DNA of 58,493 nucleotides, counting the filler, from Dugesia japonica (lineage: Eukaryota), in NCBI GenBank assembly GCA_001938525.1. It is 5 parts of 5 records of this genome, joined end to end, with 100 filler letters (N's around TTAATTAATTAA, not from the genome) between each part and the next. Parts side by side here need not be neighbours in the genome. Positions count along the whole stretch, not along the records: positions 49,141 to 58,493 come from MQRL01584027.1; 4 more parts are not named here. One strand, 5' to 3'. Positions within the stretch are counted from its first letter, which is position 1. The number at the start of each line of letters is the position of its first letter. Below are positions 1-58,493 of this stretch, piece after piece. Position numbers and translations under genes: made by a program. The notes beneath the pieces were generated by a model, which worked only from the letters and a program-made list of their open reading frames with translations, had not been told where the DNA came from and searched no databases.

Positions 1-620
1 GATATTTTCTTTGTTATTAGCGATATTTTCTTTGTTATTAGCGATATTTTCTTCGATATGAACGATATTTTCTTCGATATTAGCAATATTTTCTTCGTTA
101 TTAGCGATATTTTCTTTGTTATTAGCGATATTTTTTTCGATATGAACGATATTTTCTTTGTTATTAGCGATATTTTCTTCGATATGAACGATATTTTCAT
201 TGTTATTAGTGATATTTTCTTCGATATGAACGATATTTTCTTCGATATGAACGATATTTTCTTCGATATTAGCAATATTTTCTTCGTTATTAGCTATATT
301 TTCTTTGTTATTAGCGATATTTTCTTCGATATGAACGATATTTTCTTCGTTATTAGCGATATTTTCTTTGTTATTAGCGATATTTTCTTCGATATGAACG
401 ATATTTTCTTTGTTATTAGCGANNNNNNNNNNNNNNNNNNNNNNNNNNNNNNNNNNNNNNNNNNNNNNNNNNTCGATATGAACGATATTTTCTTTGTTAT
501 TAGCGATATTTTCTTTGTTATTAGCGATATTTTCTTCGATATGAACAATACTTTTTTATTGCCAACAATTCTTTCTTCTTTGATGGCAATACTTCCGCTG
601 TTTACAATTTTTTTGGACAA
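1..620. repeat. 21-bp tandem repeat array (units GATATTTTCTTTGTTATTAGC / GATATTTTCTTCGATATGAAC); the minus strand reads as heptads IANNKEN/IVHIEEN
   Basis: Two alternating 21-mers are directly visible from 1 to ~545 and degenerate to ~620. A diverged short copy lies at ~2975-3070. Confidence 0.95.
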
Positions 621-3095
621 AAAGTCGATTCCTGAAGAAAACAAAGTCGAAATATAGAATTATATCCAAAATCCTAAAAAATCAAATTTTGATCGAAGCT
701 TTCATTTTAAATGAATTCTATAAAACGATCAATGGTTATGTCCAACAATTATTCTCGCAATAATTGCAATTGTAAAACAATACTTTCTTGGTTAACAATA
801 CTTTCATCAGAACAACATCACTTAACACGGAAAACACTAGGAAAAGGCTACATTTCTACACTACATAGAAAAAAACACGAAGAATTACTAATAAAAGAAG
901 ACAATCCTAAAATCAATATTGTAATTTATTATAATTAAATTTTGAAAAAAATTTAATTAACCAATTAAAATTTAGTAAAAATAAAATAAATTAAAGAAAA
1001 TTACTATTGTAAAAATGAATATTGAATGAATCAAAAAGAAAAAGACAAAGTCGAAATATAGAATTATTACCAAAAACCAAAAAAACAAATTTTGATCGAA
1101 GCTGTTATATTAAACGATTTCTGGAAAACGATCAATGGTTACGTCCAACAATTATTCTCGCAATAATTCTTGTAGTTGTAAAACTTTTATATCCATGTGG
1201 ATTTTTGAGATATAATATAACTAATTATCAAATTATCAATGATGAAACATTTAGAAAAACCCTGCAATAGTAATTAAACGCCAATATTGGAATTGAGTAT
1301 AAAATAAAACGGTAATATTGTGAAAGATTTTCGCAATAAAAAATTCATTTGAAATATTTTATCGAGGAAATTTAGTTTTTATGCGAAAGCAACATTTGCA
1401 ATTAATTTGTGAAACACAAACATACAATTTCACCAGAACAACATCACTTAACATGGGAAACACTAGGAAAGGCTACATTTCTACACTAGATAGAGAAAAA
1501 CACGAAGAATTACTAATTAAAGAAGACAATCCTTAAATCAATGTTGTCATTTATAATAATTAAATTTTAAATTAAATTCAGCCAGAAAATTGGAATCATT
1601 AAAGGTGAAAGAATTCGAGCTGAGAGACTATTTTCAAATGAAGAAATGAAATTAATTTCTCTCAAGTTGATAAAAAATAAATTCTCAAATAACGGCTATC
1701 CAAATAAAATTATATCGAAATATAATTTATCTTTGAATACAAAAAAATAATCCAAAAACAAACACATTTATTAAATGATCTCATTTTATTAATGAGAAAT
1801 GTAGCCAAATCATGCAAAATATAAAAAATTCTAAACTCAAACACAATTCAATAAGAATTATATTCAAAACGCAAGAGTCTTTGGACATCCAATTACAGAA
1901 ACCAAGACAAAACTTTTGTGGTAGAGATCCAATATACAATAAGAAAAATGTCACTTATAAAATAACATGCACTATTTGCCAAGAAACATATATAGGAGAA
2001 ACATGCAGAACCATCCGAACAAGAATTAAGGAACATGTGTAACAAAAAGAAAGTGAAGTCTTCAAACACTTTCAACACGAACATAAAATTTCATCAGAAC
2101 AACATCACTTAACATGGGAAACACTAGGAAAAGGCTACATTTCTACACTAGATAGAGAAAAACACGAAGAATTACTAATTAAAGAATTCGAGCTGAGAGA
2201 CTATTTTCAAATGAAGAAATGAAATTAATTTCTCTCAAGTTGATAAAAAATAAANNNNNNNNNNNNNNNNNNNNNNNNNNNNNNNNNNNNNNNNNNNNNN
2301 NNNNAGAATTATATTCAAAACGCAAGAGTCTTTGGGCATCCAGTTACAGAAACCAAGACAACTGTTGTGGTAGAGATGTAATATACAATAAGAAAAATGT
2401 CGCTTTATGAATGCTTTATGCTACATGCCCTATTTTCCAAGAATCATATATAGGAGAAACATGCAGAACCATCCGAACAAGAATTAAGGAACATGTGTAA
2501 CAAAAAGAAAGTGAAGTCTTCAAACACTTTCAACACAAAGATAAAATTTCATCAGAACAACATCACTTAAAACGGAAAACACTAGAAATAGGCTACATTT
2601 CTACACTACATAGAAAAGACCACGAAGAATTACTAATAAAAGAAGACAATCCTAAAATCAATATTGTAATTTATTATAATTAAATTTTAAAAAATTTAAA
2701 TTAACCAATTAAAATTTAGTAAAAATAAATTAAAGAAAATTACTATTGTAAAAATAAATATTGAATGAATCAAAAAAACAAAGATGAAGTCGAAATATAG
2801 AATTATTACAAAAAAACAAATTTTGATCGAAGCTTTTATTTTTAATGAATTCTGAAAAACGATCAATGGTTACGTTCAATAATTATCCTCGCATAATTGC
2901 AATTTTAAATCACTAATTTTTATCGATAATTTTTTTCTTTGATTATTATAATTTATATTAATAATATATATATTATTAGCGATATTTTCTTCGATATGAA
3001 CAATACTTTTTTGTTTTCAACAATATCTTCTTTGATAACAATACTTTCGTTGTTAACAATACTTTTGGACAAAAACTCAATTACTGAAGAAGATA
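620..3095 (+). mobile_element. Tandem, fragmented Penelope-like retroelement (PLE) copies: RT thumb, GIY-YIG endonuclease and pseudo-LTR repeats
   Basis: 1812-2042 encodes NVTYKITCTICQETYIGETCRTIRTRIKEH (GIY-YIG core). 1580-1710 encodes KIGIIKGERIRAERLFS...NNGYP (PLE thumb). The endonuclease C-terminus HEELLIKEDNPKIN recurs 3-4 times. Stops and frameshifts are present. Confidence 0.9.
627..661 (+). ncRNA. Minimal type I hammerhead ribozyme motif (PLE-associated), stem II with one mismatch
   Basis: ATTC-CTGAAGA-A-AAC-AAA-GTC-GAAA-TA-TA-GAAT: CUGANGA and GAAA core, stem I ATTC/GAAT, palindromic stem III (ATAT). Confidence 0.7.
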
Positions 3096-3201
3096 TATAT
3101 ATATGTATATATATTATTACACAAATAAAAAATTTTAAAAAATAGATCTTTACCAAAATAAAAACAATATCATGACATTGAGTTATAAAATCGCTAAATT
3201 A

Positions 3202-3549
3202 CCATATTTCCGGGTTATAAGTAGCTTCTGAATACAGATAGAGGGATCTTAAAAATCAGAAAACATTAGATAAGTCGCTTCCAATACAAAATGGATAACA
3301 GAGTTTAATTAATTATCAAAAACATCATTGGCAGGAAAACAGTTGAAATTTTTATCCTCCGTGTCACTGTTAAAAATATTAACCAAATTTCTGGAAGTTC
3401 GGGACTACTTTTATCAAAAATTATTACAATTTCGTAATGTCATTTAAAAATTAATAGATAAGTCGTACGCAAAAGTCATTCAAAAATTTATTGGATAAGT
3501 CTNTCATGTGTATAAGATGCAGTAGCGACTTATAATCCGGAAATTACGG
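3202..3549. mobile_element. Tc1/mariner (Tc2/pogo-like) MITE
   Basis: Inverted termini CCATATTTCCGGGTTATAAGTAGCT ... AGCGACTTATAATCCGGAAATTACGG, flanked by TA on both sides. Confidence 0.8.
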
Positions 3550-5789
3550 TAAAGAAATTAATTCCTAAATAATAAATGTAACAGATATGAATTTATTATC
3601 GTTATTCTTGTATTAAAACAGTTTTTTCGATCAACAAAATAATTGTACATAAATTTTGAATTCGAATTTCAATTTCCGATTAACCTTTAAATTCAATTAA
3701 TGATCGTCGTTGCATAGATAAAATAGGAAGTGGTTCGTTTATAAAATTATATTCTTAGATCCTAATGAATTTGATATTATGTTTTATTTTGAATTCTTAG
3801 TATTATTGTAAAACAAAATATTCTTCTGTAAACAATCTATAAGAATTCCAATAATTGAGATCCTAATTATATTCAATAATATCAACATACCTATTATTTT
3901 ATTTTTATATGAAAAGTGTGTACAGTTTTTATGGTATTATTTTTTATTAATTTACTCAGGCTTTGCAATTAGAATGTTACAATGATTATTTAAGTTTTTG
4001 AATACATACCGTTTTTATTAATATCTATTTTAGCTACAATGTAAGCTTGTGTGTTAATTAATAGTCATTGTTGTATTCACTTAAACATAAAATAATATTC
4101 TGTTGAACTTAATGATTTTTTGATAAATGGAAATTTTTTCCGGTAAAAGTTTTTTTTTCATTTTCATTATAAAAGTTTTCAAAAATATTGTCTTGAAAAA
4201 TTTTTACTTAAATATTTTGTCGTACTATTTGTTACCATTCTTTAAACAAAGAGATTTAATCGGAAGTAATGTTTATTTATATATAAATAAGCAGTAAAAC
4301 GTATGACTACAAATAATGTTTCAAATATGTGTAAATACATATTAAATTATTGTCATATTTGAAATGGTAGGTTATGATACTAAGTGATACTTCAGTGGTT
4401 AATATTCAAATCTATATCAGTTAACCAGAAACACTATGTACCACGATAATTAAATTGAAATGGTTATGGAGCCAAAGTTAATTTGTCAAAAGTTGCATTG
4501 AATTACTGTAGTGGTGCCGTAAAAGAATAAATAATTATTATACATTTTATTCATCAATCACTTCTGGAGTATCTTGATTATTTTCTTGGAAATACTGGAA
4601 AATAAGAAATGCTCAAACTTAATCGCACTTTCTGTATATGTCATGGCGCGACAAATTTAAATAAAACTTCTGTTTTTTATAATCTTACTATGATGGGCTC
4701 TGTAAGAATCTCAGCCAATTTACTTTGGCTCATAAAATTACGAGAATCTTATTAATACACATCAATATCAATGTTTATAAGCTTTTTACCTTCACTCAAA
4801 TCTTATATTATCAAACATGAATCACACTGAAATTCCTGTATTGATTTTATTATAACATGATGGTATTGTCTTCAGAAATACAATAATTTCGTCCATTAGC
4901 AGTGCTTTTGAATTCATTTTGCAATTATCACATGAAAAAAGGAAATAACATTAACTATTCTTCTAAAAAAAGATATAATGAAAGACCATACCTCAGAATT
5001 TAATCAAGAAGTACAACACATTCATTGTAAATAATCAAATATAATAATTGTCAAAGATAAAACTGAGTTTCGTTTTATCTACGTCTTATTATTTCATTAA
5101 ATAGCATTTCTTCGATAACATCGAATATATTTGCAGACTTTTCTAACAGTTTTTTAGTCATTTGGGTTTTTATTTCTCAATTTTAAAATCATTTTTGAAA
5201 CATAATTTAGTAATGTTTATAAATATTTCTTCAGTCTAAATACTCCCATGAATAATATCAGATGTTGTCATTCATAGGCGCTAGAATTCCCTTTTAATAC
5301 TATTTTGAATATTATCAGTTTTTTATTTTTCATACTATTAAGTAATTTTATTAAACAACCATATTTAAATACCATTCTACAACGACTAGAATTTTTTGAA
5401 TAGGCATTAATCATTTTCCGTTATTAATGTACTAATTAAAATTTTCAGTCTGGTAACATTGTAGTCATTTAATGGAAAAGTTAAAATACAAAAATATTTT
5501 ATTTTCATTATTTATGAACTTTGATAGGAGCATATATAAAATGCGCGTCTAAAATTGACCTATTTTAAAATAAATATTAAAATTAAACAATTTCTCTGAT
5601 TTATTTTAAATAAATCAAGAANACATCAAAATCAAATTCCATTATGTTGTCTCTAAACATTCATTTATTAATTTGCACAATAATTTCACAAGGCTCAAGT
5701 AAAGAACTACTTCCAATTGATTTAATTGTTTTTTTCAGTTATGTTGCTATTTTAAAATTGAATGATAACATCTTATGCTAGTTTTACAA

Positions 5790-6010
5790 TTACAATTATT
5801 ACGAGAATAATTGTTGGATCGTTTTGGAGATTTCATTAAAATAAAGCTTCGATCAATTTTATTTTTTTGTNTTTAATAATAATTCTAATTTTCGACTTTG
5901 TCTTCGTAAGGAATTGAAAAAGTCTATTCCTGGCGAATACAAAGTTGAAAATTAGAATTATTATCAAAAACAAAAAATAAAATTGATAGAAGTTTTATTT
6001 TAAAGAAATC
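5790..6010. repeat. Head-to-head inverted pair of PLE pseudo-LTR/hammerhead units (degenerate cores)
   Basis: 5881-5915 (minus) reads AATTC-CTTACGA-AGACAAAGTC-GAAA-ATTA-GAATT. 5925-5960 (plus) reads ATTC-CTGGCGA-ATACAAAGTT-GAAA-ATTA-GAATT. Each is followed by the same downstream sequence seen at 660-780. Confidence 0.75.
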
Positions 6011-8099
6011 TGTATTAGCTCGTTAAAAATCATTTAATATTTTAAAAAAAACATGTTTTATATGTCGTTATGTAAAATACACCTCGATATTTTTACCTAA
6101 CATCGTTTTTATAATTTTCAATTCATTTTTGTTAAACTTTTGATAGGAAATTGTGTTTTTTTGGATAATAAAATAAAAACATGGATTAATGTTATATTCA
6201 ATTTACAATACAAATATTGGAATAAGGAGGTATAAGTCTATTGTAGAATATTTGAAGTCTGTTTTTCAAAAATATAATATAGAAAACTGACATAGAATCT
6301 TGCTGATTGGTTCTGATTAAATTGATATCTATCGTTGTATGAATACTAATACATGTGATAAAACAATAAACAAAATCGTAAAAGTCTTAAATGACCTCTA
6401 GCAATCCAATATTTTGTGTAGTGTTCGTTGAAATAAATCTTAGATTTCTCTTTATTTTCTTTCTTTTTCTTTGTCCTTTATTTAAAAATCTATTTTAATA
6501 TCTTGTGTAAAAACGTTTCAAATATTAGCCGTTATATAAAAACAATATTTAATTTCAAATCATTTGGAAAATGACATTAAATTTTCATCATCTATCAAAA
6601 GTAAATAGTTTAGAATATTATTTTTATACAAAACTTTTCTGTCATTATGATTTGTTGACTGAATTACTACCGTTACATATTATGACCAAAAAAATATTTC
6701 AAAATTTTCATTAACTANATTTATTTGTCTCACTTCGGAATGAGACAGTGCGTTATTTAGTGAAAAATGGTTTTCCCTATTCTTTGAACTTTAGATCTTG
6801 AATGTTTTCATTTGCACACTCATCCAATCAATATTTTATAATATTCAACAAAGTCGAAGACATGACACATTTTTGAAACTTTTAGATTATATATATTTTA
6901 TATATATATATTATATAATTATTGGATTCAAAAGATTATTTACAGTGACAAAATTTAATTTCTACTTAATTTAATATATATGCTAAGGTTACAATTTTTT
7001 GGTGTTAAAGACAAATATGATTTTTTTTATTAAATTTTAAATTGCATGAATGCATCCTTTTAACATTACTAAATTCACAATAAAATATTATGCATTTAAT
7101 GAATCGCATAAAAAATATAAAATTTCATATGATTTAGTTTGATATTTTTAATACTTTTTTGTTAATTTGAGTTTGGTTATGATGGAGTTATTTTTAGTAA
7201 AATACTAGAATCAGCCTGAGATGTAATACTTTATTTTTCACCGGCCTTTAACCCGATCTTTTTTATTAACTGAATTCTGAATCGTAAAATACTGATTTCA
7301 TAATTTGAATTCATTTTTATTTAATATTAAAATTTATAGGCATGTTATTTTGAAAATATTTTATTTACAGTAAAATGCAAGTTATTATTTGCACTCTGGT
7401 CTCATTTTAAAATGTGTAAATTTATGATTAAACCAGTTGACTTTATACGATCAATTATTGCTCATCAATATAGTTACTATCTTACATGCTTAATTTTTGA
7501 AGAATTTTTGTTTCTTTTAGATTTACAAATATTTATTAGCCGGTGCTGATTAAACAATTTATTTGTTTTAACATCATTTTTCAAAATAAAACCAATTTAA
7601 TTGTTTTCATATTTTTAGATTTGTCATCTACATTCTCATAATTCTAACTTGACCGAAATTTTTGGACTGTTAATTTCCTTAACAATAATTTCGACAATAA
7701 AATTATTTTAAGTTACTTCTGCTTTCCTTTTTTACATTTGGCTTTCATCAATTCCCATTGCGTTTCTCAATTTCTTAGAAATTCGTTATAAATTTTCAAA
7801 ACCTTCATTGTAATAGTTTAGTTATTATTATATTTTCGTACTCTTTCATAGGTAAACAATTTTATTATAATTGACTAGTACAATGCTCCTATTCAAAAAA
7901 TTAAGTATTTATATTAGAGAAAATATACTTTTTATTAAAACAAACAAATTATTAAAAAATTTAAACAATAAAAAATCAGTTAAAAATTTCATTGAAAACT
8001 ATATTTTTTGTCAAGAATTATTTTTTGATTTTAACTTTCACTTTTAAACTGAAATAACTCGCAAACAACTTTATTAATTAAAATAGCAATAATTACAAT

Positions 8100-8388
8100 C
8101 AGTACATGCTTGCAACAGAAAACAAGTTTTCTAATTCCAGTCGTATAGAAATCCTCTTTTCTGGATTCGATAAAGTCACGGAAGGCATTTTCGACAGAAC
8201 CTTTGGTTTTTAAAGATTTCCATCTTGGAAAACAGCATGATATTTAAAAAGTAATAGTCAGAATGGGAGATATCCGGCGAGTATGGATGATGAAGCAAAA
8301 TTTCGTGGCTTAAGTCATGTAACCTTCATATTGTTATTTGTACAGCATGTGGCCGAGCATTGTCATGAAGAGCAGTTAGACGTTTTCT
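8100..8388 (-). mobile_element. Mariner transposase C-terminal remnant
   Basis: Minus strand reads LHDNARPHAVQ...HEILLHHPYSPDISHSDYYF (mariner HDNARPH and YSPDLAPxD motifs). Truncated by the contig end. Confidence 0.9.
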
Positions 8389-8488
8389 NNNNNNNNNNNN
8401 NNNNNNNNNNNNNNNNNNNNNNNNNNNNNNNNTTAATTAATTAANNNNNNNNNNNNNNNNNNNNNNNNNNNNNNNNNNNNNNNNNNNN
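8389..8488. other. Artificial contig linker N44-TTAATTAATTAA-N44 (also at 16840-16939, 28822-28921, 49041-49140)
   Basis: The identical 100-bp structure occurs four times; the 12-mer puts stops in all six frames. Confidence 0.95.
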
Positions 8489-8752
8489 AAAATATTATCG
8501 TTTAATATTGATTTTATACAACTAATTTAAAATTGGCTTCTATCGCCACAGTAAACGAACCCGAATAACATGCAGTTGGTGCAATCATGCACTCTTAACG
8601 TCGGGTAAGAGTCACTGGGGCTGCCATCAACATACTCAAGGGCAAGTATTTAAATCCCAGTTTGAGGGTTGTGAGTGATATATTTTTTGAGCCATATCAC
8701 CCATGACCCCAACACAAACAAGGAATTTTTATTTTTTTTAGTTCTTTATTGT

Positions 8753-8788
8753 ATTTCGAATTTTCGACTTCGTCTTCATCAGGAATTG
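8753..8788 (-). ncRNA. Minimal hammerhead ribozyme motif with an intact catalytic core
   Basis: Reverse complement reads AATTC-CTGATGA-A-GAC-GAA-GTC-GAAA-AT-TC-GAAAT: perfect stem II, palindromic stem III AATT, UC cleavage site, stem I with one mismatch. Confidence 0.75.
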
Positions 8789-8789
8789 G

Positions 8790-9240
8790 CTTTTTTGATT
8801 TATTCACGATTTATTTTTTACTATAGAAATATTTTATTGAATTTCAATTGATTGATTTTAATTTATTAATTTTAATTATTTGATTATTATAAATTACATT
8901 GATTTTAGGTTTATCTTCTTTAATTAGTAATTCTTCGTGTTTTTCCTGTGAATAGGAGAAAAATAGTCTGTTCCTAGTGCTATATGATGTTCTTGTGAAA
9001 TTTTGTTTGTGTTGAAAATAGTTTGAAGACTTTACTTTCTTTTTGTTTTAAATGTTCCTTAATTCTTGTTCGAATGGTTCTACATGTTTCTCATTTACAT
9101 AAGATACTTTTTTTTTATAAGTGACATTTGTCTTATTGCATATGTTTCTACCATCACAAATGCATTCGGGATCACAAAAGGTTTGACGTAGTTTCTGAAA
9201 TTGGGTGCCCAAAGGTGCTTGAGTTTTGAATATTATTTAT
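8790..9240 (-). mobile_element. Penelope-like element 3' fragment (Cys-rich linker plus GIY-YIG endonuclease)
   Basis: Minus strand reads QKLRQTFCDPECICDGRNICNKTNVTY ... ETCRTIRTRIKEH ... HEELLIKEDKPKIN, homologous to 1812-2660. Confidence 0.85.
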
Positions 9241-10569
9241 CATAAAATACTATCAAGGACTAAAAAAAGAAATTTTGATCGAATCTTTTATTTAAATAAA
9301 ATCTCAAATACAATCAATTATCGCAAAAATTGTAAAAGAAATATTTAACCCGAAAATATAATTGAAACTCAACTGTTTTTCAGAATATATTATTAATTTA
9401 GAATAATAGATAACCAGTTTATTTCTAAGAATACTTGTATTAAGATTGATTGTTAAGCGCAGTGGTAATTAAATAACTTAATCCGAAAACTGAGTAAATA
9501 TAAGCAACCATAATTTGTGCAATCAAATACACACACCAACATATTATGTAGCATAACATTCAGTTGAACTCTCAACGATTTATTAATTACAACTAATACA
9601 AATAATAATATATAATAATATATAATATAAAAAACAAACCTAGAATCCTTTACAAATATTACATAATTTTTTACCCAAAAAGTGTTGATAAAAATTACAG
9701 TAGAATAAATTTTAAAATTTTACAATACTATTAATTTACATATTTTCAAAACGTTTTAGAAAAGTATCAATTTCTTATATTAACATAATTTCGAATTTAA
9801 TTCGTAATATTAATAATCAACTTTATGTATAAGAGTAAGTGTTATTATTATAAATATTTGTTTGTATATGATTTCATTTGAGTATGATTCCATTGAGCAA
9901 CCAATGGAACTCCTCGCAGGTGAATGTTCAAATATAACAAATAACAGGAAAATGTCATGTCAGTCTATCAACGACGCTTGCAGCAATGTGTGAAAACTGA
10001 TGAAAATCTTGTGAACATTAAAAGCCTTGATGAATACATAATATGAAAAATATCTTCACTTTTCCTTACTTTTTATCTACGCGTAATTGAAAATTTAATT
10101 CGGGAGAGATTTATTGAAAACCCTATATATTTATCATTTTAATAATATTCGTAGAAATCAAATAATAATTTTGTGTAGGATGACAAATTTATTGCGATTT
10201 TTTAATGACTAGATTATTCTTAAATTAAAAAAATCTAGTTCTAGCTGAGAAAAAAGTCATTGAGAATATTATGTTTTTCTGTATTGTAAATTATTTCTTA
10301 AATTAATAGTTCAACAAGATTTTATACAAATACTGAATATGTTTTCTAATGAAAAAAAAATACTTTTAATATATCCATTTTAAAGGATGCTATTTTTTAT
10401 AACTTTTATTATTATTATTGTTGGGGTGTGGATGCTAATATTTTAGAATATTTATTTGGTCTAGGTGTCATTGGTTACACCCACCTACGATTTACACGGC
10501 CGTCCTGAAACCGGTCTTTTCGGCTGCGTTGATGACTTCTCCAAGGAGTGCAGACGAGTACTGATTTAC

Positions 10570-11400
10570 ATTATTCGGAGCAAGTGTTATGAACGGTGTT
10601 TATAGTGGTGTCCAAATGAGGATAAAAAGTATTAAACCCAATGCAGAATATGTGGATTGCGCTAGTCATAATTTAAATTTAATTATCAGCAACAGCATTA
10701 TCTATTGCAATGAAGTCTCGTAATTCTTTATTAATATTCAGAATATCTATATATTTTTTGGCATTAGCATAAAAGATGGGATCTTCTTTCTAGATTTTTT
10801 AATGAATCAAAGGTTTCATTAAAATAACTGAATCCTTCTCGCTGGTCAAGTATAGTGTAGGTGATATTAGCAGTGAAGTTTTGTTTCACTAATATAATAA
10901 AAGCATTAGTGAAGTAAATATAAAATCAACAAAAAAGAATAAAAGAAAAGAAGCAACCCGAATAAAAACAAAATGGTGACATGTAATTTTGTATTTATTT
11001 GTGAATTTTCATTTAAAGTGATCAATGAAATAAATTTAGACTCAAAGATATTTCAGAAACAAGATCATACTTCAGACTAAGCCACTTTGATATAAAATTG
11101 TAAATATGAGAATGTTAGAAAATTATTAAATTCATACGCAGAAGCGAAAAAAATGACAAGAAAGTGAGTCAATGATGATTTGGAAAACAAATGTCAAAAT
11201 ACCATCAAACGTCATTCTGATGAGCCAGCATCCGATTACAGATTTAACAGTGAACAACTATTCAGAGTAAACATATTTTATAATATTATTAAAAAAGTAA
11301 CCGTTCAACTTAAAAGTTGCTTTCAATGAATGCAGTTAGTGAAAAACTATTTAACTTTTCTTAACCTCGCAATATTATGAATTCATCATGAGAAAATATT
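10570..11400 (+). mobile_element. Decayed hAT (Tip100/ZMYM-type) transposase
   Basis: GASVMNGVYSGVQMRIKSIKPNAEYVDCASHNLNLII matches the hAT GASxM-G---GVQ...CxxHxLNL motif. A downstream SRWSS-like motif follows. Many stops. Confidence 0.85.
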
Positions 11401-11599
11401 GTAGAAAATTATTTAAAATTAAAAACATTGCTTATTGTATTCCCAAAGTACAAATTAATTTACCTACTTTTCAGCAAAATCATCAATTCTAGTATTATCC
11501 CAAAGCGTAGGGAAATCATATACAGAAAGTTCTTCGAAGAAACTGTAATAATGGGTAATGATTTATTAGGTTCATTACATTGTCAGAAGGCCAATGAAT

Positions 11600-14300
11600 C
11601 AATACATTCATTTTACCACAAAATTAATTTCTCTTTACTTGAACTTTATCTACTACTTTAAATTCCCTTTCAACTGAGTTTCCTTTTGTATTCATCCTTT
11701 TTTTTTGAAGCTTCGTTTAGGTTTTTATCGGCCTTTTCCAGAACTTCTTTGCGATTACTCTTTAATTCTTTCGTTGAATGAATATTAATTTTTCTTCCAT
11801 AGATAACTTCCATCGGAGAGAATCCTGTCGTCTTTGATATCATACAATTGAATGAAGTTTCCACTTTTAGAAGAATTTCATCCCAACACTGCTCCTCTCC
11901 TCCAGATTTCAAGGATGTTACTATCATACCTCTGACAGTTCTAATTCTGTTTTCTGCTAAACTATTTGACTTATGCTCATGGAGAGATATAAATATCTAT
12001 GAAATATGGAATCTTGAAGCAAACTCTTATGAAACCTTTCCTTCAAACACTATTCCTCGATCAGAAACCATACGTTTAGGTTTGGCATATTTGTAAATCC
12101 AGTTATTTAGCAATGCACTTTTCATCGTATTTTCGCTTTGATTTGTAGCTGCATAAAGATTGTCTAACTTTCTGAACTGGTCAATAAGGATAATCTTGTA
12201 TTTTTATGCAACATTCATATATGCAACATCTATCACAATTTGTTCCATCGGATTAGCTGCGTATCTTGGTAAACACTTTCCTTAACTTTCTCACTACTGA
12301 CCTTCCCGTACATACAAAAATGACATTTTCTGATAGCATTCTTAATATCCGTAATCATATTCGGTCAGAAGAAACAATCAAATACATATTTTGTTATTTT
12401 CTTTATTCCAACATGGTGTAAATCTTTATGAATTTAGTTCACAGAATTAGTTACGCATCTTTTGGGAACCACAATCTTTTGCTCAACATCCGACTCAATT
12501 AACAACATATCTTCTTCAATTACAAACCTATTTAAATATTTAAAATACTGGGAGGTTTTTACTGTTTCTTATAATTTAACAGTTTTGTCCATCAAATGAA
12601 TTTTGATTTCTTTAAATAGTTCATCTTCTTTAAATTAAATCTGTAATTGTGTAAATCACTTCTGAAAACATTCATAACATTTAAATATTTTACCTTAGAC
12701 GATTTAGACTTGGCATTTTCATATTCAGCCTGGCATTATAAACAATAACTGGACGTCAGTCTTGACATACCATCATCATTGGAATGATGTTCCCCTTTCC
12801 TATACTTCAATACAACATCATATTCTGATAACTCGTTCATCCAAGTCTGAAATTGTAGCGTGACTGGTTTTTTCGAATTCTCTATAATCTCTAAAGCTTT
12901 GAAAACGACAAAACCTTTCTCATAAAGATAATCCCGAAAATGTCGAATAAATTTCTAAAGAGCCAATAACTTCTTCCTGGTCATGCAATATCCTTCTTCA
13001 TGTGCGCTCGATAACCTTGATTCATATGCTATTACGACTTCCATACCGCTTTTTGATTTGCTCAGTACAGCAACAATTCCCAAATCAGTATCCAAAATGA
13101 ATTGACCTTCTGAATTAGGATACCCAATACCCGAGAGTTACAAAGAGCTTCCTTGATTTTCTCGTGCTTTTGACCTTCGGTAACAGCATTTAAGGGTGTT
13201 GCAAGTTGCGAAACATTCTTTATAAATTTTCTGTAATAGTTTGCCATTCTAAGAAAAGATCGCCACTGTTTAGCACATTTTGGAATTCCAGCATTAGCAA
13301 TCTCTTTGAATTTTTACGAATTCGGTTTTAATCTAAATTTTGACTAAAAACACAAGCTCTTCTTGATACAGTTTACATATGGCTGGATTTACTTTAATAT
13401 CAGATGCTTGAATTCTTTTAAATACGTCTGATAGAATACGATCATATTCCTTTCGATTTTACGCAAAGATTAGAAAATAATCGATATAAATTACAACGCC
13501 TTTAAATAGAATATTCGGCAAAATTGTGTGCATTAATTTTTGAAACGTAGCCGGAGAGGTTGATAGGCAGAATGGTATGCGAATATAACAGTACTGGCCA
13601 TTTCTGTGAAAGAAGCGGTTTTAATTTTATCCTTCTCTTCTAGTTTGACTTGATAATACGCTTGACTATATCTAGTTTTAAGAATATGGTACACTCACTA
13701 AGATGATTGAATAACATTTGAGGATTTGGCATAGGAAATGAAAATTTATCAGTTGCTTAATTCAATTATCTGAAATCCTGACACATACAAATAGCTCCAT
13801 TTTTTTTGTTAACAATAATCATAGGTGAGTTCCACGGGCTGTTGCATTCTTTTATAATGCCGCTTTTGGCAAGTATTTCATTAATTTCATCAATCTTGCC
13901 TTCTAGATGCATCGGTTGTCGTCTTGGCTGTTGTAAGACAAGATTCCTTGTTGTTTGGATAGAATGTTTAACTAGGTGTGTTTTACCCAGGTTAAACGTA
14001 TGCGCCATAACAATCGAACCAAAATGAGTTAACAATTTTTTCAAGGTGTCATCTCTTGTTTTGAAAACTTCCATAGCGACTCTTAAACGATCCTCATCAG
14101 AAGCATCACACATTACATTATCTGACTCGCTTAATCCAATCATCTTTAATTGGATATTAAAAACTTTGAACATGTCCATTTTTCCAATGAACTCTGGGCG
14201 TATACTCTGTAAAACCATCAAATTGACAGTTTCGTTCATATTATATTATTATATTAGAGATTGGTAGGTATGCATCCAATTTGTGGTGATGGCTAGCTGG
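11600..14300 (-). mobile_element. Decayed Ty3/gypsy LTR retrotransposon pol (RT, RNase H, integrase)
   Basis: RT start PRRQP...GIIKECNSPWNSPMIIVNKKNGAICMCQDFR (13766-14239). FLRMANYYRKFIKNVSQLATPL at 13062-13260. Integrase end WDEILLKVETSFNCMISKTTGFSPMEVIYGR (11670-11927). Gypsy domain order; frameshifted. Confidence 0.92.
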
Positions 14301-15060
14301 TCATCCATACTAGCTGACAGTTGAACTTCAGCAACAAATGTTCAATTTGGTCGACTAGGGAAGAATTGTTGGTTTCTTAGAATTTCTAGTGAATTTTCTT
14401 CCATCTAAATATAACAGATTAATTCACGTTTAATCTGTTCTTCATTAATTGCTAATGAAATAAAATGGGATTCCGTCTAACTGTGAGTTATTGTCAATGA
14501 TTTGTTCGTATATCCGACCAATTGAGAGCTGGCGTGCGTGAAACAACGAGGACGCAATGTGCATTTTGTTTTACCTAGCGTTATAATCTACCGATAGTTT
14601 GATCTAACTATTCTAAGACACCGATTGGTAGCGTAATTTCTTTGATACTAGGAGTTCTGTGACAGGCGTATGCGGGGCAATGAGCTACTGACGATAGTGA
14701 TCCAACTATTCCTAATTGTTACGATATTGTAGTAAATGTTATGTGAAACGAGAAGGCATAATCATAACATGGATAAAAATAATTTAAAAGAATAAGATAA
14801 TGGTAACTGAAGATAATGGTAACGGTCCACTCGGCACAATATTAACTATTACTGTTAATTAAAAGAAAAATTAGTAACATGCCCACTGACTGAAATATTA
14901 TTTTCGATCGGTTTAAACTTAGTAGCGTGATTTTAAGCGGGTAGTTAGTTCTTAAAAAATGCCATTACAATTTTTTTTATTTTTAGAAAGAAACTCATAA
15001 AATAAACCAAAAATCTGGTAAGTGATCACTATTAACGACCTTTTAAAAATTATATACCAT

Positions 15061-15439
15061 CACAGTAATTAATATCAAACCCAATGGGTAGATCAGCTCA
15101 AAATCGAGCGTTAAGAGAAAAATTGATGAGTTAGCCAGAACACGTAAATAAGATAAAGATCCAGGAATAAGAGACATGCAGCAAGAAGTGATCTAAAAAG
15201 TAGTTTGAGAAAAATAAATTTACTGTGAAGTGTTGTGATAAATCTAGCCAATAGAAGCTGTTAAAAGGCCGAGTGAGATTAAAGAATAAGAAGAATTGGG
15301 TGTACCAAGAAACCACTATATATACCGCTGCGATCTTCATGGATAAAATCTCAAAAAATCAGTTCTGAGTTGAAAGACTGGTAAAGATGATGTACCAAAA
15401 CTATTAACCTTGTAATTGTTTTGGATTTAATTCACTGTG
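15061..15439. mobile_element. Possible Transib-like small element
   Basis: Imperfect inverted ends CACAGTAATTAATATCAAAC / TTTTGGATTTAATTCACTGTG. No matching 5-bp TSD. Confidence 0.3.
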
Positions 15440-17838
15440 ATTTATCTAATGGTGAATAAAAATATCGGTGTGCTCAGCTAAAATCTGATAAAAAAAATAG
15501 CTACGCAATCAATATTTCTTACAGATTCCATATTAAAAAATTAAAATATTCAAAATTCATAGAGATTACTGATGGTAGTAAGATTAAGAATACTAATTAT
15601 GCCATGCTTTCCCTAAGATAATAATTATCTGAGTTAAATGCTTGCTGGTTCATGACAAACCTATATGATTGTTTATCGATCACACATAATGCTCTCTCTC
15701 TCAAAATATAACACTGAAAATGAAGGGGGAAATGTTGATTGACATTATGAAATACGTCATGTGCCACAGAAGAGAGATTTGAGGAGAATCCTCTACTGTT
15801 AAAGAGATGATAACCAACATGGTGGGGTTGCCGATATATATTAGATAAATAAGTAAGATGTGACGAACCAATGTGAGTATCGATGGAGTAAGAACCCAAA
15901 CGAAAGGAATACAAGCATGCATTCTAACTACGGGGTACGAGTCACTGGCCCTATTCCGAAAATTCAGATCGGGGATGCTGGATATAATTCTTCAGCAAGG
16001 TACATTGCCCTAGAGTTAAAATTGAGTCGTTTTGATGGAACTCAACACTTATACGGCAATGATTAAAACAAAATCATATGCAGAATATAGCAAAGCCCTA
16101 TTTCTAAAAACAATTATATTTATGTTCAATTTTTGTCAACGTTGTTTACGATTACATTAATTACAAATCATCGAATTAAAACTGTTTTCTATTTATGTTT
16201 TACTTTAATTTTTTAATATTTAGAATNNNNNNNCTTAATTTCAAGAAAAGTAGAATCACAGTTCACATATGTATGTTTTATTGTAATAGATGAGTCTACG
16301 ACACACACCGTTGAATTTTAAAAAATTATTTGAATCCATGAATATTTACTAAAAATAAATAGGTTCAATTTTGACATTTTAAACAAAATAAACTAAATAA
16401 TTTAAAATTATTTAATATTTTAAAGCTTAAACTTTGAAAATTTTTCATTAAAAATTTTTTAATTTATTTAAAAAATCAATTTTTTATTAATGATTAATTT
16501 TAAATTTTAAAAATTAAACGTTTTGTAAAATATTGTGTACAAAATAATTATTTATACCTAAAACTTTTAATAATTCCAAGTTTATCTTAAAATTTTATTC
16601 AAAAAATTTCAACTTTTTTATTTTATTTTGAGTAATTTTTAATATTATAAATTTAAAAATTTATTAAAAAAATTATTTAAAATATTGCGTTCAAAATAAT
16701 TTTATAAATTTTAAACTTTTAATAATTCAAAAAAAAATAATTTAGATAAATTTATTTTTAATTCACAAGAAAATCAAAACTAAAATCTGATAAAAATTTC
16801 TACACAATCAATATTTCTTACACATTCCATATTTAATAANNNNNNNNNNNNNNNNNNNNNNNNNNNNNNNNNNNNNNNNNNNNTTAATTAATTAANNNNN
16901 NNNNNNNNNNNNNNNNNNNNNNNNNNNNNNNNNNNNNNNTATTATTATGGAAAAGATGTTAATTGTATTCTAACATCTGTTTAGTTGAAACAACAAATAA
17001 ACAATCTTCAGAATGAAAAAGTCATTCAATATTTTTTCTAGAATAATTTATTATTATTAAATTCTTCTATCACTTATTCCAATATTCAAAGGCTGTACAT
17101 TGGAATACAAGTTCAATAATAATTTGTAAAGAGTCGAATATAATCGATATTATAAGTCAATATATAAAAGGCATTTAATAAAAATCTGTCTCTTCCCATG
17201 AATTTCTGTGTGTTAATTGAATATTTTTAAATTTTTATAAAATGAATCAACTGGTTAAAATGGAAAAAATATTTATATAATTTGTAAGATACACAAGTGA
17301 TCAGAATATATAAAAAAAACTAATATCAAAATCAGTCGAAGAATTTCCACCAAATTGATCCTAGAACTTTATTATAAATAACTTTCAGCAATAAAATATT
17401 TTCGAATAGATAATTTTTTAGATATTATTTAGATAAAAATAATTAGTTAATCGATTGGCATTATAATTATAATTAATTGATAGTTGCATAATTTCATGAT
17501 GCAATATTCGCCTAATTATCACTTTTTTCACTGCCAGTTTACAAATTTTTTTTTAAAATAATATGTTTACATTTTGAATGCAGACAGTTGTGAAAATAAT
17601 TATTAGAAATAATAAAAAAAATGATAATTAACTTTTTTATAATTTAATAGTTGTCAACAATTCTAGAAACACTTATTTGATTGCTTTATGAAAAAAAAAC
17701 TGTATTTAGTGATAGAGATTTTTAAAATATCAATGAGAAAAAAAATTATCAATATTAGTTAAATTCCAACGGGTTGTTTTAGTTTATTTACTTACATATT
17801 TAGATGTCAAATATATTTACAAATGAAATGATTTAAAT

Positions 17839-18172
17839 CGGGGATGTCAAATCTTTTGATAGTGTAAGCCAAATAATAATTTTCAGAACATTTCGTCGGC
17901 CAAGGATAAAAATTCTTTATCATTTGAAAAATACATTATTAATTCATTATTGCTAATATTCTGTAATAATGAAAATTTACTCCCACTTAACTATAATTAA
18001 AAAAATCTATAATTAGATATTCAATCTAATTATGTGTTAGAAGATCTAACAAATTATTTCAATGTTAATATATACTTTTACCTTAATATCAAATTTTACA
18101 GTGATTCGCGGTCCAGAAAATCACTAGTGGTGGGCCAGATTTGGCCCGCGGTCCGGGAGTATGACATCTTTG
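17839..18172. mobile_element. hAT-Charlie-type MITE with a perfect 8-bp TSD
   Basis: TIRs CGGGGATGTCAAA / TATGACATCTTTG, subterminal GGGCCAGATTTGGCCCGCGG, and ATTTAAAT at both 17831-17838 and 18173-18180. Confidence 0.88.
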
Positions 18173-20599
18173 ATTTAAATACTCCAAATATTAAACAGTA
18201 ATACTTATAATTAATTAATGATGTCTTTTTAAAATTGAACAAAAATCATAACTTGAATTCAGTCACAAATCTCAGTTAAAACTCAGTAAATCTCAATTTA
18301 ATATTTATTGAGAATTGAGCATAACCAAATCTTGTAGAAAAAATATCAAATTATACCAGAGAATTTGTAAAAATTGCATTTTTAATGTTATTTGGATTTA
18401 ACTCTAGAGAATTCTATTTTTTCTGTACTTTCTAATATCTATTATTTTCGTAAAATAGCAGAAACAAAGATTCTCACTAAAATTATTTGGTTGGTTTTGA
18501 TAAAATATCATTTTAAATAGATTTAGAAATATTTTTTATTCTATAATGATTTTTCTTGATTTAATAATAATAAATAAAAATATATGTAGATATGCATCTG
18601 GTATTTTCTTAAAAAATTGACTACTTTAAATAGAGAAAAATAGCATTTTTCATTGCCAAAAATTATTAATATTAATAGTCATTATAACGGGAAAATTTTC
18701 AAAAATCAACGCAAATTTTCTGAAATTGTAATTACATCAATTTAATCCTCGAAAAACAAGTAATACTCAATAGTGAATTGATTCCACAATAAATAAATAA
18801 ACATTAAAATAAACCTAGACAGAGTAGTAAGTAATATTTATTAAGTAATATCTTTTAGTCTAAACTCACAATTTCATACAATTGAAAATGAAATACGAGG
18901 GATTAAATAATAATAATTTGAAATCAATAAATGAAAAATAATTAGGATTAGAATTCATATTACATAATATCAATTTTAAATTAATCTTAAGTTAACAATC
19001 GAGTTATGATATAAATTAAATACTGCTTAAATTTTCAACGAATGTGTGTTGATCAGTTTCAAGTCGACATAAAACTCAAATCATGTCGATGATTAATCTA
19101 AATCGATTTCACCAATGAAAATATGTTCAATAGGAATTTTTAGAAATTACTTTTAGAAATTATTCATTTCATCTATAAAAAGAAAACTACATTTACTATT
19201 GGAAAATAAAATAATCTTTTATTTAATTTAATGATGAAAATTTTTTTGATATTTAATAATATAATTTTTAATTTCATTAAAATGAATAAATCCTCTATAC
19301 TATTTATTATTTAAATATACAAAATTATTTAAATACAAAAATTCAGTAAAAAATATTAAATTAAAAAAAACTTTTAAAACCGGATTCGAAATTGATAATA
19401 AAAAGTACCACAAATACATTAATTTCGGAGTCAATGTACAAAATTAAATAAAAACTACAATAAATACGATTTCATCGATTAAAAAAGCTTTTTAAAAATT
19501 TGTTTCAACATTTTTTACTAAAATTTTTTAAATAAATTGTCCATTAAAATATGGTAAGATGTTGTCCATTAATGATATCAACAATTTTCAGGCAATTTCT
19601 AAAACCTACGCCTGTCAGCAATTATCAAACTTCTTCAAACCCACTACTCGAGATTTTGTTGATTTTATTAACGAACAACTCCTAGGTTACAGTTAAAGTA
19701 TGATATATAATTAATATACAAAACTTATAATTATAAAATTTTATATAAGTTTATTAGTTAATTTATAAAATAATTAATTGGTATATAAAATAATTCTAGC
19801 TTTTCCGTTAAAATGTGGAATCAATCCCAACGAGGAGTTGATTTATAAAAAATAAAATAATAAATAAAAAATAAGATTTATCTTTTGATCAAGAGTTCGG
19901 TATACAACTTATCCTATTTTTATAAAAAATAATTTTTAACAAACATATATTTTACAATTAGAATTATTGCTAGAACAATTGCTGGACTAAATCATTAATC
20001 TCAATTTTAAAGTTTCAGGAAATTAAGAAAGATTTTTTTATGTTAGTAATCTTAAATTTTGACGATAATCTTCTTCAGGAATTTACTTAATGTAAAAGTA
20101 AAAACAACATTTTGATCTAAGATTTTTAATTAATTGTAACATATTTTTTCGGAGAAAAAACTGCAAGAATTAAAAATATAGAATTTGATTTCTCATTTAT
20201 CTTTATTTGTTTCACTCATTTACACCAAGAGGTCGTCCCTAAAATATATCACGTTATTTTTGACGATTTTGAACTCCCCCACTCCCTACCACTACCATCT
20301 AAACATCGACATAAATTAGGTTACACTTTCGAACTAAAAAATTGTTAAGAAATTACCAACTAATAACAATTTTATCTATTAAAATCCACTTCACTATTAA
20401 ATTTTTTTAAATTTTTACTTAAAAAAACTATCACATTTTTAAAATGACTTTCAGTCATAATTTAAGCAGCGGGAAATATAGAAATATTAAACTTAAATCA
20501 ATGATGACAAAGGATACTTCAGATTTAAATTCGATGTAGCAATATAACATTATAATTACTATACACTATTAGTATATCTTCAGTTAGAATACAAACATT

Positions 20600-21235
20600 C
20601 ATGGCCGTCTTAAGAAATTCAGTGCCAGTGGGCTACTAAAAATAATACGCCCCTCTTCATAAGAAAATTCACAGAATAGCAAACGGAAGCGGAGTGTCCG
20701 GCAAAGTTATACAAAAGTGTCAGAACTAAAAAAATCGATTTATTACCGATATATACTAAATAAAAACACAAAATTGAATTAAATAAAATTTAAAAACCTT
20801 TAAGAACAAAAACAAACCTTAATGAAAACAAGAAACAAAAGTAACTTATATATTTATTTTCCTAGTTTTTTCTTTGGAAAACTGGTCAATAATATCACTC
20901 GTATTTAAGTTATCAAATAAGTATCTCTCAATTGATAAAATACTTAAATCATTGAATTTGCTCTGTCGCAAAGAAGATCGTAAATTATTTTTTATTCTTC
21001 AATTATTCTTCATTCCAGCGCATTTGAACATAAAAATCAGTTAAATATTTTAGGAAATTGTTTTAATTTAAAAATATGTGAAAACTAATAATATGAAAAA
21101 TGAATTTCTATAAAACTAATAACCAAATGACTAATAATAACAAAAAATATATATATATCGCAAAAAAAATTGCCACCCCAAAAGGCTTACGCTCTGGGCT
21201 ATAGCTCATTTAGCTCTGTGGTTAGGGCGGCCCTA
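20600..21235 (-). mobile_element. Internally deleted hAT element retaining the C-terminal dimerisation domain
   Basis: TIRs CATGGCCGTCTTAA / TTAGGGCGGCCCTA with degenerate TSD CAAACATT/CATCCATT. Minus strand reads IKNNLRSSLRQSKFNDLSILSIE...IIDQFSKEKTRK. Confidence 0.8.
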
Positions 21236-21759
21236 CATCCATTACAACAGAAAGTTAAACATCACTGTTAATTTCAGGTTTTTTATTTTTAGTAAAAAAA
21301 TTAAGTTTTTGTGATGTCACATATAATCTTTACACCCCTGTAACAGACTGTTACACATTCTTATATCCCCTCCTCATTCCTGAGCGTGACATGCTATCAG
21401 AATTATAAAACTGTTAGTTAAAATATGAATTATATAAATTAACGAAGTTTTAGTTACTTTTTTATGTAACGATAAAATTATTATTCATCGAATGTATACA
21501 TTTAGAATTCTAAAAATGTAGCTATTTACTGGGTAAGAATTGTCTTATTCTAGTTTGACTTAATTATTTGAATAAAAGAAATTAAAATTTAATTATAAAA
21601 CTGGACTGTAATAAATGTGAGATGAATTAAAGTAGACCTAAAATAGAAATTAATACATTCACTGAATTCACACTTTGATGTATAGCATATTCTTAGAATA
21701 ACACAAGAAAAACAATATAGCGTACAGATCACCTACATTTTAAAACGAGTTGATTGAAA

Positions 21760-21960
21760 TATTGACACAAAATAAAAACAAAAATAATTGAGGCGGTAAA
21801 AAAGGCCAAATACTTTTCTATCATGTATGACAGTACTCCAGATTTCTCGCAAAAAGATCAATGCAGCTTGTGACGCTGTGAATTCAATAACCTTTTTGGA
21901 ACTTTAGAACGATTATTCTCGTTTCTTTCGTCCTCGATCCATCGCTAGGATATTCTGATT
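21760..21960 (+). mobile_element. hAT (Tip100-type) transposase fragment
   Basis: IIEAVKKAKYFSIMYDSTPDFSQKDQ matches the hAT first catalytic Asp motif. Confidence 0.75.
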
Positions 21961-22025
21961 CTAGTCATTGGTCAAAGTGTCACGCCACAGCTTATATATA
22001 AATCAAGTACAAACAGACGTAAGTG

Positions 22026-22841
22026 TGAGGTGACCATAGGTTTAACCTGACGAAGTGGGACAAAATAAAATTTTTATGTGATTTCAGTTAAGAACTTAAA
22101 TACAAGATAAAGTGTCACACCACTTATAAAGATAATTAAATTCATTGTAAATACAAAAACAATTTATTTTTCATTATTTCATTTTTATCATATTCTTCTT
22201 AATTTAATACATATTTATCACTTGAATGAATTTTCTTCAACAGTTCACAATTATTAACCAACATATTATAAAATTCATCACAAGAATTTGTAATATTATA
22301 TTTTACACTCACAATACATTTATTAGTATCGACATGTAATTCTGAATTTTTTCTGATGTCCATAATTTATTTATGGCGGAAAAAATCATCTGTTCTTAGT
22401 AATTCGACAATTTTTAAAATATTTGCGTGTCTATTTTTATCTGTTGCCATATTATAGGTTGTTCCAACAATTTATTTTTTACTCAGTAACATATCTCCTT
22501 AAACAGGATACTTCGTCAAAAAGACCTCTCACTAATTTATATATATATCACTATCCAAATAAAATAACATACTTGAAACCATTTATTATGTAGTCTGTAT
22601 AATACGAAAACCAAATACTTTATTCAATTTATTTGATTTAATCGATTGCACAGCGAATCTATTTGAAATTTTGTTGTTTCAAGTAATTTGCCTTATTTGA
22701 TAGTGATCGGATTTTATATGTGCATATTGTAAATATATTAAATTTTAAAAAATTTGTAAAATCGTGACTAAATTGGGATATTTTCAAGATTTTTCAGCAC
22801 GCGGTACAAGCTGTTCCAAAACGGGACGTAATGCCACTTTA
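22026..22841 (-). mobile_element. hAT-Blackjack-like deletion derivative
   Basis: Ends TGAGGTGACCATA...GGGACA and CGGGACGTAATGCCACTTTA with degenerate 8-bp TSD CGTAAGTG/CGTAAGAA. Minus strand reads FFSAINKLWTSEK...SCDEFY...LLKKIHSSDKY. Confidence 0.72.
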
Positions 22842-24344
22842 CGTAAGAATATATTTATTATTTTCAATATATTATAAAATGTAATTTTTTAAAGAAATAA
22901 TGGGAAATTGTTTGTCTACTAACGGTAAGATAAACTGTAATAATCCCCAGGGAGTTTTAAAAAAAAAATTCTAGTAAAATTTAATTATGGAGATTATTAA
23001 ACAAATCAAATATACAAGAAAAAAATTTTAATAATCGATATCAGAAAAGTTAATCGCCACATTTGAATGCAAATATAAAATTTCTAGAATTACTTTTAAA
23101 TAATATACATTTTTTTGGTGGGGAATTATTTGAGGTTTCATAGTAAATTATTACGGAAAAATCAATATCGATAGAGAAAATTCTCTTTTTGTTTAAAAAA
23201 TAATTTTCTGATAAAATGAAATAATCGGCATTAGTTTACATTGGAAAAATGAAATTGATGGCTATTTATGTTGAGTAAAAAGGTAAATAAATGTCGGTTT
23301 CAAAGCAGATATTTATTTTTCTAAGTAAGTTGGAATTACTTTTTAGAAAAAACAATAAAACCTGAAAATATATTTATCTATTAATTCGAGACATTTCATC
23401 CAAATTAAACTCGAAATATATTTAATAATAAAACCGAAACCGGACAATATTCTGTCGATTTGACAATTGAATTCGTTATTCACCTTTGAATCTAATATTT
23501 CGTAAATGAAAAATTGACTATTTTTATAGAAAATTGATGAATCATAAAGGCAAAATAAAACAATAGAAAAAAGTTGATGTCATGTAAGGACAAAAGGATA
23601 TTTAGATTTAGGAATTTTAACTATAAATCAAATGGAAATAAGTCAACAGTTGAATAGAATAATATTTCAAATTTTGTAAACAGTACAAATGTCAATTAAA
23701 TTTTGAGACAGTAAAAAATAAGATATTATATCATAAGTGTCTGATACGTTTTAGAGAAAAAAAACGTGATTAATGTGTATTAAATAATCATCAATTGTGT
23801 GCACAAATGATGTCATTGGATATTAAAATAACAGCAAAACTACAACCCACATAGAATATCAGATTTCTAATCAAACACAGACGACTCTTATCAATGAAAT
23901 GTAAATTAACATTGTCACTTATTAATAGCATTAGTCACGCTTATGATTATTATGCAACGATTTTTTTAGATCAGAAAACTCGGCAGATGTTTAAAAAATT
24001 TTTATTGCTTGAACTAAAAATTACAACATTAATTTTCATTGCATACACGAAATAAAGGATTCTTCACATATGCATTTTAATTGCACTTGGTTATAGAACC
24101 GAAAAAAAGATAATTTTTGTACCATGATAGTTTTAAAAAAAAGATAGAAACTGTACATTACTTTACCATTAACATTAAAACTACAAAATAAACATTTTAA
24201 ACGTAAATTCTGAATTATTCAGAATGCATACATAAAACCAATCATACAAATTTGAGAAGCATCACGATAAATTATGTGGAATTGTTTAAAAATTGATCCA
24301 CTTTCGTAGACTAGAACAAAAGACATAAATCAATAAAAGTTCAT

Positions 24345-24898
24345 TTATTGTTCTTCTTTCGTTTCTGAATTATCAACTTCAGTATCATGACTACCATTAG
24401 CTATCGGTGTTTCCTCCTTGGTTTCCGTTATTTCCGGCGACACTTCCTTCTCTTCAGTATGAACTTCTGGTGTTTCAACAGTTTCAACATTGTCTGATAC
24501 AACTTCACATTTTCCATTTTCTTTAACCGTTTCATTTGGTTCTTCTACTACTCCATTTTCTTTTGGTGCTTCAACAATTTCCTCTTTGACACCGTTTTCT
24601 TTAGGAGTTTTGGATTTTTTCTCTTTCCTCATTGAAACTTTTTTAAACCATGAAACAATACTTTTCTTTTTAACCTAAATAATTGATAATATTTTATTAA
24701 TGCTACATTAATTTCATTAATATCTACTTCTGGAGCAGTTTCTGTTTTTTCTATTCCATTTGATTCTTGTTTTGGCTGATCGCCATTTGATTCTACAACA
24801 ACTGGGGTCTCTGCAGTTCCTTCTTCATTTATGACTTGTTCATCTTTATTTGTTTTCTCGGTGGCCGGAACATTAAATTTTCCTGTTTTATTTCCCAT
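24345..24898 (-). CDS. MARCKS/BASP1-like acidic, predicted N-myristoylated protein, 173 aa; exons 24898-24707 and 24674-24345, with a 32-nt intron at 24675-24706
   Basis: A GTAGCA...TTTAG phase-0 intron joins two ORF-track ORFs into MGNKTGK...EVDINEIN|VKKKSIVSWFKKVSMRKEKKSKTPK...EEQ. Met-Gly start, Glu-rich disordered body, one central basic/aromatic Ser-containing segment. Confidence 0.8.
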
Positions 24899-25099
24899 TT
24901 TGCTTTCTAAATATTTCAAAATTCAAATCTGACAAATTATTATGAAATTATTTGAATAAATAGGTAAATTTACACACTGGCTAATCAAAGTACAAGCCAA
25001 TTAGCGTAAACATTATTTATTCACTATAGACTTTTTCAATAGTAAGTCAAAATAATACTTGAACATTAAAAATTACATTTTTTATAGACAAATTAAACT

Positions 25100-25320
25100 T
25101 ACAAATTTATTTCAAAAACGAATTCCAATTAATGCTATCAAACCAAAATATAGTTTAATAAAATAATCGAACAAGATGGCTGCGTTAAACAAATGATTTT
25201 GATTGGCTATCCTATAGGATGAGTCAGACCAATTATTCTTTGTATGATTGACTAAGACATGCAAAAGGAAAACAAACAGGCAAAATTGGTTTTATGAGGT
25301 ATGTCTAATTACGTGTGTTT
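25100..25320. promoter_or_regulatory. Putative bidirectional promoter between the two host genes
   Basis: YY1-like CAAGATGGCTGC (25172), inverted CCAAT pair (25202, 25229) and AP-1 TGAGTCA (25220). Outward-facing splice donors at ~25102 (minus) and ~25299 (plus) have acceptors just before each ATG. Confidence 0.5.
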
Positions 25321-25700
25321 CTGACTAACAAGTTGCTTATTCACTTCAATTGATATTACTTAATACTTAAATTTATGTAACTAAAATGTATAATTTTATT
25401 AATTTTTTTGAATTATACAATTTTTTATATTATTTTCATACTTGAATTGAAATAAATAAATTTTTAATTAAATAAAATTTATTAATGGATATTTAACTTA
25501 TTAATAATTTATTATAATATGAATTTTTATTTCGATAAGTACAAACATCGTTAATTTTATCTTAATTCAAATATAAAATCTGAAAAAAATAATTATGCCA
25601 ATAAAATTGTTTAACTAGATTTGTTTAATATTTGATTTTGAATATATTTATGAATTTGTTACAAATTAAATAAGTATTACTAATTTTAGATTTTAATTAA

Positions 25701-26876
25701 ATGTTGAATACTAATAAAACTGAAGTTCATTTGCAATCCATGGTATGGTATCATGGGCCTATAACTCGTGAAACAGCCGAACAACTATTACAACCAAGAG
25801 AAGAAGGATTGTTTTTGATAAGAGAAAGTGTTAATTATCCCGGAGATTTTACATTATGTGTTTGTTATCAAGATGGTGTGCAGCACTATAGAATTATATA
25901 TGANGGCAAAAATAGATTTACTATAGATGAAGAAGAATATTTTTCTAGTTTAGAAGAACTTGTTGAATTTTATATTTCTGATGCAAATGGATTAGTGACT
26001 TGTTTAACAAAACCTTTACCAAAGTCAGGTCTACCAGTTTATCCACCTGTTATTCACTACTTTCAACAAGCAGGGTGGGTATTTCCTAGAGAAGGTTTAA
26101 GTCTCGAAGAGTGCCTTGGGAAAGGTGACTTTGCAGAAGTTTTTAAAGCTCACTATAATGGTAAAGTGTTAGCAGCTAAGTGTGTATTACAAAGTAGTAA
26201 TTTGACATTTGTCGGAATTAAAGAAGCATCTGTCATGACAACAGTTAAACATTCAAATTTAGTTCAATTTCATGGATTAGTTATTGATTCAGATAAAATT
26301 TATCTTTTAACTGAATATATGTTAAATGGATCTCTTGTAAACTATTTAAGAACACGTGGTAAATCTGGAATCACTCTGTTAAATCAGCTCAATTTTTCGA
26401 TCAATGTTGCAAACGGCATGTCATATCTAGAACTAAAAGGTTTAGTTCATCGTGATCTTGCTTGTCGGAATATACTTTTAGATAAAAATATGGCTGCTAA
26501 AATTGCAGATTTTGGTTTGTGTAGAGAATCAGATTCCGATGAACTCGGAGGTCGTGTTCCGATTAAATGGACTGCTCCTGAAGCAGTTAAATGTAATCAG
26601 TTTAGTTCTATGTCTGATATGTGGTCGTTTGGTGTTGTTTTATGGGAAATTTACAGTTTTGGTAAACTGCCGTACTCGGGTATTTCTGTTCAACATGTTA
26701 TGTCAGAAATTGAACAAGGCTTTCGGTTACCTTGTCCCCAAAATTGTCCACCAGAAATTTATTCTCTCATGGATGCAGCTTGGGTCATTAACCCTCGTCA
26801 TCGACCAAATTTTAAACAAGCTCATAAAATCTTAACCACAATTCTTAATTCCATAAACATATCTTCTCGGTGTTAA
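25701..26876 (+). CDS. Csk: Csk-family non-receptor tyrosine kinase (SH2 plus kinase, no SH3), intronless, 391 aa
   Basis: SH2 [39 protein letters not shown] and linker [12 protein letters not shown]...FQQAGW. Kinase motifs [17 protein letters not shown] and DFGL...PIKWTAPEA. The short activation loop has no Tyr and there is no C-terminal regulatory Tyr, as in Csk. Confidence 0.92.
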
Positions 26877-27924
26877 ATAATTTCTAATTTTCCTTTTTTT
26901 ATATAGGTGAGTTGATTAATCATCTATTATTGATCTGCACGTTTGTATATACATATATGTAATAGATATTTTATTACAATTATTATTGAATATTAGAATG
27001 TTGGGTAGATATCATCATCTGATTCGTTGATGGGTTATTATCGATCGATAATGTTCGATATTTATATATCAAGGATTTTTTTTCCTGTGGTAATATAGAT
27101 AATTAACAGAACAGTGGGTATCTTTTCGTGTTTATAGATGTTGTATTTATTTTTTGTTTATATTTTCTTTAAATAAAGATTTATTTTTATTCTCACTAAC
27201 AACGACTATGATTTTTTAATAGTTTATGACAATTTAAAAAACAATTGGTATTGTGTGTGCTATGAACATTGTACTATTATCAGATTTCATTAATTAATGT
27301 GTTTTAAAAAACCGGTTAAACTAACAAATTAAACGTAATTATACTAGACTTAATATGCGGGTGATTTTTGGATAGAAAATCAATTAATATTCACTGTCCA
27401 AGGTCGGTGTAGAAAATTGTTTTTTTATCAATTACAATGTATTAAACCAGATATATCTGATTTAAATGTATTCAAAAGCAATTTTCAACTTAATGATAAT
27501 CGACCATGCAATTAATTTTTTAATATATTGAGGAAAATAAAACACAAGATAGAATAATTCCTAATTGCTTTTGGAAATAATTTTAATATATTTCCCGGGA
27601 AATCGAGGAATGTAATAAAAAAGAAATCAAATTATAAAACGCGTTTTTTAGCAATATTTAATAAAAACTTCAAATCATGAAATGCATTCAAATATGGTTA
27701 TCATTTTCGAAATCGCTTCCTTCATAAAATATGTTGCCGAGTCTCACTATTATCAATTTGAGTTATTTCGTAATCAATTAAATTGCCAAGATGTTCATAT
27801 TGAAAATTTTTTCTTGCTTATTTTCCATAATTTCATTTATTACATTAAAATCGGTAGATACTAAATTAAGCGGTTATTTTATATCCAATATAACTTTAAT
27901 GTAAGCAGAAAATTTAAAATAATA

Positions 27925-28680
27925 TTAGGTGTTCAGGTATGATGACTGTCGTTTAGTAATGATATATTATTTTTCAATAAAGAAATTTTTGCAAGTTGTG
28001 TTTTTTATCTGAAGTGTAATTTAAGCGTTATCTATTTATATCTTACACAATGTTAGATGACGACATTTGTGTCTAAAAAACGTCATTTGCGACATGCATA
28101 ACATTTTTTATTCGATTTAAAGAAAAGTGCTATCGATGGACATAAAGTGCTTGTAGAGGCTTATGCCTACCATGCTTGGTCTGAAGGATTTTGCCGAGAA
28201 TGGTTTCAACGATTCAAAACCGGATTTGGGTATAAATGATGAGGACTACGGAAAACCACCAAATAAATTTGAAAATGATGAACTGCAAGCTTATTGAACG
28301 AAGACAATGCTCAAACGCATGGAGCAATTGACTGCTTCACTGAATGTAATTAAACATTCAATGGGAAAGGTTCAGAAGGAAGGAAAATGGGTACCTTATG
28401 AATTGACAGAAAGATTCAAGCTGAGAAAATTTTTGATAGAAATGAGTAAAAGAAAGTCTATCCTATATCAAATAGTTATTGAAAATGAATAGTGGATTTA
28501 TTTTGGCAATCCTAAACGTAAAAGATAGTGGATTGATCCAGGACAAACAGCACATTCAACCGTAAAACACAATTTTCATGGAAAAAAGTTATTGCGTTTG
28601 TGATGGGATCAATAAGGTATTCTGTACTATGAACTACTGAAACAGGAGAAACAATTACTGGGGAGCATTATGAACATTAT
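27925..28680 (+). mobile_element. Mos1-like mariner, 5' ITR plus decayed transposase
   Basis: TA|TTAGGTGTTCAGGTATGA...TGTCGTTT ITR, HTH region ...CREWFQRFKTG, and GKWVPYELT motif. Multiple stops; 3' truncated. Confidence 0.92.
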
Positions 28681-29089
28681 TAGTTAAATTCAAAACTTCA
28701 CAACTTTCCATAAATTGTATTTATTATTACAAGTGTATTTGATTAATATAAAAATTATGTCAAGAATAATTCAGTATTCAAACAAATAATCTGAGAAATT
28801 TTTCAATAAAATAATAAATATNNNNNNNNNNNNNNNNNNNNNNNNNNNNNNNNNNNNNNNNNNNNTTAATTAATTAANNNNNNNNNNNNNNNNNNNNNNN
28901 NNNNNNNNNNNNNNNNNNNNNGAAGTGATTCAGTTTATTTTGATATCTAATAAATATTTGTAGTAAATTGTTGTTGTATCTTAACCTAACAATCTGTATA
29001 ATGAATTTTATATGAATCTAGTTTTTGATCAATACAATCTATACATAATTAATTTTGATAATTCTAAAATATTAAAACCAATATAATTA

Positions 29090-29625
29090 AACTTGTCATG
29101 TTTTATAGTATTATTAACAAGATGAACAGCAGCTACATCTTCTGAAAATATCTTTTCTTTTTTAAATGTAGGTTTTGATAATAAATGTTTAAATTTTTTT
29201 GGATCATTTACAATTTTTATATTTTCTCTATTTCTAACATTTTCTAAAGTTTTACCATAAAAAGCATTACATAAAGGTTTAAAGAAATAATCTCCAAATT
29301 TATCATTAGTTCTCTTTGCTATTTTTCTTTGATTGATAAAGTTTTCTATTTAACCTTTTAACCAACGACTTTGTTTATATTTTATTTTTCTATGAATTTT
29401 AACATGTTTCCATTGATTATATACTTTTGTTTGTCATATTGTGTTAATAATAATTTTTCAGTTGGTTTATACTTTGCTGGTGTAATTGATTTTTGATAAT
29501 TTAAAAAATTCATTTATATTTTTTTTATAGTTTTTCTTTATTAGGTAAAAATGGAAAATGTTTTGTTCTTTCTTTAATTTCATTCGGATATTTTAAATCA
29601 ACTTCATAAGTATATTAATCGGATA
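29090..29625 (-). pseudogene. Protein-primed family B DNA polymerase fragment (Polinton/adintovirus type), palm and fingers
   Basis: Minus strand reads YEVDLKYPNEIKERTKHFPFLP ... YFFKPLCNAFYGKTLENVRNRENIKIV (KxxxNxxYGK motif). Confidence 0.85.
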
Positions 29626-30399
29626 TTAATCTAAACTTAGTATCCTCGGGTGGTGCTGTTCTAATAATTTTGTTATCCGTTATTCAACCAGATTTATTTT
29701 TAGCTTCATACTCTGCCCAAATTTGTTGCTTAAGTTCCTCGAAGTCGTATTGTCAGCGTATCCTTTGCATTTCATCATTTTAATAGTAAATTGGCTCACG
29801 ATATCCGGTTCCATAACTTGAATGCCATAGTGGCTTCCCTACTCTTACTGTTTTTTCGTACTCTCCCGTTTCCGGATATGTAATGTCGTTACTCTTTATT
29901 CCGATATTCGTTCAGTTTATCTCCTTTTCTTGATTGTCTCTTGTCATCACTTTGATATTTATTAAGTTGTTTGTTATTCTCACATTGCTGTACTTCCATT
30001 TGTGGGTATCCATAGAAATCAATTTCACTTTGGCCCTCCGGTTCATAGATATTATCTTTCTTAATATTCCCATCTTATCGTTGATTTTGATTTATCACTG
30101 GGAATAACCTCTGATGTTTTCCATATCCCTAATTTGGTACAACTTCTCGTCTTTGGCGTTTACCTTAAGAATTGTCATCACTATTGTCACTACTGCTATC
30201 TTGTCGTTTCCATGGTTTAAATACATCAACATAGGATGTTTTTCTTGCTTTTTGTTTTTGCATGTCATCACATATTGCACAAATTTGTTCAAATCTGCAT
30301 ATCGCTTCCGCCCACTTGATTAAGATATTGCAATAATCTTCTTGTATTATCTAAATCGTTTTAATGATTGTTTACAATACGGAATTTGCTCACGATATG

Positions 30400-32201
30400 A
30401 ATAATCCCATAATTATTAGCCATGACACTATTCTTTCTTTCTTGTATAAATCAAAACAAGCCAATAATTGAGTCAATAACACCTTAAACGTTTTCACAAT
30501 AAATATTATTACCAATAATCTTGCCATTGCTTGTCTAAACACTATAAATCGACCCCACGTTTCCTTATATTATATTTGCTGTTGCCTGAGGAAAGTGATC
30601 TGGTGATAACAATAATTTAGTATTCGGTCTCCATTCTGACTTAAACGCTCATCCAGTGACATACACAATGTTTGCTAAATTTTGCATTCGTTTGACTGGA
30701 AAAAATATATGCCTCTGGCTTTTTTCAGATCCTTCAATTTATAAATAGCACCCGCTGCTACATTTAACGGTTTGAATTTCTGTCCAGTTCTAAACTTCAA
30801 CGCTGAAAAATTTCTCACCTATGTATCCACATGTAATCTCTCAGGAAATTGCATCCACTTGTTATTAGCTATTTTAAAGTAAGGTCCAAAAAAATTAGAA
30901 CAGTTCAGTTTATGTGGAACAAATCCATTTGGTGATATTACTCGATTGATAGGCTGCACATATCTCTTTTCCCTTATGTAATCAATTTTCATCTCATTGT
31001 AGCAAGTTTTCTCTTTTGATAAAATTGCTTCTACTCGACTACGTTGATAAATAAACATAACTTCTCCAATAAAATACATCCGAATTACCATCTTCCGATG
31101 GTAACACTGGGGTTACATTGTCAATGTTTGTTATCGCTGTTGCCAATTTTTCCCGCAATATTTCGCGATTTAATTAGTAATCACTATAAACCAAATCATG
31201 ATACATTTTCTCCATAGATTATTGGGTTGGTGATACAGAGTGTCCACTTTATTATTTAAATATAAATGTAACTTGATGTCCTGAGGCAATACTCCATCTC
31301 TCGGCTTTTCCAGTATCCGCTTTTATACGAAGATTCTATTGTACTTAGTTTTATAGGCAATTTCTCCACATATGGCTTCTGATTTTTTTTGGATTAATCC
31401 GATCCTGTTATTCGCATCGGTTGCTATTAGTACGGTTGGGGTGTTTCATTGCTTCTTACACTTTCCCGGCGGCTGGCATTCTCCCCTCTTCCTTTGATTT
31501 AACAATTCTCTGTCTTCCATTCTCATCAAACAAAACCTCTCTAAGAAACGACATTGTGCATTCTTGATGATTGACTTGTTATACGAGAGTTGACTCTCCC
31601 GTGTTACACGAACTATCTGAGGCTAAACACATTGGACACATTTTCATCTTTTTCGTCGTGGTATCAAATAATTCATCAAATTCTTTTAATTCAGCTCAAT
31701 AACTTTCTATTGCTACGACTCCAGCCGCATAGCCGAAAGGACTAGTGTATTTTCCTTGTACGAAATCAATCCTTCTGCGAAAAGGCGGGTTTGTACTACT
31801 TGACTACTTTTGGCATTAATTATCTTCACTTCACTCACGTGTATTTTATCGGTTGCAAATCCAGATTCACATTGTTATCGTGTGATGAGAACATGTATTA
31901 CTTCCATATCTAAGGGTAAAATTGCCGAATAACTACTTCCTACACACCAATACACAAATACTTGCACTGTTACTTTACATTCCATTACCTCTGTCTTGTA
32001 ATAATCTGATTCTTGGTACACATAATAATTCATTGATTTTTGTACTACTTCCCATTTTTCTGGATTTGCCACAGGACATTCATCTGCATCAGTTAATGAA
32101 TATACCGTTTCCCCGATATTCATATAAGCTTGAATTGCTGCACCTCGGCTCATTAAGAACATTAAAATTAACACCATGAACTTTGACTGCATACTGCTCA
32201 T
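30400..32201 (-). pseudogene. Chuvirus-like (class III fusion) envelope glycoprotein pseudogene, endogenous viral element
   Basis: Signal peptide, then AY..YSLTDADEC..Q..EVMECKVTVQVFVYWCVGSSY. Later segments are GKYTSPFG..GVV, CLASDSSC, ICGEIAYKT, MYHDLVY..LNREILREKLATA and GEVMFIY..VE..CYNEMKI..YVQPINRVI..C..PYFKI..W..P. Colinear with the chuvirus G layout; several stops and frameshifts. Confidence 0.8.
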
Positions 32202-34199
32202 TCTTGGACTTCAATTCGTTTCAATTCCATATTCTCCAATATAATCTTTTAATAATGCATGTAATTGTTCGTTTCATTTGTGATGCGAATTCGTTTTTGA
32301 TTTTATCTTTTTGATAATTCCGTTCCACCTTCCGACGTTCATTAATATCGGTTCAATTTGATCGTATATTATTCCGATTATTAGCAGAGCGCTTAACTGT
32401 AATTTCATTTCTGGTCTACAAATTGTCAGAGCTATTTGCGTTTGTTTTACTAAATATGCAAGTGCCACTAATAATCTTCGAGTCATCAAACAATTTGTCA
32501 ATAATCCTTGTACCACCTTTCACCACCTTCTGGTTTAACGTATATTTTATTTTCTACCTTTTATCGGATATCTAATGTTCGATGATATCGTTATTCAATA
32601 ACTCCTAATTATTCAATAGTAATACATATGGCGGTTTGAATGTCATTTTAGATTTTATCTGCTATACTGTCTCGTAAGTCAAANTCGAAATTCTCGTTTC
32701 GTGACCATCTGATTCCACAATTCTGAAGCTAAATATAAGTGGTGTCGGTTCTCCTTCTTCACACTTTTTTTTATATCAATATCAGCAGTTTAAATTGTTT
32801 TGGTCTCCATTTACATTCTTCTTTACATCTGGATAATTTGTAAGTTAATGCTTTCAATTCCTCAATTGACAAATCATTCTGTAATAATTGATCTGCTAAG
32901 TACTCCACGCTAGTTTTATTTATACTTTTCTCCTGAATTTTAGATTGATATTATTGACATAATATCCTATTGTTTTTCTACACAAATTCTCTCTGATTGA
33001 TTTTAATATAAACGGGTTTCTCTCACCTTCTCACTCTTAAAAATATAGACATTCAGCATAGATTCCGGCCATATTCCTGATCTTCTTACTGGATACTCAT
33101 CATGATCCTCAGTGATCTCTCCTCCACAATAAACTACAATATCATATCGTTTAGTAATTGATGTATTCTCTTTTTCACTTGCAATTTATTACCTCTTGAA
33201 TATTCAACTCTGCATTTGACTATAATTCTCATAAATCGTTAGTGATATTTTTGCTGTAGTTTGTTTCAAACGTTTCCACGGTTCGCTTTCATTTTCTTAT
33301 TCTGCTTTTCGTTCAATTTCGTCGTCAGTACCGATTCTCAAATATTCCATTTTATCTATTTCGTTTAAGTACAAACAAATAACCATGACTTATACTTTCC
33401 ATTTAATATTATTTTTCGAATACTTTTATTAATATTTCGATTTAAAAACCTGTTAAAGTTTAGAAATGTACCTTTAGTATACTCATAACTGAAATAAGCT
33501 TGGATGATCAATCAACGCTGAATGAATTGTTCTCGAGAATCAACCAACTAATAAAAATGTCAGATACATCATTCATCAGTTTGAAGAGATCGCCGATGAA
33601 AATTCGAGTAAATCAATGATTACAGCAGAAATACTCGGATATAAGAAATTGGAAAACAAAGTGGCTCCAATATGGAAAGTTAAAAGTACTAAAAAGATAG
33701 AATAGATTTGTTATGTTAGTAAATATTTTAAGTTGAACATGACTTTTAGTTATTACTGTTGTATTTAATTAATGTTGTCTTATTATTTTATAAAAATTAA
33801 TTAAAAGTACAAACACAATGAAAACAANATTTAATCAATAAATTTTATAATTTTCTAAATTTCGTTTGTTGACAGCATATGTAAGAATACTGAAAATGTA
33901 TTAGTTCATCAAAGTAGATTATAATTATATTATAATTATAATTAATATTTATTATTACATTATTATTATTATTAAAATTCTTTATTAAAAAAAGGTGAAA
34001 CATTCTTATTTTTGCTGGTAGATAATTTTAAATTGTAACATTTTAAAAAAAAAACACATTTGATGTAATTCTAACAAAAACACTTGGATTAGTCAAATAA
34101 AAATATTCCGGGGCGATATAATTGCAACTCAAGGAGCTGATGAATTTAGAGTATAAAATCAAAATTTTTTAATGATATAGAAGTTGCAATCAAGTGAAT

Positions 34200-34500
34200 A
34201 TTCAAGGATAGTCAATGTCCATTATACATCCAGATAATTTACAAACGGATTTAAGTAAGAAATTTTACAAATNAGAAGTTAAAAATTTTCTATCACAAAC
34301 TAATCATAAACTGTTATACTGTACTTTAACAAACAAGGGGGGCTCATGAAGAAACATTTAGTTGTACACTAAGAGATGCTTTGAAAAAATACTTTATGTA
34401 TAGTGATAATAGAATATGCGTTGCCAAAATATATTGATAATTATAATCATTCATCTCATAAAAGTTTAAAAGAATCAAGAACAGTTGATGTTGTTGCATC
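34200..34500 (+). pseudogene. Retroviral-type integrase fragment (Polinton type)
   Basis: PDNLQTDLSKKFY..EVKNFL...LPKYIDNYNHSSHKSLKESRTVDV matches P..LQTDxGxEF...YN...H.s....P..V. Confidence 0.75.
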
Positions 34501-34647
34501 TTTGAATTATTCCAAAAAAAATTTCTATTATTTAGTTAAGCCTGTCTTGATAGAAAACAAACTATTGTTTTATCTCTTAGATTTTTAAATAGTACCAAGT
34601 ATTGAACATTTATATTACGGGTTCTATGATAATAAATAATAAATTAC

Positions 34648-34971
34648 TCAAAATAAATTTTGAGTTACATTACAAAGTCTAGATATCTTTGTGAATAAAT
34701 TGCTAGCATCTTTCTCCTTGTTTGCTTCCTGATACTGATGATCAGCAACAATTACATCACCTGGTTTCAGTCTTTTGCTCATAATACTACCCAATCGATT
34801 TATAATTGCCATCTTTATATTTCTAAACAATGATTGAGTAAATCCGTGTTCTTCATCTGCCCTTCTATGCCAGTATATTTTATTGAATTTTGATTTAAAT
34901 ATGATTTCAATAATTTGCATACATAGTTTTTCCACTGCCACTAGAACTAACGATTTGATATACAGCATCAT
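34648..34971 (-). pseudogene. A32/FtsK-like packaging ATPase fragment (Polinton type)
   Basis: FNKIYW...DVIVADHQYQE...ASNLFTKISRLCNVT resembles the Walker B followed by LFTxxSxHxN. Walker A is missing. Confidence 0.6.
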
Positions 34972-36469
34972 TTCGTAATTTATTAATTTTAGAAATTGAT
35001 AATTTAGTACTTTGTTTATACTTGTTAAACGATTAATTTAAAACAAAGCACATATTTGAAAGCATATTTCACATATCTGAACAATATACTACCATATTTA
35101 CCACCCTTTTTCTCAGTTAAATCTTTATTTTGTAAACAATCAGGCAAAACAAAATTTTATAAATTATATTTAAATTATTATGTTACATTAAATTTGTAAT
35201 NAAAATTATTTAGTATTTTCACCTTTCTTCAAATACCAATTTCGGAATTGTTAATTAAAATTATAATTGAAAATTAAAATTAAAATATTGAGTATATATT
35301 AAAATATCTTTTGACGATTTTAAGTATTACAATATTAAATTAGAGATTTTTTTAATTTTCTTGATGCCTGGGTTATTTTTTAAAACATTCTTTCATTAAA
35401 AATTAATGAGAGTTTATTTGTTTGAATATTTTACATATTCATATTTTTTTAAATTCCAACATAAACCAAAACAAATTGTGGTNNNNNNNNNNNNNNNNNN
35501 NNNNNNNNNNNNNNNNNNNNNNNNNNNNNATTATAATAAAGGTGTAAATATGTTAATACAGTAACAGTAGAACGTCGGCTGCTTGTTAATTGTGACATTT
35601 GCAAATTTTAAAATAATAAATAGAACTAAAATAAGTTTCAAAGTGAAATTTAAATTAAATAACAGATTTATTAAATTTATAATTTAGAAAATATAAATAA
35701 ATGATTTTAAAATTAATCATATAAAATAAAAAGTATTTATTCTATAAATGTTGATTGTTTGAATGTTATGTATGATGATTTTACTAGGATTATTTCGATT
35801 CTACGTAAAACTTTTAATAATTCACAATATCATCTGAAATATAACTTTTTTTCGATTTTCTTTAGTTTCTTCTCATCGCTTAACAAAATTAAAATATCAT
35901 TTAAAGCATAACAAATTGAATATTATGAATGACTTTTTGATTTTAAAATAACCATTTTGTAAATAGTAAAGAATACTATCACTTTTAAACAAAAGAAATG
36001 CTTTGAAATAATATGTCGATTACAATAATCTTTCTTGAATGAATTCAAACAAATGAAATATTTTAATAAATAAATAAACAAAATAAATATTTATACATTA
36101 TACGTTATATTGTTGTTGTTGTATATTGCTCTGAATTTATATACTGAAAATATGCTTTAAAAATCGTTAATGTTTCTTAATTTAAACCAAAAATGAAACA
36201 ATTTCAGTTCATTTAAAAATATAATAAATAATAAATAACATAAAATCATTAAAATACATAAATTGAAACAAAAATATTGATTACATAACCAGAACGTGAT
36301 CATTACGTAGCTATGATGTCATTATTAAGTAACCATGGATGCATTCAAATTGTGTATTCAAATTACACAAATTTTGACCAATCAAAAACTGTTAAAATCG
36401 GAAACAGTTAACATTTAAAAAAACTACTGTGAGGGGTAATGTACCCACGCGCTCCAATCTACCTAATAG

Positions 36470-38040
36470 TCTAAAGTATTGTTTTACTACAACTATACTA
36501 CTATTATATTTTATCATAATATACATTTTTCAGTCATAATGCTGATATTTCAAACTATATTTACTTTCTATTATAATGCTTATTTTTCAACATATTAAAA
36601 AATATTATCTTCTGGTTGTTTTATATGTCCTTTGATATTGGAATATGTTGTATGCAATAGGTTTTGATATTCTTGATAGACGGGTAACCAAAATGAACGG
36701 AAATGGGTAAGAATTGGCGAATACTATTTTGTTTACAGGTTTAATTTGAAACACTATTCAAAGTTCTTCACCGAGATTCGACGTTTGAGTATTGACAATT
36801 AAGGGTTTATTAACTAGATAATTGATATCAGTGTCGAGTCTATTAGGGATGGTGAGATTAAAACATTTAGGATTTAGTGATTTATTATTTAAAGATGGTA
36901 TTAAGACTTCGATTGAAATAATTTAGTATACAAAGTTAATTTAAATTAATATACAAAATAATGAATTAAAAATTAAATACTTTACCAAATTCGCCATCCA
37001 TAACTAAAGAGAAATAAATAAATAATTGAGTATTAACAAAACAGTAAGTAATTATTTTAATATAACAAGTAAATAAAAAAGATAGATTTTAATATACTTG
37101 TTCCTGGATTATTTAATAAACAGGCATATACATTTATACTAGTTGATATAGAATTAAACACTGCTTATACGTGGCCTAAGAAACTAGCTTCGAAAAATGC
37201 CACTTTTTGTTCGGAGTAAGTAGATTGTAGCACATCCAACCATCCCCATCCAGGGCATACGTTTTGAATCAAAACCAGTACTATAGAATAGAAAATTTAA
37301 AAATCATTTGGAAATACATCATGAACATGTATTATCGAATGTTTTCTTCTTTATGGAAATTGAGGCTAAAGGAAAATGAATAATTTGATTTTTTAAATAT
37401 GTGTAAAAATGAAATTACGGGAAAGCTATGATGACACACTAACGCAATAAATTGACAAATAATATAATTGAATTATATTTCAAATAGAATATAAAGGTAA
37501 AACATTATTAAAGATGTAAACTGCAAAAACGGTATACAGCTGCCATTTTAAAATATTTAAAGTTGCAATGCATACCATTTGATAGAACATTAATATTTAT
37601 CTCTACATCGCTTAATGANTTACTATTAAAAGTGTTTATTTCTGCACAATTCAAAAAGTAATGAAAAAAGACCGCTTCTCCTTTTGAGGCTAAAGTATTT
37701 TTTACTACAACTATACAACTAGTATTTTATATCATAATACACATTTTTCAGTCATAATTTTGATATTTTATAAAATATTTATTTTCTTTTATGTTATTTT
37801 TAAACCATATTAAACAAGGTTATTTGCGGGTTGTATTAAATGGGTTTTGATATTGGAATTTGCTCTATGCAATAGACTTTGGTATTCTCGATATATGGGA
37901 TATTAAATGGACGGAACCACTATTCAAAGTTCTTTACCAAGTTTCTATATTTGAGTATTGACAANTAAGGTTTTATTAACTGAAATAATTTGAATCAATG
38001 TCGAGCTTATAAGAGATGATTAGATTTAAAAGTTAAGGAT
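36470..38040. repeat. Diverged direct duplication (~36470-36880 and ~37690-38040)
   Basis: Shared blocks CTAAAGTATT..TACTACAACTATAC, CATTTTTCAGTCATAAT, GATATTGGAAT and CACTATTCAAAGTTCTT. Confidence 0.85.
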
Positions 38041-38049
38041 TTCAAATTA

Positions 38050-38260
38050 TGCCGTCTAATTGGCATTGTGGAAATATATTTTCAAATTTCAAAATTTAGT
38101 AAAATTATCAGGCTTCTAGTAACAAGTTGTATTACAACGCCTGAAAATCTTGAAAATAAAAAAGATATTCTTAATATTAAGAATATTGATAATTTTTGCT
38201 ATATCTACAGTATACTTGCTGTTCTCAATCAAGATGAATTTACAGAAAACAAGCGTTGAT
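38050..38260 (+). pseudogene. N-terminal fragment of Polinton/adintovirus-type pPolB
   Basis: TSCITTPENLENKKDILNIKNIDNFCYIYSILAVL matches SSYIxLPxxxxNKKAxINIKNxDNxCFxWSILAxL. Confidence 0.75.
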
Positions 38261-38539
38261 TGACGAAATAACAAAAATATGACTGATTTAGTGTATAACA
38301 AAACCCTGTGCCTATGAAGCATTCAAATATCCAAAAAATTGGAGTAGTAAATCTGGGATATGCTATCAACTTCTTTTCAGAGACCTCATAAAAATTAAAA
38401 GTTATGATGATGTTGTTATGAAACATCCAAATTTAGATATTAGTAGATGCATAATAGAGCACTAATGATGCCAAAACCAAAGCACAAAAAAACCTTAAAA
38501 GTAGTGGAACAAAACAAANAAATTCCATCTTGTCATATA

Positions 38540-39180
38540 TAAACATACCATTGAAAACCATATTTGACTAATGATTTGTGGAAAAACTGAATTGTGTATT
38601 TACGATGGTTCGTCACTTTAAGATGTTATTGAATTTGGGGTATTTAAAAATGTGTTTCCAATGAGTACCATTTCTGAAATTCAAATGATGTAGAGTTTTT
38701 AATCAATGGTTGGTAAACTGAAAATATGAATTTGAATGATACTCACTTATATATTCAATAAAATGTAATGAATAAGAATGGAAAAGATTTGGAAGAAAAG
38801 CCTGATGAAGTACCTGTTAATTTCATGTTACATACTCTATTCAAGGATTTAATTCAACAATTAATAAATATATTAGAGTTTAAGGTGTAAAGTAAACCCA
38901 ACTTTAATTGAAACTACTTTAAGTAAAAAGGATATTTGTCTGATTGCAATGAGTTGTGGAAATGAATTTAGAAAAAACTAACATTAAATCATACAAAAGT
39001 TATCTATGTAGTCTTCTGCAAATAGACTTCGTGAATTAACTGAAATATCTTTTAACAAGTATATTTGATTACATTAAGTTGGAAGGAGCAAACCCCAGAA
39101 TGTATATGGAATCGAAATTCGATGAACCAAAATATAAATTCTTGGATGCAAAATTATTTTTATGGAAATACTTATGATAA
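38540..39180 (+). pseudogene. Polinton-type double-jelly-roll major capsid protein remnant
   Basis: VIEFGV, VPVNFMLHTLFKDL (cf. PVNNxLHSLFSQV) and EPKYKFLDAKLFLWK appear in the expected order. Heavily decayed. Confidence 0.55.
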
Positions 39181-39184
39181 TCAA

Positions 39185-40965
39185 ACAAATTGGTATCGTT
39201 TAACTTAGACTTTAAAACTAAACATTTTTTGCATAGATTTTGCTATATGAATATGCTTGATTCTCTAGGAAAAGTTACTAGCGCACGGGAACAGTTTGAC
39301 TCGTGTTTTGAATTTCTCAGTCAAACCTTGTCGAATCGATTTTTACAGGAAACTATTCGATTCAGATTAAAACTCTGAACATATCATATATATTGAATCT
39401 GTTGTAGAAATATGCTTAGTTCAAAAGATAGGAAATTGCCAGATAATATGTCTCACCTTGAATCGAAAATTATGTTTCCTAGAAATACTTATGATAATTA
39501 GGACAATCTTTTTTTAACGTTATAAAGAAGTAAAATTTGACTTTTTTGACCAACAATGAAAATTTTTGACTTTATGTTTCTTTTTTTAAATAATTATCAG
39601 TGCTTAGTAGTTTTAAAACTTAGATTTGTAAAAGAAAAATATATCAAGAGTTTACATTTTATTGAATATTATAACATAATTTTATTACCAAATTTCAGGG
39701 GCAAAGTATTAGTCTTTTGCTAAAGGTTTATTCAACAAAGAAAAACTTCTTTTGACACAAGATGAAGTAGGCAAAGATTTCATTAAAAAGATTTCCCATT
39801 GGTTAAATTGATTCCTTTTGAATGTCCCTTTTTGTCATTATTAGAACAATCTTTTATTTATCATGTTAAAAAGAAACATTTGACATTTTTGTCAAAAATT
39901 AAGACTTTATAATGCAAATGTTTAACTCATTACTCCATTTTTCACGAATCTTCATTCTATTTACTTTTTGATATGACATGGATATTTAATGAATTGCAAT
40001 TCAAAAACTTCCTTCGACAGACTCGAGAGTTTAATCTGTACTGTCAGCTAGAATAATAGTTTCAGCAAAAACAATTTAATTTTGACAATCTCAAGAAAAC
40101 TCTTGGCTGATGTTGGATTGTAATACTTCCTTTTGCCCACTTTACAAGTCTTCCATCATCTTTAAAGTTACAATTGCAATTATTGTGAGAATAATTGTTG
40201 GACATAACCATTGATCGTTTTATGGAATTCATTTAATATAAAATATTTGATCAAAATTTGGTTTTTTATTGGTCTTTTTCAGAAATTGACTTCGAATTGT
40301 TATCCAATATCAATAAAAAAACCAAAATTTTGATCGTATGACGTGGATTAATTTGATAATTTTTTGAAATTTTAAATGGTCAAAAGGTTTTCACCTTTTG
40401 AAATAATTTTTGACTTTTTGATCAAATATTTGACAATTCGGACTTTTTAAATTTTAAAATAAGATACTTTTATGTACTCAAAGATGTTTCTATATGTTAT
40501 TAACAAGTTTTGAGTAATTTAAGAGTCAATTGACTTTACTGACAAGACGCTGCTATACTTTCTGCAGTTTCCATCTATAAATATTTATTAATAAGTTACA
40601 AGTATGTCTAGTGAAAAATTTATTTTAACAAAGCAGCAATATTAAAAGAATTAATTGTTTTAATTATTCTCTTTTTTTATCTGAAATTTCTTCAATTATT
40701 ATTACATAAAATTTTTATGAAACTTTTCATAAAATTTTTATGTATAATATTAAAACATCCAAACACTAATCAAACAAAAATGATATCGTTTTACTCAGAA
40801 TATAAAATTAAACATTTTTTGCATAAGGTTTGCTATATGAATATGCTGTGGTCTCTAGGAAAAGATACTTGCGCAAAGTTTGACTAGTTTTCTTAAATTT
40901 ATCGGCCAAAACATATTAATTCGCTTTGTAAATGATAATATTCGATTCAGATTAATATTCTAAAT
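39185..40965. repeat. Dispersed ~190-bp repeat (39185-39380 and 40780-40965)
   Basis: Shared TATCGTTT..AAACATTTTTTGCATA..TTTGCTATATGAATATGCT..TCTCTAGGAAAAG..ATTCGATTCAGATTAA. Confidence 0.85.
40170..40336. repeat. Inverted pair of PLE pseudo-LTR remnants
   Basis: The minus-strand copy of the 660-780 unit ends in an inverted repeat GATCAAAATTTGGTTTTTTATTG / CAATAAAAAAACCAAAATTTTGATC. Confidence 0.7.
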
Positions 40966-41414
40966 TTATTTTGTATAGGGTTTGNTGTATAAATATTCTT
41001 GGTTAGAAATTTAAACTAAACTCTGTGAAATTTATAAATTAAGGAAATTTATGGAAATTTAATAAATCTTAATAAAATTGGTCTAAGTTATTACATTGTT
41101 TTACACTAGTTTACTATTACCTTTGGTCTACCATGTAAATAATACAACTGTACTCTGCGAAAAAAATACATAACAGTAAACCTAATGAATACTATAAATC
41201 TATTAAACNTATAATATGTGATACACTTTAGTGAAATTAATTAAATTTATTAACTTTACTGAAATTAATGGATATTTAATAGGTCTTAATAAAATTTATT
41301 TATATTTTAATCACGAACCTATACATTTAAATGAAATTACTTATGGACTTGGTATATATTTAAATTTTATTATAAAATAGTGTAAAACAATATAATAATA
41401 TACAATAACAGTAA

Positions 41415-41597
41415 CAGTGAGTATAATTCTTAGCTAGAAATGGCTGGATAAACTGCCTAATCACTGTTATGTCAGGAATAGTGGATTGAAACTATTCCAC
41501 TTGAACGAGGAATTCCTAGTAAGGGCAAGTCACTAGCTTGCGCTGATTACGTCACTGCCCTTTGTACACACCGCCCGTCACTACTACCGATTGAATT
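41415..41597 (+). rRNA. Isolated 18S rRNA fragment (3' region), non-functional
   Basis: GAACGAGGAATTCCTAGTAAG...GATTACGTCACTGCCCTTTGTACACACCGCCCGTC.CTACTACCGATTGAAT (universal SSU 1391 region). The flanks are not rDNA. Confidence 0.92.
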
Positions 41598-43499
41598 AAT
41601 TGCAAATCAGTTATCTGCATAAATATTTGTAAAATGTTATACAAAAACTTTAAAGATTATTGGGAGAGAGTCATGTGTGAAGCATTGATAATTAGGTCAA
41701 TTGATCCTAAAATTAGTGTTCCAATTGATCTTTCTAAATCTTTATTGAATGTTTTTAATTTATTTGATTTATCTAAGAGATTGCATAATTGTTTATATAA
41801 ATAGAATTTTTATGTAATTTGGAAAATGGGTTTTGTCTTTTATTCACCCCAACTACAATACATTTCATATGGAAATAATGCATCTTATGCGTGCTGCAGT
41901 TTATACAACAAAAAATTACATATTCAAAAATAACCACCCTACAACTAATACGTGCTGCGGCCTATCTCGGGATTTTACAGTAAATAATAATTAAATTAAA
42001 TTCGGTAATAAAATAAATAACTTACTGTTTTGGAGGATATCAATGACAGTTTGAATTAAAATAAAAATTGGAATAAATATTACAATACAAATAGTTTCTA
42101 AATGGAAAATATTAAAATAAAAATTTGGCTATTTGAAAATTTATTTTACTGACTTAAAATGATTTATATCAACAAAAGTCATATAATTAAATTATATTTG
42201 TTGAATGTGTGAGTGTAACGTTATTTGAGTCCATGCTTGTGCATTTTTACAACAGTTTCAGTATTTATTCTTGCATCTTTGAAAAATAACTTCAGTTTAG
42301 TCGTACAATACTCTAACTAAAAATTTTAAAAAGTCAGTTTTAATAATATTAGGTTATACATATTTAATGTCGTTTTATCTAATTTCAAAAATATTACCCT
42401 ATTTTGATTGTTATTTGTGATAAGTGATTTTATATTTTAGCATGTATTATAAAATTTTTAAAGAAATTTAATGTATTCTGTAAAATCGTGGAGCAATGTG
42501 CATTTTATGTTAATTAGGGTTAGAAATAAAATATTTTTGTCTTTAGTAGAAATCATTAAAACAAAATAAGAAAATAATAAATAATTTATTTCGTTCAATT
42601 AATAAAATAATTTCTGATCACTAATTTTATCTTTAGCTACACTGGAGCACATTATATCAGCTTTATTAATTGAAATAGAAGGTTTGGTCACCAACATAGC
42701 TACATGTGATGTTAAAACAAACTACTCGTGTAATTTTGATTTTAACTATCTGCAGATACAGGTGTTGTGTCAGAAAATATTTCACAAGTACTTACCGTTA
42801 GATCAGTCTGTAACACTCATCGTTGCATTTAAAAGAATTGATACTTTTCATTTTTAAAATTTATTCAAATACAAGACAAACAAAAATCAACATAAATTTA
42901 TGTTTTCAAACAAACTTCAAAAATCTATAATTGATAATAAAAGAAAGAAAAATGGTTTATTAAATTATTTAATAATAAAATTTTAAAATATAATAATAAT
43001 GTTTTAAAGAAAATTAGCAATTAAACTTATTTCAGAATTTTTATAATTTCAAAAATATGTATTACTTAGGAATTATAAATTTTAAATATACACTGTAAAT
43101 TACAAATTTCAAAATTTATTAAAAATTCGTTTTGTCTAAATGATTCATAAATTAAAAAATTCCATTTCTTGATACATTTTATTACATACAATTTTAATAT
43201 TATATATTTTTTATTTATAAACCTTCAATTCCAAATTTTAAAATTTTACTGCAAATTATAAATTTAAAATTTCATTTTCTTAAAACTACCTTACACTTAC
43301 TTTTACTAAACATCAGTGACAAAGAAAGTGATTTGTTGTTGCTTTGGCTGAAAAGTCAATTTTATTCTGCAATTTAGATCGAAAAAAACATGGAAATACC
43401 AAGACAAACACTACTATTTATTCCTAATTTCATTCCTATTTATTCCTATTTCATCCAAAAAATCTTTTACTATATCATATTTGTAATAATAATATATAT

Positions 43500-46150
43500 T
43501 TGGAAAAGTATTGCTTAATTTAATTATGAACACAACATTTAGTATCAGATATTACAGCGACAGTTGTAATCACTACATGTTTAAAATTCCTCAGTTCATG
43601 CGCAATATCAAACTCTGGTTTCTGCAAGTGGATAACTCTTTCAAACTTGTCAGGATTAAGTTAGAATCAAAAAATTTCCAACACATAATATGCAATTTGC
43701 TAGTGGAAATTCTTGAAGAATATGAAACATTTCTTGACGATTCCCGTGATCCATGCTACACTGATAAAAATATTGCTCTTTTGGAAAAAAAATAATCACC
43801 CCCATGACTTTGGAATTTATCTTTGCAGATGTATCCCAACCTATATTGGTTGCTGATATTTTTGCATATCACGATGTTAGTATTAACTGCAACAATATGA
43901 GCATAACATTTTCTACTTCTGAGTAAACTATATCTTGACATTCTAGACTATAATATTGCAAAAAATAAGTATAAACAATAACATAAAAAGTAAATCAGTA
44001 GCACAGAAGTCTTGATGATTATTATGATAATTCCTTTAAAAAGATAACTCGATAGCCTATTTAGAGCTAGAAAATTTTGCTCAAGTAATAGCGAGTGGGT
44101 TTTATCACTTGTGGTCGTTAAGAAACAAAACGAATTGAAAGAACTTTGTGGACACTACAGACAATCAAATGAACTAACTAAACCAGACAAATAACCTTTA
44201 CCTAGAATCCAAGATCTATTGGATAAACTTTAAAACGTAACTACCTTAAAAAAAGCATTTTACCAGGTACTGATAGCAGAAAATGACATTCTTAAAACTG
44301 CAGTTATTACACCATTTTGGTTTTAATAATTACTGCAAAATACGGTTTGGATTGAAGAATTGCTCGGCTATTTTTCAAGGATTTATAGATACAATTCTGA
44401 GAGAGCATCAAGACTTTTTAATATCATACGTTTATGATATTCTTATATTTTTAAAAAATGAAGCAGACCATGAGGATAATCTACTAAAAGTAACTAACAC
44501 CATTCTATTTGGTTAGAGATAAATTGGGATAAATGTATTTTTTGGTTGCTTCAATTAAAAATTTAGGATTCAAGATATCAGATAATGGAATCCTTCCTAA
44601 AACTAAAACAATTGAAAGCTTGATAGAAATAAGCCTTACAGTCAACTTAAAGAGCTTACAAAGATTTTTAGGCTGCGGTGGCTATTATCATTGGCTCATT
44701 CCAAATTTATCTGAAAAGATTTCACCACTTTACAAGCTAATCATTGAAAAGAAAAAGTCGAAAGGAAGTATAATTGAATAGACCACTTATCAAGTAAATG
44801 CTTTCAACACTATCAAAAATGCACTTCTAAATTTATAGCAATCGAATTACACAGACAAGTCAAAACAATTTGTATTAAGAACTGGTGCATTTTTAGAAAC
44901 AGTACGAGGTGCATTGGAGCAAGTAGGTTCAGAAGGAACACATACTCTAATCGCATTGGTCTCAAGTTAATTGTCTTCCGCAAAGAGAAATTACTCAACC
45001 ATCGACAGAGAACTGCTAACAGTAATTCTTGTAGTTCAGAATTTCAAGCATTATTTAGATTCTACAACATTTAGACAGACCATCAGCCTTTATTAAAGAT
45101 TGTAACTATGCAATATCCGAATCCCAGACATTTGAAACGGGTTGAATTTTTCTCTCCATTTTCCTTCAAATTAGAATATTTGAATGGATCGGAGAACAAA
45201 GTAGAAGTATTATTGTCAAGAATAAACGCACCTATCAAGGAAATTGAACACATCACAGTGAGTGAAATAATCAAATAGCAAGCAACCAAGAACCTTAAAG
45301 CATCAATAAACACATTTTCCTTGAAATTAAGTGTCTCTGACGAAGAAATAGTTATAGACATATCGCAACCCAAACCGCAAATAATTCTATTAGAAACTTT
45401 CAGAATTCAAAAGGATTCAAGATAGCTGCCATGCTGGAGTAAAAGCAACCACAACACTGGTAGCTTAGAGGTATGTTTAGCACAAAATAAGATCAGATAT
45501 TTGTGAATGTTGCAAAAGATATGAGAATCGCCGACATTCAAAAATTCAGAGGCATGCGAAATTTCCAATGGTGACATTTTTTTGATACTTGAAGATTCAA
45601 ATATATGCATTTTGAATTAGTAGAATCACTACCAGAAATACACAATAAGTGGTATCTATTGACAATGATTGATAGAAAAACTTCATGGATTGAAGCAGTT
45701 TCATGTCTTGACATAACATTCAATTACGTGATTAACATATTATTTAATACGTGGATCAGTCAATTTTGAGCTCCAGAAGTCATTGTCACAATTATAGGAT
45801 AACTCTTCGAGTCAAAGGCTTTTGAAGAATTTGGTAAAAATATTTGCATCAAACATAGAAAATCGAATGCATACAACCTCAGAATCAAATGGTAAGATTG
45901 AAAGATGGCTGAGAACTCTAAGGAATGCACTTCGGGCCACGTCAATAAACGCAAACAAGGAGTTGATCCAAAAACAATTTTATTTTTAAGAAACCGTATT
46001 AGTCCAAACAACAAAGCGTCACCATCTCAACTCACGATATGTATAAACACAAAATTTTCAGGTGATATCATAACTTCAGTTGACATTTTTGACGACCATG
46101 ATCCATCCGTCGAAAAATCAAAGACAACATCAAGACTTTAGAAGTGCTGA
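43500..46150 (+). mobile_element. Second decayed Ty3/gypsy retrotransposon pol
   Basis: RT LVVVKKQNELKxLCGHYR..N..TKPD..PLPRIQDLL, IRFGLKNCSAIFQ..YVYDILI, LKSLQRFLGCGGYY, RNase H RELL..F.TDHQPL and integrase YLLTMIDRKTSWIEAV. Many lesions. Confidence 0.9.
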
Positions 46151-47064
46151 AAATCAATCGGAGCTTAAATAGAAAGTCAAAAGTCAATAAAGATCCGTTG
46201 AACTGCGAAAATAGCAATACAATCAAATCTCCCTATAATGTCAACCATCGGGACTAGAACTGAGTGACGTTATAGAGAGGTTCGACGGTATATTTATTCT
46301 TCTACATGATAATGCAAGATGTCATAGTTCTAAAATCACCGAAGAAAAAATATTATAGTGAGGTTAATTTTATAAATTTAAAATTTTTTGTTTAAGGATA
46401 AACACTTTAATTTGAGTAAGCAAAAAGTTTTTCTATTAGGCAAATGAAGCTTAAATAAAATAAAATAATTTACTTTGATTTGGTGTTGTTGAAATACCTG
46501 AAATATATTGAAATTATTAACTATTAAGTTAAATAAAATAGTTAAAAGTAATTTAAAATAAATTTAAATAAAAATCAAATTTTAATTATTTTATGTTATT
46601 TTAGATTAAATTAATTTCTATTGATAAAAATAAATTGTATATAGCATTTTAGAACACATACCAATCAATATATGGTCGGGTAGAAAAGTGTTAACATTAT
46701 AAATTATTAAACAAGTACNAATGTGAGTAGATTGGNANATNCTTAAAGAGTAACAACGGGAGGGAAAAGAAGAGGAATAGAAATGGGAGAAAAAATGCTT
46801 GATCAGAGTAAATAAATGAAGAAATCAAAATTGAAGATAATAAATTATTTGGAAATAAAAAAAATTCTTTAATCTGTGACATTAATAAATAAACAAGTAA
46901 ACATGCTAACTAAATAATGATTCAAGAAGTTAAAGAAGAAAATGATTTATTCTGTAGCAAATAAATTAGATTTAAAATAAATGTTTTATTAGCTCATTAA
47001 ATAATCTAATTTCAACCAAAACAAAACGGTATAATGGTACTCACAACATTTATTAAAATGACAT

Positions 47065-47484
47065 TTATAATTCATCTAACACATCAGTTTCTAGCCACTG
47101 GTCTGGGTCAAGCGTTTAAAAATGGAAGGCCGCGACATCATTACCGTCGTCCCATTGGACCCAAGTTGGCTGTCCCATCTGACGGGAAAGGTCGGCGATG
47201 TATTGTTTTAGGAAATCTATTTTCCTCAACAGTAGTTGCTTGGTCTCTGCTTCCAAGGTAATGGTTTGGGCCGCCAAATCATTCTGCTTTTTAACTATTA
47301 AGTCCAATTTTTTTATTAACCGATTTCGCTGAGCCAAAAATTTAAGGAGGACCCGGTCTGTTTTACGCTTTAGGTGGGGTTCCACCAACAGACGGCGCAT
47401 GATACGATGGCATCGGTGAAGACTGTTAAGGAAATTAATGCGAGGCACTAAAAGAGATTTGATTATTATAGGGTCACTTGACAT
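47065..47484 (-). pseudogene. Orphan bZIP/leucine-zipper-like ORF (139 codons, one internal TAA at 47116-47118)
   Basis: A basic stretch is followed by L-x6-L-x6-L heptads (LAAQTITLEAETKQL). The frame continues past the TAA as TLDPDQWLETDVLDEL*, then AATAAA. Confidence 0.5.
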
Positions 47485-47558
47485 CAGAATTTAAATGAAA
47501 CATTAAAATAAATTCGTAAGAAAATTTTAGATAACCAATTTATTTACAATGAAAAAAA

Positions 47559-47927
47559 CTATTGCAATTTAGTTCTGGGGGTCTGGGTGCTCTTCTCGAC
47601 CATCAACGGCTCAATGGGTATACGTGTTTGGAGACGTAGGATGTCATCGGCCAGTTTATTTTCACGGTCATGGTCGGATCGGATAACTTCAGCAAAGGAT
47701 TCGACCTGTCTTTTCCAGGTTCGTTCCTGCAGGTGGGAGGCCTAGGCTTCTTTCCTGAGAGCGATACATTTTTTTCTATATCTAGTCACTTTACTATGGG
47801 CAGTGGTTATCTCGGCCTCCCACCGAGGTTTTGCAAGTCGATACAAGTCCCACGTGAGCTCTATGTCTTTGCTGGTTTCTCTCATTGATTTGGTAGGAGC
47901 CGTGGAACAATTTAGCGATAAATGCAC
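47559..47927 (-). pseudogene. Orphan coiled-coil-like ORF (~122 codons, one internal TAG at 47742-47744)
   Basis: Preceded by a TTTCAG acceptor. The frame continues ...ASHLQERTWKRQVESF...KSTQTPRTKLQ*, then AATAAA. Confidence 0.45.
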
Positions 47928-48119
47928 TGAAAGAATTTATAAACCATCAAACATCATAAAATGAACTATTATTTCTACGACGTATTTTTCAGGGTGTACT
48001 TACAACACACCACAATAAAAAAAATATACATTAAAATTTATTTTGTAAAGACGTCTAACAAAAGCAATTTGATGACTATAGAATTATTTTATTGCAACAT
48101 ACACAGAGTGCATACACCT

Positions 48120-48467
48120 CTAAGAAGTGGTTATAGAGTCCGAAGTGGGTGCAGAATTCTCAGAGTCTTCACTACCCAAGGGTTCTCTTACACTCCAGAG
48201 TAAATTATTGATGAATGTCTGTACGGCGGGGTTTGGAGCTGATGGTTGGTACTGAAAAGTGGTGGCGAGGTTGCGAACAGGCCCTGTCCAAAGTTGATAG
48301 TTACGCCGCTCCCCGAAATCTTGTATTCGGGGGACGATGGCCTCCACTATTGGTAAATTAGATCTATCCGCTAAGATACCTGCATCCGGATTGTGAGGGT
48401 TGTGATGTCGTCTAAAGATTATTCGACGAGTTCGTCTATCAATAACTTGCTCCGATATAGATTCCAT
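48120..48467 (-). CDS. Orphan 115-aa ORF
   Basis: Open frame, GC-rich relative to its flanks, with a TTTTCGTAG acceptor 2 nt before the ATG and AATAAA ~30 nt after the stop. Confidence 0.5.
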   Translation of the reverse strand: MESISEQVIDRRTRRIIFRRHHNPHNPDAGILADRSNLPIVEAIVPRIQDFGERRNYQLWTGPVRNLATTFQYQPSAPNPAVQTFINNLLWSVREPLGSEDSENSAPTSDSITTS

Positions 48468-48609
48468 ATCTACGAAAAATGGAATAAATATTAAAGTTCA
48501 AATAAAACAGCATTAAGATGTAAGAAACAATTTATATCAACAATTATGAAAACATCACAAGGTTTTATACATATTCTATTTTATCATCGGGATGTTAACA
48601 AAACCAAAA

Positions 48610-48759
48610 TCACTCCTTATCCAGGTCTACCCCATCTTCCAAGGGGAACATCTCTGCAAGACAGTCAAGGTCTGTCTCATCTGGGTGCTCTACCTTCCCT
48701 CTGGTCAGTATGTAAGATATCAACTGTTTTGACTGACTAATTTGATGCTGCTTTTTAAT
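48610..48759 (-). CDS. Putative terminal exon (IKKQHQ...DLDCLAEMFPLEDGVDLDKE*)
   Basis: 49 open codons after a CATTAG acceptor; higher GC; upstream exon not identified. Confidence 0.35.
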   Translation of the reverse strand: MKKQHQISQSKQLISYILTRGKVEHPDETDLDCLAEMFPLEDGVDLDKE

Positions 48760-49140
48760 CTAATGTAGGGTAAGATACAATTCTGCTGGCATGAGCTAAA
48801 GAATAAGATCATTTATCGCGGTGTTTAACTCATGACTTAGCTCCCCAAAACGAATAGTTGTCGCTGACTATTATTGTTAATATGGGGTTTACCTCAATAA
48901 AAAGATAATAATTAAGGGAATGTTATTAATTTTGATGGTAATAATCTCGTTAAGGAGATAATAATTAATGGAAGTATATACAAGCATTCAGACGCACGAT
49001 ACCAACTTATAATTTTCCTATTATAGAAATTGATAACAACNNNNNNNNNNNNNNNNNNNNNNNNNNNNNNNNNNNNNNNNNNNNTTAATTAATTAANNNN
49101 NNNNNNNNNNNNNNNNNNNNNNNNNNNNNNNNNNNNNNNN

Positions 49141-49197
<57 letters not shown>
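49141..49197. repeat. (AAT)n microsatellite
   Basis: Directly visible. Confidence 0.95.
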
Positions 49198-49200
<3 letters not shown>

Positions 49201-49499
49201 TAGTAATAATAAAAATTTTTCAATAATTATTTAATTTTAGTACATTTTTATTAGCAGATATAACGTAAACATTGATTATGATGTAATTTTTTATTATTAT
49301 TAAAGTCGAATGAATATTAATTGGACCTTTGTAAATAATTTTATACTTACTAAAATCATAAGGTTATTTACCACTTTATTCATTATTAAAAATTGTTAAA
49401 AATACAAAATGAATTCAAATGGCGAAAAATCCAAAATCACTGATGAATTNGAAAAAAAAAATTTTTTTTTAATTTCCTTATTATTTTTTAAAATTACTT

Positions 49500-49985
49500 A
49501 TGACCAGATTATTATCATCGGGTTCAATTCGTGTTAAATGATAATCGTTCTGCTCTGATTCTTTTTCCTTTGATAATCTCGATTTGTTGTCTGATAGGTA
49601 TATTGCTGCTCCATGTTAATATCAATCCGCTGTGAAAAGGTTATATGTATAGTTGGCTAGTCAACATTCGATTAGGTTCTTTTTGTATAAGTGTGTCAAG
49701 AAAAGGTATTTTGTTATATATTGCTTCTTCTAACGTGAATTGGATGTTACTCTTGATATTGTTGGCTATATTAAGAATATTTTCTGTGGTGGTATTGGTT
49801 TTGAAGAACATTTCATCTAAGTATCTTAGCCAAAGTTTGAATTTATTATTTGCTTTATGAATGCTTCCTTTTTCAATGTGATCCATGTAAATAATGGCTA
49901 ATATTGTGTATAAGTTATTGCCCATAGCAAAACCTTTTTTTTGTTTATTTAACTGATTGTAATATATAATACTGTCTTAGGTGAG
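49500..49985 (-). mobile_element. Penelope-like reverse transcriptase fragment
   Basis: KGFAMGNNLYTILAIIYMDHIE...WLRYLDEMF...NIQFTLE...IPFLDTLI...HSGLILTWSS. Continues into the same thumb sequence seen at 1580-1640. Confidence 0.9.
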
Positions 49986-50168
49986 ACAAAGAGTTATTAA
50001 TGACTTAAAATAATTTTTTGTAATTTCTGAAATTTCTGTTTATTTTCTTCTTAGTTTAGTTTATTTTCGTAATTTTTAAAATATATAATTTTTTAATTCA
50101 CAGATCAAAAGTTAAAATTTTTAAAAAAGTGAATAATTACACAAAATGGAATTTTCACATAAACAAAA

Positions 50169-50232
<64 letters not shown>

Positions 50233-50282
50233 NNNNNNNNNNNNNNNNNNNNNNNNNNNNNNNNNNNNNNNNNNNNNNNNNN

Positions 50283-50346
<64 letters not shown>
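50169..50346. repeat. (AAT)n microsatellite spanning an N gap
   Basis: Directly visible; the source of the poly-Ile and poly-Tyr ORFs. Confidence 0.97.
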
Positions 50347-50348
<2 letters not shown>

Positions 50349-52287
50349 GTTGGGCTTCCACCTGAGTTTGATGGAAAAGAATATGACTGAGGGAAAAGGT
50401 CAGCCTATAGGGGAACCCTTAAAGTCCTTGTTTTCGGTTTTTAGTACATGGACCTTTTGTTTTAATTTGTACAAATTTTGACGGGAAATTTATTTTTATT
50501 TTTGTGATTGATTAAAAAAAATTAATTTTTTTTAGCAAGGTTTACTGTGTTTGTGCGCTCACATCAACCGTATAAGTTACTAACCATCTTAGATTTAAGA
50601 ATTTTTTGATCGGATCGTATTTTAGATCGGATCGGATTTCTAATCATATCAGATTTCTGATCAGATAACATTATTGATCAATTCACGTTTTTGATCGGAT
50701 TACATTTTTGACTGGATCTGATTTTGTATTGGATCAGATTTTTTTGATAGTTAATTTTTCTTTATTTTCCTTTTTTTTAAAAACTTTATAATTTTTTTTA
50801 AAAATTTTCTCTATCTTTTTATAAATGATCCACGATAACATATGACACAAAAGCAAACACAACGTTATGAGTTATCGAGATACCCGATAACATATGGTAC
50901 AAAATCAAGTACAGGGCTATCTAATATCAAGCCCCCAGCCCCCCACCAGGCGGGGTTGAATTGGAGGCTTGATAACACCTAGTGTGTTTGATTTTGTGTT
51001 TGATTTCATTGGTCGGATGGTGATTGGTTGCGGGGAGATCTAGTTTGGTTTAATTTTCAAGTAATTTGGTCGTAAATTTAAATTTTTTTTCGGCGGGATT
51101 TTTTTTATTCTTATTTTTCTTTTCTCTATCTTTTATTTTTTGGCGCGAAATTTAAAAATTTTTGTTGATTTTTGTGTTTAATGAAAAAGGAACACGTGAG
51201 ACATGTGTCGATGTAAAGGTTTGGTAATTTATGAGGTGATGGTGTATATGTGTGTGTAAAAATGTATATTTTTCAAATGAAAATCACAACAGAATGTGTG
51301 TCGGGAGTAGATAGATAGTGGCACATGGGCACAATTTGGCAATGAGCCGAAATTCGGGCACCATTATTTTTAAGCAGTTATCCCTCCTCCCGGGGGCTCG
51401 GAAACACATTACGCTTAAGCTGCGTTTTTTTACCATGATTTTTGTGATCGATTTTTTTTTCTAAGATTTTTGCGATGAAAAAATTTTTGATCGGATCAAA
51501 TTTTTTTTTGATCTGATTAGTTTTTTTTATCCTGAAGTTGTGTGTGTGTATTTTTAAATTTAAATTTTCTTTGTGTTTGCGTTGTAAAGGTGCTTTTTGA
51601 TAAGTAGATCAAGTTGTGTTTGTGTGTGGTTGTGTGTGTGTGTAAAAGACTGAAAAAAAACGAGGAGTAGTAGCTGGAGATCTTGGAGATAATGTTTTTT
51701 GGATTTTAAAGATTTATTTCTTGTCGAACAAAAATTTGGTCTATATATTGTCTCTAGGACTTATGACTATGGATTGATGGTTTTCACCACAAGGGTAGTG
51801 GCACACGAGCACAAAGTATGAGTTATTGTGGGTGGTTTTTTTTTGGTTGTAGTTATAAATCTTGTTGATGGAATTTGTTGTTTGATGGCCTCTTTGAGAG
51901 GTAATGTGATGTTGAAGATGGTGGTTGTCGAATGTGCTTCGATTTTTTATTTTAAGGATTGGTTTATTTTGTAAGTAGTCAAGCTGTGTTAAAAAAATTT
52001 TTCGTGAGGTGAAGGTTGGTATGTGTGGAAAGAGAATTATTTATCAGATTTTATAAGATTTATTTGAAATTTTTCTGTCGGGTCGTTATGACGTCATAGA
52101 TTTTTGAAATAATTAATTTAGTAAAAAATGCTGTATATTGCTTAATTTGATGAATTTAATGCAAGTAATATCATTTTTTAGTTTTCGATGTATTTTTGGT
52201 TATTTTTTCAGTATTTTGATCAGGGAAGTGTTGTTTTGTAAGATTTTCAACTGGGGAAGAGGGAAGTCTTGATACTTTTGAAAACTT

Positions 52288-52415
52288 TTTTGGCGGGAAA
52301 TTTAAAACTTTTCATTTTGGCGGGAAATTAAAAAAAAATTATTTTGGCGGAAAATTCAAAAAAAAATATTTTGGCGGGAAATTTAAAAAAAAGTTATTTT
52401 GGCATGAAATTGAAA
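52288..52415. promoter_or_regulatory. Tandem array of five E2F-site plus CHR-like motifs (TTTGGCGGGAAA-TTTAAA/TTCAAA) inside the TIR
   Basis: ~27-bp period; fewer copies in the right arm (56005-56045). A palindromic CRE TATGACGTCATA lies at 52087 and 56236. Confidence 0.55.
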
Positions 52416-52499
52416 AAAAAGGAAATTTTTCATTGCAATGGGTAGAAAATTTTTATTGCAATTAAATTAAATTTAATTAAATTACTTTTTTATGTAAGA

Positions 52500-52960
52500 G
52501 ATGGGGTAGACTTGATATTTTGCACGCAGTCTCTATATTTTGCATATGATGGGCAATCTTGACATTTTTTAAGATATTTATGCATGGTATGGGCAGACTT
52601 GATACTTTTTAAGATATTATTACAAGAAATTTATGCATGTTATGGGCAGTCTTGATATTTTTTTAAGATATACTTACAAGATATGGATAGTCTTGATATT
52701 TTTCAAGATATTATTACAAGATATGGGCAGTCTCGATATTTTGTAAGATAATATTACAAGAAATTTATGCATGTTATTGGCAGTCTTGATATTTTTTAGA
52801 TATTATTACAAGATATTAATGCATTTTATGGCCAGTCTTGATATTTGTTTAAGATATTATTACAAGATATGGGCAGTCTTGATATTTTTTAAGATATTAA
52901 TACAAGATATCAGAGTTTTGGTATTTTGCATGGTATGAGCAGTCTTGAAATTTTGATTAG
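52500..52960. repeat. ~40-bp minisatellite (TATGGGCAGTCTTGATATTTTTTAAGATATTATTACAAGA) within the TIR; inverted copy at 55630-55900
   Basis: Directly visible; copy number differs between the arms. Confidence 0.9.
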
Positions 52961-53244
52961 GGAGTTACTATATTTAACTTGGGAGCCTCTATATTTAGCA
53001 TAGGATTGGACAGTCTCAAATTCATAGGCATGTAATTTTCAGTGTATGTGTGTTGCATCTGAGCTGTATACCTTTTGCATTTAAAATATTAATAAAAATT
53101 CCCATACATGTGATTTTTAATGCATATGTATTGCATCTGAGTTATAACTGAGTTGCATTTAAGAAAAATCAAAATGGTGGCTACATTGAGTTTTAAAAAT
53201 TCTCAGACTTGTGATTTTCAGTGTATGTGTGTTGTTTTATTGTT

Positions 53245-55230
53245 GTTGTATTATAAGGCTTACGCGTATATTATTTACAAAACAACCTTTTAATGGTTTT
53301 TTGTATGTAATATTTACATAGCAACCTTGTATTATAAGGATTATGAGTGTATTATTTACATATCTACTGTGTAATATAAGGCTTACGGATGTATTATTTA
53401 CGTGAAAACTGTATAATATAATACTTATGAGGAAAATATTTACATAACATACTTGTATAATAAGGATTATAAGATTTATGAGTGTATTATTTGCGAAACA
53501 ACCATTTAATATATGATTTTTATGAGTATTATTTACATCAAAACCATGTATTATATGGTTTATGAGTCTGTATTTTACATAGTTACCTTGTATTATAAAG
53601 TTTATGAGTATAATTTTTGATAGTTGCCTTGCAATATATNTATATAGCAANCATCTATTATAAAGATTCTCAGTGTATTATTTGCATAGTTATCTTCCAT
53701 TATTTCCATAACGACTGTGTAATATAAGGTTTACGCGTATATTATTTACAAAACAACCGTTTAATGGTTTTTGTATGTTTCAATTTATTTGTATAAATTA
53801 ACAAGAATAGATAACTACTGGTGTGAAACAGAGTTATTTCCTGCTCTAAGACTTGTAAAATATGACTATTTATCTGTAAATTAGTTCTCAACAGGAAAGC
53901 TAGTAATACTAAAACTAAACATTTTGAATTTTCAAGTATATGTAAATAATACAACTTTAGAATTTTTTTAATTTTATTGAAAAAACATGGAAAATTCGCA
54001 ACACAGGTGGAATACAAGTACAACAAATAATAACAATTTAAATTTAGATATTTAAATAATACACACAAAAACCATATATTAAAAGGTTGTTATGTAAAGA
54101 TTACATGATATCTAACCAAATCATATATTCGTAAACTTTATATTACAGGATTACTGTGTATTAATACACTCATAAGTCTTATATTTCATAAACCGTATAT
54201 TTCATGGTTGCTATGTAAATAATACACTCATAATCCTTTTAATCCTTATTATACACAGTTACATGTAATTAATATATTGATAAACCTTATAATATAAGGT
54301 TACAATGTATAATTACCCTCATAAATTCTATATTACATTGTTGCTATGTCAATAAAANATGNTAACTGTGATTTATATTCTGAATTATATAAATAAATCC
54401 TATAATACAAGNTATCAATGCAAAACATACACTCATTAACCCTCTTCCTTCTTTTACCTTCTTCCTTCTTTTTTACCCTCTTCCTTCCTTTACTTTATTC
54501 TTATTTTACCCTCTTCTTTCTTTTTTACCCTTTTCTTTCTTAACCCACTACTTTCTTTTACCCTTTCCTTTCATTTTCTTTTACTAATCCTTCTTTAACC
54601 CTCTTCAATCTTAAATTCTATACACCATTAAACCATATACACTCATAATTCCTATACAGATTTAAAGATTACTTAAAGATTTTATATAGACTTATTATAT
54701 NNNNNNNNNNNNNNNNNNNNTGATTTTTATGAAAAGAGTTCATGGCTTTTTAAAATTTTGTAAAGAAACGTTCCCAGCTAATAGGTTTTTGTAATAGAAA
54801 ATTGTCACTAGTAAAATGCATTTTTATGGACAAATTGTATCACCAATAGGTTTTTATACGAACAATGCATCACCAATATGTTTTATTTTAAAAATTTCAT
54901 TGTCAATATGTTTTTTAATGGAAAATTACATCACTAATGAGATTTTTTATTAAAAATTGTAAAACTAAAGANNNNNNNNNNNNNNNNNNNNNNNNNNNNN
55001 NNNNNNNNNNNNNNNNNNNNNTATTAAAAATTGTAAAACTAAAGAGATTTTCTATTAAAAATTGCAACGGTAATGATATTTTTTATTTAAAATTGTAAAA
55101 CTAAAGAGATTTTTTATTAAAAATTGCAACGGTAATGATATTTTTTATTTAAAATTGCAACTGTAATGAGATTTTTTATTAAATAATTGTATCACTAATG
55201 ATATTTATATAGACAATTAGCACTAGTAAT
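53245..55230. repeat. Interior of the TIR element: degenerate ~40-bp repeats in inverted blocks (53245-53770 vs 54060-54440), a pyrimidine tract (54440-54610) and a 39-bp tandem repeat (54780-55230)
   Basis: GAGTGTATTATTTACATA... and its reverse complement; AATGAGATTTTTTATTAAAAATTGCAAC units. Confidence 0.85.
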
Positions 55231-58200
55231 ATGTTTTTGAATAAAGTTCTATGTTTTTTATCATTTTCTAATGAAAAATTTTAATTTGAATATTTATTTA
55301 TGTAAATATCACAAAGACTTCCCTCTTTGAGGTTTTTTATTTGAATATTTTAATAAAAGTTATATTTATTATGTAAATATCACAAAGACTCCCCTCTTTG
55401 AAGTTTTTTGATAGATAATTTTTCATAAATGCAACTCAGAAGCATTACAGCTGCAACACACATACACAGAAAATCACAAGTCTGGGAATTTTTATTAATA
55501 TTTAAAATGCAAAAGGTATACAGCTCAGATGCAACACACATACACTGAAAATTACATGCCTATGAATTTAAGACTGTCCAATCCCATGCTAAATATAGAG
55601 GCTCCCAAGTTAAATATAGTGGCTTCCTATTCAAAATTGCAAGACTGCTCATACCATGCAAATTACCAAGACTCTGATATCTTGTATTATTATCTTAAAA
55701 AATATCAAGACTGCCCATAAAATGCATTAATATCTTGTAATAATATCTTAAAAAATATCAAGACTGCCCAAACCTTGAAGTAATATCTTAAAAAATATCT
55801 AGACTTCCAATAACATGCATTTATATCTTTAAAAATATCAAGATTGAGCATCATATGCAAAATATAGAGACTCTGCATGAAAAATATCAAGTCTACCTTA
55901 TCTCTTACATAAAAAAGTATATTAATTAAATTAAATTAAATTTAATTTAATTTAATTGCAATAAAAGATTTTCCCCCATTGAAATGAAAAAAATCCATTT
56001 TTTTTCAATTTCCTGCCAAAATAATTTTTTAAATTTCCCGCAAAAAAAGTTTTCAAAAATATCAAGACTTCCCTCTTCCCCAGTTGAAAATCTTACAAAA
56101 CAACACTTCCCTGATCAAAATACTGAAAAAATAACCAAAAATACATCGAAAACTAAAAAATGATATTACTTNNNNNNNNNNNNTCAAATTAAGCAATATA
56201 CAGCATTTTTTACTAAATTAATTATTTCAAAAATCTATGACGTCATAACGACCCGACAGAAAAATTTCAAATAAATCTTATAAAATCTGATAAATAATTC
56301 TCTTTCCACACATACCAACATCCACCTCACGAAATTTTTTTTAACACATCTTTACTACTTACAAAATAAACCAATCAAAAGTAGCCCTTAAAATAAAATA
56401 TCGAAGCACATTCGACAACTACCATCTTCACTATCACTATACCTCTCCAACAAGCCATCAAACAACAAATTCCATCAACAACATAAAAAACTACAACCAA
56501 AAGAAAAACCACCCACGATATCTCATATTTTGTACCCGTGTGCCACTACCCTTGTGGTGAAAACCATCAATCCAAAGTCATAAGTCCTAGAGACAATATA
56601 TAGACCAAATTTTTGTTCGACAAGAAATAAATCTTCAAAATCCAAAAATAATTATCTTCAAGATCTCCAGCTACTACTCCTCGTTTTTTTCAGTCTTTTA
56701 CACACACACACAACCACACACAAACACAACTTGACCTACTTTTTAAAAAGCACCTTAACAACTCAAACACAAAGAAAATTAAAATTTAAAAATACACACA
56801 CACATCTTCAGGATAAAAAAAACTAATCAGATCAAAAAAAATTTGATCCGATCAAAAATTTTTTCATCGCAAAAATCTTAGAAAAAAAAATCGATCACAA
56901 AAATCATGGTTAAAAAAACGTAGCTTAAGCGTAATGTGTTTCTGAGCCCCCGAGGGGAGGGAGAGGGGGCTCGATAACTGCTTAAAAATAATAGTGCCCG
57001 AATTTTGGCTCATCGCCAGATTGTGCCCATGTGCCACTATCTATCTACTGTCAGGCGATAATTTTCGGGTTTCGATAATATGTTTGAGTTTGCTATTGAA
57101 ATTGACCTATAGGTTGCTAAAGGTAAGTATGAGCTAAAATGTTTGTGTGTTGAATAAATGCAGCTTTTGTGTTCCAAAATTGACTTTCATTTGTATTTTT
57201 ATTAAAATAATTAACAAATAGTATCTTACTAGTATTATATATAATACTAGTAGGATACTATTTATTATTATTTTTTTTGAAAACCAAGGATACAAAAATA
57301 GTAGTATATTTGTATTATATATGTTTTAACTAAGTCAAGTTACAGGAATTTCAATTTTTTGTTTTAATTATCAAATAAATTTAGCGGGAAATTCAAATTT
57401 AAAAAAAAACTTTTGGCTGGAAAATTTTTTTCGAAGGAAAATCCTTTTTTTAAAATTTTTTTTGGCGCAAAGTTTAAATTTTATTTTTAAAATTTGTAAA
57501 TTAAAAATTTTTTTTGGAGATTTTTGAAAAAATCTTTCTTTTATTCGTATTTTTCTTTCCTCTATCTTTTTTTTGGCGCGAAATTTAAAATTTTTTTGTC
57601 AAGAAATTTAAAAATTTACGACGCATTTTTGTGTGAATGTCTGTTGCAATTATGTTGCTTCCCTATTGTTAGTATATATTATTTAATACTTATAAAAAAT
57701 AACCAAATGGTTTTATTATAAAATTTTTATTTAAAATATACAAAGAGCTGAGTTTTTAAAAAGAAATCATTAGCGTATAACTTTAAAAAAATTTCATTAC
57801 AGTTGAACGTTTTATCCAATACTACAAAGGCGCGGTCAGTTCTGACATATAATAAAGGAAGTGGTGATCTGTTACTATCCTTGTTCTCTAGATTTTGATT
57901 ATTTATTATTATTAAAACAGACCACTACTACATGTTAAAGCAAGCCACTACTATTATACACTAATTGTATATTGCCTGTTTTTGTTTAAATGCATCAGTA
58001 TATTAAATCGGTTTCTCATTTTATATTAAACCTATTTTTTAAATTGTCTATTAAATTTAATACTAGTACAATACTTATAATAATGTAAAAAGCTGATACA
58101 TTACTTGGTATATGTTTCTTATTTATTTTCACTTATATAAAAACATTATTAGATTCTTTTGAGTATATTTCTGAAACAGAAATACAATGTTCACCAGAAT

Positions 58201-58493
58201 TCACAGTAGTAAATGAATATGATTGTTCCGAGGTAGATTTAAACCTATATCCAAATGTAGATAAATTATTTGTAAAAAACATGAAAAAAGAATATCCTTC
58301 TATGTCTCCAAAATGTACTGATGCTATTCTAAAAAATTATTTGATGATTCATTGTAGTCAAGCAACAATTAGATAAGAAGTTTGAAGATATTATAGACGT
58401 AGCGGCTACATCATATAACAAAAAGCCACTAAAGCGAAATTCTAGTGAGCAATTAATTGTACCTATTAATAAAAAGCAAAATGATAACATTAA

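Follow-up and report, generated by a model that had tools for sequence, protein, structure and literature searches.

A window of 58,493 nucleotides of Dugesia japonica DNA, made of five linker-joined pieces, was found to hold at positions 51306–57049 a 5.7-kb non-coding element with long mirror-image arms. The element represents one insertion with a 6-bp target-site duplication, its two arms come from one lineage, its ends and subterminal satellites are repeated many times, and it carries no genes. We tentatively interpret it, at a probability of roughly 0.4, as a gene-less, foldback-shaped derivative of Polinton/Maverick elements that belongs to an abundant, structurally mixed family moved in trans.

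Boundaries, arms and target site

The edges of the inverted repeat are exact. It runs from 51306 to 57049 and has AG...CT termini, the first 30 bases of both ends are identical and open with AGTAGATAGATAGT, and complementarity between the arms is lost at the very next base outside. When the arms were aligned, 1,493 of 1,572 columns were identical (95.0%) and 79 differed; one stretch of 136 bp is the same in both, and the arms differ in length mainly because they contain unequal numbers of minisatellite units. The element opens with the hexamer AGTAGA, which matches (AGT)2 in five of six bases. Exact searches with the terminal patterns returned two matches across the whole window, both of them the element's own ends, and none among metagenomes, viral sequences (searched with two patterns) and prokaryotes, while the outer arm had no match among phage records. 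Within the window and these collections, neither a second copy with another target duplication nor an autonomous element sharing the ends was seen. A terminal hairpin was not supported, as the terminal 115 bases folded no better than shuffled sequences (z = −0.73).

The hexamers flanking the element (Table 1) agree in five of six bases, giving a 6-bp duplication with one mismatch at a single site. Among the duplication lengths of 2–12 tried, such a match occurred at length 6 only (2/7, 4/8, 1/9 and 5/10 at other lengths), and a match of at least 5/6 is expected by chance at about 0.0009–0.001 per length tried. Termini shifted inward to give TA ends, and other duplication lengths, did not fit. 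The sequence-only reading had proposed AG...CT termini starting with a simple repeat, a 6-bp duplication with one mismatch and highly similar arms of 1.6–1.9 kb, all of which these measurements confirmed; its assignment of the ends to the Polinton type is likewise supported, on sequence alone, by the 6-bp duplication, the AG...CT termini and the terminal AGTAG repeat.

Table 1 Features of the element, its flanks and a polymerase relic, in window positions
Feature	Positions	Strand	Basis or remark
Decayed protein-primed DNA polymerase B fragment	28957..29614	-	three pieces in different frames; context only
Left part of interrupted repeat	50350..51299	+	short motifs and strand skew shared with arms
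Target-site duplication, left copy GTCGGG	51300..51305	.	sequence comparison with right flank
Left arm (terminal inverted repeat)	51306..53169	+	1,864 bp; aligned to right arm
Terminal short-repeat motif AGTAGATAGATAGT	51306..51319	+	putative protein-primed replication origin and integrase end; motif class from an excerpt of PMC8097293
Second internal copy of subterminal motif TAGTGGCACA..G.CACAA	51795..51814	+	mirror copy around 56530-56549 in right arm; possible protein-binding site
27-bp minisatellite, left arm, with TTTTGGCGGGAAA motif	52281..52420	+	shorter in right arm, 56000-56057
40/53-bp composite minisatellite, left arm	52535..52910	+	right-arm counterpart 55677-55859, fewer units
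42-bp minisatellite, first of inner inverted pair	53246..53779	+	self-similarity and tandem-repeat analysis
242-bp spacer, unrepeated within element	53780..54021	.	self-comparison
42-bp minisatellite, inverted diverged copy	54022..54435	-	about 65-85% in local matches
C/T-rich 17-19-bp minisatellite	54436..54606	+	tandem-repeat analysis
Low-copy central join, including 20-N gap	54607..54772	.	contig depth
31-bp minisatellite, degenerate on left, holding 50-N gap	54773..55245	+	tandem-repeat analysis and self-comparison
71-bp tandem pair	55290..55422	+	tandem-repeat analysis and contigs
Right arm	55418..57049	-	1,632 bp; aligned to left arm
Target-site duplication, right copy GTCAGG	57050..57055	.	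sequence comparison with left flank
Right part of interrupted repeat	57056..57620	+	direct repeat with left part; itself repeated in genome

Coding content and internal modules

The longest ATG-started open reading frame within the element spans 63 amino acids. None of its 37 stop-to-stop frames of at least 45 amino acids matched Pfam, and one of the 37 matched PHROGs weakly (E = 0.008, a protein of unknown function); Rfam gave no RNA family match, and no protein-primed polymerase (pPolB) match was found inside the element. The claim that it is gene-less therefore held, and it lacks both the gene set (pPolB, integrase, ATPase, protease and capsid proteins) and the length (13–25 kb) of an autonomous Polinton, each subject to two unbridged interior gaps.

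The interior had also been described as consisting only of minisatellites, which proved too simple. Self-similarity covered 1,649 of its 2,248 bases and Tandem Repeats Finder arrays 964, and two stretches are unrepeated within the element (53780–54021, 242 bp; 54578–54797, 220 bp). The inverted 42-bp minisatellite pair aligned with a score of 119, versus at most 44 in 200 shuffles. At the 71-bp pair, contigs from other copies go back 45–126 bases or continue into more units, indicating that unit number is variable within the family. We take the TTTTGGCGGGAAA motif of the 27-bp minisatellite to be E2F-site-like. The central join is the likely site of coding-core loss or of module joining.

Abundance in contigs of sequencing studies

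Depth was compared in three runs from three studies, each with about 31,000–35,000 contigs matched over 3.6 kb; a fourth run, X8 (same species label, another study; 431 contigs matched), showed no depth at the three listed sites closest to the terminus and stayed outside this comparison, since lack of cover proves nothing. Contigs were placed at 85% likeness, which may draw in other AT-rich repeats, and summed depth is not a copy number and is inflated by tandem units. At 36 bases from the element end the summed depth was 41,600–60,800; it was 30–39 in the distal flank, where low-depth contigs closely matching the flank had depths of about 4–14. After the largest possible overlap inflation, 95–143 element ends still remained. 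The end sequence is thus very abundant, with a floor of about 100 ends and plausibly thousands. No loose ends at the element terminus were seen among the 24 entries listed. The repeat family to which the arms belong is very abundant, and its ends are highly repeated in all three studies.

The interior satellites at 54893–55372 were as deep as the arms (64,000–157,000), which makes them a property of the family, and 55373–55492 was 18–26 times deeper than the terminus. In the central bins (54533–54772), summed depth was 528–1,129 versus 50,000–64,000 in the terminal bin, 50–121 times shallower in all three runs, and at 54662 it came close to single-copy (12.8, 0 and 56.6). Since the central join is far shallower than the ends, the exact structure of this copy is not the amplified unit. 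A family mobilised in trans, in line with the sequence-only reading, predicts highly repeated ends, as found in the three studies, whereas the low-copy centre counts against it.

Joints skipping part of an arm were found above single-copy depth, one omitting 1,278 bases (depth 221, one contig, one of four runs) and one omitting 112 bases (depths 96 and 64, two of four runs), suggesting that rearranged forms have been amplified. We further compared letters at 30 sites where the right arm departs from the majority (30 right-arm entries among the best 40 of 254). The left arm had the minority letter at 14 sites, the majority letter at 15 and a third letter at one. The minority letters common to both arms at 14 of 30 sites point to arms from one lineage, although cross-mapping may explain some of these shared letters.

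Flanking repeat and polymerase relic

The host genome is AT-rich. The two parts of the repeat that the element interrupts share a 65-bp direct repeat at 89% (51099–51163 and 57535–57596), and the right flank at 57127–57156 had a depth of 8,800–33,700. Elsewhere in the window, the pieces of the polymerase relic are 51–63% identical to the two closest full-length PF03175 proteins, which indicates that the host lineage has Polintons; the relic sits on a different linker-joined piece from the element, with no tie to the element's ends. Relatives of this polymerase were found at no locus in viral contigs and at three loci of 4.0–6.5 kb in metagenomes, which lacked similarity to the arms and matched the element only in short, AT-rich stretches of low score.

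Alternative explanations

We consider it rather unlikely that the element is a relic of an autonomous Polinton that inserted with its genes and later lost its core, its non-coding ends becoming joined at about 54610–54770, in which case the abundant ends would represent autonomous or once-autonomous copies. The low-copy join does fall exactly between the left modules (42-bp and C/T-rich) and the right ones (31-bp and 71-bp), the 5% difference between the arms leaves time for decay, and excerpts of a vertebrate survey report decay in 96% of Maverick loci, with hundreds in some genomes (PMC8097293). A target duplication would, moreover, outlast deletion of the core, so the duplication cannot separate gene-less transposition from post-insertion deletion. 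However, a relic with no coding remnant needs both deletion breakpoints in non-coding DNA, the joints with deleted arm sequence lie above single-copy depth, and the abundance of the ends equals or exceeds the highest Maverick numbers in that survey's excerpts (PMC8097293).

It is unlikely that the element is a non-autonomous foldback cut-and-paste transposon outside the Polintons, whose AG...CT termini and 6-bp duplication would be merely Polinton-like and whose satellites would be multiplied transposase-binding sites. Cut-and-paste families reach very high copy numbers more often, which counts for this explanation, and some hAT families make 6-bp duplications. The ends also come without an enzyme that links them to Polintons, and the anatomy fits, with modular, internally repeated, unequal arms around a variable non-coding middle, as in the part of the Tetris description available (PMC4079207), and with the longest arms of Galileo occurring in gene-less copies (excerpt of PMC3573991). 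By the same two excerpts, though, Tetris makes duplications of 8–10 bp (PMC4079207) and Galileo of 7 bp (PMC3573991), and the flanks of the element mismatch at lengths 7–12, while an AGTAG repeat at the terminus is a feature of Polintons (excerpts of PMC4196379 and PMC8097293). IS3EU/GingerRoot, the other superfamily with 6-bp duplications that was compared, ends in TA..TA, sometimes TG..CA (PMC10045372), whereas the element has AG...CT termini.

N runs occupy 54701–54720 (20 N) and 54972–55021 (50 N) in the interior and 56172–56183 (12 N) in the right arm, and neither interior gap was bridged among the contigs listed; the element is thus complete only subject to gap sizes. The 12-N run faces exactly 12 bases of the left arm, suggesting that small gaps are well sized. 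The two sides of the 50-N gap overlap by 24 bases; among other 50-N gaps in tandem repeats, two overlap by 34 and 58 bases and a fourth by none. A low-depth contig (12) crosses the right junction at 57020–57163 with three other letters, although with only 30 bases inside the element it falls short of the 31-base rule. An assembly artefact, in which a short-read scaffold linked the ends of a longer element over a gap, or in which reads from one arm were used to fill in the other, would suit the unbridged gaps (one within the low-copy join), the very high repeat depth that makes mis-joins likely and the 136-bp identical stretch, but we regard it as very improbable given the duplication that marks both ends of one site, the 79 differing columns and unequal unit numbers that show the arms are not one collapsed sequence, the sizing of the 12-N run, the 24-base overlap and the junction contig.

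Proposed mechanism and implications

If the element belongs to a gene-less family moved in trans, a Polinton-type integrase would make the 6-bp staggered cut at its AG...CT ends, and the terminal AGTAG repeat could act as replication origin for the protein-primed polymerase of a helper. The long arms would stay alike by pairing during copying, while slippage and template switching may alter satellite unit numbers and combine modules in ways that differ between lineages, leaving the arms abundant and the centre of this copy rare. The element may have landed within another repeat with similar motifs and then decayed until its arms stood 5% apart.

Movement in trans would show which ends are minimally required in cis for Polintons to be copied and integrated, a process that, to our knowledge, has never been directly shown. 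It would also imply that gene-based Polinton counts miss most Polinton output in some animals, and would connect virus-like elements with the origin of satellite DNA, as is known for foldback transposons. A larger picture is conceivable, if doubtful, in which the genome holds hundreds to thousands of fully gene-less, foldback-shaped satellites of a Polinton virus, copied and integrated by a helper's polymerase and integrase and far outnumbering that helper, with inner arm modules (such as the very deep 55373–55492) seeding one of its major satellite DNAs. Should the element be a deletion relic only, it would be an ordinary fossil whose arms are unusually long.

Comparison with known systems

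The element resembles Polintons/Mavericks, as described in excerpts of PMC8097293 and PMC4196379 (both giving the end and duplication rules), in its 6-bp duplication, seen at one site (5/6, chance about 0.001), in AG...CT with a short AGT-type repeat at both ends, and in long terminal inverted repeats (TIRs) of 1,864 and 1,632 bp. It differs in length (5.7 kb versus 12.7–24.6 kb), in lacking all eight core genes, and in arms that are non-coding and filled with minisatellites. According to the survey excerpts, the commonest vertebrate Maverick terminal motif is (AGT)2, which AGTAGA does not match exactly, and the median copy number is 8 and the highest 287 (PMC8097293); the ends of this element probably far exceed that median. 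The sequence-only reading had put Polinton TIRs usually under about 1 kb; the arms do exceed the vertebrate range of 46–1,447 bp in the same excerpts (PMC8097293), yet are less unusual than that implied, as TIRs reach about 2 kb in butterfly Polintons.

In Pieris butterflies, PolB-less Polintons are still mobile, by the part of the preprint available (bioRxiv 10.1101/2025.02.07.637071), and thus also place Polinton ends on an element unable to copy itself. They keep other Polinton genes and retroelement cargo, and the TIRs of about 2 kb in their relatives contain genes, whereas the present element has no gene and its arms are gene-free (excerpt of bioRxiv 10.1101/2025.02.07.637071). Published Polintons thus already include some with long TIRs and mobile ones that lack polB. 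The passages covered here did not describe a Polinton that is both fully gene-less and present in high copy number, although the founding 2006 paper, Repbase entries or supplements may describe such families.

An N in Polinton family names marks a non-autonomous family. Polinton-1N1_DR is named for zebrafish (excerpt of PMC9341505) and TIR-only Polinton remnants are described for C. elegans (excerpt of bioRxiv 10.1101/2024.01.15.575659); compared by name and description only, they indicate that Polinton ends without the full gene set are already a repeat-library category. Polinton-N1A_NV retains a capsid gene (excerpt of PMC11296320), so an N-type name does not imply a gene-less element.

In architecture, the element is like the foldback elements Tetris and two-TIR Galileo: in all of them the TIRs are long and modular, contain tandem repeats and differ in length, the non-coding middle varies, and inner units may be amplified into satellite DNA (excerpts of PMC4079207 and PMC3573991). 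In the same excerpts, however, Tetris and Galileo have other ends, belong to the Mutator or P superfamilies and make duplications of 7–10 bp (PMC4079207, PMC3573991), whereas the duplication flanking the element is 6 bp.

A foldback-shaped element flanked by a 6-bp duplication

The inverted repeat is bounded by positions 51306 and 57049 of the window; both element ends begin AGTAGATAGATAGT, the outermost 30 bases are identical between the ends, and arm complementarity stops one base outside the termini. Alignment of the arms (terminal inverted repeats, TIRs) gave 1,493 identical columns out of 1,572, with 35 transitions and 44 transversions in the aligned columns, and their unequal length came mainly from two minisatellite blocks. 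The hexamers on either side of the element, GTCGGG and GTCAGG, agree at five of six bases at this one site, and among duplication lengths of 2 to 12 only 6 gave such a match, whose chance was about 0.001 per length from base composition or window counts. The element is real, and the sequence-only reading of it as an AG...CT-ended inverted repeat with highly similar arms and a 6-bp target-site duplication (TSD) bearing one mismatch held on each count. It interrupts a repeat whose strand skew is the same to the left and right of the insertion and which contains a 65-bp internal direct repeat spanning it. This repeat and the arms have TTTTGGCG-type and GATCGGATC motifs in common; the repeat could be the terminal part of an older, related element.

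Coordinates of features along the window
Feature	Position	Strand	Description
Left arm	51306-53169		1,864 bp
Right arm	55418-57049		1,632 bp
Interrupted repeat	~50350-57620		parts 50350-51299 and 57056-57620
Polymerase relic	28957-29614	-	decayed Polinton-type protein-primed DNA polymerase B; three pieces, different frames
SH2-kinase ORF	25701-26876	+	uninterrupted, 391 aa, CSK-like; SH2 and kinase domains, no SH3 in frame
Fusion glycoprotein fragments	30819-32210	-	match Pfam Monjiviricetes_fusion (PF24664), a mononegaviral fusion glycoprotein family
G+C island	46900-49000		37-40% G+C
Orphan ORF (coiled-coil-like)	47116-47490	-	within island
Orphan ORF	48120-48497	-	within island
Mariner-like transposase	~28200-28800	+	putative, broken; presumed from motifs in translation
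Retroelement integrase, reverse transcriptase and GIY-YIG-like remnants	11670-14245, 44533-45074, 49641-49976, 1779-2042		presumed from sequence motifs
Minisatellite	1-556		21-bp unit; open frames on both strands
DUF7041 frame	43493-43795	+	match at cut-off score
Identical 100-base linkers (44 N, TTAATTAATTAA, 44 N)	8389-8488, 16840-16939, 28822-28921, 49041-49140

Interior and coding content

Self-similarity covered 1,649 of the 2,248 interior bases and tandem arrays covered 964, yet two segments, one of 242 and one of 220 bases, are unrepeated within the element, so that an interior described earlier as only minisatellites is better called mostly satellite. Its modules are, in order, a 42-bp array, a spacer, an inverted 42-bp array (alignment score 119 versus at most 44 in 200 shuffles) and a C/T-rich array; these are followed by a join holding a gap of 20 N, a 31-bp array holding one of 50 N, and finally a 71-bp pair. 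These gaps matter because the terms "gene-less" and "complete" both depend on them. The right arm's run of 12 N lies opposite exactly 12 left-arm bases. The sequences flanking the 50-N gap share a 24-base overlap, and two of the window's three remaining 50-N gaps likewise have overlapping sides. Both findings indirectly indicate that the interior gaps are small. No gap-bridging contig was present among the contigs listed.

Subject to gap sizes, the claim that the element is gene-less was borne out: its longest ATG-started ORF is 63 aa, none of its 37 frames of at least 45 aa matched Pfam, and an RNA family search of the element gave no match. One of these 37 frames matched PHROGs, weakly. The core genes of an autonomous Polinton, looked for in the element, did not turn up, which rules out that identity.

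Family abundance and variation among copies

Parts of the stretch were contained in seven sequencing runs from three studies. Contigs of four runs (four studies) were placed on 54413-58000 at 85% likeness, yielding 30,724-34,588 contigs in each of three runs and 431 in the fourth. Summed depth, which does not equal copy number, was 41,600-60,800 at 36 bases from the terminus in three runs, whereas the last bin of the flank had 30-39 and low-depth contigs closely matching the flank had about 4-14. Dividing by 31, the highest overlap factor possible, and then by a depth of 12-14 set a floor of 95-143 ends; a twofold overlap factor instead gave 2,000-3,000.

The 31-bp and 71-bp satellites equalled the arms in depth, and contigs looped back or continued onward within them; unit number therefore differs among copies. 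At 55373-55492 the inner arm reached 18-26 times the terminus depth (three runs), and this module may be a major satellite of the genome. Joints skipping 112 or 1,278 arm bases had depths of 64-221, one contig per run, the shorter skip being seen in two of four runs and the longer in one of four. At the centre (54533-54772) depth was 50-121-fold below that of the terminus, and at 54662 it came close to single-copy level, which counts against a uniform parasite.

Origin and mobilization

The element represents one insertion flanked by a 6-bp duplication, carrying abundant Polinton-like ends and subterminal modules and no genes. We favour a mixed family of gene-less elements mobilized in trans, with a probability of roughly 40%. 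A helper would have to supply both integrase and polymerase to such an element. By analogy with Polinton biology (PMC4196379, PMC8097293), a Polinton integrase would cut with a 6-bp stagger, the polymerase would use the short terminal repeat for jump-back priming, and the paired arms would form a racket-shaped intermediate. The polymerase relic has unnamed proteins as its best relatives, among them full-length PF03175 proteins of 1,132-1,292 aa; it ends near a linker and lies in a different window piece from the element. piRNA-silenced Polintons occur in planarians (PMC8532177). It is somewhat unlikely that the family forms a swarm of gene-less Polinton satellites also seeding satellite DNA.

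Deletion of the core after insertion is somewhat unlikely. The intact TSD, previously taken to imply integration as a unit with later internal deletion still allowed for, supports a single insertion but does not discriminate between a gene-less unit and later deletion. Taken together, the trans-moved family and post-insertion deletion make a Polinton origin of the element probable. A foldback transposon of another superfamily is improbable: the element's body resembles foldback elements, but its duplication length excludes Tetris and Galileo and its termini exclude IS3EU/GingerRoot. An assembly artefact is very unlikely. At 30 right-arm sites (drawn from the best 40 of 254 variant sites) the left arm shares the minority letter 14 times and has the majority letter 15 times and a third letter once. 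The arms thus share one lineage and have diverged since, as expected of one old insertion but not of a collapsed repeat.

Other features of the window

G+C content is about 25%, and distances across the linkers are not real since the window comprises five joined pieces. The SH2-kinase ORF had an 89% relative, and its named match of highest identity among the 120 matches listed was from the flatworm Cichlidogyrus (55%). The fusion glycoprotein fragments probably represent env from a decayed retroelement of Burro type; in planarian Burro elements, env likewise matches mononegaviral fusion glycoprotein (PMC6431247). These matches point to a host that is probably a flatworm and likely a planarian. 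For the presumed retroelement and GIY-YIG-like remnants, a Pfam scan of four frames found no integrase, reverse transcriptase or GIY-YIG match, and homologues sought for the two orphan ORFs were not found.

Comparison with known systems

In the passages covered by a literature search, which did not extend to the founding paper, Repbase or supplements, no fully gene-less, high-copy Polinton family was described. Non-autonomous copies were apparently absent in anole (PMC3014272), Polinton-1N1_DR is on record as a family name (PMC9341505), and TIR-only Polinton remnants are reported in C. elegans (bioRxiv 10.1101/2024.01.15.575659). Published TIRs reach 1,447 bp in vertebrate Mavericks (PMC8097293), and work on butterfly Polintons gives TIRs of about 2 kb as well as polB-less Polintons that still move (bioRxiv 10.1101/2025.02.07.637071). 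In its ends, the element resembles a non-autonomous Polinton.
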